Below, in pieces: positions 1 through 64,000 of a stretch of 64,000 nt of DNA. Position numbers and translations under genes: made by a program. The notes under the pieces are model-generated. The model was not told the origin of the DNA. It made no database searches and saw only the letters and a program-made list of their open reading frames with translations. Source of the stretch: Cenarchaeum sp. (GTDB taxonomy: Archaea; Thermoproteota; Nitrososphaeria; Nitrososphaerales; Nitrosopumilaceae); NCBI GenBank assembly GCA_965242695.1, contig CBDESU010000001.1, forward strand, positions 1,408,001 through 1,472,000, in the 5' to 3' direction. Numbering within the stretch: position 1 is the first letter of the stretch; each line of letters begins with the position of its first letter.

Positions 1-179
1 AGGCCCGTCACACTGGACGGGATTTGGCGCAGGGCGGGGGAGGGAAGGGCGTAGCATGTCGCGGCACGGCGCAGGAAGGGGAAATGAAGTCGCATAGGCC
101 TCGCATCGGCCGGCGCCGGCGGCGCGGCCACGCGATGCGGCCGCCCGTCCCACATGGCGCGTGCAGCCTGCGGAGATCT

Positions 180-820
180 GGTGCTGGAAAAATGGGGGAG
201 GGGCCGAGGGAGGGTGTTTGCGCCGCCCTCGGGCCGCCTTGGGTCGCCGCCCCCGCCGCTGGCAACAGGGGAGGCGCGCGCTCAGAAGAGGGGCCGGGTC
301 GTGGCGGGCGCGCCGGCTACGCCGCCGCCTGCGCCATGACGCATCTCCGCGCTCTTCTCAGCATCGCTGTTCCCTTGTGGACAGCCACTCGCATAGCCCG
401 AATGCGGCTACCTTGATGGCGATACAAAGGATTGCTATGTGCAACTTCTTCATGCTCTGAGTTTCACCTCCTTGGAATTTAGAATTTGTATGCAGTATTT
501 ATGCATTTTGCGTGCCCACAACGTACATATAGGTATCCACGGGCGCCGGCCCGTGGGACGGGACGCGTCCAGGGACGGCGACAAGGGCGATCGCGCCGGC
601 CGCGGGCGGCCCCGCAAGGCAGCAGGGGACGGCGAAGAGGAGGACGGCGAGCCGAGGTACGTCAGCCTGCGCGTCCCCAAGTCCGAGTACGACAAGCTCA
701 AGGACCTGAGGGGAAGGATGGAGAAAAAGCCAGACTATTCCTGGGTCGGCAGCCTCGCCCTCGGCGCCTTTGTTGGGCTGGCGGCGGGGCTCGCACTCGA
801 GCGGCTGACCCGGTCGGACG
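180..820 (+). repeat. Segmental duplication, copy 1 (copy 2 at about 24380..25018)
   Basis: Near-identical nucleotide sequence by eye, including the AT-rich upstream region and the small ORF. Confidence 0.9.
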
Positions 821-840
821 ATGGCGACAACGGCGAGTGA
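553..840 (+). CDS. Small protein with RHH-like motif (YVSLRVPKSEYDKL) and C-terminal hydrophobic/Gly-rich helix
   Basis: GTG at 553 is in frame with ORF 439..840 and lies about 22 nt after an ACATATAG box. Near-identical copy at 24751..25035. Confidence 0.6.
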   Translation: MGRDASRDGDKGDRAGRGRPRKAAGDGEEEDGEPRYVSLRVPKSEYDKLKDLRGRMEKKPDYSWVGSLALGAFVGLAAGLALERLTRSDDGDNGE

Positions 841-1014
841 CTCGCCCCGGCGCGGCCGGAGCATCGGATGCACCTGTCCGGACGCCCACGTCGGCCCCAG
901 GCCGTGCCCTGATGGTCCCGCCCGGCCGCGGCCCGCACCCGTGGCCGGCGCCGCCGATCGCCGCCAGCGCCGCCTCCCAGTGCCTTTATATGAAAAGGGC
1001 TGCCGGCTCCGGCC

Positions 1015-1983
1015 ATGAACCGCCTGCTCGGCGCCGCCTCCTGCATCGCAGTCGCAGTGGCGGTTGCCGCGGGCGCCCCCCCCCCCCTAGCGGGTGAGGC
1101 ATGCGCCCAGGAGGAGGACGGGCAGGTGCCGGCGTGGGTAAAGCAGGTCTTTGGGTTCTACGTCGACGGGCAGATATCCGAGGCAGAGCTCTTGAACGCC
1201 CTAAAGTACCTCATAGAGAACGGCATCATGGAGGTCGAGGCGCCTGCAGACCTGGGCATAGCAGACGAGGGCGACTTTTACGTCGTACACGGGCCAAACC
1301 CGAACTCGGCGTATCCCGACTACACGGCGGCCGAGTGGCTCCAGGACGTGCGCCTGCTCGAGGACAATGCGGAGTGGCTCAGCGACAACTACAGGCTCCC
1401 GTACGACGTCGAGGTTGCGGGCGCCGAGTGCGGCGAGGAGAATGCGTTCTACAGCCCGGGCGAAAAGGCGGTTACGATGTGCTACGAGTTCGTCGAGTAC
1501 ATCCTCGGCATAGGGTACGAGCTGTACGGCGACGACCCAGACATGGCAGAGGACTTTGCCTACAACGTCCTTGACGGCATCGTGTTGCACGAGGTCGGGC
1601 ATGCGCTGGTCGACGTGTACGATCTGCCGGTGACGGGGCTCGAGGAGGATGCCGTCGACCAGTTCGCCGCCCTCATACAGTCGCGCACGTATGGCGACTA
1701 CGATCCCTACTACGAGACGGGGCAGATCATGATGCTCGACGTGGCGCAATGGTGGGACTATGCGTCGCAGGACGAGACGCACTACTACTGGGACGTCCAC
1801 TCCCTGAGCATACAGCGGTTCTACAACATTGCATGCTACGCGTACGGCGCCGACCCAGAGTACAACGCCGGCATGGTCGGCGCGTGGTACCTGCCCGAGG
1901 AGAGGGCAGTGACCTGCCCGGACGAGTACGAGCAGATGTCGTCGAGCTGGGATCGGCTCTTGGAAGGGTACCTGGTCGAGTAG
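1015..1983 (+). CDS. Secreted DUF4344-type zinc metallopeptidase with N-terminal thaumarchaeal VPAWVK module
   Basis: Signal-peptide-like N-terminus; HEVGH (HExxH), EEDAVDQ, DVHSL..QRFYNIAC motifs; TTTATA box about 25 nt upstream. Confidence 0.85.
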   Translation: MNRLLGAASCIAVAVAVAAGAPPPLAGEACAQEEDGQVPAWVKQVFGFYVDGQISEAELLNALKYLIENGIMEVEAPADLGIADEGDFYVVHGPNPNSAYPDYTAAEWLQDVRLLEDNAEWLSDNYRLPYDVEVAGAECGEENAFYSPGEKAVTMCYEFVEYILGIGYELYGDDPDMAEDFAYNVLDGIVLHEVGHALVDVYDLPVTGLEEDAVDQFAALIQSRTYGDYDPYYETGQIMMLDVAQWWDYASQDETHYYWDVHSLSIQRFYNIACYAYGADPEYNAGMVGAWYLPEERAVTCPDEYEQMSSSWDRLLEGYLVE

Positions 1984-2683
1984 TAGCCATGCCAGAGGCA
2001 GGCATGGGCAGCTTCGGATACTGCGGCAGGGGGCAGTATTGTAGGGGCGCCGCGGTTCAAGGCCAGTGGGCGCGGCGCGGCAGGCACATCCGCCGCCGCA
2101 TACGGTAGAATGCGGCCGCTTCCTGCACAACCACCGCCCTACCACAGCACCCATGTGACACCAAGGGCGGCCTCCACGTGATTGCAGATTGGAGGCACGC
2201 CGCAGCGGCAGGAGCCGTAGCCGCCACCACTGCCCGCGCAGGGCGCACAGTCAGGGGCGTCAACACATCAGATTCGTCCCCGACAGGCTCGGACGATTCG
2301 CCATTAGGGCACCTCAATCCCGATTCCAGCTACAGGGAGGCACGGTGCGGCACCCGCGGTCAGTCTTGGTGCCATCGCCAAGGCCGATCCCGCCGCCCAT
2401 GCCCCGCACTACGCCAACCAGGCCTGCCACTGCCGGTCCCGACTCACCCCTCCACTCCCCGCCGCTCATGTCGCGGCCGCCCCTGAGCATGGCACATGGC
2501 CACCCCTGCTAACGCCCCCCCCCCACCTGCGACATGCACAACTGTCATGTCCGTCTAGGGCGCCACCGTGCAACCTGTTCGCGCCGATCCACGCCTAGAC
2601 AGCGGGGTCGTCATGAGCACATACGACCAGCTGCGATCGGCCAAGAGGGATGGTTCATATAGGGCCCGTAGGCGCCGGCTCCC

Positions 2684-2747
2684 GTGGGGGTGTCGCCTCT
2701 CCAGGCGGCATCACCGAGCGTCCTAAGTAACTAATTTGTTGCTTTTT
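2684..2747 (+). ncRNA. Putative small RNA (type A, copy 1), convergent with and overlapping the 3' end of gene 2723..3886
   Basis: TTCATATA box at 2654-2661; hairpin GGUGUCGCC-UCUCCA-GGCGGCAUC with two G-U pairs valid only on this strand; ends in TTTTT. Block 2681..2747 is 66/67 nt identical to 54880..54946. Confidence 0.65.
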
Positions 2748-3886
2748 ATTGATCGTCGGAGTTCCAAGCCAGATACCACCTCTATGTCAGCCGAGTGCCG
2801 GAGTGTCTCTCCCACCAGCCTAGACTTGTCCCCGACATAGACAAAAGCGTCATTGTCACGGACAGACTGGACATCCTCGTCAAGCTTGAAGATCTTGGGC
2901 GATCCCGACAGCTCGAACGCCTTGCGCACAACGGCGGAGTATGTGGCGGACTGCTTTATGGCCATGGGAAACGAAACCGGCTTGGGCCCTGCATCGTCCA
3001 GCACCCCGTCTTTGCCCCCTGACTCATCACCCCGTCCCCAGTCCATGCTAGGGGGAGCAGGATCACCAAGACTGTCAATGGAGAGGAACACGGTCGGCTT
3101 TGCGATGTATGGGACTATGTTGATGGGCTTGTTCGAATACCACGCATAGCTCCACAGGTTGCCGTGCCCGTAGACGGAGACGTTGACGTCAAACGAGTAC
3201 GGCTCCCACACCTTGCGAACATTGTCCGGCTCGAGTTTAAGGTACGCAGAATACAGCTTTGCGTCAGTGAGGAAGGCAAGCAGGTCCGCGCAGGCTATGG
3301 TTGCATCGCACTCGTCGCCCTTCCAGTACACCTTGGGCCTGTGCTTTACCAGCATGTCCCATGCACGGGTCTGCTTTGACGTGAACGAGTCGATCCTTAT
3401 GTCCATGTCGTCCGGGATTTTCTTGGCAGTGTGAACGTAACTCTGGGCCGTCAGGTATGAGAACATTGGCCCAAGTCTGTCGATGAACGACCTAGTCCGT
3501 ATGCTACGGGCAGAGCCTCCACTACCACCCACTGAAACAGTCGGGTGCGTGATAGGCGAAAGGCCGACGAACGAACAGTGAATGCACTCGATCGTGTCCT
3601 GGATCGAAGACACCAGCTTGTCGGCAAGCGCTATCGCCTTACGCCTCCCGTGTTTGAGCAGGCCGTTCGTAGACATGAACGGCAGACTGGTGTCAATGTC
3701 AAACCTGCCCTTGAGCCGGTCAAATTCCGCGACAAAGGCCCTCGTGAATGCATCCTCGTCGGGTATGACGACCCCGATGCCCAGCTGCGTGCTGTGACCC
3801 GTATACTTTTCCTCGCCCGGCGCCCCCCGCGCCTCAGCCACCGTACCCCTGTTGAAGGGCTTTGAGTCAAACGCGGCAACCCGCAC
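2723..3886 (-). CDS. Uncharacterised 387-aa protein, putative RNase H-like/DUF3800-like fold
   Basis: Long ORF with full-length paralog at 25321..26484 sharing AFDxKPF, GIGV, LGPMxSY, IDxF, WxGDEC, IACADxLxFLTDAKL and SGLELR. Start could alternatively be ATG 3898. Confidence 0.75.
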   Translation of the reverse strand: MRVAAFDSKPFNRGTVAEARGAPGEEKYTGHSTQLGIGVVIPDEDAFTRAFVAEFDRLKGRFDIDTSLPFMSTNGLLKHGRRKAIALADKLVSSIQDTIECIHCSFVGLSPITHPTVSVGGSGGSARSIRTRSFIDRLGPMFSYLTAQSYVHTAKKIPDDMDIRIDSFTSKQTRAWDMLVKHRPKVYWKGDECDATIACADLLAFLTDAKLYSAYLKLEPDNVRKVWEPYSFDVNVSVYGHGNLWSYAWYSNKPINIVPYIAKPTVFLSIDSLGDPAPPSMDWGRGDESGGKDGVLDDAGPKPVSFPMAIKQSATYSAVVRKAFELSGSPKIFKLDEDVQSVRDNDAFVYVGDKSRLVGETLRHSADIEVVSGLELRRSIKSNKLVT

Positions 3887-4333
3887 AGCGGCCTTCATTC
3901 CGCCTTCTATAACAGTGTTTAGCATGGCACGCAGGGTGTGTTTGGGCCGCCGCGAGCGTCAATCTGCCCCCGTGTGGCATACGAGTACAAGGATGTCAAT
4001 GCCTGCCACTGTCGCACATTGTCCCGTGCATGCACGGCAGTCCATGGATCAAGTCAGGCAGCAGCTGCGCGGTCTTGCGATCCCAAGCGGCGGGCCGTGC
4101 ACAATCACCTACGGGGATCGTGTGCAATCGGGGGTCGATATCCGCCGATGATGCCAGCCGTGGAGCCTAGGCCGGCGGCAGGGAGCGCATCCCGGGGGCT
4201 TGTGCCCACTGCGCTCGAAGGCTTTGGAGGTGGCGCGTCCGGCAGCCTGCGGCGCCGCGCTCGATTCCCGGGGCACAGAGGCGCCGTCATGGCGCCCCCT
4301 GCGCCCCCGCCTCGTGCAGGGAGTGCGCCCGGG

Positions 4334-4437
4334 GCGCACCATCGCGCCGCACTAGCCCTGCAACACACCCGCCTGTCGGCGGGGCCGGCGGCGATCTCGC
4401 GGTGGCGCACCATCGCGCCGCACTAGCCCTGCAACAC
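4334..4437. repeat. Direct repeat of about 33 nt (GCGCACCATCGCGCCGCACTAGCCCTGCAACAC), two copies
   Basis: Copies start near 4334 and 4405. Confidence 0.75.
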
Positions 4438-4776
4438 GCCCTCTCCCCCCCTGTCAGGGGTCCCACGCGGCTCAACGGAGTGCGACGGTTACTTAAGAGG
4501 CCTTCAGAAGGGTTGGAGTCTACTCAGCCCACCCGTCCGCGGCCCGACGCCCGGACGTGACGCTCAGAGATCCCGCCAGGGCATGCGAAGGCTCGACAGG
4601 GATGCCAGCAGTGGCACGCAGGCGCCTGCCGCTCGCCCGCGGGCGCCAGGACCGGCGATGTCCAAGGCCGCACGAAACCGTGGCTACAACATCTCCTAGG
4701 CCACCCCCCCCCCCTCCCGAGCCGCGCCAAGATGTCCGCTCCAAACGGATAATAGGCGGGGTGCCAAGGATCTCGC

Positions 4777-7251
4777 ATGCGGGACGCCTACAGCCTGTTC
4801 GAGACCGTGTGCTCCAAGGGCACAAGCGAGGAATATGGGCAGTGGGAGGTAAAGCGGGCGGCAAAGCCGTACATAGACTACCTCAAGGAGGTGCAGGAAT
4901 GGCACATGGACAGGTCCGTGTCATGGAAGGTCAGGCGCCCGGGCGAGGGCAGGGGGAGGGGAGCCGGAGGCAGGCCGAATGCGCCAAGCGGGCAGAGGCG
5001 GCAGAAGGGCACTCCCATCAGCCTAGAGGGAGTGGACGATGCCGATCTGCGGCGCATCGTCGACGCCGCACGGACGCTAGGCCACGTGTACGAGTACGAC
5101 CCCGACGACGGTCCAAGGGTGAGCAGGGACGACATGATAGGCGTCACGGGAATCGACGAGGATGAGCTGCTCATCTGGCTTGAGCGCAGCCCCACCAAGC
5201 CCTGCCTCAAGGCGGAGCGGAGCACGTACCAGGAGGCGATGGCCGTCAGGGCGATGGAGGAGATGCTGTACAGGCCGAGCAGGGCCCACATGCCGCTGCG
5301 CAGGCTGTTCCGCAGGAAGAGCGGCGCGGCATGGCCGCGCTTCAAGGGGCGGCGGGTCGACAGGTGGTTCTTCCTGAGCGGCGACGTCGACGGGGCCGAC
5401 GAGCAGAGGCGGTTCGTGCGGATCGCCCTGGGCACGCCGGACTTTGCGTTCCTAGAGGGGCCGCCGGGCTCGGGCAAGACTGCCGTCCTGTGCGAGCTGG
5501 CCGTGCAGATGGCGGTGCGCGGCAAGCGCGTCCTGTTCTGCGCATCGACGAACGTCGCAGTCGACAACCTGATCGAGCGCATGGTCGAAAAGGGCGGCGA
5601 CGTTATGAGGCACGTGGCGCCGGTCAGGATAGGCAGGTCGGACAAGGTCTCGGAGGCGGCGTCCCGCTACGAGTACGGCAGGTTCGCGCGAACCGTCGGG
5701 GAGAAGATGCATGCTGCCATCTCGGGGCGCAAGTCCAGGAGCGGGGCGCAGGAGGCGATGCTCAAGGTGCTGGAAGGAGGGGACGAGGAGGCGCTCGGAG
5801 GCATGGTGCGCGACCACGCCAACCTGGTGTGCGGAACGACCATTGGCATGCTGTCCCATCCGGACATACGGAACAGGACGCTGCGCCGGTTCGACATGAT
5901 GATCCTCGACGAGGCGTCCAAGACGACGCTGCAGGAGTTCCTCGTGCCCGCCGTGCATGCAGACAGGTGGATCATAGCCGGCGACACGCGGCAGCTGGTC
6001 CCGTACACCGACAGTGCCGACATGGCCGTGCACGTGGGCGCATGCATCGAGCCCGAGGAGGGGGAGGCATGCCTTGACGCATTCATGGCCAAGAAGCGCG
6101 GGCAGACGACCGTGCTGGTCGGCATCGGGCCGGCGGCGGAAGCGGCGTACAGGGCGCAGTGCGAAAGGCTTGGCGTGAAGATTCAACGTGGCAGCGCAGG
6201 CGGCATCGAAAGGGGGGAGGTCGTGATCTGGGGCGGGGCGGCAGGGGATGCGCCGAAGAGGCCCGGCGTCGTGCTGAGGGGCGCGGCAGGGGATGCGGCA
6301 GATCCGCGCCGCGGCAGGGGAGGAGGGGGAGAGCGGACATGGTCCGAAGAGGTGGCGTGGCGCATAGGAATCCACTGGCACGGCATGCAGGGCGCAAAGG
6401 GCGGGCGCGGCGAGGGCCTTGGCGAAGAGATCGACATGCTCATGCCAGCGCGCGACGGCGGGGACGAGGTGCGCCAGCAGGTCGACAGGGTCAGGCGGAT
6501 CGCAGTCCCGTCGGTGCTAGAGGTCATTCAGGACGGCTTCCCCGGCGGCCACGTCGACGGCGACACGCTCTTGGAGCACGGCATGCCGTGCGACGACTTT
6601 GGCAGGAGGCATGCGCTGCTCGAGTGGCAGCACAGGATGCACCCCGATATTGCGGCGTTCTCCCACCGGCACGTGTACGGGGGGCTCGCCCTCAGGACTC
6701 CGGACGGCATGGCGGAGAGGCGCGCCTGGATCTACGGCAGGTACAGCCACAGGGCGGTGTGGATCGACGTGAGGGGAAGGGGCTCGGACGGGGCCGGATC
6801 GGTATCGAACGAGGACGAGGCGAGGCTCATGGCCGGCGAGGTCGGGGCGTTTGCGGAGTTTGCCAAGAAGAACCGGCGCCCCGGCGGCGGGCCGTGGGAG
6901 GTCGCCGTGCTGCCGTTCTATGCGGGCCAGCTGAGGCTGCTGCAGAGGCACATGCGCAGGCTCGCGCAGGGCGGCGGGCCGCACACGTTCCGCATCCCGC
7001 CCGAAAGGCCTTGCGTCCTGGTGGGGCTTCACACGGTCGACTCGTTCCAGGGCCACGAGGCGGACTTTGTCCTGATCGGGCTGACCAACTCCCACCCGAC
7101 CCTGTTCCTGGGCAACCCGAACCGCCTCAACGTGGCCCTGACGCGGGCGCGCTACCAGTGCGCGATCTTCGGCGACAGGGCCGCCATGTCCAGGGAGCCG
7201 CTCCTTGCGGACCTTGTGCGCGAGACCCGGCACTGGAAGGGGGTGGCGTAG
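4777..7251 (+). CDS. Superfamily 1 (Upf1/DNA2/NAM7-like, AAA_11/AAA_12) helicase
   Basis: GPPGSGKT, STNVAVD, DEAS, GDTRQL, QHRM, PFYAGQ, TVDSFQGHE and NRLNVALTRAR motifs. Confidence 0.92.
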   Translation: MRDAYSLFETVCSKGTSEEYGQWEVKRAAKPYIDYLKEVQEWHMDRSVSWKVRRPGEGRGRGAGGRPNAPSGQRRQKGTPISLEGVDDADLRRIVDAARTLGHVYEYDPDDGPRVSRDDMIGVTGIDEDELLIWLERSPTKPCLKAERSTYQEAMAVRAMEEMLYRPSRAHMPLRRLFRRKSGAAWPRFKGRRVDRWFFLSGDVDGADEQRRFVRIALGTPDFAFLEGPPGSGKTAVLCELAVQMAVRGKRVLFCASTNVAVDNLIERMVEKGGDVMRHVAPVRIGRSDKVSEAASRYEYGRFARTVGEKMHAAISGRKSRSGAQEAMLKVLEGGDEEALGGMVRDHANLVCGTTIGMLSHPDIRNRTLRRFDMMILDEASKTTLQEFLVPAVHADRWIIAGDTRQLVPYTDSADMAVHVGACIEPEEGEACLDAFMAKKRGQTTVLVGIGPAAEAAYRAQCERLGVKIQRGSAGGIERGEVVIWGGAAGDAPKRPGVVLRGAAGDAADPRRGRGGGGERTWSEEVAWRIGIHWHGMQGAKGGRGEGLGEEIDMLMPARDGGDEVRQQVDRVRRIAVPSVLEVIQDGFPGGHVDGDTLLEHGMPCDDFGRRHALLEWQHRMHPDIAAFSHRHVYGGLALRTPDGMAERRAWIYGRYSHRAVWIDVRGRGSDGAGSVSNEDEARLMAGEVGAFAEFAKKNRRPGGGPWEVAVLPFYAGQLRLLQRHMRRLAQGGGPHTFRIPPERPCVLVGLHTVDSFQGHEADFVLIGLTNSHPTLFLGNPNRLNVALTRARYQCAIFGDRAAMSREPLLADLVRETRHWKGVA

Positions 7252-7272
7252 TCGATCGTCCTCGAGGCCAGC

Positions 7273-8376
7273 GTGCAGGTCGAGTGCCATGTGATCCACG
7301 CCGACATGGCCCTGTCGGCCGACGTGCCGCACAATGTGCCCATCCTGGAGCATCTGAGGGAGCGCGGCGGAGGGGCGACCGCGGCGTCCCTGTCGGAGGA
7401 GCTGTTCCTGATCGAGCCGGTGTGCAGGAGCCTGCTCGCCTTTTGCGGCGAGAACGGGCTGGCGGAGGAGGCCGGAGGGGGGCGCTACGCGATCACGCCC
7501 GAAGGGACGGCCGCGCTCGGGAGCGGCAGGGCATTCACGCGCAGGGAGGGCATGTGGAAGGTGTACGTCGCCAGCCACGGGGCGATCCCCGAGGGTGCCG
7601 AGGTGGTGAGGATCGAAGACGGCTCGACGGAGGCAGGATACATGCCGTGGATGGGGGACAGGCAGCCCGCGGCCAAGAGGCTGGGGCCGGCTGCGCGGGC
7701 CCTGGAGGGGGCCACGCTGCGCCCCGCGCTCGGGACGGCAAGGGAGGCGGTCGTGCGCGACATCCACGGGAACGAGAAGGAGATCGAGGCGGACATGTCG
7801 CTGAGGCTTCGCATCAGGCTGGACGGAGGAGGCGGGGCGGGGGCGACCCTGCTGGCGTCGAGGGACGGGGGAGTGGCGGGGCGGGGGCGCACACCCGGCT
7901 TGCCGGGCGAGGCGGCCCTGCCCTGCGCGCCAGTAACGGAGGACATGGCCATGGAGTCGCTGCTGGACGGCGAGCGCGGCATGGAATGGGACGCCAAAAA
8001 CGGGCGCATTGCGGCGGACTACGACTGCCTGTCCGACGAGGAACGGTCGAGCATGCGAAAGACGATGCGGTTCGAGGACGTCGAGATAGGAGGGATGAGG
8101 TTCGAGGCCGCGCTGGTGACGGCCGGCGTGTTCCCGCAAAACGAGGCGGACGCCAGAAAGTGGGCCCGCCACCTGTTTGCCGACATGGCCGCGGACTATG
8201 TGACGCGCGAGGAGTACGAGCGCCTGGCAGGCTCGATCGAGAAGCGGCTCGAGTACTTTGACGCAGGAATGGGGGACCGCGCCGGCCACGTGCCCAAAGG
8301 TGGCGGCGGGCGCGGAGCCCGGCGCCGCCCGCGCCTGTTCTGGCTTGTGCAGGCGATGGAGGACTGGGACCTGTGA
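7273..8376 (+). CDS. Hypothetical protein with probable N-terminal winged helix, middle gene of helicase-PLD operon
   Basis: 367-aa ORF with wHTH-like 'ENGLAEE..YAITPEG'; its stop overlaps the start of the next gene (GTGA). Confidence 0.7.
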   Translation: MQVECHVIHADMALSADVPHNVPILEHLRERGGGATAASLSEELFLIEPVCRSLLAFCGENGLAEEAGGGRYAITPEGTAALGSGRAFTRREGMWKVYVASHGAIPEGAEVVRIEDGSTEAGYMPWMGDRQPAAKRLGPAARALEGATLRPALGTAREAVVRDIHGNEKEIEADMSLRLRIRLDGGGGAGATLLASRDGGVAGRGRTPGLPGEAALPCAPVTEDMAMESLLDGERGMEWDAKNGRIAADYDCLSDEERSSMRKTMRFEDVEIGGMRFEAALVTAGVFPQNEADARKWARHLFADMAADYVTREEYERLAGSIEKRLEYFDAGMGDRAGHVPKGGGGRGARRRPRLFWLVQAMEDWDL

Positions 8377-9425
8377 CCGGCGCGGGCGCGGGAAGGACCC
8401 CGGGCAGAGAGTTCGAGTGGGCAGGCAATCCGCGGTACAGGACGAGTAGGAAAGATTCGACGAAAAGAGTGACCGGGATCATCGACGGGGCCCGCGAGGT
8501 CCTGGTCGCATCGACCTTTCTGCTGGCCGACGACAGGGTGGCCGATGCCCTGCTCAGGGCGGCGGACAGGGGTGCTAGGTGCTACCTGCTGATGGCCGCA
8601 GAGGCGCGCCTGAGGAGGGACGAGGGGACCGAGTTTGAGCAGAGGGCGCACCGCAACCACGTCGGGACGCTGCGCAGGCTCGGCGACGGGAACGCCGTAC
8701 TGGTCCGCTCGGCCGACGAGTTCCACGCAAAGGCCGTCGTGGCCGACCCCATGTCGGACAGGCCGAGCGGCATTGTAATGACGGCCAACCTTACGCGCGA
8801 GGCGCTCTCCCGCAACCAGGAGCTGTTCGTCGACCTGACCGAGGGCGAGGCGCGGGAGGCAGGGAGGGTCCTGCGCGAGGCGCTCTGGGAGCGGGCCACG
8901 CACGAGCTGGCTGACGGCGACCTGCGCAGCTGCAAGCCGCTCGGCAAGGTCGGGCCCGCGGCCACGGGCAGGGTGCTGCAGGGCGGCTCGAACCCGCAGC
9001 TGCGCGAGAGGCTGTACGGGATGCTCGATGCTGGGCCGAAAAAAGTCGCCGCCTCGAGCTTTGGGTGGGACGAGTCGCACCCCGTCGTCGACCGCCTCTG
9101 CCGGCTGGCCGAGGGAGGGACGGACGTGACGATCCTGGCGCGCGCGGGCAGGCCGGCCGCAATGGGAGCCCTAGAGAGGCTGCGGGTGGCAGGGGCACGG
9201 GTCGCGGGGTTTTCGTGGCTGCACGCAAAGGCCGTGGCGACCGAGTCCGAGGCGGTCGTAATGTCGGCGAACATCGAGCCGCAGGGCCTCGAGAGGGGGT
9301 TCGAGATGGGCATTGCGCTCGGCGGCAGGAGGGCGGCCGACGTCAGGGGCGCGCTGGACAGGTGGGCATCGAACCCGGAGTTTGTGCTGTTCAAGAGGCA
9401 GGGCGGCGCGCGTCCAGCCAAGTGA
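8373..9425 (+). CDS. Phospholipase D-superfamily protein with two HKD-like motifs (probable nuclease)
   Basis: FHAKAVVAD...TANLT and LHAKAVATE...SANIE; translationally coupled to the upstream gene. Confidence 0.85.
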   Translation: MTGAGAGRTPGREFEWAGNPRYRTSRKDSTKRVTGIIDGAREVLVASTFLLADDRVADALLRAADRGARCYLLMAAEARLRRDEGTEFEQRAHRNHVGTLRRLGDGNAVLVRSADEFHAKAVVADPMSDRPSGIVMTANLTREALSRNQELFVDLTEGEAREAGRVLREALWERATHELADGDLRSCKPLGKVGPAATGRVLQGGSNPQLRERLYGMLDAGPKKVAASSFGWDESHPVVDRLCRLAEGGTDVTILARAGRPAAMGALERLRVAGARVAGFSWLHAKAVATESEAVVMSANIEPQGLERGFEMGIALGGRRAADVRGALDRWASNPEFVLFKRQGGARPAK

Positions 9426-9678
9426 TCTGGCCAGGGCGGTCGAAGATGCACGGCGCGGGCGCGGGCGGCGGCATCTAGGGCGGCCTGTTCCTTTGTGCAT
9501 GGGCGCCGCTTCAATGCCCGCCCGCCGCCGCCGCCGCTGCGCCGGGCAGTCGGGGGCCAGCCTGCCGCTTTTTGCATCGCCAAGTATCCAAGCCAGGCGG
9601 CGCCGCAGTCACGACGGCGCAGGATGACGCATTCTGCGCGCGGCATTCGCGCACCTCCGACTCCATGCCCCGCCATCT

Positions 9679-10671
9679 TTGCATGGCAGGTGCATCGGGC
9701 ACCTGCCATTGAGCCAGCTGCGCGGCGCCGCCTCCATCGCGGCAGTAGTGGCCGTTCTGGCCGCGTGTGCACCACTCCAGGCCGACGAGGTGCACACCCA
9801 ACAGGGCGATCGGGTGCCGGCGTGGGTAAAGCAGGTCTGGGTTCTATGTCGACGAGCAGAGATCCGAGGCGAGTCCCTCGGCGCCCTGGCACACCTCATA
9901 GAGAACGGCATCATGAAGGTATCAGAGCCCGATGAACGCGGCATTGCGGACAGGGGCGACTTTTGCGTAGTGTACGAGGTAAATCCAAACTCGGCGCGCA
10001 TGGAGCGCGGCACGGCCGCGTCATGGCTAGAGGGCACGCGCCTGCTCGACGACAACGTAGAGTGGCTCAACTCCGTCTACAGGCTCCCGCAAGACGTCGA
10101 GGTCAGGGCGGCCGAGTGCGGCACGGTCAACGCGTTCTACAGCCCGGGCGAAAGGGCGATCATCATGTGCTACGAGCTTGTGACGCACCTCCTTGACGCG
10201 GGGTACGAGATGTACGGCGGCGACCCCGACGCGGCCGAGGACTTTGCCTACAACGTCCTTGACGGCGTCATGCTGCACGAGGTCGGGCACGCCCTCGTCG
10301 ACGTGTACGACCTTCCGACGACCGGCATGGAAGAGGACGCCGTCGACCAGTTTAGCGCCATGATCCAGTCGCGCACGTACGACGAGCACGATCCCACCTA
10401 CGACGTGGGGCGGATAATGATGCTCGACGTGAGCGACTGGTGGGACTACGAGTCGCAGTACGGGCCGTCCCGCTACTGGGACGTCCACTCGCTCGACGAG
10501 CAGCGGTTCTACAACATTGCCTGCTACGCGTACGGGTCGGATCCCGTCGGCAACGCCGACCTGGTCGGCATCGACTACCTGCATCCTAGCAGGGCAAAGA
10601 CCTGCCCACAAGAGTACAAGCAGATGTCGTCGAGCTGGGATCGGCTCTTGGACGGGTACCTGGTCGAGTAG
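9679..10671 (+). CDS. DUF4344-type metallopeptidase paralog 2 (start uncertain, N-terminus partly degenerate)
   Basis: VPAWVK, HEVGH, EEDAVDQ and QRFYNIAC; C-terminal SSSWDRLLDGYLVE. Confidence 0.8.
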   Translation: MHGRCIGHLPLSQLRGAASIAAVVAVLAACAPLQADEVHTQQGDRVPAWVKQVWVLCRRAEIRGESLGALAHLIENGIMKVSEPDERGIADRGDFCVVYEVNPNSARMERGTAASWLEGTRLLDDNVEWLNSVYRLPQDVEVRAAECGTVNAFYSPGERAIIMCYELVTHLLDAGYEMYGGDPDAAEDFAYNVLDGVMLHEVGHALVDVYDLPTTGMEEDAVDQFSAMIQSRTYDEHDPTYDVGRIMMLDVSDWWDYESQYGPSRYWDVHSLDEQRFYNIACYAYGSDPVGNADLVGIDYLHPSRAKTCPQEYKQMSSSWDRLLDGYLVE

Positions 10672-10990
10672 GGGCGGCAGTAGCGGACGGGGCCAGGCGC
10701 GCGCATGCGGGCGCATCAGCCTGTCGCGCGGCGCATCCAGGCATTTTGCACGTTTATAGCACTGGCCCGGCGGCCAGCGGGCATGCCTAGGCAGAGCAGG
10801 GGCCCGGCTGAAAGTCCGACAGGCGCAGGCGCCTGCGCGGGTAGGCCGATTGCCGGCGCTCCCGCAGCGCGATCTGCGCTGCCCCGCATCCCGCAGGAAC
10901 GGGGCCGGCGCGAAGGGGGCGCCCGGAGGCACGCCAGATCCCGCATGTGGCCGGCGGCGCCGGCGCGGGGCCGCGTGGGGTGACGGCGGC

Positions 10991-12139
10991 ATGAAGATCG
11001 CGCTGTTCCTAGGGGCAGGCGCATCCACGCCGTACGGCATGCCGACGACGAGTGAGCTGCTGGAGAGGATCCGGCGCGGCGCGGCGGACATTCCGCTCAA
11101 GGGCCTCTTGGACAGCCCCGACGTCTCCGACATCGAGCATGTCCTGGCCGCGCTCAACGATGTGGGGCAGTTTGCGGGGTCGCCCGGCGGCAGGGCCTAC
11201 GCCAAGTCGGCCAAAGACGAATTCCCCAGCTATGCCGCCGCCGCGGCTCAAGCCAAAAGGGCCATAGAAGAGTGCATGTACGCCAGCTACCGGTGGGATC
11301 CAGATCACAACCACACCGCAGAGTCGGTGCTGGGCATGCTTTTCAGGTTCGTCCGGGAGAGCGGGGGCCGTGCCACGGTCTTTACCACCAACTTTGACAC
11401 CGCCGTAGAGGAGTACTGCAAGAGCTCCCCCGAGAACGTCGGCGAGATCATCCGGTACGTCGACGGATTCGCCCCCAACGGGGCGAGAAACATGATCGTG
11501 TGGAAGAACGACTTTTCCGGCGGCGGCGGCGGCGGCGGCGGACAGGAGGTGCTCCTGTACAAGCTGCACGGATCGCTGAGCTGGTCGTCTAGGCGCAACT
11601 CCGACATGTACCTCATCGGCTCCCGCATTCCGGATGCCATAGTCCAAAAGCCCGACACGAGCCCGTCGGACGACACGAGCCGTGACGTGTACATACGGCC
11701 GCTGCTCGACGTCAAGGACGAGGCCACGCGGAAGAGCCCGTACTCCGAGATAAACAGAGCGTTCAGGAAGGCGCTCCCGTCGTTCGACGCGTGCGTTGCG
11801 ATCGGGTACTCGTTCAGGGATCGGCACATGCGCGAAACGTTCCTGCGCTTCGTCGAAAGGGGCAAGAAGCTGATCGTGGTGAGCCCCACCGCCGCGGCCG
11901 ACGTCCACAAAAACATCGTAGGGTGGGATCCCAAGGAAGGCGATCCGGAAGAGTGGGCAGGGCATCCGGTGTGCCACCTCTCGTACAGGGGGCCGCGCGG
12001 CGAGGGGGAGGTCTACGCCGTCCACCGCAAGATCGGCGCGGACGAAATGAACGACGTGCTGAACGCCGTGGAGTCGATCATCAAGGAGGAAGCCTCGCCC
12101 CACCGCATCGAGCCGCTGGCGCTCAACCCCGACTGCTGA
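10991..12139 (+). CDS. SIR2-like (SIR2_2) protein, probable NADase defence effector
   Basis: LFLGAGAS, FTTNFD, YVDGF, LYKLHGS and IGYSFRD motifs; ATG at 10991. Confidence 0.88.
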   Translation: MKIALFLGAGASTPYGMPTTSELLERIRRGAADIPLKGLLDSPDVSDIEHVLAALNDVGQFAGSPGGRAYAKSAKDEFPSYAAAAAQAKRAIEECMYASYRWDPDHNHTAESVLGMLFRFVRESGGRATVFTTNFDTAVEEYCKSSPENVGEIIRYVDGFAPNGARNMIVWKNDFSGGGGGGGGQEVLLYKLHGSLSWSSRRNSDMYLIGSRIPDAIVQKPDTSPSDDTSRDVYIRPLLDVKDEATRKSPYSEINRAFRKALPSFDACVAIGYSFRDRHMRETFLRFVERGKKLIVVSPTAAADVHKNIVGWDPKEGDPEEWAGHPVCHLSYRGPRGEGEVYAVHRKIGADEMNDVLNAVESIIKEEASPHRIEPLALNPDC

Positions 12140-12226
12140 CCGCGGCTCGTCGCGGCCTACGCCAGGCACCGCCCCCCGCCCCCGCACCCCGCTAGCCTTA
12201 CATGGCAGGGGCATCCGGCGCCGGCC

Positions 12227-13192
12227 ATGAGGCGCCTTCATGTCGCCGCCTGCATCGCGGCGGTGGCGGCGGTTGTCGCGGCCGCAATTCCGCTCCTGGC
12301 CGAAGAGGCGCACGCGCAGCAGGAGGGCGATCGGGTGCCGGCGTGGGTAAAGCAGGTGTTCGGGTACTACGTGAACGGGCAGATATCCGAGGACGAGATC
12401 CTCGGCGCCCTAAAGTACCTCATAGAGAACGGCATCATGGAGGTCGCAGAGCCCGAGGATCGCGGCATTGCCGACAGGGGCGACTTTTACGTAGAGTACG
12501 GCCCAAACCCGAGCTCGCCGTACCCCGACTACACGGCGGCCGAGTGGCTCCAGGACATGCGCCTGCTCGACGACAATGCGGGGTGGCTCAACGACAACTA
12601 CAGGCTCCCGTACGACGTCAAGGTCGAGGGCGCCGAGTGCGGCACGGAGAACGCGTTCTACATCCCGGGCAAAAAGGCGATTAGAATGTGCTACGAGCTC
12701 GTCGATGCCGCCTTCAGGGCCGGCGATGCCGTGTACGGCGGCGATCCAGAGGCGGCCGTCGAGTTCGCCTACAACGTCGTAGACGGCATCATGATGCACG
12801 AGGTAGGGCATGCACTCGTCGACGTGTACGACCTTCCGACGACCGGCATGGAGGAGGATGCGGTCGACCAGTTCAGCGCCCTCATACAGTCGCGGACGTA
12901 CGGCGACTACGATCCCTACTACGAGACGGGGCGGAACATGATGCTCGACATGGCCGGATGGTGGGACTACATGTCGCAGTATACGGAGGCCCCATACAGG
13001 GCTGTCCACTCGCTCAACGAGTAGAGGTTCTACAACCTTGCATGCTACGTGTACGGGGCCGACCCAGAGTACAACCGGGACCTGCTTGGCTTCGACTACC
13101 TCCCCCAGTCGAGGGCAAAGACCTGCCCCGGCGAGTACGAGCGGATGTCGTCGAGCTGGGACAGGCTCTTGGACGGGTACCTGGTCGGGTAG
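12227..13192 (+). pseudogene. DUF4344-type metallopeptidase paralog 3 with in-frame TAG at 13022-13024
   Basis: HSLNE*RFYNLAC where paralogs have Q or R; the frame continues to the homologous stop at 13190-13192. Confidence 0.85.
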
Positions 13193-13194
13193 GG

Positions 13195-13297
13195 GCGGCG
13201 GCCGACAGGACCGGCGCAGGTGGTCCCACTTTGCAAGGAAAGATATGCGCGCGGCGATCTTCGGGCGGCGGCCGACAGGACCGGCGCAGGTGGTCCC
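13195..13297. repeat. Direct repeat of about 34 nt (GGCGGCGGCCGACAGGACCGGCGCAGGTGGTCCC), two copies
   Basis: Copies start near 13195 and 13264. Confidence 0.75.
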
Positions 13298-13634
13298 GCC
13301 CCAAGGCCACAACGCTGGCTAGCATACCAGAGCTCCTGCCGCGGCTCCCTCCTGCACAGCCGCCGAGGTTGGAGTCTGAGGCGCCGCGGCGGATCGGGCG
13401 GCGGCCCCTTGCACAGGCGGCGCCCTGAGGCGCCGCGGAACCCTCTTGTGTCGGGCCGACGGCGCGAGTGGCCACCCTGCACAGGCGGCGCCCGCAGGCA
13501 TGCACGGGCGGCAGGCGGCACAGATCGCGCGGTGGCCCCGATCGGGGCCTACGAGGGCGCCAAAGCCGCGAAGTCGGCCCAAATCTCCTTAAAAGGGAGT
13601 AGGTTTATATCCCCACCGTGGCCGCTCGCCCGGC

Positions 13635-13850
13635 ATGGCAGAAGCATTGTGGACAGCCGAAGACACAAAAATCTGCGAGGAGGGCATCGCCAGCGGCCAA
13701 GCGGTGCACAGGGCAACCGGCAAGCCGGTGACCTTTGAGGACCTTCAAAAGTTGCATACGGAGTACGGCAAGGTAAGGGACACGGTAGACGGCGAGGCCT
13801 TTTTCAAGGAAAAGGTGCGCAGCGTGCCATTCGGGTCCGTTGCCCTATAG
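13635..13850 (+). CDS. Small protein, putative antitoxin
   Basis: TTTATA box at about 13603-13608; overlaps the downstream RelE-like ORF; lower GC than flanks. Confidence 0.6.
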   Translation: MAEALWTAEDTKICEEGIASGQAVHRATGKPVTFEDLQKLHTEYGKVRDTVDGEAFFKEKVRSVPFGSVAL

Positions 13851-14067
13851 GACATCCGATGCCTTCGACAAGGCATACCTGCTAACTTTTTATAACCGCC
13901 GCCTCCTTATCGACAGCTGCATCAAGGCCCTAGAGGAGGGCAGGGCCTGCATAGTCGAGTGCGGCACCGGGGACGATCTGCGCTATGCGGAGTACGGCAT
14001 ATGCCGCGTGTACTTTAGGGGCGATATGCTCGTCAGCGCAAAGTTCATAGTGCGTGGATCGTCCTAG
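13840..14067 (+). CDS. Small protein, putative RelE/ParE-fold toxin
   Basis: 75 aa; N-terminal 'YRTSDAFDKAY' and C-terminal 'CRVYF' resemble the RelE/ParE pattern; bicistronic layout. Confidence 0.45.
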   Translation: MPYRTSDAFDKAYLLTFYNRRLLIDSCIKALEEGRACIVECGTGDDLRYAEYGICRVYFRGDMLVSAKFIVRGSS

Positions 14068-14110
14068 CCAAGCGGCGGGGGACTCCCCGGCAGGACTAGT
14101 GCACTCACTC

Positions 14111-16480
14111 TCAGGGGGCATGCTGGGGGGCCGCGGCCCCTCGCGCGGAAGCGACGGAGGACAGGTCGCTCCAGAACCCCTTGAAGCTTGGCCGCCCCTT
14201 TCCTAGGCGGTACTCGACGATCTTTGCGACCGCTGCAAGGCAGGAGTCGAGCTGCCCCGGGCTCGGAGGAGAATTTAGGGACAGTGCGAATGCGCCGCAC
14301 CTCCGTGCCCGGCCCACGGCGGCAGGAGAGACCGCGCCGGCAGGGTCGGCCGAGCCCACCGCAAGGCACTCCCGGTCCAGGCCCGGAGGGGCATCGCCGC
14401 CGACGAGCAGTATTGCGGCCCCGTTGAAGCCCGGCTCGGCGCCCGACATGGCGCTTATGATCGACATGGCCACCGCCGGATCCTGGGCGTCGACCGCGAC
14501 GAGGTAGAATCTGTCGTCGCTCGACTCAACTGCGGCGGCGGCGATGCGCACGCTCCGATCGCCCAGATCCGCATCAAAGGGGGCATCCAGTTGCGTCGCA
14601 TCGCCCACGCCGAAGCTTATTCCCTTGCGCTCCTTGAATGCCCGCGCCAGCAGATCGATGGAGACGGTACGGACCATGGCTAGGTTGTTCCTTGAGGCGT
14701 CCGTGTGGCCCCGCAAAACGTCGGGAGAGGCCGACGGCTGGCCGGGCCGTCCCACATCCGCGCGGCACTGTGCCATGCCGTCGGGCAGCGAGACGGGGAC
14801 AATGTCCCCGATTGCGGAGATCAGAAGGTCGGGCCGGTCATCGGCCGCGTCCCGTCCAAAGCCCCCGCCGTGCCCGTCCAGCACGCTGCGGCAGTCGGCA
14901 AGGTCGGCCATCGCGGCCAGCAGCGAGTCGTACGCGCCGGCAAACGCGCGCTCCTCCTCCACGTGCGTCCCCCCCTTGAACGAGGAAAGCCTGCCCTGCG
15001 CCACGTATGCATCGCCGCTCCTCTTCAGGTACCCCTCGGCGATGAGCGCATCCAAGAGATCCCGCGCCGCCGACGCCTCGTGGGGCTTGAGATCCCTCCT
15101 CTCGCCGCCGATGCTGATGTGCGACTCGCCCGCCTCTACCGGGACGCCCGGGGTCGACTCCAGCGCTGCGGCCACATCGTACATCGCATCCAGCATGCCG
15201 TCGTTCTTCTCCTGCATCGATGGCAGGTCGAAGGCCTTTCGATCGTATACGTACCTGATCGCCCTCTGCAGGTTGGCCGCGGTCGCCTCGGCGTCGCCCA
15301 GGGCCGCCCTTATGACCGGTCGCCCCCGCCCGTCCGTCTCCGCCCTGCGGTCGCGTATGGCCCTGTACAGGTCGAAAAAGTCGGCCCTTGACCTGTAGCA
15401 AAGGTAGCAGCGCAGGTCGTCGTACTGTTCGTCCGTCAACCCGCCGCCACGCTCCTCGGCGATCTCGTCGATGAACGCATCCATTTCCCCGAACAGCGAG
15501 CGCCGAACATACAGGCGCTCGGAGAACACGGTGTAGTTTGGGCCCTGCCTGTCGTCTAGGTCGCCCTCCCTGTCGGGGGACGTGATGAATACGTAGAGCG
15601 CGCCGCCCTGGTTGATGAGCATCTTGAGCGGGGCCATGACGGCGGCGATGCCCCCAGTGTGATCGGCCTTGTCGAACTCGTCGAGTATGAACACGATCTT
15701 GTGCCGCCCGGCGTGCCTCTGCAACATCCGCTCAAAGTCGCACTGCGTGTCGGCAAGGCCGTACTCGTGGCGCAGCATGTCCGTGGCCGCGCTGCGCCTC
15801 GCGCCGCGGTAGTTCGCCGTAGCCATGGCCGAGAGCGCGGCAGCGGCAGCGGCGCCGAGCGCGGCCGGCGCCCACGCATGCTCGTCGAGGAGCGCGTATC
15901 CGAGCAGGAGTAGGACCGGGGCCGCCACGCACGAGAGGCATGCGCCGACGGCAAGCGACCGCGTCCATTCCGTGGACGAGGTGCGCACGCTGGTCTTTTT
16001 TGCCGCGGTGGCGCTCTCGTAGATGCGGTCGAGATCGCCGCGCATGCCGCCGTCGATGGGATCGCGCGTACGGCTGCGGCTGCAACGCAGCAGCCTGCGG
16101 ACTCGGCCCAGGCGCCCCCGCATGCCGCCGCCGGCCGGGCCGTCGCGCGCGGCCTCGCGCCGCAGGGATCGGATGAGCGCCTCCAGGAACGACCTTGCGT
16201 CGACGGAGCCGTCCGGGTTTATCGACGTGGCCCGGATAAGGACGGGGACGAGCGTCCTGCCGTCTGGGCTGCGGCGCACTGCCTCGTTGACCGCCGCGAC
16301 GACCAGGCTGGTCTTGCCCGAGCCGCGCCGCCCGACCACGAGCAGGGACCCCTCGTCGCGCCTCTCGACAAAGTCGGCAACGGCCCCCAGCTCGCCGCTC
16401 CTGCTGATGTGGTGGCCCCGGGTCTGGCCGAGCCGCGGCTGGTAGTCCCAGTCGCCGCTTATGGCAAGGGTCGGGGGCAC
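14111..16480 (-). CDS. P-loop NTPase with two transmembrane helices between Walker A and Walker B (KAP-like architecture)
   Basis: GRRGSGKT, a hydrophobic hairpin, then FILDEFD; TTAAAT box about 23 nt upstream of GTG. Confidence 0.8.
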   Translation of the reverse strand: MPPTLAISGDWDYQPRLGQTRGHHISRSGELGAVADFVERRDEGSLLVVGRRGSGKTSLVVAAVNEAVRRSPDGRTLVPVLIRATSINPDGSVDARSFLEALIRSLRREAARDGPAGGGMRGRLGRVRRLLRCSRSRTRDPIDGGMRGDLDRIYESATAAKKTSVRTSSTEWTRSLAVGACLSCVAAPVLLLLGYALLDEHAWAPAALGAAAAAALSAMATANYRGARRSAATDMLRHEYGLADTQCDFERMLQRHAGRHKIVFILDEFDKADHTGGIAAVMAPLKMLINQGGALYVFITSPDREGDLDDRQGPNYTVFSERLYVRRSLFGEMDAFIDEIAEERGGGLTDEQYDDLRCYLCYRSRADFFDLYRAIRDRRAETDGRGRPVIRAALGDAEATAANLQRAIRYVYDRKAFDLPSMQEKNDGMLDAMYDVAAALESTPGVPVEAGESHISIGGERRDLKPHEASAARDLLDALIAEGYLKRSGDAYVAQGRLSSFKGGTHVEEERAFAGAYDSLLAAMADLADCRSVLDGHGGGFGRDAADDRPDLLISAIGDIVPVSLPDGMAQCRADVGRPGQPSASPDVLRGHTDASRNNLAMVRTVSIDLLARAFKERKGISFGVGDATQLDAPFDADLGDRSVRIAAAAVESSDDRFYLVAVDAQDPAVAMSIISAMSGAEPGFNGAAILLVGGDAPPGLDRECLAVGSADPAGAVSPAAVGRARRCGAFALSLNSPPSPGQLDSCLAAVAKIVEYRLGKGRPSFKGFWSDLSSVASARGAAAPQHAP

Positions 16481-16784
16481 GGCGCGCGGGTACCGGCGGG
16501 GAATTTAACCGGCGCGCGGGAGGCACGATCGGCGGCCGAAGGGGACTTTTCGTTGCCGCTTGTCCGCCAAAGGGGCAGAGCCGCCTAGGGGCGCTGCGGT
16601 CGATCCGCAGATCGCTAGGAGAACGGCCACATTCCCGCCCGTGTCGCGGCCGCTTTTGGTGCAGGAAACGCCGCTATCTCGGGCCGCATGCGGCGGGCGC
16701 AGCAGGCGCAGGGCCCGCCATGCAGGGCAACGACCACATTCGCACGCGCACGAGCCACGTCAGGGGCCGATGCGGGGCCGGCCG

Positions 16785-17306
16785 CTAGTGCTTGGGAAAC
16801 CTCTTGACGTGCCACCTGCCGGCCCGCTTGGTGGCAATGTAGTACGGGACCCTGTTCCTGACCAGCGTGCCGGCCGCGGCCCCTACGGCCGCGCCGATCA
16901 GCGTGCCGGCAAGCACGGCCAGCGCGGCGCGCCCGCCGCCGTCTTTGGATCCTCCGGAAGCCGCGCCGCTCGCAGTCGCCCCCGCCCCCGCCCCCGCGAT
17001 TATCGCCTTCGCCGCGTGCGAGACGACGCTGGACACGATCGCCTTGAACGCCACGACGCCGATGTCCAGCAGCGCCCTGTCGATCCTCGGTATGATGTCC
17101 TTGCAGTCGCCTCCCGTGTACACCAGCTCGACGGTGGCCTGCACGACGCCGTCGCCCATGTCGACCTCCCTCATGGTGGCCGACTCGAGCCTGCACGCCT
17201 TCCCGATGCGCCCCATCACATGCTCCTCGACTGCCTTGCACCGCTCGTACGAGGGCCGTGCGCGGTAGCAGTTGCACTCGAGCAGTATGGAGCGGACATT
17301 CTTCAC
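16785..17306 (-). CDS. Hypothetical protein with C-terminal glycine-zipper membrane segment (cassette copy 1)
   Basis: Aligns over its length with 21176..21715 (SILLxCNCYR, ESATMRE, GxxxGAAVGAA, KRxGRW). Confidence 0.75.
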   Translation of the reverse strand: MKNVRSILLECNCYRARPSYERCKAVEEHVMGRIGKACRLESATMREVDMGDGVVQATVELVYTGGDCKDIIPRIDRALLDIGVVAFKAIVSSVVSHAAKAIIAGAGAGATASGAASGGSKDGGGRAALAVLAGTLIGAAVGAAAGTLVRNRVPYYIATKRAGRWHVKRFPKH

Positions 17307-17866
17307 GGTGCCCGCACCTCCCTTTGCGCCAGGGCCGGCGCGGGCGGCAGCATGCCGACGGCCGCCCCGACCAGCTCGCGCGCCCTGCGCCGGCCTCTCC
17401 CGGGCCGCGCGAACGAGGCCCAGTCGATCTCGGGGTACGATGCCAGGACCTACCTGGCCAGCATGGGGCCGTCGGCAGTCAGGTAGAACCTGCCGTCGGC
17501 AGTCCTGCATGCGCAGCCCGACCCGACAAGGTCGCGCACGGCTCGATCCTCCGGCACGGTCACGGCAGAGCCCGGCCCCACCGCCCCCTCGCCCAGCAGG
17601 CGCGCCATGATCCACGCGTCCTTTGTCGGGACGGGGTAGCACTCGGACTTTATGAGCGAGAACTGCGCATCGCTCGGGAGCGACGCCCATCCCCTCTCCG
17701 CCGCAGCGCCGCGCCACGACACGGCGTCGGCCACGATCCCGACCGCCCCGGCGCTCAGGCCGGTGCGCGCCGACACCTCGGCGTGCGACATCCCGCCCGC
17801 CTCGAGGAGCCGCATGGCCTCGCCGCAGGCGGCCGCCACATCGATCCCGCCGTCGGGCGCCTCCAT
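17303..17866 (-). pseudogene. HTH/wHTH protein (cassette copy 1) with in-frame TAG at 17450-17452
   Basis: Paralog of 21712..22275; YPEIDWA continues in frame after the TAG. Confidence 0.7.
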
Positions 17867-17914
17867 GCAGGTGCGCCGAAAAACCTAGTCATAAAGGTTG
17901 TCCGCGACGCGCGG

Positions 17915-18238
17915 GTAGAGCCCGATGATGTCGAAACGGCCGTGCTGGTGTGCATGCGCCTGAACGGGCTAGTCGGGAACGCGTACAGAAGCATCCAAAT
18001 CGTCGAGCGGAGCATCGGCTGGAAAAGGCTGGCGTCGCACTACCGCACAAGGGCCAGGTTTTCCGCCGTGGCGAAGAGGCTTGTCAAGAAGGGCATGCTG
18101 GACGACCACGGCAAGAGCATGCGGGTGCTGTCCCTGAGCATGAGGGGGTTCATGGACGTGAACGCGTACCTGAAGGACAACCCCGATGCCGAGGATTCCC
18201 TCACCCTGATTTTTGAGGGGCGGGCCGGCTCGACGTGA
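17915..18238 (+). CDS. Small winged-helix-like protein (cassette copy 1); start codon appears mutated (GTA)
   Basis: Paralog of 22326..22649 (DVETAVLV, ERSIGW, KRLVKxGxLDDHGKSMRVLSL). Confidence 0.6.
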   Translation, partial: VEPDDVETAVLVCMRLNGLVGNAYRSIQIVERSIGWKRLASHYRTRARFSAVAKRLVKKGMLDDHGKSMRVLSLSMRGFMDVNAYLKDNPDAEDSLTLIFEGRAGST

Positions 18239-18339
18239 CGAGGGCGGGCCGTGCGCGGCGCAGCCCGCATTGCGGCTGCGACGGCGGCCGCGGGCGCGCC
18301 CCTCTTGGCCGGAGAGTCGCACGGCAAGCGGGACTAACG

Positions 18340-19205
18340 GGCGCCGGCGTGGGTAAGGCAGGCGCTCGGATTCGACGTCGATGCCCAGATATCGAGTCCG
18401 AGATTCTTATCGCATTGGCGTGCCTCATAGAGAATGGCATCGTGTAGGTGTTGGAGCCGGCCGACTGCGGCATTGTGGGCAGGGGAGGCCTTTGCGGACG
18501 TGCGGGGCCAACCCGAGCTCGTTGCACCCCGACAGCACGGCCGCCGAGTGGCTCAAGGACATGTGCCTGCTCGAGGACAACGTGGAGTGGCTCAACTCGG
18601 TCCACAGACGCCCGCGCGATGTAGAGGTCGGGGGGGGGCGGGGGCCGGCAGAGTACGGCGTGGAGAATGCGTTCTACAGCAAGGACAAAAAGTCGACTGC
18701 GATGTGTTGTGAGTACGTGGATGCATCCATGAGAGGAGGCGCCGGCAAGTACGACGACCCCGATGCGGCAGGCGAGTTCGCCTACAGCGTCCTTGACTGC
18801 ACCATGCCGCACGAGGTCGGGCACGCCCTCATCGATGTGTACGGCCTTCCGACGACCGGCATGGAGGAGTATGCAGACGACCAGTTCAGCGCCCTCATCC
18901 AGTCGCGCACGTACGGCGACTACGACCCGTACTTCGAGACGGGGCAGGTCATGATGCTCGACATGTCCGAATGGTGGAGGTACGTGTCGGAGTACAGGGA
19001 GGCGAGCCACTGGGTCGTCCACTCGCTCAACGAGCGGCGGTTCTACAACATTGCATGCTACGCGTACGGGGCAGACCCAGAGTACAACGCCGATCTGGTC
19101 GGCCTCGACTACCTGCCCCACAGCAGGGCAAAGACGTGCCCCGGCGAGTACGAGAAGATGTCGTCGAGCTGGGACAGGCTCTTGGACGGGTACCTTGTGG
19201 AGTAG
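18340..19205 (+). pseudogene. DUF4344-type metallopeptidase paralog 4, 5'-degenerate
   Basis: PAWV and LIENGIV* remnant, frameshift, then HEVGH and RRFYNIAC through to GYLVE. Confidence 0.8.
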
Positions 19206-19570
19206 GGGCCGCGGCGGCGACAATGGCGCAGAATTGCAAGGACATCCGCAGCCCAAGGCCCTGACGGGAGAGGCATATCGGGTTCCGCCCCCCCCCCTCC
19301 CCCGATCGCCGCGCCGCGCCGCCTCCGGTACAGGCGCGGCCGGGCCGGCGCGGCTCCACCGATGTGGCATCCCAATGGCGGCCAGCCCCCCGGACTCGCG
19401 GGCGCAGTATGGGCGGCAGCAGTGGTCGCACTGGCTGCAAGGGAGTGGACGGCGGTGCGGGGGGCAAGGGCGGCGGACCACCTCGAGTCCGCCACAATGA
19501 CGGATGCGCGCGCGCGAGGAGCCCCGATGTGCGTGCAGGACTTAAAGCGTCCCGGCCCCGAGCCGCCGCG

Positions 19571-19885
19571 GTGAAGATAGGGGGAGTAGAGTTCGCAGGG
19601 CCGTACGAGGAGGAAAGGCTGCAGGGCAGGCCCGGCGTCTATGTCGTGCTGGACGAGAGGTACCACAACGGCGAGCCCTGGCACAATCCGGTCTACGTGG
19701 GCGAGGCAGAGCTAGTGCATAGGGAGGTCTGGGAGCACCCCGACAGGGAGTGCTGGGACGAGAACGTGGAGGGGATGATCGTCTTTGCGGTCCTGTACAT
19801 GGACGGCCTCAACGTGGCACACAGAAGGCGCATTGCGACAGAGGTGGAGGCCGAGTGCGGCGAGATTCCGTGCGGCGATCCCTGA
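19571..19885 (+). CDS. Small GIY-YIG-like nuclease-fold protein
   Basis: PGVYVV...VYVGEA motif; CTTAAA box about 24 nt upstream of GTG 19571. Confidence 0.65.
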   Translation: MKIGGVEFAGPYEEERLQGRPGVYVVLDERYHNGEPWHNPVYVGEAELVHREVWEHPDRECWDENVEGMIVFAVLYMDGLNVAHRRRIATEVEAECGEIPCGDP

Positions 19886-20004
19886 TCGTCGCCCCGACGG
19901 GACGGCTGCGGGGGCAACGGCGCCGCATGTCGGGGGATCACCGCCGTACAATCTGTCCATCAAGGTCCCGCATGCCTTCACCCCGGGCCCCGACACGGGT
20001 GCCA

Positions 20005-20766
20005 TTATGCCCCGGGCCAGGCATCCGTGTAGGCAGACATGTCGGCCCGCTGGGCCCCGAGCGAGACGGTGCTCAGCCGCATCTTGATCATGTACTTCCC
20101 GTCCTTGAGCGTGATGTTGCCGACGTTGATCTGCTTTTGGATTTCCCCGTATGGAACCACCACGAACACGCTGTCACGATCCGTCCTCAGGACGAACACA
20201 TAGTGTGCTTCCGCCCCCGCAATTTTTTCGTGGGAGTCTTTGGGGAGATGGAATGTGTAGGAGTTGCCCCTCCTCTTTGACGACTTGACCTGTAACGGGT
20301 ATCTGATTCCGTCTCGGGTTGCCACTATGTCGATGCCCTCGTCAGGATCGGGCACGGTAGTGGCATATCCGAGGATGTTGAGGTGGCCCTCGACCAGGCG
20401 CTCGGCGCCAGTGCCAACAAGATGGACGGGGGACATCTTGGCCTTGGCCTTTGTCTTGGTCTTGGCGGCGGGAGGGGTGCCAGTCTCCGGCGCCGTGTTC
20501 CTTGGCACACCTGCCTTCCCGCCGAATGCGGCCCCGCGTCCGCGCAGATCGAACCTGCCGTCTTCAAGGGCCTCAAAGTGCGACTCGGCGCCCTTTTGCC
20601 GGGTGTTGTTTGTGAGCACGCCCTTCATCGTGGCCGAGGCGGCGTCGGTCGCATCGCATTCGAGAAGGCCGCGCTTGACCGCCCTCGCGACGATCTCATC
20701 GGCCGCAAGCGGCCCGCGGGACGCCTCCAGCACGGCAAGTGCCGACTTTAGGAACGGAAGTCCCAT
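20005..20766 (-). CDS. HARE-HTH (HB1/ASXL) domain fused to PD-(D/E)xK restriction-endonuclease fold
   Basis: N-terminal 'SALAVLEASRGPLAADEIVARAVKRGL'; E..V, DEGIDIVA and QVKSS nuclease motifs. Confidence 0.75.
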   Translation of the reverse strand: MGLPFLKSALAVLEASRGPLAADEIVARAVKRGLLECDATDAASATMKGVLTNNTRQKGAESHFEALEDGRFDLRGRGAAFGGKAGVPRNTAPETGTPPAAKTKTKAKAKMSPVHLVGTGAERLVEGHLNILGYATTVPDPDEGIDIVATRDGIRYPLQVKSSKRRGNSYTFHLPKDSHEKIAGAEAHYVFVLRTDRDSVFVVVPYGEIQKQINVGNITLKDGKYMIKMRLSTVSLGAQRADMSAYTDAWPGA

Positions 20767-21175
20767 GCGCGGAAGGCGGACTGCGCCGCTTTAAGTTCCC
20801 TGCGGGCCACAGGTGAGGGCGGGAGGCGTGCGGAGTGGCGGAGCAGTGCAGGGGCGGGAGGGGCACGGCGCTGCCGCCGAGCCACCTGCGGAACGAAGCC
20901 GCGTTGAAGAAAGGCCGCCGGACGCTGCTCCAAAGCCGATTGTCGCTAGACCGGCCCAGGGATCGCATCGCACCGAGGCATCCGGCAGGGCGCCGCAGTC
21001 GCTCTCGGCGGGGGCAATCGAGGCCGCCCGCAGTTTGCCGCACCGCATCGCCCCGATTCCTCCTAGTGGACTGCGGGAGGCGGATCGTGCTGTACGCGCT
21101 GCAGACGGGCAGGGCGCAAGACGACAAGTCCGCAACGGTAGGCACGCGGCTTACGCCGCGGCCCGGGGCCGGCCG

Positions 21176-21715
21176 CTAGCGATGCTTGGGAAGCCCCTTG
21201 AACTGCCACCTGCCGGACCGCTTGGCGGCGATGCAGTACGGCGCCCTGTCGTCGACGAGCTTTTCCACGGCCGCGCCGACGGCCGCGCCGACGGCGGCTC
21301 CGACCAGCGCGCCTGCAAGCGCGGTAAACGCAGTGCGCCTGCCCCCGTTTTTGGCTCCTCCGCCCGCCGCAGTGCCGCCCGCAAGCGCGCCCGTTCCCGC
21401 CCCCGCGATGATGGCCTCGGCCGCATGCGAGGCCACGGTGGACACGAGTGCCTTGAACGCCACGATTCCCGCGTCCAAGAGCGCCTTGTCGATCTGGGGG
21501 ATGATCTCCTTGCAGTCGCCCATCGTGTACACCAGCTCGAACGTGGCCTGCACGACGCCGCCGCCCATGTCGATCTCCCTCATGGTGGCAGACTCCAGCC
21601 CGCACAGATCCCCGACGGACACCATTACGTGGTCCTCCACCGCCCTGCACCGCTCGTGCGAGGGCTTTCCGCGGTAGCAGTTGCAGTCTAGCAGTATGGA
21701 GTGGACTTTCCTCAC
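21176..21715 (-). CDS. Hypothetical protein with glycine-zipper membrane segment (cassette copy 2)
   Basis: Paralog of 16785..17306; start overlaps the stop of the upstream gene. Confidence 0.75.
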   Translation of the reverse strand: MRKVHSILLDCNCYRGKPSHERCRAVEDHVMVSVGDLCGLESATMREIDMGGGVVQATFELVYTMGDCKEIIPQIDKALLDAGIVAFKALVSTVASHAAEAIIAGAGTGALAGGTAAGGGAKNGGRRTAFTALAGALVGAAVGAAVGAAVEKLVDDRAPYCIAAKRSGRWQFKGLPKHR

Positions 21716-22275
21716 GGTGCCGACACCCCCTCTTGCTCAAGAGGCGGCGCGGCGGGCGGCCGCATGGCGGAGGCCGTCCCGACCAGCTTGCGGGCTCTGC
21801 GCCTGGTGCCCCCGGTCCCCGAGTATGCAGCCCAGTCGATCTCTGGATACATCTCTTGGATGTCCTCTGCCAGCGGCGGGCCGTTGCCGGTAAGGTAGAA
21901 CGCACCGCCTGCCGCCTTGCAGGCGTGGCCCGACCTGACAAGGCCGCGCATGGACCGGTCCTCGAACGTGCGCACGGCCGAGCCTGGGCCTACCGCCCCC
22001 TGCCCTAGCAGGCGCGCCATTGTCCACGCCTTCCTTGTGGGGGAGGGATAGCACTCGGACTTTATAAGTGAGAATTTTGCGTCGTCCGGGAGCGACTCCC
22101 ATCCTCGCTCCGATGCGGCCCCGCGCCGCAACACGGCATCGGCGACGATTTTGACGGCCCCGACGCTCAGGCCGGTACGCGCGGACACCTCGGCGTGCGA
22201 CCGGCCGCCCTCAAGAAGGCCCATGGCCCTGCCGCAGGCGGTGGGCACGCCGATCTTGCCGGTGGGGATCTCCAC
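21712..22275 (-). CDS. HTH/wHTH protein (cassette copy 2)
   Basis: SHAEVSARTGLSVGAV helix-turn-helix and FYLTxxG wing motif; divergent AT-rich promoter at about 22290-22305. Confidence 0.7.
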   Translation of the reverse strand: MEIPTGKIGVPTACGRAMGLLEGGRSHAEVSARTGLSVGAVKIVADAVLRRGAASERGWESLPDDAKFSLIKSECYPSPTRKAWTMARLLGQGAVGPGSAVRTFEDRSMRGLVRSGHACKAAGGAFYLTGNGPPLAEDIQEMYPEIDWAAYSGTGGTRRRARKLVGTASAMRPPAAPPLEQEGVSAP

Positions 22276-22325
22276 GCAGGGGCCCCGAACAATCTAGATA
22301 TAATAGTTGCCCCCTACGCGCGATC

Positions 22326-22649
22326 GTGGAGCCCAAGGACGTGGAGACGGCCGTGCTCGTACGCATGTACGAGAAGGGGCTGGTCGGCGGCGAGTACAGG
22401 AGCCGGCAGATGGTGGAGCGGAGCATCGGCTGGAGCAGGCTGGCGTCGCACTACCGCGCAAGGCCCAGGTTCACCGCCTTGGCCAAGAGGCTCGTCAAGG
22501 GCGGACTCCTCGACGACCACGGCAAGAGCATGCGTGTGCTGTCCCTTACCGCGGAGGGGGCCGCGCACGTGGGGAGGTACCTGAGGGGCAACCCAGATGC
22601 GTCGGCATCCCTTGAGCGGGTACTGGAGGGCCGGGCAGGCTCGGCGTAG
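22326..22649 (+). CDS. Small winged-helix-like protein (cassette copy 2)
   Basis: ATATAA box about 22 nt upstream; 'RLVKGGLL...LSLTAEG' wing pattern; has a paralog. Confidence 0.7.
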   Translation: MEPKDVETAVLVRMYEKGLVGGEYRSRQMVERSIGWSRLASHYRARPRFTALAKRLVKGGLLDDHGKSMRVLSLTAEGAAHVGRYLRGNPDASASLERVLEGRAGSA

Positions 22650-22707
22650 CGCCTGGCAGTCCAGCCGCGCGCGGCGGCAGGCGGGTCACCGGCTGGCTGG
22701 CAGGCGG

Positions 22708-23190
22708 CTACGATCGGCGCCAGTGCTTGACAGCTGCCGCGGTCCCCAGTCCCGCCACGAATCCCAGTCCCGCGTAAGCTAGCGACTCCAAGGCGGTGGG
22801 ATTCTCGGGGTGCACGACCACCGGGCGCCGGCAGGTCGAGGGCACGTCCCGCACCCTTTGGAACGGGATGCGCAGGCTGCGGAGGATGCGCAGGACGTGG
22901 CGGTGCGAAGAGTAGCTGTGCTCGGGGTTCAGGTGCGCAAACGGGTACTCGGGCGGCGGCTCCGCCTCGGACTCGATCACGCCGTTTGGCATGGCCTTGA
23001 TGTGGATCTGCTCGTACTCGGACGTCCTGAGCCTCAGGCCCCAGGCCTGGCCGTGGTCCTCCTCGAGTGTCTGCGGCTTAAAGCCGAGGCCGGCCAGTTT
23101 TTTCTTGAGCAGTCGAAGCATGCCCGCATCGATGCTAAAGCACCTGCAGTGGTGCCGGTCGTGGCGCTTGCGGCCGCCTGAACTGGCCAT
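22708..23190 (-). CDS. Hypothetical protein with C-terminal membrane anchor
   Basis: ATG 23190 about 22 nt after a TTATAA box; protein-like composition; hydrophobic C-terminus. Confidence 0.6.
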   Translation of the reverse strand: MASSGGRKRHDRHHCRCFSIDAGMLRLLKKKLAGLGFKPQTLEEDHGQAWGLRLRTSEYEQIHIKAMPNGVIESEAEPPPEYPFAHLNPEHSYSSHRHVLRILRSLRIPFQRVRDVPSTCRRPVVVHPENPTALESLAYAGLGFVAGLGTAAAVKHWRRS

Positions 23191-23664
23191 GGCCGGCGGA
23201 CGGCAGGCCCCATTATAAGGCTTGCGGATCGCTTGTCCGCGGCGTGGCAGGCATCCTGCGAGGCGCGGCGAACGGGGCAGGATGCGGCTGGGGGAGGGGG
23301 GCGGATTCGGTGCGCGCATCCATGGCGAAAAAAAGGGGCGCGGCGCCGCGGCATGGGCAGTCCGAACGCCGCCCTGCGCGGGCGGCTGATGCAGGCGGAT
23401 CGTGGACGGGTGGCAGGAGGGGGACGGCGGCGGGCTGTCCCCACCCCCCCCCCCCCTCTCCGCTACCGGACGGGCTGGGCGGAGACGTCCCCCAATCCCG
23501 CCCGGGCTGGCAAGAAAGGGATCGGAAAAGGCAGCAGGTGCAGTGTCCTGGCCCGAACCCTGCCGCGGGAGGGGGCACCGCGACAGGCTCCAGCTCAGGG
23601 AGGGGGAAGATCTGCACGGATCAAAAAATCTGAGGGGGCTGGACGCCGGCCGGCACCATCAGCA

Positions 23665-23916
23665 CTAGAGCGTGCCATCCTGCCTCTTTGCGTTGTTTTC
23701 CCACTGGAGGGGGCGCAGGTTGGACAGATCCTCTCCACCTCCTTTTGATTCGGGGAGGATGTGATCTACGTTCCAACCATTCTGCGTCTGCTGTCCATAC
23801 TCGGGCCACTTCATGGCAGTGCCGTATGCGTCGCGGCGCCATATGCCAGCATCGTAGCCTTGAATCGGCGTGCCCTTGTCCCAGATCTTTTGCAGTTTTT
23901 CTAGCGTGTATCCCAT
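23665..23916 (-). CDS. Small HNH endonuclease
   Basis: GWNVDHILPESKGG..DLSNLRPLQWENN; TTATAG box upstream; paralog at 43866..44123. Confidence 0.85.
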   Translation of the reverse strand: MGYTLEKLQKIWDKGTPIQGYDAGIWRRDAYGTAMKWPEYGQQTQNGWNVDHILPESKGGGEDLSNLRPLQWENNAKRQDGTL

Positions 23917-24750
23917 GTCGGCGGCTGGCAAAGCGGGCGGCTATAACTGTTCCGCGGCGCCGCCCGGCGTACGAGCGCGGCCCGCAAGTCCCCGCGGGCG
24001 CAGGACGCCACACGCGATCCATGGCGGCATCGGCCAACCTGCGCGCCGCCCCCTACATCGGGGCTTGCGGCAGGGCCTCCGCGCCCGCATTCCTGACCTG
24101 AGAGCTCGCAGCATGCGCTACGGCGCTGGAAGAGGTCAGGGATGCCAGGACGGGCAGGCCGCATGCGTTGCGACATCCTTCAACGCCCGCCTGGGCGCCC
24201 CGTGTGCCGGCGGCCCTGAGGAATGGCCCGACACATCGGGCAGAATTCGACACAGGGGCGAGGGAAAAGGCGGCCGGCCGCGACATGGCGTAGGAAGAAG
24301 AAAACTGAAGTTGTGTAGACCCCACAACGGCCGGCGCAGGCGGCGCGGCCACGCGGCGCGTCCCGCCTGCTGGGATCAGGTGCTGGAAAAATGGGGGAGG
24401 GGCCGAGGAGGGGCGTTTGCGCCGCCCTCGGGCCGCCTTGGACGCCGCCCCCGCCGCTAGCGGTAGGGGAGGCGCGCGCTCAGAAGAGGGGCCGGGTCGT
24501 GGCGGGCGCGCCGGCTACGCCGCCGCCTGCGCCATGACGCATCTCCGCGCTCTTCTCAGCATCGCTGTTCCCTTGTGGACAGCCACTCGCATAGCCCGAA
24601 TGCGGCTACCTTGATGGCGATACAAAGGATTGCTATGTGCAACTTCTTCATGCTCTGAGTTTCACCTCCTTGGAATTTAGAATTTGTATGCAGTATTTAT
24701 GCATTTTGCGCGCCCACAACGTACATATAGGTATCCACGGGCGCCGGCCC

Positions 24751-25035
24751 GTGGGGCGGGACGCGTCCAGGGACGGCGACAAGGGCGATCGCGCCGGCCG
24801 CGGGCGGCCCCGCAAGGCAGCAGGGGACGGCGAAGAGGAGGACGGCGAGCCGAGGTACGTCAGCCTGCGCGTCCCCAAGTCCGAGTACGACAAGCTCAAG
24901 GACCTGAGGGGAAGGATGGAGAAAAAGCCAGACTATTCCTGGGTCGGCAGCCTCGCCCTCGGCGCCTTTGTTGGGCTGGCGGCGGGGCTCGCACTCGAGC
25001 GGCTGACCCGGTCGGACAAAGACGACGGAGAGTGA
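24751..25035 (+). CDS. Duplicate of the small RHH-like/membrane protein at 553..840
   Basis: Identical protein except for the last few residues. Confidence 0.6.
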   Translation: MGRDASRDGDKGDRAGRGRPRKAAGDGEEEDGEPRYVSLRVPKSEYDKLKDLRGRMEKKPDYSWVGSLALGAFVGLAAGLALERLTRSDKDDGE

Positions 25036-25320
25036 CCCGCCCACGGCTAGCGCCGCCTCTTGACGTGGCTGCGGCGCTTTGGCGCTGCGACCCGCCCAAG
25101 GCGGCGCCGCCGTAGGCAGGCAAGGGGCCGTAGGATCAGGCTACGCTGGCCGGCCCCAGTCCCGCGGGCCGCCGGCCGGTACCTAGCCAACGCGTATCAG
25201 CAGACGGCCGCCGCCAGCCCCGGAAGCCATGCGGTACAGAGCGCGCCGGTTGCACCCCACGCCCCCAAACGCGCATCAAATCAGGGCAACTTATACATAC
25301 CCACGCCCATGCCCCGCACC

Positions 25321-26484
25321 GTGAAGGTCGTAGCGTTTGACGCCAAGCCGTTCGAGAGGGGCAGCCTGCGCAAGAGCGAGCAATCGGGCGATCGCAGTAG
25401 CGCGGGGACGTTCAAGACACAGATGGGCATCGGCGTCTCTATCAGCGACAAGGAGGCGTTCAAGGACAGGTTCACGGCCAAGTTTGCCGAGATCCGCCGC
25501 AGCCTCAAGCTCGGCGAGCAGCTTCCCATATGCCCGAGCAGCCGCCTGCGAAGCTTTGGGGACGAAAAGGCCGCAGAACTCGGCGGTCAGCTCGTAGATT
25601 CCGTGCAGGACCTGATCGAAGACGTGCACTGCTTCTTTGTGATTTTGCCGCCGGACAACCCCAGTACGGTTCGCGTCGGAGGGGCCGGAGGCGCGACCAT
25701 GGAGATTCCCACCTGGCTTTTTGTGAAAAACCTCGGGCCGATGCTCTCATATATGACGGCACAAGACTACCTGTACAAGCGCAGCGGCATGGGCATGAAG
25801 GACACGGAATTCCACATCGATGCGTTCATCTCAAAGCGCACCAAGTCGTGGGATATCCTTGTCGACAAAGTCGACCCCAAGGTGTTCTGGAGGGGCGACG
25901 AGTGCAACCCGTTCATAGCATGCGCCGACATATTGACTTTTCTCACGGACGCCAAGCTGCGCCGCCAGCACCTCAAGCTGAACCGCCAGAACGTAACCAA
26001 GGTTTGGAAGGGCCACGAGTTCGAGACGACGGCCCACTATGTGACGCGCAATGCCCTCGCCATCCACGCATGGTACACCAACGAGGCGATCGATGCGTGG
26101 CCGTACGTGGCGAGGCCGACCGTCTTCCTCGCAGTCGACAGCATGGCGCGCGATCGCCAAGCGGGGAGCGGCGGCGGCGATGCAGCGCCGGACCCGGCGG
26201 CCGCCGGCCCAGAGGGCGCAGAGCAGCCCAAGACGGCCTCGAAGGTCTTTGCCAAGTCCGCCGTCTATGCAGCGGCCGTACGGTACGCTTTCAACCACTC
26301 CGGCTCGTTCAAGCTCTTCAACCGCTACGAGGACAGCGCCCATGTCCACGACCACGACGTCTTCGTCTACGCCGGCCCCGAGTCGGAGAGGATCGGCAGG
26401 GTGCTACAAGACACGTCCCGCGTCAAGGTCATGTCCGGCCTCGAGCTAAGGGACAAAGTAGAAAAAGTAGAAAAACAGAGTTAA
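25321..26484 (+). CDS. Uncharacterised 387-aa protein, paralog of 2723..3886 (putative RNase H-like/DUF3800-like)
   Basis: TTATAC box at 25291-25296; motifs AFDAKPF, HIDAF, WRGDECN and IACADILTFLTDAKL. Alternative start ATG 25309. Confidence 0.78.
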   Translation: MKVVAFDAKPFERGSLRKSEQSGDRSSAGTFKTQMGIGVSISDKEAFKDRFTAKFAEIRRSLKLGEQLPICPSSRLRSFGDEKAAELGGQLVDSVQDLIEDVHCFFVILPPDNPSTVRVGGAGGATMEIPTWLFVKNLGPMLSYMTAQDYLYKRSGMGMKDTEFHIDAFISKRTKSWDILVDKVDPKVFWRGDECNPFIACADILTFLTDAKLRRQHLKLNRQNVTKVWKGHEFETTAHYVTRNALAIHAWYTNEAIDAWPYVARPTVFLAVDSMARDRQAGSGGGDAAPDPAAAGPEGAEQPKTASKVFAKSAVYAAAVRYAFNHSGSFKLFNRYEDSAHVHDHDVFVYAGPESERIGRVLQDTSRVKVMSGLELRDKVEKVEKQS

Positions 26485-26526
26485 CCTACATCGAATGAGG
26501 ACGTCCCCTGGGAAAGCGGCGCCCTC
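26462..26526 (-). ncRNA. Putative small RNA (type B, copy 1), convergent with the 3' end of gene 25321..26484
   Basis: TTATATA box on - strand at 26555-26549; hairpin GAGGGCG-CCGC-UUUCCCA-GGGG-A-CGUCCUC; T-runs at the end; covaries with the copy at 52346..52415. Confidence 0.65.
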
Positions 26527-26782
26527 GGCATGGCTTCCCCGCGGCGCGTATATAAGGATATCTCGCGCACGGGGCGGATCCTAGGCGTGGCCGTTCCCTA
26601 CCACCAGGATCCTGACCGCCCAAACGAGTCCCCGGCCCGATCCGGCGTCGACAGGGTGCCGTCGGGCAGGCGGTCAGCAGGCCGAGTCGGATGAGCCGCA
26701 GGTAGCGGCCGCTGCGGCTGCCTGCCGCCCCCCTCTTCTCCGCCCCGCCTCCGCTGCCTGGCGAGCCTCCGCCGCGGCCGCC

Positions 26783-27680
26783 CTAGTCGGGCTTCTCCAT
26801 CGCGCGGAGAAGATCAAGGGCGGGTGACCACCCCGCCGCGGCGAACCGGTCCAGGACTGAGAGGCACCTGCGCCCGTCGCCCTCCCCCGGCAGGGTCCAG
26901 GGCAGTCCGTCTAGCGCCTCGACGGAGTCCGTCATGACAAGGGGCAGGTGCGGCGACTCGTGCAGGGCCGCGACCCGCTCCAGGCGTCCCAGCGCCTGCT
27001 CCGGCATTTGATGCCAGTGGTCCCTCAGGAAGGCCGTCAGCATCTCCAGCGTACGGGAGCCGCCCTCGCGATCGCTGCGCGCCATCTTGTCCAGGTGGTC
27101 GCGGATACCCCCGCCAGGGCGCCCGGATCGGCGTCGGCGACCGAGTGCGTCAGGCAGCGCGCCGCGACGTCCCTGGTCTCGGGATCGCCGCTGTCGAGCA
27201 GGAGCGAGTAGAGATCTAGGGCTCCGGCCCGCGCGTCCGGAACTGACAGGCACGGCCCGAGCAGGCGCGCGGCCATCAGCCGGATCTCCCGCGGCAGTCC
27301 CGCGTCGGCCAGCGCGCCGCGCAGCGTCCCGAGGGCCGGGCGGCTTTGCCCATGCAGGGACAGGGAGAGGAGCGCAGGGACGGCCTCCGCGGCCTCGTCG
27401 GGGGCGTCCCCGCACAGCGAGAGCACGTTCTCGGCGGCTGCAAGGGCGGCCGGCCCGTCGGCCTCTGCAAGGCGGAGCAGGGGGTGCCGCATCCAAGACA
27501 GGACGCGGAGGTTCTGGTCAGAGCTGTACCTGGCCGTTATCCTGCCGGCCACGGCCGGATCGGCGTCGAACAGCAGTTCCAGCTCGCATGCCACGCTGGC
27601 CCGCACCCTGCCAATTCCGTCGGCGGAGAGCCCCTCGATGGCGGCCGGCAGCAGGAATCCCGCGTGCGGGCGCACAGCCG
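26783..27680 (-). pseudogene. Frameshifted C-terminal fragment paralogous to TIR-STAND protein 31675..35757
   Basis: ELELLFDADPAVAGRI, LLLDSGD and RCLSVLDRFAAAGWSPALDLLRAME match the C-terminus of the full gene. Confidence 0.85.
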
Positions 27681-28004
27681 GATCAGCCCCGTTGCGGCCA
27701 GCCCCCTTGTGTTGTCGCGCGGGAGGTATACAATGCCCGGGCCAACGGGCGGATCCTCGCGCGGATCAGGGCGGGTCGCCATGCGCAGAAGCAGGTTCCT
27801 GGCGCCCTCGGATGCCGCTGCGCCCAGGGGCGTTTTGCCGTCCCCCAGGCGGTCTACAATACTGTCAAGCAGGCCGTAGTCGTCCCTGTGGGCCGGGCCT
27901 GGCCTCGAGAGTCGGTCGATCGCGTCCCCAATCGGGTCTGCCCTGTTTGGATCGTCAGGCGGCTCGTCGGGCTCGGCGCGGCGCGGTCTCGTCGGGCTCG
28001 GCTC

Positions 28005-28810
28005 GGGCGGTACCTGTCCCGCGACTGCGGCAAGTCGTTCTCGGCCAACCTCGGGTTTGAGAAGCGCAAGTACGATCCCGCGGTAGTGACCAGGGCCCTC
28101 GGCATGCGGTTCTCGGGCACGTCCCTGAGGGCCATCTGCTGCAACCTAGCGCAGGACGGCATCTTCGTGCGCCCCCGCACCGTGCTCAACTAGGTCGAGA
28201 GATGCGTCTTCCTGGCGGAGCCGTACGTCGAGACGCTCCGGCCGGCCGTCTCTCGAGTGTGGCGCATCGACGAGCTGGTCGTCGGGGTCGGGGAAAAGGG
28301 GCACGTCGAGTAAGTCGTCTCGATGCTCGACTCGCTCACGCTGCACAACCTTGCGCTGCAGGGTGCCGCCTGCAGGGGAACGTCCGACATGGCCCCGCTG
28401 TTCGAGCCGGCCGCCGGCCTGTCTGGCTTCGTCCCGACGGTCCTCGCGTCCGACAAGGCCGGCAACTTCCACGCCGCGTGGAAGGACCCGTACCGCGCCA
28501 AGAACTTCATGCAGCCGCCCACCTTCCACGTGTGGGACATACACGCCGGCAGGACGGACCGAAACAACAGCCCAGATGTAGCGGTTCAACAGGGAGCTGC
28601 GGGCGTTCGAGATGTGCGCAGGGGGCATCAAGGCCATGCGGACCTCGCCGTTCCGCGGGATGGGATACACCACAACTTTGTGCGCCCCCGCATGGGGCTG
28701 GGCAGCGGCGGGGACGGGCACGATGGCCTGACGCCGGCCAGGGCCGCGCGCATATTCGTGCAGGGGCAGAACGTGTGGATGACGCTGGTCCAGAACGCCC
28801 GGCTGCACCA
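28005..28810 (+). mobile_element. Degenerate DDE transposase remnant (IS6/IS240-like, thaumarchaeal type)
   Basis: RYLxRDCGKSFSANLGFEK, GTSLRAI, RTVLN*, VWRIDE, SDK, NN and HHNFVRPRMGL..TPA motifs, with stops and frameshifts. Confidence 0.75.
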
Positions 28811-29298
28811 GCGGCGGCGTGGCCGACTCGGCACCAGGGGCGGCGGCAGTGCCGTGGCCGCGGCATTGGTTGCCGGGCAGACCCAGGGCCGCCCAGACGC
28901 TCATTCGCACTGCCGCGGCGCCCGCAGGCAGGCGGCCTCCAGACGGCCAGGGCGCCGATTCGCGCAGAGTTGCGTTGGGAGGCGGATGATCGCCCCCGTG
29001 CGGCGCCCTCAGACCGCCGGGCGATCCGTATCCTGCGCCTCAAGTGCGGCGGAGGCAAGGCGCCACGATCCGCCCGCCCCCCGCCCGCCCGTCCCCTTCG
29101 GCCCGCTCGGGCCCCTCGGCAGGCGCCATCGCGGATATCGACCGCAGATTGCACACAATCGTCATCTCGGCCTAGTGCGCGGCCAATGGTGACAGGTGTG
29201 GCGAGGACGCATCCCAGCGGCCCCGAATCGCTTTTGCCGAGCCTAGCCCACCCCCGCGATCTACTTGTGTCGAGCATTGCCGCTGCTCCAAGTTGTGT

Positions 29299-29802
29299 TT
29301 AGTGCCCTGTAGAATCTGCCACGATGTCGTCCGGGCGCCCGAGTGCCGCTTCAAATGCACCTAGCACCTGCTTGGCATGTCCGTGCCACAAAATAATCTC
29401 GTCAAGCGATACGTCGATAGACTCGCCGTGCGCGCTGAGGTTTCGGTTGTCAATGAGGCTGTCATAGCCATTCTTGGCGATGGCGGTGACGTTGGCGATG
29501 AACCATTTGCGATGCCCGGCTCCAAAGCTTTGTAATATGTCGTTTTGAAGGTGCCTCGATCGGGGCTCCCTACGCATCTTGTACGCCTTCTTGACGTAGG
29601 ATGCAAGGGACTTGTCCCCCGATCGTTGTGCACGCTCAGCGATCAGCTCATCTACGACCTTTTCGTACCGACCGCAGATGTGAACTAGTAGGAACCTAAC
29701 AAGTTGAGACTCGTACGGCGTTGCGCGCAAGTTATTGTCTTCTAGGAGTTTTTTCCACTGCCCAATGTCACGATCGATGTCAGATAGATCCATGTGCCTC
29801 AC
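29299..29802 (-). CDS. HEPN-domain protein (MAE_28990/RiboL-PSP-like), putative RNase
   Basis: RNLSAHG (Rx4H) motif; overlaps the DUF262 gene; low GC. Confidence 0.75.
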   Translation of the reverse strand: MRHMDLSDIDRDIGQWKKLLEDNNLRATPYESQLVRFLLVHICGRYEKVVDELIAERAQRSGDKSLASYVKKAYKMRREPRSRHLQNDILQSFGAGHRKWFIANVTAIAKNGYDSLIDNRNLSAHGESIDVSLDEIILWHGHAKQVLGAFEAALGRPDDIVADSTGH

Positions 29803-30956
29803 TCAAACATGATTTCCCGTGCCAGGCGTAGTCGGCCCTTAACTGCCGCAACAGACGTTGTCGTTTTTGCCACATATTTTGCAAATTCTTCGCTGTTGCG
29901 CAGGCGCGCTAATCGCTCCTTTATGTCTGTCGGACACTGGCCGGCATTGCGAGCAAATGCGACAAATACTGAATCAAACAGTGGCATGCGTAACTGCCCG
30001 TATTCATTGTTAAACGGTTTGTCGCCAAGTGTGTTGCGCACCTCCCTGCAAACCTCCGCAAAGCGCGCCTTCTCAGTATCGATAAATACCGCGTCTGGAG
30101 TCTTGTTCTTTGCCATAAAGTTGGACAGGAAGGTCTTCATCGGCGCAGAATATTCGTTTTCCGCATGAAAGAGCGCCATATAGCGGAGTATCATCTCGAT
30201 ATCCTTCATGCGGGGATCACGGCGGGGCCTTCCCAGTATGGCGCGCCAGTCCTTGTCGGAATTTAGATTTCGAAGCATGTCGTTGAGGCCCCCGGCGTAG
30301 AGGCAGTTGCGCACTTCCTGCGGTTCTAGTGACGTGCCGCCGGTGTTAAGCCGCTCGAATATTTCATAGATGCCCGAGTCGTCGTCCCGGGGCTCATTTT
30401 GCATGACTATTGTTGCCCTGAGCACTGCGTTTTTTAGTCTGCGCTGGTCATCGTCCCCAAGATCCCAAAAGGTCTTGCCGTAGAGCCGGCTTCTTTCGTT
30501 GATTCCAGTAATTTGGAACTTTCTGCCCTTGTAGGCGCTGTCGTCAGGGTACTTGCCGTCCAAGTAGGAAAACACCGTCATGAGACGTTGCATGCCGTCT
30601 ATGACGATCGACCGTTCGTCCTCGCCCGTTGCCAGAAACACCGGCGGGACCGGCAGGCCCATCATAAACGACTCTATCAGCTTCGACGCCTGCGGTGGCT
30701 TCCAGACGTATCCCCGCTGGAACTTTGGGACTACAATGTCGCCGTTGCGCCACTTTTGGTGAAGAGTCTCTAGCGTAAAGTCTGCAGGCATTGCGAAGAT
30801 GTTGTACTCGAGGGGCGTCGACACAGCCACATCGTCGTCCTGAACTACCTCTACGGACTGACCGGCGCCGCCACCGTTCCGCGCTAGCTCGTCCTTGCCG
30901 ATGGTGACAGCCACCTGCCTGCGCACTACTTTTTTTGCGGCCTTCGTCTCGCTCAC
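29799..30956 (-). CDS. DUF262 (ParB/Srx-like, GmrS-type) domain protein
   Basis: PKFQRGYVW, LIESFMMGLPVP, VIDGMQRL and IFERLNTGG motifs; TTTTTAAA box upstream. Confidence 0.9.
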   Translation of the reverse strand: MSETKAAKKVVRRQVAVTIGKDELARNGGGAGQSVEVVQDDDVAVSTPLEYNIFAMPADFTLETLHQKWRNGDIVVPKFQRGYVWKPPQASKLIESFMMGLPVPPVFLATGEDERSIVIDGMQRLMTVFSYLDGKYPDDSAYKGRKFQITGINERSRLYGKTFWDLGDDDQRRLKNAVLRATIVMQNEPRDDDSGIYEIFERLNTGGTSLEPQEVRNCLYAGGLNDMLRNLNSDKDWRAILGRPRRDPRMKDIEMILRYMALFHAENEYSAPMKTFLSNFMAKNKTPDAVFIDTEKARFAEVCREVRNTLGDKPFNNEYGQLRMPLFDSVFVAFARNAGQCPTDIKERLARLRNSEEFAKYVAKTTTSVAAVKGRLRLAREIMFE

Positions 30957-31674
30957 GAGCGGCGGCCGTCTAGCCGCCTTTAAAAACGATGGTGTTTATG
31001 GGTGCGCAGGGGGCATGCACATTCATCTATGATCTGTTGTACAAAAAGCATCCCTATGGGGAGGGGTCACCGAGAGGGGAGTTCAGATGGCGGGGATGAT
31101 CGCGCCCGATCGCCCCGGCGTTCCGGCCGCGCGGCTTCACCGCCCCGGCGTTCCGGCCGCTCGCCACGCCGGAGCAGAAGAGGCGCCTGGAGGGGTTCGT
31201 CAGGACCCACCACGGCGAGGCGGGCGTCGCACTGGTCGCAATTGGACTGGCCCTCAAGTCCCCCGGCCCTCGTGGGAATCGGGACGGGCCTTGCGCTCCA
31301 CGACATAGACGACGCCGCAGAGTGGTTCGGGGACTGATGCGGGCGGCAGCCTGCTCGTCCCCATCCCCCTCTTTTTTCTTTATGCCGTCGTCAAGTGCAG
31401 TGCAAGGACGGGAGGTAGGGGGCCGCACCGCGCCCGCGCCAGGCGTCGCTGTCGCGTGTCCATGTCCCCGCCAGTAGCCGCCTCCACCCCACCGCCTTGC
31501 CACGCGGTCACTTTGCTTGTACAAAAGGCAGCACTGTGTGGACGGTCGCCGAGAGGAGGCCAGACGGTACGATGATCGCCCCTATCGCCTCGGCGTTCCG
31601 GCGCGCAGCTTCACCCCTTGGCGTTCTGGCCACGCATCCCCAAGGCAGAAATACACTGCGGGCGTGCCTGATGG

Positions 31675-34600
31675 GTGAGCGGTGCGGCATCGTCGCCGGG
31701 CGGCGCCAGGAAGGGGCAGCGCGCATACGACGTGTTCATATCGTACGCGCACAAGGACGGAAGGAGCATTGCGGTGCGGACAGAGGACGGCCTCCGCGAG
31801 CGGGGCCTCAGGGTGTGGCGCGACGAGATCGGCCTATCCATGGGAGACTCGATGTCTGAGGGAATCAGGAAAGGCCTGGTCGGCTCGTCGCACATGGTAG
31901 CCGTAGTCACCCCCGGCTACCTTGAAAGCGAGTGGGCTCGGATGGAGATTGGCGGCATGCTGCTTGGCAGGCACGGTGGCAGGGTACTCGCAGTCCTAGA
32001 CGGGATCGGCCACGCCGAGGCAACGGGCCGCCTTGCCGCGCTTGCCGGCACGGTCATGAGATCCTGGGACGGCGGCGCGGAGAGGATCATCGGCGAGATC
32101 GCGCGGGCCGCGACGACCTCTGATGGCTGCGACGATCGCAGGCCGCGGGAGCATGGCCCTGACGGCGGTTTCGACGGCGGAGGCGATGTGCACCGCAAGA
32201 TGCTCGGAGCGATGGAGGCATACAGCAGGGGCACCCTGGCGTCGATCCCGTCAGACATCGGCGGCGTGGAGATACCGCGCCCGCAGGCGGCCGAGATCGC
32301 CTCGCGGCTGGAGCGGGACGACAGGATCGTCCTGACGGGGGACAAGGGGTCGGGCAAGAGCGTGATCATGCGCCAGCTCTACGAGAGGCTCACGGGGGAG
32401 GGACGCCGCGCCGTGATCATCAAGTGCGACGACCTCCTGCACATGGAATCGCCCGGCGGGCCGGACGGTCTGCTAGGCAGCGGGACGAGCATCCTCGGCT
32501 TTGTAGAGGACGAGCAGGGCGGCTCCGAGACCGTATTCCTGTTCGACTCGCTCGACGCGGTGAGCAGGGACGCCGAGTCCATGTCGGCCTTTCGGAGGTT
32601 CCTGAGGCGGCTGTGGGGGGCCGGCGGCGCCAGGACGGTCTGCTCTGTGAGGGCGTACGACTATGAGAACTCGCCGGACATTGCCCGCAACGACTGGGGA
32701 ATGGAGGTGCGCGTCGGCGACCTGGAGGAAGAGGAAGTGGAAGAGGCGCTGGATAGGCTGGGAGGCCCCTCCGTGCCGGACGGCCTGAGAAAGATCCTTC
32801 GCAACCCGCTCCGCCTGAGGCTGCTATACATGATCCTCGAAAAGAACCCAAAAGTCGACCTTTCCGCGGTCGCCGGCGAGTCCGAGCTGTACAGGGAGCA
32901 CTGGAGCGAGTACGTCGACAGGGACGAGCGCGCGGACGTGGTCGAGCGCGCCCTCTTGGACATTGCGGGGGAGATGGTAGAGTCGCGCCGCACCCATGTC
33001 CCCGCGGGCCGAAGGGAGGGGATCGAGGACCTTCTCAGCCGCGGCATCGTGCAGGAGTCGCACGGCCGCCTGCGCTTCTTCCACCACGCCTACCTCGACT
33101 ATGCCGCGGCCAGGCGCGTGCTGCGCGACTACCCGTCCGTCAGGGACTATTTGGAGCGCGACGAGTACAACGTGTTCTTCAGGCCCGCCCTTGCGTTTGC
33201 CCTGTCGATGCTGCGCGACGGCAGCCGCCAGGAGCACCTGCGGGCCGTGGCGTCCATATGCGTGTCCGGCCTGAAGAACTACTGGAAGATATCCGCGCTA
33301 GAGTCGCTTGCCAAGGCGGACGGCCTTTCCGAGGAGGATTGCGAGCCGGTCGGCCGCATGCTCACTGAGGATGCCGACCTGCAGGTCCACTTTCTGTCGG
33401 AAGCGGCCCGCGCGCGCAACCCGTTCTGGTTCCGCGTATGGTCGGGGACGGTGATGGGGGAGTGGGCCGCGAGGGGGCGCAGCCCCGGGAGGGTCGCAGA
33501 GTACATCAGGTCGCTGGCCGGCCGCGCCGAGCTCCACGAGGAGATGGTGCGGATCGTCCGCCTGATCGTCGCCAGCGACCGGACAAGGAGGGGGGACCTC
33601 GAGTGGATCGTCGCGACGACCTCTGGAATGTCCGTCCCAGGCAAGGCAGCCTGGTACGCAGAGCTCTCGCGGGGCGGGGATGCGAGGCTGCGCGGCGGCG
33701 TCCTGCACTGCCTCGGCGACCTGCTGGGCGAGGATCCCGGCGCGGCGGCGGACGCGTTCAGGAACATCGCCACGCACGGCGGGAAGGACCGCCCCGCGCC
33801 GCACGGCTCCCGCGGCCCGCCCGACAGCGGCGAGCGGGAGAGGCAGAACGCGATGCTAAAGGCAAACGACATGTACGAAGGGCTGCTCTCGAAGAGTCCT
33901 GTCGCAATGGTAAGGGCCGCCGTCGAGTCGGTCGAGGCGCTGAGGGGTGAGGAGGGTTCGAAGTGCGGGGGCAGGGGCCGCATCGCAGGAGACCCCGACG
34001 AACTGTGGACCGGCTGGCGAGCGCCCTCGATCCACACGACCATGATGGCGGCAGTGGGAGAGGCACTCCCGCGCCTCCTGCTGGACGGCAACGCGCCCGC
34101 GTATGCCGCCATTCTTGCATCCTCAAGGATGGCCGTGTTCCACGGGATGCTGCTGCGCGCCCTGCTCGGGAATCCGGCCAGGTTCAAGGGCCTGATCTAC
34201 GGCGAGGTGTCGGATCCCGACGTCCTCGCCCTGCCGTCGCTGCGGTGGCACGTGCAGGCGGCGATCCGAAGCGTGTCGCCCCTCCTTTCTGGGTGGCAGA
34301 GGCAGGATCTGCTCGGCCGCATAATGGACATCGGGCAGGGCGGCGGGCGCGCGGCGAAGGAGGATCACTGCGCAGAACTAAAGTCGCGCTACCTGTCCGC
34401 GTTCGACCCCTCCTCGCTGTCTAGGGAGCACCTGGATTTTCTGGAGCGGTTTCCCGCGCCAGCGGCAGAGCGGGAGGAAGAAGAGGCGAGGGACGAGGCA
34501 TGGGCCGAGGTGGACGAGTGGGAGGCTGAAGACGAAGACGGGGCCGCGGCTGAGCCCGATCGTGTCGGGGCGCCGCACGAAGCAAGCAAAGAGTCACTGG

Positions 34601-35757
34601 GGGATGCGATCGAGGCCCTTTCGCAGGCCGTCAGTGACCACAGGGCAGAGCCAGCCATGATCGAGGGGATCGTCGGGTTCTTGGCGAGCGACGGCATCCC
34701 GCCGGACGCCGCGGCGGCGGGGCGCCTCCGGCGCCTGCTACTTGATCTGGCCTCCATGCAGGGCCCGGAAGAGGGCGCGCCGGGCGGCCTGGAGGCCGAT
34801 CCCGGTGCGCGCGCCAGGACGAGGATGCTGGCCGCAAGGGGGCTGGTCAGGCTGCACATCCGCTCGCCGGACGCATCGCTGTCGGCTACCATCGAGGAGA
34901 TCGCGGCGGATGGATCGGGCAGGGTGAGGGGCGGCGTGGCCAGGGAGCTGGAGGCGCTGTTCGGCGCAGACCCAGCCCTTGCCGGCAGGATAGCGGCCAG
35001 GTACAGCAGGGACAGGGATCGGCGCGTCCTGGACCACATGAAGGGCGCACTACTCGAGTTCGTGAAAGTCGACGAGTCCGCCGCGCTTGCCGCGGTCGAA
35101 AACATCCTCTCGCTGGCCGACTCGGATCCCGACGAGGCCGCGGATGCGGCGTGGCCGCTCCTCGTCCTGGCGCTCCGCATGCGGAGCCGCCAGGCCTTTG
35201 CCACGCTGCGCGGCGTGCTGGCCGACACGGGCCCGCCCGAGGTACGGGAAGCTGCCATGCACATGCTCGGGGGGTGCCTGTCCGAGCCGGACGCGCAGGA
35301 CGGGGCCCTAGAGGCATTTTCGCTCCTGCTCGACAGCGGGGACCACGGGACTAGGGCCGAGGCGGCGCGCTGCCTGGCGCTCGCGATCGACGACTACACG
35401 GGCGACATGGCGGTCCTTGTGGAAAGGACTCGGGGCCACCTGGACAAGATGGCGAGCAGGGCGGGAGGGGGCGACAGCGGCCACCGGATGCTGGGGGCGC
35501 TGACCGGCATCCTGAAGGGCCAATGGCAGTTGATGCCCGAGCGCGCCCTCGTGTACCTGGAGCGGGTTGCAGACCGGCCGGAGTCGCCGTACCAGCCGCT
35601 GATCATGGGGAATGCGGTCGAGATCCTGAACGGGCTGTTCCGCATGCAGCACAGCGAGGATAGCAGGCGCAGGTGCCTCTCCGTGCTAGACAGGTTCGTC
35701 GCGGCCGGGTGGCCGAGCGCGCTCGACCTTCTTCGCAAGATGGAGAGGTCGGACTAG
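31675..35757 (+). CDS. TIR + STAND/NACHT-like NTPase + alpha-helical (HEAT-like) repeat protein, Avs-like
   Basis: YDVFISYAHKD and SEWARMEI (TIR); GDKGSGKS and FLFDSLD (Walker A/B); RNPLRL; FFHHAYLDY; long helical C-terminus. Confidence 0.88.
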   Translation: MSGAASSPGGARKGQRAYDVFISYAHKDGRSIAVRTEDGLRERGLRVWRDEIGLSMGDSMSEGIRKGLVGSSHMVAVVTPGYLESEWARMEIGGMLLGRHGGRVLAVLDGIGHAEATGRLAALAGTVMRSWDGGAERIIGEIARAATTSDGCDDRRPREHGPDGGFDGGGDVHRKMLGAMEAYSRGTLASIPSDIGGVEIPRPQAAEIASRLERDDRIVLTGDKGSGKSVIMRQLYERLTGEGRRAVIIKCDDLLHMESPGGPDGLLGSGTSILGFVEDEQGGSETVFLFDSLDAVSRDAESMSAFRRFLRRLWGAGGARTVCSVRAYDYENSPDIARNDWGMEVRVGDLEEEEVEEALDRLGGPSVPDGLRKILRNPLRLRLLYMILEKNPKVDLSAVAGESELYREHWSEYVDRDERADVVERALLDIAGEMVESRRTHVPAGRREGIEDLLSRGIVQESHGRLRFFHHAYLDYAAARRVLRDYPSVRDYLERDEYNVFFRPALAFALSMLRDGSRQEHLRAVASICVSGLKNYWKISALESLAKADGLSEEDCEPVGRMLTEDADLQVHFLSEAARARNPFWFRVWSGTVMGEWAARGRSPGRVAEYIRSLAGRAELHEEMVRIVRLIVASDRTRRGDLEWIVATTSGMSVPGKAAWYAELSRGGDARLRGGVLHCLGDLLGEDPGAAADAFRNIATHGGKDRPAPHGSRGPPDSGERERQNAMLKANDMYEGLLSKSPVAMVRAAVESVEALRGEEGSKCGGRGRIAGDPDELWTGWRAPSIHTTMMAAVGEALPRLLLDGNAPAYAAILASSRMAVFHGMLLRALLGNPARFKGLIYGEVSDPDVLALPSLRWHVQAAIRSVSPLLSGWQRQDLLGRIMDIGQGGGRAAKEDHCAELKSRYLSAFDPSSLSREHLDFLERFPAPAAEREEEEARDEAWAEVDEWEAEDEDGAAAEPDRVGAPHEASKESLGDAIEALSQAVSDHRAEPAMIEGIVGFLASDGIPPDAAAAGRLRRLLLDLASMQGPEEGAPGGLEADPGARARTRMLAARGLVRLHIRSPDASLSATIEEIAADGSGRVRGGVARELEALFGADPALAGRIAARYSRDRDRRVLDHMKGALLEFVKVDESAALAAVENILSLADSDPDEAADAAWPLLVLALRMRSRQAFATLRGVLADTGPPEVREAAMHMLGGCLSEPDAQDGALEAFSLLLDSGDHGTRAEAARCLALAIDDYTGDMAVLVERTRGHLDKMASRAGGGDSGHRMLGALTGILKGQWQLMPERALVYLERVADRPESPYQPLIMGNAVEILNGLFRMQHSEDSRRRCLSVLDRFVAAGWPSALDLLRKMERSD

Positions 35758-35779
35758 GGAGCTGTGGCAGGGCGAGGCG

Positions 35780-35960
35780 GGGCGCATGCGCACCGCGGCG
35801 GCGGCCGCGTCGGCCGGGGCGGCGACGTACATCCACATTGCGAGCAGTACGGCGGCAACGCCGTGCTCCGCGACGGACGCCTCCGAGCCGTGGTCGGCAA
35901 GCGCGGCGACCGAGAGCGCGTGCAACGACCTGTGCGGTTCCGCAGCTGTTGCCTCCCAGT
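35780..35960 (-). pseudogene. CFI-box-CTERM C-terminal remnant
   Basis: LHALSVAALADHGSEASVAEHGVAAVLLA matches the C-terminus of 41912..43087. Confidence 0.7.
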
Positions 35961-35990
35961 GCACGCCCCAAGCCTGCAAGACTACGCGCA

Positions 35991-37133
35991 TCAGTCGATC
36001 AGCGCACCGCGATTTGCCCCGCCCTGCACCCGCTGATCCTCCTCCCGCATGCCGCGGTTGAACGACCTCAAAAAGTCGAGGAGAATGCGTGCGCCTGCCC
36101 CTACGGTGAAGGATGAGCACCAGGCAGAGAACAGATCAGGCGACTGCGGCGGATGCAAGGCGAACGTGTCAGATGCCCTCTTGTACTGCTCCACGTAGTC
36201 CTTGATCGTGTCAAAGTAGGGCAAAAACGCGGGCGGCTCGAGCTTGCTAATGACCGGAAATGCATCCTCCGCGCACTCCGCCTTGAGGTCCTCGTCTGCG
36301 CCGTTCAGGAACCGCTCGTACGCGCACGCCAGCACCATCCGATCCCTGCTGGAAAGCGACGGAACCGCCTCGAATCTGTCCTGGATCCTGCGCAGGTGCA
36401 ACGCATCCCCGTCCAGTGCCGTCTTTGCATAGTGCTCGGTTGCCCGCCAGAGGGCGCGGTCGCAGTCGTCTGCAGGCGCGAATGCGGGTGATGCGATCCT
36501 GAAGCCCGACGACGGCCTTGGTTTCTTGCCGTGCGGATAGCACACTAGCCTACAGTGGCGGTGCCTGCTGACATCCACGGATACCGAGGAGAACTGCACG
36601 AGACGGGCCGACGGGGGAAGCAGGGACAGGATCCTCTGGGCCAGCGTCGGATCGTCAGACTCCACTGCGGCGCGCTCGCCGCTGAGCAGCAGCCACAGCA
36701 CGACGCGGAGCTCCGCCCCCACGCCGCGAGCGTCCGCGGCTGGAGGGCGCCGCATCGGATCGAGTTTCACTGGGGGGAGGATGCCGCGCATTTGCTTGTT
36801 CCCGGGATGCAGGACAGCAAACCCCCTCGTGTCGCATCCGCATCTTGCAAAGTCGTCCTTGTCGAGCACCACGACATGGCTGCATATTGTGTCCCGCCTG
36901 CCGTCGTACCCCGCCCCGATGTTTCTTGCATGGCAGTATGCGACCTTGCCGCCGGCTAGCTCCACGAGGGAATGCGACTCCCTGAAATCGTCTGGTCTGA
37001 TTCCGGGGGGGTGAAAGTGGTATCTAAGCGCAGACGCGATCTCTTCGGTAATGCCGCGGCTTTTCGCCACGATCTGATACCCTTTTCTTCCCCGTATGTT
37101 GCCCGTCGTGTAGACTAGCTGTTCCGCCTTCAT
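35991..37133 (-). CDS. GTPase-associated protein 1 (GAP1-N2-like) domain protein
   Basis: 'AEQLVYT..GYQIVAKSRG...GYDGRRDTICSHVVV' pattern; directly downstream of the GTPase. Confidence 0.65.
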   Translation of the reverse strand: MKAEQLVYTTGNIRGRKGYQIVAKSRGITEEIASALRYHFHPPGIRPDDFRESHSLVELAGGKVAYCHARNIGAGYDGRRDTICSHVVVLDKDDFARCGCDTRGFAVLHPGNKQMRGILPPVKLDPMRRPPAADARGVGAELRVVLWLLLSGERAAVESDDPTLAQRILSLLPPSARLVQFSSVSVDVSRHRHCRLVCYPHGKKPRPSSGFRIASPAFAPADDCDRALWRATEHYAKTALDGDALHLRRIQDRFEAVPSLSSRDRMVLACAYERFLNGADEDLKAECAEDAFPVISKLEPPAFLPYFDTIKDYVEQYKRASDTFALHPPQSPDLFSAWCSSFTVGAGARILLDFLRSFNRGMREEDQRVQGGANRGALID

Positions 37134-37138
37134 CAATC

Positions 37139-38122
37139 TCACCTTGTAGATACAAGCCATGTGATGAGCCTTTCATACTCTTCGATTGAGTATTCGAGGG
37201 GAACGGCAAGGTATTCTCTAGGATCGTCCGACTCGCCGCCATCGTCTTCTTCGCCGCCATCGTCTTTGCCTTCCTCACCATCCTCGTACTTCTCGTCATC
37301 TACATCCTCATACCCCTCGTCATCGTCGCCTTCGGGCCGCTCTTCCGTTGTCTTTGCAGAGACCTTGAAGTAGGAGCGCTGGCCCGAGTGGGACACGCGA
37401 AGCCAAGACATCAGATCGTAGTACCCACTGGCAAGATCCTTGGCAGACTTTTTCGCGTGCTGTTCGGGAAGGGTGTCCGCCTTGGTGAATACGATCGCCA
37501 GCGGGTCGGTAAGGCGATCTCTCGAGTCGACGCGGCCGGCCCTCTTTTTGATTTCATGAATCTTTTTCATGGCGTTTACGGCCTTTGGCTCGTCCGTATC
37601 CCATTCGTCGATCCCCTCGCAGTCGATCATCAAGACGTACTTTGTTGCATGTATGAGGTACGCCCCGTCGCCCTGTAGCATCTCCACCACCTGCCCGTCA
37701 ATGTCGGCGTCGACGGACTCGGAGAGGTGACCCGAGTAGTCCTCGCCGGACATGTCACGCAGCACCATCTCTATCTTCGTCGTCATGCCCTTCATGCGGT
37801 GTATGTTGATCTTCAGGCTCGGATAGTCATTCTTCATGGTCGGCGGCGGGAACGACCCCCTCTTCATGCGGCGGATCGTCTTGTTTATCTCGTCGTGGCC
37901 CGAGACCATCTGGGCCTCCCACTTGCCCCTGCTGCGCGGCACCCACCGGGTCGAGAGCGTGTGCTTGACAAGCGCAGCGACCACCGTCTTGCCCGCGCCC
38001 ACTTCGCCCACGAATGCGATCGTGTCCCTGCCTTCGTACTCCTGCCGGGTATCGCGTATGAGCCGGTCGATGTCGGATGAGTCATACTCGGCACTCTCTG
38101 CATGCGGCTCTGGCGTCGACAC
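37139..38122 (-). CDS. TRAFAC-clade GTPase with acidic C-terminal insert (copy 1)
   Basis: G1 GEVGAGKT, G2 FPPPT, G3 DMSGE, G4 FTKAD, G5 VSA; TTATATG box about 22 nt upstream of GTG 38122. Confidence 0.85.
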   Translation of the reverse strand: MSTPEPHAESAEYDSSDIDRLIRDTRQEYEGRDTIAFVGEVGAGKTVVAALVKHTLSTRWVPRSRGKWEAQMVSGHDEINKTIRRMKRGSFPPPTMKNDYPSLKINIHRMKGMTTKIEMVLRDMSGEDYSGHLSESVDADIDGQVVEMLQGDGAYLIHATKYVLMIDCEGIDEWDTDEPKAVNAMKKIHEIKKRAGRVDSRDRLTDPLAIVFTKADTLPEQHAKKSAKDLASGYYDLMSWLRVSHSGQRSYFKVSAKTTEERPEGDDDEGYEDVDDEKYEDGEEGKDDGGEEDDGGESDDPREYLAVPLEYSIEEYERLITWLVSTR

Positions 38123-38472
38123 GGCGGTAGGGCCCAAAATTAGCATATAAGCTATAGCACAGCCGCGGGCACGCGATACGTACATCGCCCGCATGCCGGC
38201 GCCTGTCGCGGGGCGGCGGCGAGCGTCCATAGGGCGGCCATCCTGCGCGCGGCCCGCGGCAGCTCGCCGCGGGCGCACCGGCACGGTATCTCCGCCCACG
38301 CTTGCGCTCAACGTGCCGGTACGGCGCTGATCAGGACAGTGTCGAACGCGGCTGTGCGGTGGTTCCCACGTGCAATTGATGCGATGGCAAGCAGGATCAG
38401 GAACCAGGCCGCTTCGCGTGGCGCTCGCCATGGGCCGCTCCGGACGAGCCCAGCGCGGCCACATGCCTGCCC

Positions 38473-39873
38473 CTAGTGCCTGAGCTTGCGCTCGAGGCGC
38501 CGCTTGAGCACTATGAACATCGATCCGAGCACGGGCAACGAGGCGATCCTGACTAGGTGGTCGTCCATGCCGCCCTTGCTCGTGTGCAAGAAGGCCGCAA
38601 ATGTGCGCTCGACCGCCGCCGCGGCCCGTGCCGCGTAGTCGCCCTGCGGGTCCACCATCCCCAAGTCTCCGAACAGGGCGTAGTATGCGGCGGATGCGGC
38701 AAACACGCCTCCCACCCAGGCAGACACCCTGCCAAAGCTCTCGCCGTACCTGCACAACACGTTGTAGCCGCTGGTGAGCGAAAGGTACCTGCGCCACCTA
38801 GGGCGCAGGGCCACCCCGCCCCCGGCGTCCGTCCTGTAGCAGCGCCGCATGTCCATCTCCCTCACGTAGAGCCGTCCCGCCTCCTCGTACATGAGCCAGT
38901 ACTCGTAGCACTCCCGGAGGCTTCGGTAGACCGCCAGTATGTCTGAAAGCGACAACGATGACGGATCGTCGGCAAGTCGGCGCTCGTCGAGTATGGCGTA
39001 CGGGTCGCCGTCGGCATTCCACACCGTGTCCGAGCGGAACCTGATCCGGGTCATGTTCGTGGTGAGGAACGAGACGTTCGAGAGCGATCGCCCAAAACGG
39101 ACCCGCTCCTCCTTGTCGAACCGCGTGTGCCTAAATCTGGCCGGCCCCTTGAAGACGGTGCCCCCTATTCCATCCTCGAACACGACCTCGCCGCCGAATG
39201 ATACCCCGTCGAACGCAGCATCGCCAAGACTGCTGTCGGCAAGGTCGGCCGCTCCGCCGAACTCGCAGCCGCTGACCTCTAGGCTCCCCAACTTCGCGTA
39301 TCGGAGCATCGCGCTTCCGATCTCGCAGTCCGCAATGCTTGCCGACGGGGCGAATGCGAGCGCCGCATCGCAGGACTCGAAGGCGCACCGCTCGAGCTCG
39401 ACGGCCGCCTCACCGTCCACGTCATCATGATCGTCGAGCCGCCCGCCGTTTTCGCCGCTCCCAAAGCCCGTCTTTCGGAGGGACAGGACGCCGGCCTTTA
39501 CAGCCACCATCGAGAGCCGCCCCGAGAATTTGGCTTCGGTAAAGACGACCGCCCCGCACGCCACGCCGTTAAACACCATGTCGCCTGTGAACCTTGCATC
39601 GGCAAAGTAGACGGGGCGCCTCGTGTCGATGTCCCTGACGGTGACGGATGGTATCCGACATCCGACGAACAGGATGGGATCGCTCCCGTCTGCGGCGAAC
39701 TCGGTTCGCAGCTCGTCAAGGAAGGCGGCCCTTGCCTCGTCGTCATACTCGCCGCCGGCGGCGTGTAGGATGCAGCTGCTTTTGCCGCGCCAGCGCGGCC
39801 TTGGGCAGTGGTACTCGCGGTCGACTCCGGTCCAAGCGTCGGTGTACGTGTGAGAGTATGTGCATGTCCGCAT
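38473..39873 (-). CDS. Pentapeptide-repeat protein with C-terminal membrane (ion-channel-like) segment
   Basis: N-terminal C..C.LH motif; 'FADARF', 'FTEAKF' and 'ARFRHTRF' repeats; YGES followed by TM helices. Confidence 0.75.
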   Translation of the reverse strand: MRTCTYSHTYTDAWTGVDREYHCPRPRWRGKSSCILHAAGGEYDDEARAAFLDELRTEFAADGSDPILFVGCRIPSVTVRDIDTRRPVYFADARFTGDMVFNGVACGAVVFTEAKFSGRLSMVAVKAGVLSLRKTGFGSGENGGRLDDHDDVDGEAAVELERCAFESCDAALAFAPSASIADCEIGSAMLRYAKLGSLEVSGCEFGGAADLADSSLGDAAFDGVSFGGEVVFEDGIGGTVFKGPARFRHTRFDKEERVRFGRSLSNVSFLTTNMTRIRFRSDTVWNADGDPYAILDERRLADDPSSLSLSDILAVYRSLRECYEYWLMYEEAGRLYVREMDMRRCYRTDAGGGVALRPRWRRYLSLTSGYNVLCRYGESFGRVSAWVGGVFAASAAYYALFGDLGMVDPQGDYAARAAAAVERTFAAFLHTSKGGMDDHLVRIASLPVLGSMFIVLKRRLERKLRH

Positions 39874-40068
39874 CCGGCCCACGCCGGGCGGGCCGGCGGG
39901 CCGCTGTTAAGGGTTGCCTAGGCGCGATCGCGCGCGACCGGCGGGCGCCGGCCAGGCGACGCGACCCAGGTCGCCAAAGAGGCTCGAGTGTACGCGCACG
40001 GCCTGCGGCCGGCGCGGAAGGGTCAAATATTCCACCCTTCCCACGCCCGCCGGCAGGAGGACGGCAGG

Positions 40069-40563
40069 ATGAAGGATGCACAGCGGGCGCTGGATCGGTA
40101 CGAGCTTGCCGCCGTCCTCAACGACATTGGAAACTTCGACATGACCAGCTTCAAGGGGCGCCTGACCCTCCAGAAGACCGTCTACCTCCTCCAGTCGTTC
40201 GGGCTCGACCTGGGCTACGAGTTCACGTGGCACCTGCACGGCACGTACTGCATCGCGCTTGCCCGCGACGGCCTTGCCATCGAAGAGATCGCGCCAGGCA
40301 TGCCCAAGATACCCATAGAGCTGGAGGGCGACGGCATGCAGTGCCGCTACGCCGAGTTCAAGGAGTTCCTTGACGACAAAAAGCACGATCCTGCAATGCT
40401 CGAGATCGGCTCGTCGATATGCTACCTGGCCGGCATCGGGATGGAAAAGGGCGAAATCCTCAGGCTCGTCGAGGACAAGAAGCCTAGGTTCAGCGGAGAG
40501 CAGTGCAGGCGGGCATGGAACGACCTAGAAAGGTATGGCGTGGTGGGTGGCCGGCACGGATAG
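40069..40563 (+). CDS. YwgA/DUF4065(Panacea)-like winged-helix protein
   Basis: GRLTLQKTVYLLQ..GYEFTWHLHGTY and LEIGSSI motifs. Confidence 0.65.
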   Translation: MKDAQRALDRYELAAVLNDIGNFDMTSFKGRLTLQKTVYLLQSFGLDLGYEFTWHLHGTYCIALARDGLAIEEIAPGMPKIPIELEGDGMQCRYAEFKEFLDDKKHDPAMLEIGSSICYLAGIGMEKGEILRLVEDKKPRFSGEQCRRAWNDLERYGVVGGRHG

Positions 40564-40596
40564 GAAGAGGACGGCCGACGAGAGGATCGGCGAGGA

Positions 40597-40924
40597 CATG
40601 GCGGAGTATGCCGCCGACACGGAAAAAATGCCCGAGATGCTCAAGCGCATTCGGGAGTTCGGCCCACGTCGCGAGGACGGGCTTGCGTGGCCTCGGCAAG
40701 CAGTGGCCCTGCGGCTGGCGCCCGGCACCAGGACGCGCGTGAGGCGGTTCAGGCCAGGCCGCCGCGCCCGCGCCGTGAACGCGGCGCTGGGATCGGCCAT
40801 ATTCGCAGCCATGTCGGTCGGCTCGCTGGCCATCCTGGGATACCCGTACGGCTACATCTTTGCCGCCGGCACCGCGGCCCTTGCCGTTATACTGCCGGTG
40901 TGGGAACTGCGCGGCAATGTTTGA
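40597..40924 (+). CDS. Small membrane protein
   Basis: Two C-terminal hydrophobic helices; follows 40069..40563; start uncertain. Confidence 0.45.
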
Positions 40925-40937
40925 TGTCAGGGCCGCC

Positions 40938-41294
40938 ATGTCCGATCCCTGCCAGGTGTGCCGCGCAATAGTGCTGGTTTTAGTCGTCGCATCCATGGCG
41001 CAGCCCCTCCAGCTGGAGGGCGCCGACTTTTTCCACCTCCGCGCCCAGTTCGGGAGCGTTCCCCCTGCGGCAGACATTGTGATCATAATGGCGCTTGCGC
41101 TGGCGACATGGGTGGTGTGCGAGCGGGTCGTAGCAGGCAGGCTGCTCGGCGGGTGCAACGGGGACGGGGGGGGCGGCGCAAGGTCGGGCGCGCCCCTAGA
41201 CGGCCACCGGCGACCTACGGGAGGCAATGGATGCCGTCGGGGCGGCGTAAAGTGCAGGCGGCGCATGCGCGTCTGGCAGGATCGCCCGAACTAG
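40938..41294 (+). CDS. Possible small membrane protein
   Basis: Two hydrophobic stretches (IVLVLVVA, IVIIMALAL); 3' end doubtful. Confidence 0.35.
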   Translation: MSDPCQVCRAIVLVLVVASMAQPLQLEGADFFHLRAQFGSVPPAADIVIIMALALATWVVCERVVAGRLLGGCNGDGGGGARSGAPLDGHRRPTGGNGCRRGGVKCRRRMRVWQDRPN

Positions 41295-41569
41295 GCAACG
41301 GATGCAGCCAGGGCGGCGCATGGTACAGGGGCGGTGACGGCGGGCGCGCTGGCACGGCTTTTGCGCGCTGGCGGGCCGCGGCCCCGCGCCACCCGCCAGA
41401 TCTCAGCCGCCCTGTCGCGCCAGGCGGGCCGCATGCGGCAAAAACCGGGGCGCGGCCGGCCCGCATGCCGACATTTGGCCGTCTCTTTCCCAGCCGCGAC
41501 CAAAATCGCCGCCTATCCGGCCGCCGCCAAGATTTGCCCCCGCATACTCTCATCGCCTAACCCGCCTAC

Positions 41570-41753
41570 TGCGCTCAGCGAGCAGAGGTTCTACAACATT
41601 GCATGCTACGCGTACGGGGCCGACCCGGGGTACAACGGCGACCGGCTCGGCTTCGACTGCCTCCCATGCGGCAGGGCAGTGACGTGCCAGTACGAGTGCG
41701 AGCGGATGTCGTCTAGCTGTGACCGGCTCTTGGAAGGGTGCCTGGTCGAGTAG
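41570..41753 (+). pseudogene. DUF4344 metallopeptidase 3' fragment (copy 5)
   Basis: LSEQRFYNIACYAYGADP...SSSCDRLLEGCLVE*. Confidence 0.85.
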
Positions 41754-41911
41754 GGGCGGCGCCTGCGCAGGGAATGCCGCCTTTGCGGCGGCGCGCGCGG
41801 CGCACCCTACGAGGCACCTACGTGCGGAGGCAGGCGGAGCCCTGCCGCAACTGAGCCCTGCGCAATCGCCACAGCCATCGAAAGAGGGCGCTGCGGGGGG
41901 TCGGCATCGGA

Positions 41912-43087
41912 TCACAGGCCGCGGATCCGCCGCCCCGGCCGGCTCCGCCCGCGCATCCAGCGCAGGGTCGCCGCGGCCGCCCCGGCCGGCGCGCCGACGT
42001 ACATCCCCATTGCGAGCAGTACGGCGGCAACGCCGTGCGCCGCGACGGACGCCTCCGAGTTTGGATCGGCAAGCGCGGCGACCGAGAGCGCGTGCAGCAT
42101 CGGCGCGATCAGCACCGCCGCGGCCTGCCGGAACGCGGGATGCTCGCGCTCAAGGTCGGACACGTAGGGCGAGAAGGAATAGTACGCGGCCGAGAATGCC
42201 GACATGAACGCCGAGCCCGATCCCGTCGCGAGCAGCGTCCCGTCCCTGTACTCGCGCAGCGCCTGCACCTGCGGGGCAAGCTCGGTCCCGTGCGCGGCCG
42301 TTGCGATCAGGCAGCCCGAGTCGTCCGCGGACGGCGGCTCTGGCGGCTGCGGCACGGAGACGATCCCGGCGACCTCGACGGCATAGGTGTTGCTCCTGGA
42401 CTTGCGCAGGCCCGGCTCGCCCTCGAACACGGCGTAAAAGTCCCAAGAGCCGCCGGACGGCCGCCGCTCCGCCGTCCATTCGGCGTAGAACTCGCCGTCG
42501 ATGTCGGTCGTCAGGATCGCGATCGTCTCGTCGGACCCGAGGTCGACGTCGTCCTTTACGTATATCGTGGCGCCCTGGACGGGAGACCCTGCGTCGTCGT
42601 ATAGCCAGCCGCTGAACCGCACCGCGTCGCCCACGCCCGCGGCGACGGGGAGCGGGTTCAGGTCGAGGCGGGTCCCCTGCGCGGCGTCCCCGTCGACGTC
42701 CATGCGGTAGGTCTCGCTTCTGGACCTGTCCAGGCCCGGCTCGCCCTCGAACACGGCGTAAAAGTCCCAAGAGCCGCCGGACGGCCGCCGCTCCGCCGTC
42801 CATTCGGCGTAGAACTCGCCGTCGATGTCGGTCGTCAGTATCGCGATCGTCTCGTCTGAGCCGAGGCCGACGTCGTCCTTTACGTACACGGTGGCGCCCT
42901 CCAAGAAAAACCCGTCGCCGTCGTGCAGCCAGCCGTAGAATACGACCGTGCTGCCCGGGGCGACGCTGGAAGGCAGCGGCTCGAGGTGGAGGTGCGTGTC
43001 CAGAGACTGCGCGTGCGCAGGGGGCGCCGCAACCGCGGCGGCAGACGCGGCGATCGCAACCGCAAGCAACGGCAGGGCTGGCCTCAC
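41912..43087 (-). CDS. Secreted/surface protein with two internal repeats and a CFI-box-CTERM domain
   Basis: Signal peptide; duplicated 'YVKDDV.LGSDETIAILTTDIDGEFYAEWTAERRPSGGSWDFYAVFEGEPGL'; GCLIATAAHGTELAPQVQALREYRD..YYSFSP. Confidence 0.85.
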   Translation of the reverse strand: MRPALPLLAVAIAASAAAVAAPPAHAQSLDTHLHLEPLPSSVAPGSTVVFYGWLHDGDGFFLEGATVYVKDDVGLGSDETIAILTTDIDGEFYAEWTAERRPSGGSWDFYAVFEGEPGLDRSRSETYRMDVDGDAAQGTRLDLNPLPVAAGVGDAVRFSGWLYDDAGSPVQGATIYVKDDVDLGSDETIAILTTDIDGEFYAEWTAERRPSGGSWDFYAVFEGEPGLRKSRSNTYAVEVAGIVSVPQPPEPPSADDSGCLIATAAHGTELAPQVQALREYRDGTLLATGSGSAFMSAFSAAYYSFSPYVSDLEREHPAFRQAAAVLIAPMLHALSVAALADPNSEASVAAHGVAAVLLAMGMYVGAPAGAAAATLRWMRGRSRPGRRIRGL

Positions 43088-43156
43088 GGGGCGCGGCACG
43101 GGAGGGGCTCTTAAGACGGTTTTGAGCGAGCGCCCGACGTCAAGGACTAGGAGGGT

Positions 43157-43380
43157 CACTCGCCGTCGTCGTCCGACCGGGTCAGTAGCTCCAAGGCAAG
43201 CCCCGCGGCCAGCCCCACAAAGGCACCGAGGGCAAGGCTGCCGACCCAGGAATAGTCTGGCTTTTCTCCATCCTTCCCCTCAGGTCCCTGAGCTTGTCGT
43301 ACTCGGTCTTTGGGATGCGAAGGCTGACGTACTTTGGCTCGTCGTCCTCTTCGCCGCTGCCACGAGGGCGGCGCGGCCGC
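43157..43380 (-). pseudogene. Third, 5'-truncated and frameshifted copy of the small RHH-like gene
   Basis: EPKYVSLRIPKTEYDKLRDLRGRMEK matches 553..840. Confidence 0.8.
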
Positions 43381-43381
43381 C

Positions 43382-43680
43382 CTAGTCGGGCATCTCCATC
43401 GCGCGGAGAAGCTTGAGGGCCGGAGACCACCCCGCCGCGGCGAACCTGTCCAGGACGGAGAGGCACCTGCGCCTGTCGCCCTCCCCCGGCAAGGTCCGGA
43501 GCAGCCCGTTGAGTGCCTCGACGGAGTCCGTCATGACGTGTGGTAGGTGCGGCGACTCGGGCAGAGCCGCGACCCGCTCCAAGTGTCCCAGCGCCTGCTC
43601 CAGCATCCGATGCCAGTGGTCCCTCAGGAAGGCCGTCAGTATTTCCAGCGTCTCGCGGTCTCCCTCGCGATCGCTGCGCG
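43382..43680 (-). pseudogene. Second C-terminal fragment of the TIR-STAND family gene
   Basis: LEILTAFLRDHW...RCLSVLDRFAAAGWSPAL matches 26783.. and the C-terminus ending at 35757. Confidence 0.8.
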
Positions 43681-43865
43681 TAAGGGGCGTGTGAGACCTA
43701 AAGTCGTACCCCGGACGGCGATGCCGTCGCGGCGCAGGCGCGGCGCCGTGCCACCTGTGGCGCATGGCGGAGGAGTAGGAACACTGGACGGACGGCGCGC
43801 GCCAGCCCCAAGTCCGATCCACAGGATCAAAAAACTTGCGTGCTGGCAGGGTGCTAGCCGTGCAG

Positions 43866-44123
43866 TCAGCACTGGAGCGTCCCGGCCCGCCTCTTTGCGT
43901 TGTTTTCCCACTGGAGTGGGCGCAGGTTGGGCAGATCCTCTCCACCCCCCTTCGATGCAGGGCAGATGTGATCTACGTTCCAGCCATTCTGCGTCTGCCG
44001 GCCGTACTCGGCCCACTTCATGACCGCACCGCATGCGTCGTGGCGCCAAACGTCGGCACTGTAGCCAGGAATCGGCCTGCCCTTTTCCCAGATCCTCCGC
44101 AGTTTTTCTGCCGCGTATCCCAT
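43866..44123 (-). CDS. Small HNH endonuclease paralog
   Basis: GWNVDHICPASKGGGEDLPNLRPLQWENN; TTATAA box upstream. Confidence 0.82.
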   Translation of the reverse strand: MGYAAEKLRRIWEKGRPIPGYSADVWRHDACGAVMKWAEYGRQTQNGWNVDHICPASKGGGEDLPNLRPLQWENNAKRRAGTLQC

Positions 44124-44599
44124 GCCGCTGGCGGGCTGAGCGGGTAGTTATAACGGTTTTGCGGCATCTGCAGCCGCGTCAGGATCAGTCGACCGGCTGT
44201 TTGAATAGCCAACATGTGCATGGCCGACGTACGGCTGCACATCTCATGGAAACTTGGCGGCAACCCGGCCAGCGGACGGCCGCCGAACCACCCGCCCACG
44301 CCTAGGCGTCAGACGGCGGCATACCCGCACCCGCACCCGCACGTTCCAAAGTCGGCATAGCGGCTGTAACCATGCCAAAAACCTTTGTGGTGCCTCCCGC
44401 GCGCATCGTACGTTTGGCTCCAGGTTGTGGCGGATTCGGACTGTCTAGGCAGTCGCCCACGGTTCACCGTTGCAAAGACAGCATGGCATTGCCAGGGCAC
44501 CGAGGCGGACGTATGGCTGGCGCAGTACTGTTCAGACGGGCTCGGAGCCGCGCCGCCGCCCGGTCGTACGGCCACTCGCACCCAGCACACGATCCCGCA

Positions 44600-45121
44600 T
44601 CATGTCATTCCCGACTCGGGAGATGCCTTGCTAGTGACCGCGATGGTGACAGACTGCTTTGTCTCTATGAGCGGATCCCCCAAGTGGTTGACAATGTCGT
44701 CATAGTAGATTACGTCGGTCAGTATCGTCCGTATGCGCAGCAAGTTGTCGTGACTGTCTTGGACTATGTACTCGTTCCACGGCTCATCGGTCTGCTCTTT
44801 GACGATGTAGTCTACAAGCCCCGTTTTTTTAGCAGAGTGGATTTGCTGGCGGTCGGGCGGAGTGGGCCGCTTTTTCGGATTTTTGTTTACAAATGCGACT
44901 ATATCAGTAGTGCCGACAATGTAACGGTTGTCGTCGGTGATTACAACGTCTGGCGGAAGCTTGTCGGTGACTGCGCTCAGGATGTTTACAGGTATGCTCG
45001 CGATGTTCAAGACCCCCTGAACGACAGGGTGGTCAATGTAGTACCGGTTGAACTCGAACGACTTTGTTCTGTACAGCAGAGATGGAAACTCCCACAACTC
45101 GGGGGATGGAATGTAGGACAT
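44600..45121 (-). CDS. Hypothetical protein (low GC)
   Basis: 173-aa ORF with typical composition, 4 nt downstream of the Zn-ribbon gene. Confidence 0.65.
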   Translation of the reverse strand: MSYIPSPELWEFPSLLYRTKSFEFNRYYIDHPVVQGVLNIASIPVNILSAVTDKLPPDVVITDDNRYIVGTTDIVAFVNKNPKKRPTPPDRQQIHSAKKTGLVDYIVKEQTDEPWNEYIVQDSHDNLLRIRTILTDVIYYDDIVNHLGDPLIETKQSVTIAVTSKASPESGMT

Positions 45122-45125
45122 GATC

Positions 45126-45518
45126 CTAGGCGAGCCGGGCGGTGACGCGGCGGCTTCTTTGTATGACCATGATGGCCGGAGTCCGCATCTCCGACGGGGT
45201 AGAGGACACGGTCTTTTCGGCGCTCAGATCGCCCCGTGTGACTGGGGATGCGCGAGAGCCGCTCAAGACGTACGTTTCCGCAGCGTTGTCAAGCGGGTAC
45301 GACACCAGTGTGCGATCTAGTACCTCAAGCGCTCGGTCCTTGTCGCTACGCCCCTTCTCCGTCAACAGGCCATAGCCGCACATCTCGCATGCCATGCCGT
45401 CAAAGGCTCCTAGCTTGGTGCCGTCGTGGTAGACCGGAACCAAGCACGGCCCAAGAGGGTAGCGGCAATTGGGGCAACCAAGCTTGCCCGGTGCCAGCTC
45501 TATCGGCTTCCTCTTCAT
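45126..45518 (-). CDS. Zinc-ribbon protein (CPNC...CEMC; YgiT/MqsA-type-like)
   Basis: Two CxxC motifs; TTTATATA box upstream; paralog at 49829..50221. Confidence 0.72.
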   Translation of the reverse strand: MKRKPIELAPGKLGCPNCRYPLGPCLVPVYHDGTKLGAFDGMACEMCGYGLLTEKGRSDKDRALEVLDRTLVSYPLDNAAETYVLSGSRASPVTRGDLSAEKTVSSTPSEMRTPAIMVIQRSRRVTARLA

Positions 45519-46012
45519 TGGCGCGGCGTCTTTTTAGTCCTATATAAACACAACTCGCGGCAGGGCCGGATCTGGGGCTGTGGGGGCCTGGCGCCCCCAC
45601 GCCTGAGCCGCCTTGGCCCGAGCCCGCCGGGGCGGTTTGCGCCGCCACAAGACCAGACCGGGGGCATGTTGCTAGCAACGGCCAGCAACCGAGCGACGCG
45701 TGCAAGATGCCCACTAGTCGGGCGACGGGGGCTGACGACGGCAAGGCGGCAAGGGGGGCAAGGCAGCGGCGGCACGCGGGCAAGGCAGCGGCGGCAGCCA
45801 CTCCGACCCCGCAGGGTAGCAGCGGTCGCTCTGGCAACCGGAGCGCGGCGTACAGCCCCGCCGCCAGCAGGATGACCGCAACGCCGTGCGCCACGACGGA
45901 CGCCTCCGAGCCCGGGTCGGCAAGGGCCGCGGCCCAGAGCGCATGCCGCGGCCTGTACTCTTCCGCAGCTGCCGCCCCCCAGCGCGCGCCCAAGCCTGCG
46001 AGGCTACGCGCA

Positions 46013-46471
46013 TCATTCGATCCGTGCACCGCGATTCGCCCCGCCCCGCACCCGCTGATTCTCATCACGCATGCCGCGGGCGGGCGCCGCATTGGATCGA
46101 GTTTCACGGAGGGGGGAGGATGCCGCGCATTTGTCTGTCCCCGGGATGCAGGCCTGCAAATCCCCTCGTGTCGCATCCGCACCTTGCAAAGTCCTCCTTG
46201 TCGAGCACCACGACATGGCTGCACACCGTGTCCCTCCTGCCGTCGTACCCAGCCCCGATGTTCCTTGCGTGGCAGTATGCCAGCTTGCCTCCGGCTAGCT
46301 CCACGAGGGAATCTGACTCTTCGAAGTCGTCAGGCTTGATTTCGAGGGGACGAAAGTGGCATCTAGGTGCAGATGCAATCTCTTCGGCAATGCCGCGGCT
46401 TTTCGCCACGTCCTGGCACCCCTTTTTCCCCGCATGTTGCCCGTCGTGTGGGCTAGCTGTTCCGCCTTCAT
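46013..46471 (-). pseudogene. GAP1-N2-like gene copy 2, frameshifted and internally deleted
   Basis: KAEQLAHT, LAYCHARNIGAGYDGRRDT; DPMRRPP joined directly to the C-terminal QRVRGGANRG. Confidence 0.8.
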
Positions 46472-46476
46472 AAATT

Positions 46477-47535
46477 TCACCTTGTGGATACAAGCCATGT
46501 GATGAGCCTTTCGTATTCCTCGATCGAGTATTCGAGGGGAATCACCAGGTAGTCGCCAGGATCGGCAGGCTCGTCATCCTCGGCTGCCTCGGCATCATCA
46601 TCCTTGCTTTCCTCGTCATCTTCGTACTCTTCGCCGTCGCCATCTTCGTACTCTTCGTCATCATCATCGGGCCGCTCTTCCGTCGTCTTTGCAAACACCT
46701 TGAAGAAGGAGCGCGGGCCCGAGTGGGACACACGAAGGCACGACATCAAGTCTGGGTACTTGCCGGCAAGGTCCTTGGCCGACCTTTGCGCGTCCTGCTC
46801 GGGGAGGGCGTCTGTCTTGGTAAATACGATCGCCAGGGGATCAGTAAAGCGATTCGTCGAGTCGATACGGTCGATTCTCTCCTTGATTTTGCGAATCATT
46901 TTTATGGCGTTTACGGCCTTTGGCTTGTCCGTGTCCCAATCGCCGATCCCCTCGCAGTCGATCATCAAGACGTACTTTGTCGCGTGGACAAGGTACGCCC
47001 CGTTGCTATTTAGCATCTCCGCCACCTGCCCGTCAATGTCGTCGTCATCGTCGGCGGACTCGGAGAGGTGCCCCGAGCAGTCCTCGCCCGGCATGTCGCG
47101 CAGGACCATCTCCAGCGTTGCCGACATGCCCTTCATGCGGTGTATGTTGATCCTCAGGCTCGGATAGTCGTTCTTCACGGTCGGCGGCGGGAACGATCCC
47201 CGCTTCATGCGCCGGATCGTCTCGTTTATCTCGTCGTGGCCCGAGACCGTCTGGGCATCCCACCTGCCCCTGCTGCGCGGCACCCACCGGGTCGAGAGCG
47301 TATGCGTGACAAGCGCGGCGACCACCGTCTTGCCCGCGCCTACATCGCCCACGAATGCGATCGTGTCCCTGCCGTCGTACTCCTGAAGGGTCTCGCGTAT
47401 GAGACTGTCGACGCTGGATGCCCGCCGCACGGCTCCGGCCACCGCACCGAGTAGGCGCAGGGTCTCGCGTATGAGACTGTCGACGCTGGATGCGCCGTGC
47501 TCGGCTCCCTCCGCATGCTGTTCTGGCGTCGACAC
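46477..47535 (-). CDS. TRAFAC-clade GTPase copy 2
   Basis: GDVGAGKT, FPPPT, DMPGE, FTKTD; in-frame internal duplication (ASSVDSLIRETL x2); identical C-terminus EEYERLITWLVSTR. Confidence 0.85.
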   Translation of the reverse strand: MSTPEQHAEGAEHGASSVDSLIRETLRLLGAVAGAVRRASSVDSLIRETLQEYDGRDTIAFVGDVGAGKTVVAALVTHTLSTRWVPRSRGRWDAQTVSGHDEINETIRRMKRGSFPPPTVKNDYPSLRINIHRMKGMSATLEMVLRDMPGEDCSGHLSESADDDDDIDGQVAEMLNSNGAYLVHATKYVLMIDCEGIGDWDTDKPKAVNAIKMIRKIKERIDRIDSTNRFTDPLAIVFTKTDALPEQDAQRSAKDLAGKYPDLMSCLRVSHSGPRSFFKVFAKTTEERPDDDDEEYEDGDGEEYEDDEESKDDDAEAAEDDEPADPGDYLVIPLEYSIEEYERLITWLVSTR

Positions 47536-47847
47536 GGCAGTGGGGTCCAAAATTGGCATATAATCTGTAGCATGGCCGCGGGTGCGGGATCCGTGCATCG
47601 CCCGCATGCCGGCGCCCGTCGCGGGGCGGCGGCCCGCGGCAAGAGAAGCCCCGAAGTCGGCCCGCGGCCATGGTGCGGTGGGCCTGCGCGCGGCAGCGTC
47701 GGTTTGCATGCCGCGCCGCCGATCCTTCGGAGTATGACGTAGGCGGGGATGCATCCCGCCGGCCCGCCAAGCCGCCTTCGTGCAACACCGAAGGATACCT
47801 CGACGTGATCGCATGGATTATAAAAACGGGCAACAGGTCGACGGACG

Positions 47848-48861
47848 TTGACAAAAAAGGCCATCCACTGCGACCACTTTGCGTTCGGATCGGCCCCGGC
47901 AGGCGGCAACAAGCCGTACGCGTACGGGATCGTCGCGAGGTCACCCGGCGTCGACGATCGCGTACTGCGCCTGCTCGATGGCCGCCTGTACCCTGTAGGG
48001 GTCGACCAGAGCAAGTTTGTCAGGTCGCTCTCGCTGCTTGTGCTCGACGAGGTGGTCGCGCTTACGCAGGCCAGGAACGCCGGCCACGACGGCGAGGGGC
48101 GGCCCAACTCGATATACAGCCACACCGTCCTGATCGACAGGCGCGACTTTGAGGCGATACGGTGCGACACGAGGGCGGTCACCATGCAGTGCCCGCAGGC
48201 GGAGCAGTCTGGCGACCTGCGGCCCCTCGAGATAAAGCCGCTCGACCTCGGCATGGACTTTGACAGCGCCCGGCGCCTCGGACTGGTAGGCCTGCGCCCG
48301 TTCCTAGAGGCCATGTTCTCCGGGCATAATGTGGCCATCAGGAATGCGGGCGGCGGAGCCCTGCTGCAGGGACTCCTCTCGCTGCTCCCAGACCCGCTTC
48401 GCATCGTGCCGTTCACCTCGCTGCTCCCGGACACGCCGCGCCGGCACCCCTACAGGCTGGTGCAGACGGACGCCCCGCGCCCGATGTTCGGCAGCCACAC
48501 CGTCATCAATATGGCCGGCATGTCCACCGCTACGCCCGCATCGACGATGCTGGCAAAGTGCGCCGGGCGCCTAGTGCGCATGATAGCGGACAGGGACGAA
48601 GAGGGCATAGAGTCGCTCTACGGCGACATCGGGGCCCTCTCGGGGCTAGACTACAAGGAGCGCCTCTGCGCCGCCGCAGGGGCAAGGATGTACAGCGAGG
48701 GGATGCTACGGTCGCCGGCATGGGCCGGCAGCATGGCCCGCATGCTCGACGCGGCTCCGGCAGGCCGCGCCGCGCCCTGCTTTGGGCGACTAGTGCGCTT
48801 TTTGTCGGACGGCGACCGCGCACGGTACTCGCAGAGGTACGGCGCGCCCTCCGGACCATGA
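47848..48861 (+). CDS. Second GAP1-N-like domain protein, divergent from GTPase copy 2
   Basis: 'YGIVARSPGV...ARNAGHDGEGRPNSIYSHTVLIDRRDF..CDTR' parallels 35991..37133; TTATAAAA box about 22 nt upstream of TTG. Confidence 0.68.
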   Translation: MTKKAIHCDHFAFGSAPAGGNKPYAYGIVARSPGVDDRVLRLLDGRLYPVGVDQSKFVRSLSLLVLDEVVALTQARNAGHDGEGRPNSIYSHTVLIDRRDFEAIRCDTRAVTMQCPQAEQSGDLRPLEIKPLDLGMDFDSARRLGLVGLRPFLEAMFSGHNVAIRNAGGGALLQGLLSLLPDPLRIVPFTSLLPDTPRRHPYRLVQTDAPRPMFGSHTVINMAGMSTATPASTMLAKCAGRLVRMIADRDEEGIESLYGDIGALSGLDYKERLCAAAGARMYSEGMLRSPAWAGSMARMLDAAPAGRAAPCFGRLVRFLSDGDRARYSQRYGAPSGP

Positions 48862-49579
48862 AGCATGCCGGCCGCGCGCTCGACGCGGCAGCGTTTGAAG
48901 AGGTGCTCGGCGAGTGCGACGGCGAGCGGTGGGCAGACGCCAAGGGCCTCGTCGAGGCGCTGGTCGAAGAGAGGCCCGACGAGATGCAAGAGAATGGGAG
49001 TCAAATCCTGTCGCATGCGGCATCCCACAGAGCCGCCCAGGAAGTGGTGGACGCGTTTGCCGCATCGCACCAGCTGCGCCCTCTGATACTCGACGCGCTG
49101 AGCAGGATGCACTCCGACGATGCTTGGCAGTGCAGGGGCCTCTTCCCATGGCCTCCAAGTCGCTGCTTGCCGCCGACTCTGCGCACCTGAGGAGGCTCTT
49201 CGCAGCAGACGCGTGCGATCTGGGGTCGGACAGCGGCGCCCGCCGGTTCTGCCGCGCCGCATCCCTGGCGCTCTCGGACATCTCGATGGGATCGGACGTC
49301 GCGGCGCTGACGGATGCGGCCGAGGCGCTGCACGACAGGGTCGCGTCCGAGGCATCCCGCGCCGACGGCTCCTACGAGGAGCGGTTCCGCCACCTGCGCG
49401 TCGCGCTGGCCGGCGCCCACGACGCCCTGATCCGCAAGGTGTACGGCGCGCTGTTCCGCGGTGTGGCAGGAGGCGAGCCGGCGATCCAGAGGGCAGAGTC
49501 GACGGCAAGGAGTATTGCGGTCACCATCGACCGCATGCGCGCCCCCAGGTTCATGTCCATTCTGCCGTCCTTCCGGTGA
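48858..49579 (+). CDS. Helical hypothetical protein(s); probably one gene frameshifted near 49120, or two overlapping genes
   Basis: ATGA overlap with 47848..48861; two protein-like overlapping frames (48858..49190 and 49148..49579). Confidence 0.5.
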
Positions 49580-49828
49580 ACCGCACGGCCGGTATGGCTC
49601 GCGCCAGGACTGCAGGCGGAGATTGGCCGCCAGGCGCGGCACGGCGCTGAACGCATGGCGGCCGTGGCGCATATCCCGGTGCGCGGGCTACGCTCGGGGG
49701 CGATTTCGTCGCCGCCGCGCCCTGCCGGTACGCAGGAATGCACGACGCTGCACCGGCGGGGCCCGAGTGGCCCTGTCCGGCGTGACGGCACAAGCTCAAG
49801 CTGGGAGGGACCGGCTCGGGATGCGGCC

Positions 49829-50221
49829 CTATGCGATCCGTGCTGTGACGCTGCTGGTTTTTTGCAGGATCGTGACGGCGGGTGGCTGCAGGTCCGTAGG
49901 AGTCGAACACATGGTCTTTTCGACGCTCAAGTCGCCCCGCGTGACGGGGGATGCGCGGGGGCTGCTCGCGGCGTACTTTTCCACGACCATGGCTGGAGGA
50001 TACGGCAACGGGATGTGATCGGGCGCCTCAAGCGCCCGCTCCCGGTCGCCGCGCCCCTTCTCCGTCAGCAAGCCATAGCCGCACATCTCGCAGGCCATGC
50101 CGTCAAAGGCGCCGAGCTTGACGCCGTCGTGGTACACGGGAACCAGGCGCGGCTCGAGCGGGTACCGGCACTCGGGGCAGCCGAGCGTGCCCGGCTCCAA
50201 CTCTATCGGATCCCTCTTCAT
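49829..50221 (-). CDS. Zinc-ribbon protein paralog
   Basis: CPEC...FDGMACEMCGYGLLTEKG, aligned with 45126..45518. Confidence 0.72.
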   Translation of the reverse strand: MKRDPIELEPGTLGCPECRYPLEPRLVPVYHDGVKLGAFDGMACEMCGYGLLTEKGRGDRERALEAPDHIPLPYPPAMVVEKYAASSPRASPVTRGDLSVEKTMCSTPTDLQPPAVTILQKTSSVTARIA

Positions 50222-51690
50222 TGCCGCGGTGGATTTTTAGCCCCGTATAAGCATAGCTTGCGGCACTGTGCGAGGGCGCGGCATGCAAAGGCCCGGCTGG
50301 ATCGGGGCCCTGCCGCAGGTTGTATCGGCGGCTCTGTCCGTTCGGCCCGGCCCGCGCCGCTCGCGGCGGAAGATGGTGAAAGAGGGGGGCCTAGGAGGGG
50401 GCAAGGGCGCGCCCGCAAGAGTGCGAGCAGACGCCGTCGAGATCTGGCCGGCTCTTGCCGGGTACCGCATCGAGCAACGGAGTTGGCGGAGAGGGGGCGC
50501 CACACTGCCCCGTCCAAGGCCAGACGGTGGCAAGGCAGGGCGCTTGTCACCTGCGCGGCCTGCCCCGCCTCGGCCGGAGCGCGACCCGCCGGGCCATCCC
50601 GCCGCGCCCGCGGGCGCCCTGCGCACCCCCCCCCCCCTGCGGCACTCGCGCGGGCCATCGCCGCCGGCCTGCGCATGCGCGCCGGCAGACGGTCGCGCCT
50701 TCTTCAAATTCGGCGATGCGCGCCACGAACCGCGCGCACTGCGAACTGCGAGCCGGGCGCCAGAGGGGCCGCAGGGCGGCCGCACACTGCGCGCCGGGCG
50801 GCGTCCTACGCGCCCGCAGCCGCGTTTCTGCGCCCGCCGATCTGCCGCTCAACGTGCGCCGATCCAACGGGATGCGCCCGCAGGGCCGCGCGGCGGCCCG
50901 ATCTCGCCACGCCTTGGGCGCCGATGCCGCCGTGCGGCAAGCTGCCCCGCGCCGCCCCAGAGGCCCGAACATGCGCCGTGCGGCATCAGGGCTCTGGCGT
51001 GCCTTGCAAAGGATCTTGGGCCTGCCAAGCCCTTATATGCGCCCAAAGTGCGCCGGCATGCATGGGCAGATGGGAAATGCGCTGGGAGACCCGGCATGCA
51101 AACGCCGTCAAGGACTACGAACGAAAGGAGGAAGAGGGCAGGGTGCAGATGGTCGACTTGACGCAGAGGCTTGACGCCGCGGCCGGATCACGGCCCCAAG
51201 CGGAAGCCTCTTGAAGGCAAGAAGTCAGTCGACGGGCTCGATGCCGACGAAGAGCGGTATTTTTATCAACGCGAACCGCACGGGGCGCAGGACGGGCCCG
51301 CCCATCTGCGGCAGGCGGCAGCGTGCCGGCAAGCCATCCTGTGCGGAGGGCATCGCCATCCTGCTCCCTGCATCGACGGCGGCTTCGCCCTTGCAATGCA
51401 TGTCGAGTCGACTCCGAGCGCCGGCGATCTTGACCGAGCGGCGAGCTGCGCGGCATCCCGGACTTCAGAGATTCCCCCGCAGAGGCTCGCAGCCCCGGCG
51501 CGCTCGGGCCGGCCGGCCGGACGGCCGACCAGGCACGCCCGGCGCGCACTCTGCACGCAGGGGCGATCTGGACAGGGCGCAGTGCGATCGCATGCTCCCA
51601 TGCCGACATCCCGCCGCCGTGGCCGGCGCGCGGATCGCCCACGCGCCTGCGGCCGCGTCGAAAGTCATATATCACAGGGGCTGGGCGGCA

Positions 51691-52238
51691 ATGCCAGAGT
51701 ACGCAATGGACAGTCCCACCTTGGCGGAGATTTCGGACAGGGTCCCGGCGCTGGTAAAGGCCGGCATAAGGGGCCTGACCGACGACGAGAGGCTGGGCCT
51801 GGTGATAGCGCTCGCAGAGGGCGGGAGGATGACATTCTCCGAGATAAAGGCAAAGTACGGCCTCGACCCCAGCACGCTGGGCGGCCACCTGAGCGCGCTG
51901 CAGAGCGGAAACCTTGTGCGCAGCTACTACGAGAAGGGTTCGGAGGCGCATACTCGTACTACGAGGCGACCGAGCTGCCCGAGGCCGTCATAGGCGCGCT
52001 GCTCGCGTCCGTGTACGGGGCCGAGGCCGGCGAAGGGAGGCCTCCGCACCCCGGCGGTGGCTACCCGCGGGCGCTACTGGGTATGGAGGAGGGCGGCCCG
52101 AGCCGGCAGACACAAGTCGCCGCCGGGCTGCATGGTAAGAGCCACATGCAGGCTGCGGCGCGCCCGCCCCCGATCTCCATCCCTAACAACGACACGGGTG
52201 GAGAGGCGCAATTCCCAGGCCTCGTGTACAGGGTCTGA
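51691..52238 (+). pseudogene. ArsR-like winged-helix regulator, frameshifted near 51950
   Basis: MTFSEI..LDPSTLGGHLSALQSGNLV, with YSYYEATE continuing in another frame; ATATAT box upstream. Confidence 0.65.
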
Positions 52239-52345
52239 AGCAGGGAGGCGGCGGAGCCATGGCGGCCGCGTGTGCGGCGCCCCTCTTGCGTGCGAGGTGC
52301 ACGGCAAGCAACAACAGGACGGACAGGGCAGGCAGGGACAAAGCA

Positions 52346-52415
52346 AAAAAATAAGTAAAAGGACGAAGTTAACCGACATTCGAATGAAGGCGTCCACTGG
52401 GAAAGCGGCGCCTTC
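52346..52415 (-). ncRNA. Putative small RNA type B, orphan copy 2
   Basis: CTATATG box at the same spacing as copy 1; hairpin GAAGGCG-CCGC-UUUCCCA-GUGG-A-CGCCUUC; compensatory changes relative to 26462..26526. Confidence 0.62.
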
Positions 52416-53653
52416 GAGATGGCTCGCCACTGCGCGCATATAGGCACATCTCGCGGACGGGGCAGATCCTAGGCGCGGCCACCCGCCCCGCCCCCCGCCC
52501 CGCCCCGCACAGCCCCCCCCCCCACGCGGCGCAGCGGGGCGGGATGTCGGAGGGTTGCAAGCCGCGGCGCGGCCGCTCCGGCGGGGCCTCGTCATACCCG
52601 CCTCACATCGTCGCATCCGATGGCGGCATCGCCGACGGGGCGCCTGCACCGCGGCGCCGTCGGCTTCCCGCTGCGCACCGGGCTCGCGCCCCGGCCGGCT
52701 GACGCGCCGCGTAGGCCGAGCGCGCACGGCATGCGGGCTAGGCCAGGCCACCGCCCTTATAGCACGCCCCAGCGGCCTTGGCTGCGTGGAGTGTGTCGGG
52801 ATCGAGGAGTTTGACGGGCCAACGCGCGAGCAGGCGGACGGACTCGCAGGCCAGCCCAATGGGCGCCCGCTACGCGAATGCCCGTCCCCGGACGAGCCTA
52901 GAAAGGCGGCAGGGCCAAGCCATGGCGAGTGCGAACACTGCAGTCTCGGCAGGCTGTACCCCTCGCCCATGGCCTGGCCCCGCGGCGCGCCACGGGGCGG
53001 GGCTGCAGGGCGCACCGGCCTGCCCGCCGGCAGGCGGCAGGCGCATGCGGGCGCAGCCGAGGAGATGGGCGGTATGATAGCCCCTGGCAGGATGCAGGGA
53101 CGTCTGATGCCCTGCACGTCCAGGACGCGCAGTCACCCCCGCATGCGCGACATCTGCACACCCGCCGAGTTTGGGCAGGCCGCCGGAGAAACAGCACGGT
53201 GCACCCTGCGGACTACCCGGCCGACCGGGGCGCCTCGAACGATCCCGCCCGGGGCGCCGACAGGCAGATCAGGGCACAGGCGGGTGCGAAGAGTCCGGGA
53301 TGCCGGCAGATGGCATTGCCGGCGGCGCGGGCTGCCCGACCGCCCATATCTTCGAAATTCGGGAAAAAATTGTGGGAGTGGATCGCCCGTGCGTGGCCGC
53401 CATGCCGCTCCCCGCCCCGATGCTGGACGCGGCCCGGACGGTTCAGATCGCGCTGTGCCGCCTCTGCATTCGTACGGGAGGAAAGCGCCGCCGCCGATCT
53501 CGGTCTCGGGCCAGAGCCGGCCCCGCCCTGCGGAGGTGTTCCCGCCGCCGGATTTGTGCATGGACGAGAGGGCGGCGGACGCTGGAGGCAGGACCCTTGC
53601 ATAGCCTGGCGCCTCCGCCCCGGAAGGCCGCGGCAGGCGGCCCCGAGGGCGGG

Positions 53654-53992
53654 CTGTCCATCGATCCCGCTCTGGCGGCAAAGGCGCGCGCTGACAGCGC
53701 GTACGGCGGGTTCGTCGATGCGATAGCGTCGGCCTGCGCGTCGCCAGAGGCCGAGTCCCTGGAAATGGCAAGCTGTCGCCTTTTCGAAAAGAGGGACATC
53801 GAGCGCTACTCTTGGCTAAAGATGATACTGCACGTGGATTTTGTGGGCGGCGACTTTGGCAACAAGAGGGGGCGCCGAATAGCCCTGAGGCGGATCCTGG
53901 ACGAGCGCATCAGCGCGGCCGAGCGCGAGTCGGACGACCCAGAGCGCACCGGCGAGATAGACGGGCGGTTCTTCATAACGGTGAAGTGGTAG
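53654..53992 (+). CDS. Possible hypothetical protein (start uncertain)
   Basis: Only the 3' third of ORF 53171..53992 has protein-like composition. Confidence 0.35.
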   Translation: MSIDPALAAKARADSAYGGFVDAIASACASPEAESLEMASCRLFEKRDIERYSWLKMILHVDFVGGDFGNKRGRRIALRRILDERISAAERESDDPERTGEIDGRFFITVKW

Positions 53993-54882
53993 CAGGTAGT
54001 CCAGGCCCGAAGACTCCCCGACCTCGCGGCAAGCATTCGCGGCGGGCAGGGCACCCAGGGCCGCGCCGGCGCGCGGGCCGCGCCCGGACGCCGCTGCCAC
54101 GCTGTGCAGCCGGCGGCAAGATCCCCGCAGGGGCGCTTCGGCGGAACGCCACACGGGAACGGCTACGTTTGCGGGTGCGCCGCGCGCCCTGTCAGCAGGG
54201 CAGGACGCCGCGGCCGGCCGCCGCGGTGCGGCCAGCCCGCGCCCTCGTACCCGCACCCGGAACGGGAGATCTTGCAGGCGCCGCCTGCCGGGTCGAGCCG
54301 GTAGGCGCGGCTGTCCAGGCCGGCGCGGCCGCCCGCCCAGTGTGTTCTGCCATTGGCTCCAGCGGCCCCGCCCCCTGCAGGCAGTGCCAGCCGCGATCGG
54401 CCTGGACGCACGGCTTGCACGGGGCGGGTGGGCGCCGGTTCCCTGACTCGCACCTCCAGGCGGCACCGCCTGGCATCGCAAGCGACCGGCTTGTCGCCCT
54501 TGTCGATCGCCGAGGCTCCAGGCCCCGCACCGCCTCTGTTTCCGCGGGGCGTCGGGACGAGAACGCGGGCGGGATGATCGTCTTTGCCGTATGTGCATGA
54601 ACGGCATCAGTGCGGCCCACGGGGGGCGTTGCGGCAAGGGCGGCGCTCGAGTGCCCCGGCCCTCCGTGCGCCGATCTATGACCGTCGGCGCGGTCGAGAC
54701 TGCGCGCGGCGCAAGGCGGCGCAACGCGGCAGAGGTTGCGGCGCATGGGCGCCACGGCCACGCGTGCGGGGCGGACAGCCTGATGCGGGTTGCAGCAGTA
54801 TGCCCCCTCTGCAGGCGATCAGTTCGCAGCACCAGGCCGTCAAAACACAGGGGTTATATTGGGCGGCTAGGCGCCCGCCCCC

Positions 54883-54948
54883 GTGGGGGTGTCGCCTCTC
54901 CAGGCGGCATCACCGAGCGTCTTAAGTAACTAATTTGTTGCTTTTTTT
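54883..54948 (+). ncRNA. Putative small RNA type A, orphan copy 2
   Basis: TTATAT box at 54854-54859; block 54880..54946 is 66/67 nt identical to 2681..2747; ends in T7. Confidence 0.65.
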
Positions 54949-55200
54949 GTCTTCTAGGCTCCAAGCCGTGCCCGCCCCTGCGCCCGCAGGGTGCGGGATA
55001 TCCGCGCCAGCCGCAGCCCGGACGTGTCCCATGTGGGCAAGGTGTCGTTGACGGGGACGGAACAGGCCCTCGCCAAGCTTGAAGATCGTCGGCGATTCCG
55101 ACGATCCCGGCTCCCTGCAAGCGGCAGCGCGCGAGTCGGGCCGCCCCATGGCCGCGTGGAGGTGAACCTGGCGTAGCAGGGCTTCGCCCGGCGATCCCGC
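54922..55200 (-). pseudogene. Heavily decayed 3' remnant of a paralog of gene 2723..3886
   Basis: ESPTIFKLGEG versus GSPKIFKLDED; terminal KSNKLVT* identical; frameshifts in between. Confidence 0.75.
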
Positions 55201-55539
55201 CGCGGCCCCCTCCTTTCTCCATCCCCGCCGGCGCCGCGGCCCCCCCCCCCTCGCCGCTACTGCTTGGAGGCGTGCGATCGGCCGGCATCGGGCCCGACCG
55301 CCCCGGCCGCAGCTTCCGCGCATGCCGGCAGGTTTCCCCTTCCATCCTGCATCCGCAAGCCTGCGGCGGCATGCGAGCGCGGCAGGCGGAATGCCTCGCC
55401 CGCCGCGTCCCGGCGGGCGCAGGCGTCCGCAGGGAGCGCAGGCCATGCGCGCCCCTTCCCCGCCAAGCCGCAGCGCACGCCATGCGCCTTTTCGCCGCCC
55501 GGCGCCTCGCCGGGCCCGCCCCATTCCAGCCGCCTCCCC

Positions 55540-55785
55540 TCATCCTTTGGGGTCGTCCCCCAGGATCAGCGGCATGACTGCGGTGTAGCACTGCACCTTG
55601 TCGCACACTAGCGACGGCACCCCGGCGGTGAATTTTATGCACCCGGCATTGTCCAGCACGACCGTGTCGCCGCACACGGCGCACTTCATCTCGCCGTTCC
55701 TAAAGGCCTCGGCCTTTCCGAGCCTGCCAAGGGCGGCCTCCAGGTCCGCGACATGTATCGCCTTGATCTCCTTGAGGACTGGCAC
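55540..55785 (-). CDS. Small Cys-rich (zinc-binding) protein
   Basis: CAVC...CDKVQC; TTATAG box about 25 nt upstream. Confidence 0.65.
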   Translation of the reverse strand: MPVLKEIKAIHVADLEAALGRLGKAEAFRNGEMKCAVCGDTVVLDNAGCIKFTAGVPSLVCDKVQCYTAVMPLILGDDPKG

Positions 55786-55973
55786 CGGGCTGGATCGCCT
55801 AGCGGGGCGCTATAACGCTTCCCGTGCCGGTACGGCCGCGCGCCGTGGGAGTGGGACTGCGGGACGCGCGCCCCTTCCCCAAGGCCCAGAACAGGCGGGT
55901 GCATCGTGGTATCCGCCGCCCCGCGCTGCCGGCCTCGCATTTCCGGGACCCGCCGGCCGGCCCGATGCCGCCG

Positions 55974-56125
55974 CTAGCCCCTAGGAAGCCTCTTGACATG
56001 CCACCTGCCGAGCCGCTTGACGGCGACATGGTGCGGAATACGGTTCTCGACGATCATCCCCGCCGCGGCCCCGACCGCCGCGCCGACCAGCGTTCCGGCG
56101 AGCACCGCGAACGCGCCGCGCCTGC
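55974..56125 (-). pseudogene. 3' remnant of the glycine-zipper cassette gene (copy 3)
   Basis: AVLAGTLVGAAVGAAAG..NRIPHHVAVKRLGRWHVKRLP matches 16785..17306. Confidence 0.75.
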
Positions 56126-56133
56126 CGACGCTC

Positions 56134-57264
56134 CTAGCCCCGGCGCCGCCGGCCGCGCGCGGCGCGCCGCCGGCCGCCCTGCCGATCCCCCTCGCCGCGC
56201 CGCTCCACGTCGAACCCGCCGGCCTCCAAGAAGCCGAGTATGTGCCGCACGGACAGGACGTCGTCGCGGTTGTACTCTAGGACGGACGGATCGATCGGGG
56301 TGCCGTCTGCGACGTGCCTCTCGAACGCGAGCGCCGCGTCCAGGCCGTCCATGCCAGAGTGTGCAAAGCCGTAACCGAGCACGGACCCGAGCGTCTTGAG
56401 AGCGTACGACTGGCACGGGACGGCGAATGCGCGCCGGACGAGCGAGCATGCGTCGATGTGCCGCATCGATGCAAACGCGCCCGGCTCGATGCCGTTGCGC
56501 GCCATTGCCGCCGCAGTCACCCTCTTGTCAAAGCCCGTCCCAGAGTATGCGACTAGCGCCGAGCACCCGTCGGACTGGATCGACCCGAGGTGGTCGACAA
56601 ACTCGGAGAGCAGGCGCCGCGCGCCGCGCTCCCGGCGGCTGCGAAACGCAGACCAGCCGGCTCCCCCGCCTCCCCCGCCGGCGCCCATGTCGACCATGAA
56701 CTGCTCTATCCTGCCGCGGTGCAGCACGCCGATCAGCCAGACCGCCGTCGATGCCGTGTCCGTCTCGATGTCGAATATGGCCATCTCCTCGTCCGGCGGC
56801 AGGACCATGTGGGACCGCTGTATGACGCGGTTCTCGGCGGCGGCGCGCGCCTTTGTCCGGGTGCGCTCGATGAACGACGCGGGCAGGCCCGACAGGGAGG
56901 CGGCGGCCCGCACGTCGGGCACGCGGGCCATGTCGTCGACCGTGCGGATGTCGGCCCTGTGCAGTCCGTACTCGCGCGAGTAGCCGACCCCGTGCAGCCA
57001 CGTGACGGGCCACGAGCCGAGCGAGCCCGGGTCGCCGAGGGGCCTGACAGGGAACGGATGGCTGCCGTCCGGCGGCGCCCGGGTCGTCCGGCGGACGATG
57101 CGCGCAGGCGGGCCGTCGTCATCCTTGGAGCGGCCGGCCGCGCCGCCTTTCGCTGCCGATGGCTGGTCGGGCGCGTCAGCGACGGGGGTTCCGAGGATGC
57201 TAAGGTGGCTGTAGGATGCGGGGGGCACATAGGGCGCCACGCCGCGCCGCCTCGGTGCGGGCAA
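56134..57264 (-). CDS. RNase_H_2 (YprB-like, DEDD exonuclease) domain protein; start uncertain
   Basis: IFDIET, YSGTGFD, HIDA, SYALKTL and LEYNRDDV motifs; HhH-like LHGVG. Confidence 0.8.
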   Translation of the reverse strand: MPAPRRRGVAPYVPPASYSHLSILGTPVADAPDQPSAAKGGAAGRSKDDDGPPARIVRRTTRAPPDGSHPFPVRPLGDPGSLGSWPVTWLHGVGYSREYGLHRADIRTVDDMARVPDVRAAASLSGLPASFIERTRTKARAAAENRVIQRSHMVLPPDEEMAIFDIETDTASTAVWLIGVLHRGRIEQFMVDMGAGGGGGGAGWSAFRSRRERGARRLLSEFVDHLGSIQSDGCSALVAYSGTGFDKRVTAAAMARNGIEPGAFASMRHIDACSLVRRAFAVPCQSYALKTLGSVLGYGFAHSGMDGLDAALAFERHVADGTPIDPSVLEYNRDDVLSVRHILGFLEAGGFDVERRGEGDRQGGRRRAARGRRRRG

Positions 57265-57663
57265 TTAACCCGTTGCGGCGGCTGCAGGGCGGACGGCAGT
57301 GGCGGCAGGGCCACAAGGGGTAAACAGGATGGCGGCGCTGGCCGCGGGATCTGGCCGAGTCGGGCGGCAGTGGCGGCAGGGCCACAATGGGCAAAGGCGG
57401 CGCGCAGATGACGGGCGGCAGGGCGTGTTCGAGGCGACGGGGCGGAGAAGAGGGCGCACATGTGCCTCAAGCCTGCCAGTAGACGAGCAGTCAGGCGTGG
57501 CACGAAGGCGTGGGCCGCAGGCGTGGACATACGCCTCGATCATACGTTGCGATCGCAGGCAGTGAAACCTAGGCACTTGTAACTATACGATCACATCTGA
57601 TCTTATAATCAGGCGTCAAATTCAGTGATTAACATATATAATCACCGTGTCCGATCGGAAAGC

Positions 57664-59625
57664 GTGAGTAAGACCACCACGGTGGATATAACGCCCGACA
57701 AGAGCCTCATGCAAAAGATAGGCGCGGTCGGCTACAGGACGGAGCAGGCCATCTCCGAGTTCATCGACAACGCCATCGATGCGCGCCTGCCAGGCGAGGC
57801 CGAGCGGGTCAACGTGTCGCTGGACTTTGTAAACCGTACTATTACCATCTCCGACGACGGAAGGGGCATGACGCTCGAAGAGCTGCAACGGGGCCTCACC
57901 ATAGCAAAGGGCAAGGGCGGCCCTGCGCTGGCTGCCGCAGGCCTGGGAACGTTCGGCATCGGCCTCAAGAGCGCCTGCGCCGCCCTAGGCAAGTCGTTTA
58001 CGATAGTGACCTCGACCGAGGGATCGAAGGCAGAGTACGTCGTCGAGTACGACGAGGACAGATGGCTGCGCGACGGAGATCTCGGCTGGGGCAACTTCGA
58101 GGTGTCGACGAGGCCCCGCACCAGTGCCCACCGCGGCACGGCCGTCTCGATCTCGCGCCTAAAGGTGCCGCTGTACCCGAACCAGACGACCACCTTCAAA
58201 AAGAGCTTTGGTGTGAGGTACGGCGCATACCTGAGTTCCGGCCAAGTACGGTTGTACGTGAATTCTAGGCCCTGCAAAGCGGCCGAACCCGACATCAAGG
58301 ACGGGAGCCGCAGGGACCTGAAGATTCCGCTGAGTAACAGGAAATCCATGCGCGGGTGGATTGGACTCCTCGAAAAGAGGTCGATCAAGGGCGACTATGG
58401 AATGCACCTGTACAAGGACGGTCGCCTGATAAGGGCGTTCGACAAGTTCGGGATGCGCAGACATCCCGAGGTGGCCAAGGTGATTGGCGAGTTGCATATG
58501 GATCACGTACCGGTCAACTTTCACAAGTCCGGGTTCCTGACGGAGTCGTCCGAGTATGCAGAGTGCGTCGATGCGTTCAGAATGCATCCAGAGGTGGGGC
58601 ACATCATGCGGAGTGCCTCGTCGAGAGCGGAGTCGCAACAGCCAGACTCCCTAGTGCAGTCCATCCTAGACCATACCAGTGGGGGTGCCGCAGGGATTCC
58701 ACTGGGACGCGTTGGACGGGACCGGGCAGGGCGCATCATGAAAGAGTTCACTGGGCCGTACATGACAACTGGCGCAGCAGGTGCATTTGAGGTCGTATTC
58801 AGGGACGGCGCCGACGACGACCTATATGAGATAAACATGCCAGAGTCAAGAGTCGGATCGCCGTATAGGATAGCCATCAACAGGAAGAGCCCCGTGTTCA
58901 GGACGGCCAGCAACCCGCTGTTCCTAGTCGGCATGATCAGGGCAGAGGCCGAAATGCTCGCATCTGCTGGCGACGGCGCCGGCGACATGGCAAATATGGT
59001 AAAGAGGCGCAATGTGCTCTGGTGCAAGTTTGCCAAGGACTGGTCGGCTCCGGCCACGCCGCGCCGCAAGACGGACTTTGTCACACGGAAACGACAGCAA
59101 CCACGACTTCCAGGCTACGGACTGGTCAGCGAGCTTGTCGAGATGCACGACCTAGTCTACGAGAAGTTTGCCGATCCATTCCAATTCACTGCGCTCAGCA
59201 CGCTAGCGAGGTTCCTGCACAACGAGTATACAATAGTGCCGTACCACATAGTCACGGAGAAGGGCATGGGCGAGCGCCTGTGCGATCTTGTAAAAAAGTA
59301 TTGGGGCGGCGAAGTCGTAGCACTACTGAACCCCGGCGAGGTCGAGGCGCGCACCGCAATGGATATCTCGGACAAAGGCAGACTCATCGTGGTCAGGGAA
59401 TACGCAGGACCGGCATCCGGAACATGGGCCAGCCCTGCAAAGGCATGGCTGGACCTAGCGTCGGAGTGCAAGAAGGCATGGATGTCAGGGTACAGAGACG
59501 AGCTTGCAGGGATACTTGGGCGGTTGCTCGAGGACAACCTAGTCGAGGTGTCCGCGATCAGATCCGCCGCCAAGAACAGAAGAATGGCAGGCATAGTAGA
59601 CGACTGCATAGGTGGGACATATTGA
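57664..59625 (+). CDS. GHKL (HATPase_c_3, MORC-like) ATPase with C-terminal AbiEi-like region
   Basis: AISEFIDNAID, ISDDGRGM, LGTFGIGLKSA and GT motifs; S5-like YKDGRLI; C-terminal TALSTL and ASPAKAWLDL; ATATATA box about 23 nt upstream. Confidence 0.85.
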   Translation: MSKTTTVDITPDKSLMQKIGAVGYRTEQAISEFIDNAIDARLPGEAERVNVSLDFVNRTITISDDGRGMTLEELQRGLTIAKGKGGPALAAAGLGTFGIGLKSACAALGKSFTIVTSTEGSKAEYVVEYDEDRWLRDGDLGWGNFEVSTRPRTSAHRGTAVSISRLKVPLYPNQTTTFKKSFGVRYGAYLSSGQVRLYVNSRPCKAAEPDIKDGSRRDLKIPLSNRKSMRGWIGLLEKRSIKGDYGMHLYKDGRLIRAFDKFGMRRHPEVAKVIGELHMDHVPVNFHKSGFLTESSEYAECVDAFRMHPEVGHIMRSASSRAESQQPDSLVQSILDHTSGGAAGIPLGRVGRDRAGRIMKEFTGPYMTTGAAGAFEVVFRDGADDDLYEINMPESRVGSPYRIAINRKSPVFRTASNPLFLVGMIRAEAEMLASAGDGAGDMANMVKRRNVLWCKFAKDWSAPATPRRKTDFVTRKRQQPRLPGYGLVSELVEMHDLVYEKFADPFQFTALSTLARFLHNEYTIVPYHIVTEKGMGERLCDLVKKYWGGEVVALLNPGEVEARTAMDISDKGRLIVVREYAGPASGTWASPAKAWLDLASECKKAWMSGYRDELAGILGRLLEDNLVEVSAIRSAAKNRRMAGIVDDCIGGTY

Positions 59626-60754
59626 AGTCCAACCTACTCGAAGGAATAGAGAGGGCGACGATCATGCAGATCGCCGAACGCACGGTTTTCGCGATCCGCA
59701 TGTCATAGAACAACTATTCGTCGATTTTGCCGCCCACGAGCATGTGTCAGCGCGCCTTCCCTGCACCGTCTTCGGCGGCATGTGCATGCACCTGCATGCA
59801 GAGGGAACGGCACAGAGGCTCAGTCGCGATGTAGACATCATGACAACGGCGTCCGTAGACGACGTCAGCAGGGCTGTGCAAGACGAATTTGATCCGATAC
59901 CAGACTGCCAGATAAGTTCGGTCTCTCCTCGACACCCCCACCCGGTGAAAAATCTCCAATCACACCACATCCATTACGAATCGTGTCTAGGAGGGGAAGG
60001 AGAGGTGAAGATGGATTTTTTGTGCGAGTTCGCGAACAGCTTGCCTACTGAAGTGGTATACGTGCCACATGTGCTCGGAACCGAGCGGCCTTTCAAGGCG
60101 CAAGTGCTGACAAAGGGCGCCTTGCTTGTAGACAAGTCCACCACGCTCGCGCTAGGCGGGATAGGGCTTCCCGAGTGACGCCTCCGCGAAGCGCCAAAAC
60201 AGGTGTACGACATAGCAACGCTGATCCGTATGGTGGATGAAAACGAGCTAGGCTCCGCCCTAGGCATGCTAGACAATGCAATTACATCACGGATCAGCAT
60301 ACACAAACTCACCGAAAACATTACCGTGCCGAGCACTATTGCATCCATCCAAAGATCTTTAGAAAGCTTCCTCGATTTCAAATCCGCCGCCATCATGTCA
60401 AAGCAGTACAAACAAAATCTTGGGAATTTTAGGAGCAAGTATCTACGCAACGGCGGGGATCAATATCAGAAGCACGAAAGAATAGACGACCTTTTCACCG
60501 CGATGTTGTTTAGCGTAAGTGCAGGCAATGTAGTAAGCGGCGCCATGTCTGCCAACGAAGCCGCAAAAGAAGTGTCAAGTCGCATGGCAGAGGCACGTAA
60601 CCCTCCGCAAGACGCAAGTCCAAGTTCGGTGAACGCCATGAGGCATAGCTTACGGAGCATCTTGTCGCACAAGGACGTGAGCAAGGGGTTTCTTTCTAGC
60701 CTATCACAGAGTCAGCTAGCTATGCTAGAAGCCGCATATACAGCCACGTCATAG
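59622..60754 (+). pseudogene. AbiEii-like nucleotidyltransferase with apparent frameshift (about 59680) and in-frame TGA (60176-60178)
   Basis: VFGGMCMHLH..RLSRDVDI, KMDF, LLVDK, then *..KQVYDI in the same frame; TTG start overlaps the upstream stop. Confidence 0.75.
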
Positions 60755-60828
60755 CAAGTCATGATGGTTAAGCTAACATCCTAATCGCCGGTGAATCCGC
60801 ATGGGGCAGTTCAACGTCCATGCGCCGC

Positions 60829-61350
60829 TCAGCGGCGCAGCGAGCCGTCGACGTCCCTGCCGAGCTCGCGCATGACCCTGGCAAAGTCGGACGCATTCTC
60901 GCCCGTGTGCCGGAGCGAGCCGGACTGTATGTCGTACAGCCGCTCCACCTTGCAGAGGCCGTCGCGTATGGAGGCTGCAAGGCGCTTGCCCCGGCCGCCG
61001 AACCCCGCGGCCAGCTCGCTCGCCTCGGCGTAGCAGTTGCGTATCTCGTGCAGGACTGCGAGCGTCTCGACGTCGGTCGGGCGCGGCAGGGTCGCGACCA
61101 GGAACGTGATGCGGGCCGTCATGTGCTCTAGGCGCCGCAGGCGGATCTCGTCCCTGCGCGAGCGCACTGCCAGGACGACGGCCGCAATCCCGATCGCCCC
61201 GATTGCGGCCGCTGCGACGGGCCACGTGCCGGGATCGGATGCGGCGATCAGTGCAGTCGACAGGACCATGATCAGGCAGCCCGCAACGAACAGCACGCCC
61301 CACCGCGGCGCGCGCCGGCGGCGCGGCCTTGGCCCATCGTCGCCGTTCAC
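60829..61350 (-). CDS. Probable two-TM membrane protein
   Basis: WGVLFVAGCLIMVLS and AAAAIGAIGIAAVVLAV helices followed by a helical domain; TTTTTAG box upstream. Confidence 0.5.
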   Translation of the reverse strand: MNGDDGPRPRRRRAPRWGVLFVAGCLIMVLSTALIAASDPGTWPVAAAAIGAIGIAAVVLAVRSRRDEIRLRRLEHMTARITFLVATLPRPTDVETLAVLHEIRNCYAEASELAAGFGGRGKRLAASIRDGLCKVERLYDIQSGSLRHTGENASDFARVMRELGRDVDGSLRR

Positions 61351-61523
61351 GGGACTGCACCGGCATGCGGCCGCTAAAAACGGTTGCACGGCCCTGCCCG
61401 TCCGCCCCCGCGAGGGGTCGTTTTGCATCCGTCCCCTGCCGCGGCGCGGACGGAGGCGCATCGGAGGGCAGGGATGGATGTATGATCCCGCATCTGGTGC
61501 GATCGAAGCGAGCGCCGGCGATC

Positions 61524-61633
61524 GCGGCGCATGGGAAAGGGAGCCATGGCCTCTGCCAGTGCGCCTGTCGTCGGCGATTGCGACGAAGTGATCGCGCGGC
61601 GCATGGGAAAGGGAGCCATGGCCTCTGCCAGTC
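61524..61633. repeat. Direct repeat of about 37 nt (GCGGCGCATGGGAAAGGGAGCCATGGCCTCTGCCAGT), two copies
   Basis: Copies start near 61524 and 61596. Confidence 0.75.
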
Positions 61634-62044
61634 TGAGCGCCCTCGAAGCGTGGACCGGGCCTGCAGCGGGCGCCGCGGTGCGGACATGGCCCCCGTGCAT
61701 GCGGCGCCGGGAGGCGAGGCGGACCGCCGGCGGATCCGCCCCCCGGCGCCACGGTTTGATCAGCCGCCGGGCAGGTCGATTGAATATCCCCCGATCTCGC
61801 CCGCGCCCCATCCCGCCGCCTGTCGCAGGCGGCAGGCGGATCCCCGCACCGCCCCGGTTCGGAGAGGCCAATCCCTGTCGCGCGTGCGCCGGCGTTTGGC
61901 ACGGCGGCCCTGCCGCCTCGTACCCGTCGCTCTGCCGCCGCGGCGGCCTCGCCCGCCTAAAGTTGCCCCCTGCGCGACCTCTGCTCATGGTCGTCCCCAT
62001 TGCACGCCAACAAGTCCTGCGCGTCCAGTAGTACTGACATAGAG

Positions 62045-62139
62045 GGCAGCGTAGTGGCCTCAAAGTGCGCATTTGTCGGCAGCGTAGTGGCCTCAAAGTG
62101 CGCATTTGTCGGCAGCGTAGTGGCCTCAAAGTGCGCATT
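62045..62139. repeat. Tandem repeat, 33-bp unit (GGCAGCGTAGTGGCCTCAAAGTGCGCATTTGTC), about 2.9 copies
   Basis: Units start at 62045, 62078 and 62111; no spacers. Confidence 0.95.
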
Positions 62140-62142
62140 CGG

Positions 62143-63663
62143 ATGCGAGATGTGCAACTATACATAGAACGCATCCCCCAAGCGCACCCGATGGCCGCCG
62201 TGGGCATTCCGGACGACGACGGCCTGTACAGGATCATGGAGCTGTCCAACCCGTGGTGGACGGGCGGGCGGGTTCAGGGCGGGCGCGTGCGCAAGTTCAG
62301 GCGGCCCGAGCATGCCGAACTGATGCGGCGCATGGCGGAGCATCCGGTGCAGGCCGTGCTCGGCGCGCGGCAGGTAGGCAAGACGGCCATGCTGTACCAG
62401 ATCGCAGCGGATCTTGTCGCCGCCAACGATCCCAGGCGGGTGATGTTCCTATCGCTCGACGAGCTCGGCCTGTTCCCGAGCGCCGACAACCTGCGCCGCA
62501 TGCTGGACCTGTACTGCCTCCGCACGCTAGGCGAGTCCGTGCACGGCCTGGAGGGGGAGACTTACGTCATCCTAGACGAGGTACAGGCCGTCCCCAACTG
62601 GCAGCAGGCGGCAAAGCCCGTCGTCGGCCGCGGCGGCCCGCTCAGGCTCATCGTGGCGGGATCGTCAAGCGCCGGCATGTTCGGAAGCCCCGAGCCGCTG
62701 GCGGGGCGGATGCGGCGCCAGGCAATGGCGCCGATGAGCTTTTGCGAGACCCTCGCGTTCAGGAACCATCCGCATGCAGAGGCGGCCGCCGAGGCGGGGG
62801 AGGGCCTGCGCGGGGCGCTTGCGGCGTCCGTCGAGGAAAAGGATCCGGCGGCGTTCCACGACCGAGCAAGAAACGCGATGCTGGAGCTCGCCCAGGCTCG
62901 GGACGGCCTCAGGGTGCGCCTCTACGAGTACATGGTGTACGGGGGATGCCCCGGCATCGCGGCAAGCAGGGACCCCGTGTACAAGGCATGCGAGCTGAGG
63001 CGGGCGGTGAAGTTGTCCATGTACGACGTCGTAAAGGCGGGCGGCGTAAGAAACCCGCGCGCGCTGGAGGGCCTGCTCTACATGCTAGCAGAGGGATCGC
63101 CCCGCCTGATCGACAAGGGCAGGTTGCAAAGGACGCTCGGGATGCACAAGGCCACGCTCGACGCATACCTCTACCTGCTGGAGGCGACGCACCTGCTCTC
63201 GTACTCGCACGCATACTCTTCGAGGACATCGGGCAGTACCCGCGCGCGGAGAAAGGCGCACGTATGCGACGTCGGCGTACGCAACGCCGTCCTGTCGATG
63301 AGCGATGCGAGCATACTCTCCGACCCGGCCGAGGCTGGCAGGCTGGCCGAGACGGTCGCATGCACCCACACGAGGCGGCTGTGGGAGTCGCTCGACCACA
63401 CAGCGATGCCGCACATGCCGCACTACTGGCGTACCGGCAGGGGAGACGAGGTCGACTTGGTGATGAGCATCCGCCGCAGTCCCGTCCCGATCGGGGTCAA
63501 GTACCGCCAGCATGTGGAGTCATCCGACCTCAAGGGCCTGTCGCACTTTGTCGACAAGTTCAAGCCCGGGGTGGCGCTGGCGCTGGTGCAGGACAGGGTG
63601 CGGCTCGTCGGCGATTCCACAGTAGCGATCCCGCTGTGGCTGTACCTGGTCATGTGCGGGTGA
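62143..63663 (+). CDS. AAA_14 ATPase with C-terminal DUF4143 domain
   Basis: NPWW, GARQVGKT, ILDEVQ, AGSS, LAGR, PMSF, YGGCP, DVG and EVDLV motifs. Confidence 0.9.
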   Translation: MRDVQLYIERIPQAHPMAAVGIPDDDGLYRIMELSNPWWTGGRVQGGRVRKFRRPEHAELMRRMAEHPVQAVLGARQVGKTAMLYQIAADLVAANDPRRVMFLSLDELGLFPSADNLRRMLDLYCLRTLGESVHGLEGETYVILDEVQAVPNWQQAAKPVVGRGGPLRLIVAGSSSAGMFGSPEPLAGRMRRQAMAPMSFCETLAFRNHPHAEAAAEAGEGLRGALAASVEEKDPAAFHDRARNAMLELAQARDGLRVRLYEYMVYGGCPGIAASRDPVYKACELRRAVKLSMYDVVKAGGVRNPRALEGLLYMLAEGSPRLIDKGRLQRTLGMHKATLDAYLYLLEATHLLSYSHAYSSRTSGSTRARRKAHVCDVGVRNAVLSMSDASILSDPAEAGRLAETVACTHTRRLWESLDHTAMPHMPHYWRTGRGDEVDLVMSIRRSPVPIGVKYRQHVESSDLKGLSHFVDKFKPGVALALVQDRVRLVGDSTVAIPLWLYLVMCG

Positions 63664-63771
63664 CTGGCCTCCGGGAGGCGGCGCATCGCGCGCGATCCGC
63701 TCCATCCCCCCCCACCACCAGCTCCCGCCGCGAGGAGCAAGGGATAAAGCGCCGCGTTCCGGCCCCGCCCC

Positions 63772-64000
63772 GTGCAGGGAGGCGTCGGAGAGGGCAAGAT
63801 CGAGGCGTATGCGCGCGCCTTTGACAGGTTCTTTGCCAGGCCGCGCATGTCGAGCACGTACAAGCCGGTGTTCGTCGGCGCCCTGGTCGACGTTGGCCGC
63901 TGGGAAGAGGACGATCGCCTCGAGGGGCGGCGGTGGATACGCAGGGAGTCCGACGGGCGCATAAGCGTCGGCCTGGACTTTGTCGCCGCCCGGTTTGCAA
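63772..64000 (+). CDS. 5' part of a gene running off the window (STYK motif, as seen N-terminal in some HNH-nuclease proteins)
   Basis: Open frame from GTG 63772 (MQGG...MSSTYKPVFVGALVD) to the window end; GATAAA box upstream. Confidence 0.5.
   Translation, partial: MQGGVGEGKIEAYARAFDRFFARPRMSSTYKPVFVGALVDVGRWEEDDRLEGRRWIRRESDGRISVGLDFVAARFA

Follow-up and report, generated by a model that had tools for sequence, protein, structure and literature searches.

A stand-alone copy of a candidate antisense small-RNA gene, normally convergent with a nuclease-like gene, in Cenarchaeum sp.

The window, i.e., the whole stretch of 64,000 nucleotides that was analysed, contains at 52334–52480 an isolated 148-nt copy (copy B) of the sequence at 26449–26592 (copy A), to which it is 80% identical. 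The copy A unit overlaps the last 12 codons of an uncharacterised nuclease-like gene on the opposite strand, referred to here as the parent gene. With middling confidence, copy B is taken to be a stand-alone copy of a small-RNA gene, which normally lies convergent with the gene of an RNase-H-like-fold protein and which is likely an antisense regulator. The conservation of the unit, its fold, its promoter- and terminator-like signals, its strand bias and the occurrence of further gene-less copies (orphans) follow directly from computation on the DNA. The coordinates of all features are collected in Table 1.

Table 1. Features of copies A and B, related loci and conflict-type genes (window positions, except for the contig-2 orphan).
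Feature	Position	Strand	Remarks
Copy B, conserved block upstream of TATA-like box	52444..52480	-	32/37 identical to copy A; homology ends at 52480
Copy B, degraded TATA-like box CTATATGC, 28 nt before hairpin	52436..52443	-	matrix score 1.8
Copy B, hairpin, 30 nt, 12 pairs, one bulged A, UUCCC loop	52386..52415	-	MFE -17.8 kcal/mol; RNAalifold consensus, 4 sequences
Copy B, single-stranded spacer, formerly antisense of the parent's stop and last codons	52361..52385	-	unpaired in consensus fold
Copy B, T4 (52357-52360) and T7 (52345-52351), predicted terminator	52345..52360	-	sequence
Copy B, final conserved bases (CTTTGTCCCT), end of homology	52334..52344	-	10/10 identical, then 0.38
Copy A, full unit	26449..26592	-	TATA box 26548-26555, hairpin 26497-26526
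Copy A, T5 runs	26471-26475 and 26462-26466	-	part of unit 26449..26592
Parent gene of copy A, 391 aa, predicted N-terminal RNase-HII-like fold	25309..26484	+	AlphaFold2 model, Foldseek
Paralogous parent gene	2723..3925	-	41% identical to parent of copy A; sequence comparison
RNA unit of the paralog	2654..2747	+	TATA-like box 2654-2661, hairpin 2687-2715, T5 run 2743-2747
Second orphan, of the paralog's type	54853..54948	+	TATA-like box 54853-54860, hairpin 54886-54914, T7 run 54942-54948
Contig-2 orphan	G000:C2:1613218-1613329		covariance model only, E 5e-9
Conflict-type genes, together	31675-35757, 37139-38797, 46477-47814, 57625-59625	+, -, -, +	
Conflict-type genes, together, continued	4777-7251, 62065-63663, 56134-57264	+, +, -	

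Copy B and its relationship to copy A

In a blastn search of the whole 3.89-Mb genome, copy B finds only itself and copy A, the latter with 80% identity over 146 nt (E 6.7e-30). Both copies are located where the original prediction had placed them. In a comparison of the two 7-kb neighbourhoods the homology is confined to 148 nt, and the parent gene is absent at copy B. Beyond both ends of the homology the identity is 0.33–0.38, which is the random level. The remnant of the parent's 12 codons in copy B has an in-frame TAA, and no residual parent coding homology was found beside copy B. From the promoter side to the terminator side, the identity between the copies amounts to 0.86 in the block that precedes the TATA box, 6/8 in the box itself, 15/21 in the stretch between TATA box and hairpin, 26/30 (0.87) in the hairpin, 18/22 (0.82) in the spacer, 12/20 in the T-run region and 10/10 in the last 10 nt. 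Copy B is unchanged in two near-identical strains, and a third strain contains a copy-A-type element (contigs of four runs). A block resembling the one upstream of the TATA-like box of copy B also occurs in an orphan on contig 2 of the same genome.

Read on the minus strand, the outer stem is GAGGGCG/CGUCCUC in copy A and GAAGGCG/CGCCUUC in copy B, the inner G.G of copy A is a G-U in copy B, the sequence UUUCCCA is unchanged, and AUUCGA follows the hairpin in both copies, all in agreement with the original prediction. The spacing of the TATA box, which had also been described as kept, is not: a 1-nt deletion reduces the distance between TATA box and hairpin from 29 nt in copy A to 28 nt in copy B. 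The box itself changes from TTATATAC in copy A to CTATATGC in copy B. A shared small open reading frame was considered and rejected; a plus-strand ATG-GCT is present in both copies, but a 1-nt indel shifts the frame such that the peptides differ, while the ATG of a minus-strand small open reading frame is absent from copy B.

Around copy B, from ~52000 to 53600, no codon-position GC periodicity is observed, whereas genes of this genome normally have a GC3 of ~0.8; the stretch therefore looks non-coding or decayed. A C-rich low-complexity tract (52478–52523) adjoins copy B, and many short public contigs break or pile up there. In addition, a 12-nt direct repeat (CGGACAGGGCAG and CGGACGGGGCAG) is found at 52320–52331 and 52454–52465; the former flanks copy B immediately to its left, and the latter lies within the promoter-upstream block. 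This repeat may be a trace of the event that made the orphan.

Organization of the unit downstream of parent genes

Homologues were examined in this genome, in same-genus genomes, in other genera and in metagenomes. Nearly all fetched homologues of the parent gene have, downstream of the stop codon, a unit of ~110 bases that is normally arranged tail-to-tail with the nuclease-like gene, and the unit is represented by 19 hairpin-bearing loci of Nitrosopumilaceae-type archaea from several genera. Opposite to the gene its elements follow each other in the order TATA-like box, ~26–36 nt, hairpin, spacer of 17–35 nt and T-run. At the parent loci the spacer runs antisense to the stop codon and the codons before it, and the T-run lies inside the coding end, spacer and T-runs together falling within the parent's last 8–12 codons with perfect complementarity to the parent mRNA.

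The stems of the hairpins are wholly different among the subtypes (GAGGGCG.., GGGGUGUCG.., UGAAAAUGU.., GCGAAUAGU.. and GGGUGCC..). What is kept in the subtypes is the hairpin form, consisting of a stem of 5–12 pairs, which in many cases includes one mismatch or bulge, together with a C-rich loop. No conserved neighbouring gene was found within 1.5 kb of the parent and its unit, so that the module is made up of one gene and one RNA unit. Searches against Rfam revealed no family at gathering score anywhere in the window, and permissive scans of both copies gave chance-level matches only (E 6.5 and 7.6).

The parent gene and its product

The AlphaFold2 model of the parent protein is globular (pLDDT 82), and its best solved matches in a Foldseek search are archaeal RNase HII and RNase HIII (E 2e-3, TM-scores of 0.45–0.49 on the target). 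These matches provide weak but consistent indications of an RNase-H-like fold, and several acidic residues are invariant or nearly so in the parent family. The precomputed source label on the parent is PF26630. No family was found for the parent protein in PADLOC, NCBIfam or PHROGs, nor in Pfam at the default threshold using a copy of Pfam without PF26630. With 24 family members, Pfam searches at E values up to 1 gave chance-level matches only, below the family cut-offs; twelve distant relatives yielded no Pfam family, and a profile had no match among PDB sequences. The parent protein has ~20 close homologues, with 56–87% protein identity. The family is rare, with 362 clusters among 1.84 billion representatives, and it is present, often in fragmentary form, in 14/401 genomes of the taxonomic family.

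The codon usage of the parent of copy A changes abruptly at its 3′ end. GC3 is 0.83 in the gene body versus 0.25 in the last 12 codons, and the ratio of the lysine codons AAA:AAG is 2:23 in the body versus 3:0 in the tail. This switch to A-ending codons suggests that the nucleotide sequence itself, from which the T-runs of the opposite strand derive, is constrained. The idea that the hairpin loop masks a ribosome site of the parent was set aside; the parent mRNAs appear to be leaderless, their TATA box being located ~26–32 nt upstream of the start codon.

Promoter, terminator and strand signals

The genome encodes TBP, which marks it as archaeal, and has a GC content of 0.67–0.68. A promoter matrix was built from the promoters of its 45 tRNA genes, in which the distance from the first TATA base to the tRNA 5′ end is mostly 28–34 nt. 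The matrix scores, given for the RNA strand and then for the other strand, are 13.9 and 5.8 for copy A, 9.0 and 0.2 for the paralog, 10.0 and 5.0 for the second orphan, and 1.8 and −0.3 for copy B. For each of the first three the score is reached by a background fraction of ≤0.014. The promoter of copy B is the weakest of the set: its score is matched by 23% of random 60-nt windows and lies below those of 42/45 tRNA promoter sites. Among the 19 hairpin rows, which are not all independent and two of which represent one hairpin in a 27- and a 29-nt form, the best site on the RNA strand precedes the hairpin by 26–36 nt in 17. In 16 of the rows the RNA strand outscores the other strand, and the parent strand is higher in the remaining 3.

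A run of T4 or longer is present 17–35 nt after the hairpin in 16/19 rows and absent at three loci (L040, L025 and L062). T-runs serve as transcription terminators in archaea. A T5 is found in only 1.6% of random 40-nt windows of the genome, and only 5/45 of its tRNA genes have a T4 within 40 nt of their end; with tRNA genes so rarely ending in T-runs, the assignment of the runs as terminators here draws on general archaeal knowledge. An intrinsic, hairpin-dependent terminator does not fit, as the T-runs of the RNA strand start 17–35 nt after the hairpin and not directly behind it, and on the parent strand of copies A and B no T-run was found after the hairpin.

The hairpins themselves also discriminate between the strands. 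When read as RNA, they contain 20 G.U pairs on the RNA strand versus 6 on the other (binomial p 0.009 for the 19 partly non-independent rows), and they are more stable on the RNA strand in 14/19 rows, the other strand being at least as good in 5/19. RNAalifold predicts for the four type-B sequences a consensus fold with one 5′ hairpin and an unpaired tail, with an energy of −15.6 kcal/mol on the RNA strand versus −6.9 kcal/mol on the other.

Stem changes, covariation and hairpin stability

The stems of copies A and B differ by one double change and two single changes, and no pair is broken. The original prediction regarded these changes as the best internal evidence for a functional RNA. In simulations, four changes leave all pairs unbroken in 3.2% of cases if substitutions are uniform and in 23% if only transitions are allowed. 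Covariation, which had been proposed as a check, is non-significant in every subset that can be aligned by sequence. For the eight type-A sequences, with one pair changed on both sides, 179/500 shuffles reach the observed score; for three type-B sequences 346/500 do so, and for four, upon addition of the contig-2 copy, 70/500. Two pairs are changed on both sides in the latter alignment (G-C / G.U / A-U and G-C / A-U). Given the frequency of the pair-preserving outcome in the simulations and the non-significant covariation, the A/B stem comparison is only suggestive.

Compared with local 70-nt intervals, the stability of the hairpins is ordinary for GC-rich DNA here, with rank p values of 0.29 (copy A) and 0.19 (copy B); combined by Fisher's method over 14 loci, the rank p values give 0.011. 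Between the two copies, the hairpin of copy B is the more stable one (−17.8 versus −15.8 kcal/mol). A covariance model of the type-A hairpin does not recover copies A and B, and gives weak matches at the right place in two loci (L040 and L059); it thus provides no non-circular structural alignment across the subtypes. The stems of different subtypes were therefore compared by position and shape, without a sequence-anchored alignment, and their large differences are described and not counted statistically.

The earlier proposal of selection on RNA structure holds in part. The element does have the appearance of a functional, structured minus-strand RNA, but not by virtue of the stem changes between copies A and B. 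Support for the RNA comes instead from the anatomy of the unit, the promoter geometry and T-runs, the strand asymmetry, the break in codon usage, an evolution slower than that of the coding sequence and the existence of two further gene-less copies.

Other gene-less copies and rates of change

The genome contains three gene-less copies, each of which ends at the promoter and the terminator. In the second orphan the unit is followed by ~190 nt of decayed parent coding sequence. Its identity to the unit of the paralog is 0.47–0.50 before the promoter, 0.73 across the promoter, 0.97 in hairpin and spacer and 0.77 at the T-run, and the decayed coding sequence has an identity of 0.57–0.67 to the paralog, with one block at 0.80. 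The near-identity of the core could result from gene conversion and not from selection. In the contig-2 orphan the TATA box is at 28 nt and a T7 run is present. Its stem provides a second case of a pair changed on both sides (G-C to A-U), and no parent debris was found beside this orphan. Directly after its T7 run, an 18-nt tandem duplicate with an internal GGGCGCGCCC palindrome is observed (L073:1613-1648, on G000 contig 2).

In one genome of the same genus, a type-B unit is found next to a parent gene that is broken. Five genomes of the genus contain only 4 type-B copies and 3 paralog-type copies, and a search of 149 other genomes of the family with the type-B model found no copy. Where parent loci can be compared, the RNA core changes more slowly than the gene. 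When the paralog locus is compared with its counterpart in a same-genus genome, the identity is 71.5% in the coding sequence and 90% in the segment comprising the hairpin and the start of the tail, with all but ~3 of ~65 core columns invariant. In the type-A group the RNA core is more conserved than the coding sequence in 6/6 pairs, by 0.04–0.15.

Alternative explanations

It is possible, though on balance somewhat unlikely, that the unit is real at the parent loci and copy B is a non-functional relic of a deleted parent gene, whose hairpin would have been preserved by the frequent replacement of pairs in a G-C-rich stem by wobble pairs upon transitions. Such decay would agree with the degraded TATA box (score 1.8, with 0.23 of random windows as good), with an overall A/B identity of only 80%, with surroundings that lack coding periodicity and may be a decaying stretch, and with the 23% of transition-only simulations that preserve all pairs; moreover, the strain comparison of copy B involves two near-identical strains. 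A relic would, however, not be expected to have homology that stops exactly at the two ends of the unit (0.33–0.38 outside), a hairpin more stable than that of copy A (−17.8 against −15.8 kcal/mol) and both T-runs, in a genome where T5 is rare. The two other orphans, which share the truncation pattern, also speak against a relic, one of them with clear differential conservation.

Two further explanations concern the role of the unit as such. Instead of being an antisense regulator, the RNA might be a partner of the parent protein, either as a protein-binding antitoxin or by serving the RNase-H-fold enzyme as cofactor or guide, with its conserved hairpin and C-rich loop as the means of recognition. 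A hairpin and loop that are conserved beyond the need of a pure antisense RNA, a C-rich loop in all subtypes, the solitary pairing of one gene with one RNA unit, and a nuclease-type fold with conserved acidic residues would all suit this explanation, which is nevertheless quite improbable: the tail is complementary to the parent's own mRNA, as a cis-antisense regulator needs, and tandem RNA repeats of the ToxI kind are absent. Decidedly improbable is the proposal that the features act on the parent strand or as DNA, i.e., as a 3′-UTR stem-loop or a recombination site followed by an outward-facing promoter, with no minus-strand RNA being made. The TATA boxes are indeed nearly palindromic, with the parent strand scoring higher in 3/19 loci; for 5/19 hairpins the parent strand gives equal or greater stability, and the conservation runs ~35 nt past the TATA box. 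Yet the consensus fold on that strand reaches only −6.9 kcal/mol, the G.U pairs (20 versus 6) favour the other strand, and the fixed TATA–hairpin distance and the A-ending tail codons would have no role. Furthermore, there is no conserved downstream gene or small open reading frame, and the orphans have no terminal inverted repeats or target duplications.

Comparison with known systems

The architecture of the unit is most comparable to that of type I toxin-antitoxin pairs with a 3′-overlapping antitoxin RNA, which may be regarded as its nearest architectural analogue. In txpA/RatA and bsrG/SR4 from Bacillus subtilis, the antitoxin RNA overlaps the 3′ end of the toxin gene and has its own promoter, and the toxins of type I systems are small hydrophobic peptides. 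Common to these pairs and the unit are a convergent, promoter-bearing RNA at the 3′ end of the partner mRNA and the occurrence as a solitary, patchy and often degraded pair. The partner here is not a small peptide but a 391-aa globular protein with a putative RNase-H-like fold. Type III systems of the ToxIN kind, which have RNA repeats in a tandem array ahead of the toxin gene, were rejected as a model, since the unit is single, lies downstream of the gene and is on the opposite strand; at copy A, Tandem Repeats Finder detects only a 9-nt repeat of 2.3 copies (26455–26475).

The omega-RNAs of TnpB and IscB lie on the strand of the gene, inside the ends of IS200/IS605 elements. They resemble the unit in being non-coding RNAs that overlap a nuclease gene at its 3′ end, the nuclease having an RNase-H-type fold. 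The signals of the unit are, in contrast, on the opposite strand, no transposon ends were found, and the parent has no Pfam family above cut-offs. An omega-RNA of this type, which would go with a RuvC nuclease of the OrfB_IS605 family, was therefore rejected, the strand being wrong and the parent having no IS605-family signature. Mobilization as a MITE was rejected as well, as there are no terminal inverted repeats or target-site duplications at the ends of the three orphans and few copies in the genus.

The unit has two of the attributes by which cis-antisense small RNAs are recognised. It has its own predicted promoter opposite the target, the one of copy B being, taken alone, weak (1.8), and at the parent loci it overlaps the target with perfect complementarity, whereas copy B has no adjacent gene and matches copy A in 18/22 positions of the spacer. 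The nearest archaeal precedent is RNA-257(1-4) from Sulfolobus solfataricus, a set of transposon-derived paralogous antisense RNAs whose target is the 3′ UTR of a phosphate-transporter mRNA and which are linked to faster decay of that mRNA (PMC3674436). The likeness consists in an archaeal origin, several paralogous copies, complementarity to an mRNA 3′ end and the location of some copies away from the target. RNA-257 differs in its transposon origin and its 3′-UTR target (PMC3674436), while the unit described here is tied to one gene family across several genera. In addition, the unit overlaps the coding end, has a conserved 5′ hairpin, belongs to a Nitrosopumilaceae-type lineage and is a prediction from sequence.

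Genomic setting

Conflict-type genes are densely represented in the window, comprising a gene for a protein with TIR and STAND NTPase domains (1360 aa), two DO-GTPase2 genes and genes for a MORC-like HATPase_c_3 protein, an SF1 helicase (AAA_11/AAA_12), an AAA_14/DUF4143 protein and a protein of the RNase_H_2 superfamily. The window has the appearance of a defence island or variable island. A perfect tandem repeat with a 33-nt period and 2.9 copies (62045–62139) lies where the AAA_14/DUF4143 reading frame begins.

Other repeated sequences are also present in the window. A gene family is represented by four to five diverged copies with 61–90% identity (1185–1988, 9870–10676, 12394–13197, 18399–19210 and 41557–41758), and further large two-copy repeats include the pair 36772–38002 and 46111–47343. 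The closest pair of the window is a 300-nt direct repeat (242–541 and 24440–24739, 98% identity), with its second copy immediately upstream of copy A's parent gene. Outside the window, four long (95–97 nt) ARAGORN calls of tRNA-Leu or tRNA-Ile were noted in the same genome (G000 C1:407284-407555, C2:62097-62192 and C2:1303047-1303143), each starting with TGGCG after an A-run and having similar AT-rich upstream regions. They may be a repeated element or tRNA-like structures and not ordinary tRNAs.

Proposed function and implications

From the features of copy B and its relatives we infer transcription, the ends of the RNA and an effect on the parent gene. The minus-strand transcript of copy B is predicted to start at or just before the hairpin, around 52415, a position 28–29 nt after the first TATA base, which equals the distance between TATA boxes and tRNA 5′ ends in this genome. 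The predicted RNA would begin with the 30-nt 5′ hairpin with its C-rich loop, continue with an unpaired tail of 20–25 nt and end in a U-run, giving a total length of ~55–75 nt. At a parent locus the tail and the U-run have exact complementarity to the parent mRNA at its 3′ end, and the most likely function is therefore antisense control of the nuclease-like gene. Such control could proceed via duplex formation, mRNA decay or the collision of convergent polymerases. The RNA would be antitoxin-like, with a 5′ hairpin that stabilises it and may also bind protein. The gene-less copies may act in trans on the remaining parent mRNAs, or they may be heading to decay; copy B retains the hairpin and both T-runs, and its promoter is weakened.

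An unlikely but broader interpretation is that these RNAs are the antitoxins or immunity RNAs of an unrecognised archaeal module of one nuclease and one RNA, and that the orphans are kept in the defence island as anti-addiction elements. The RNase-H-fold protein would then be held in check by the ~60-nt RNA with its 5′ hairpin, encoded tail-to-tail with it, and the orphans would be kept because they neutralise related nucleases, incoming or resident. A literature search returned nothing on an archaeal RNA-antitoxin system of this kind. To our knowledge, no such system has been described in archaea.

The regulatory RNAs of ammonia-oxidising archaea are almost unexplored. As an antisense small-RNA gene, the unit would be a small RNA that is linked to a gene family and kept across several genera, with promoter and terminator signals that are directly testable. 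It also offers a handle on a rare, patchy and often broken family of proteins with a putative RNase-H-like fold, situated in the defence-gene island of this window. Should the pair indeed consist of a toxin and an RNA antitoxin, the known range of RNA antitoxins would come to include archaea and a large toxin of the nuclease type.
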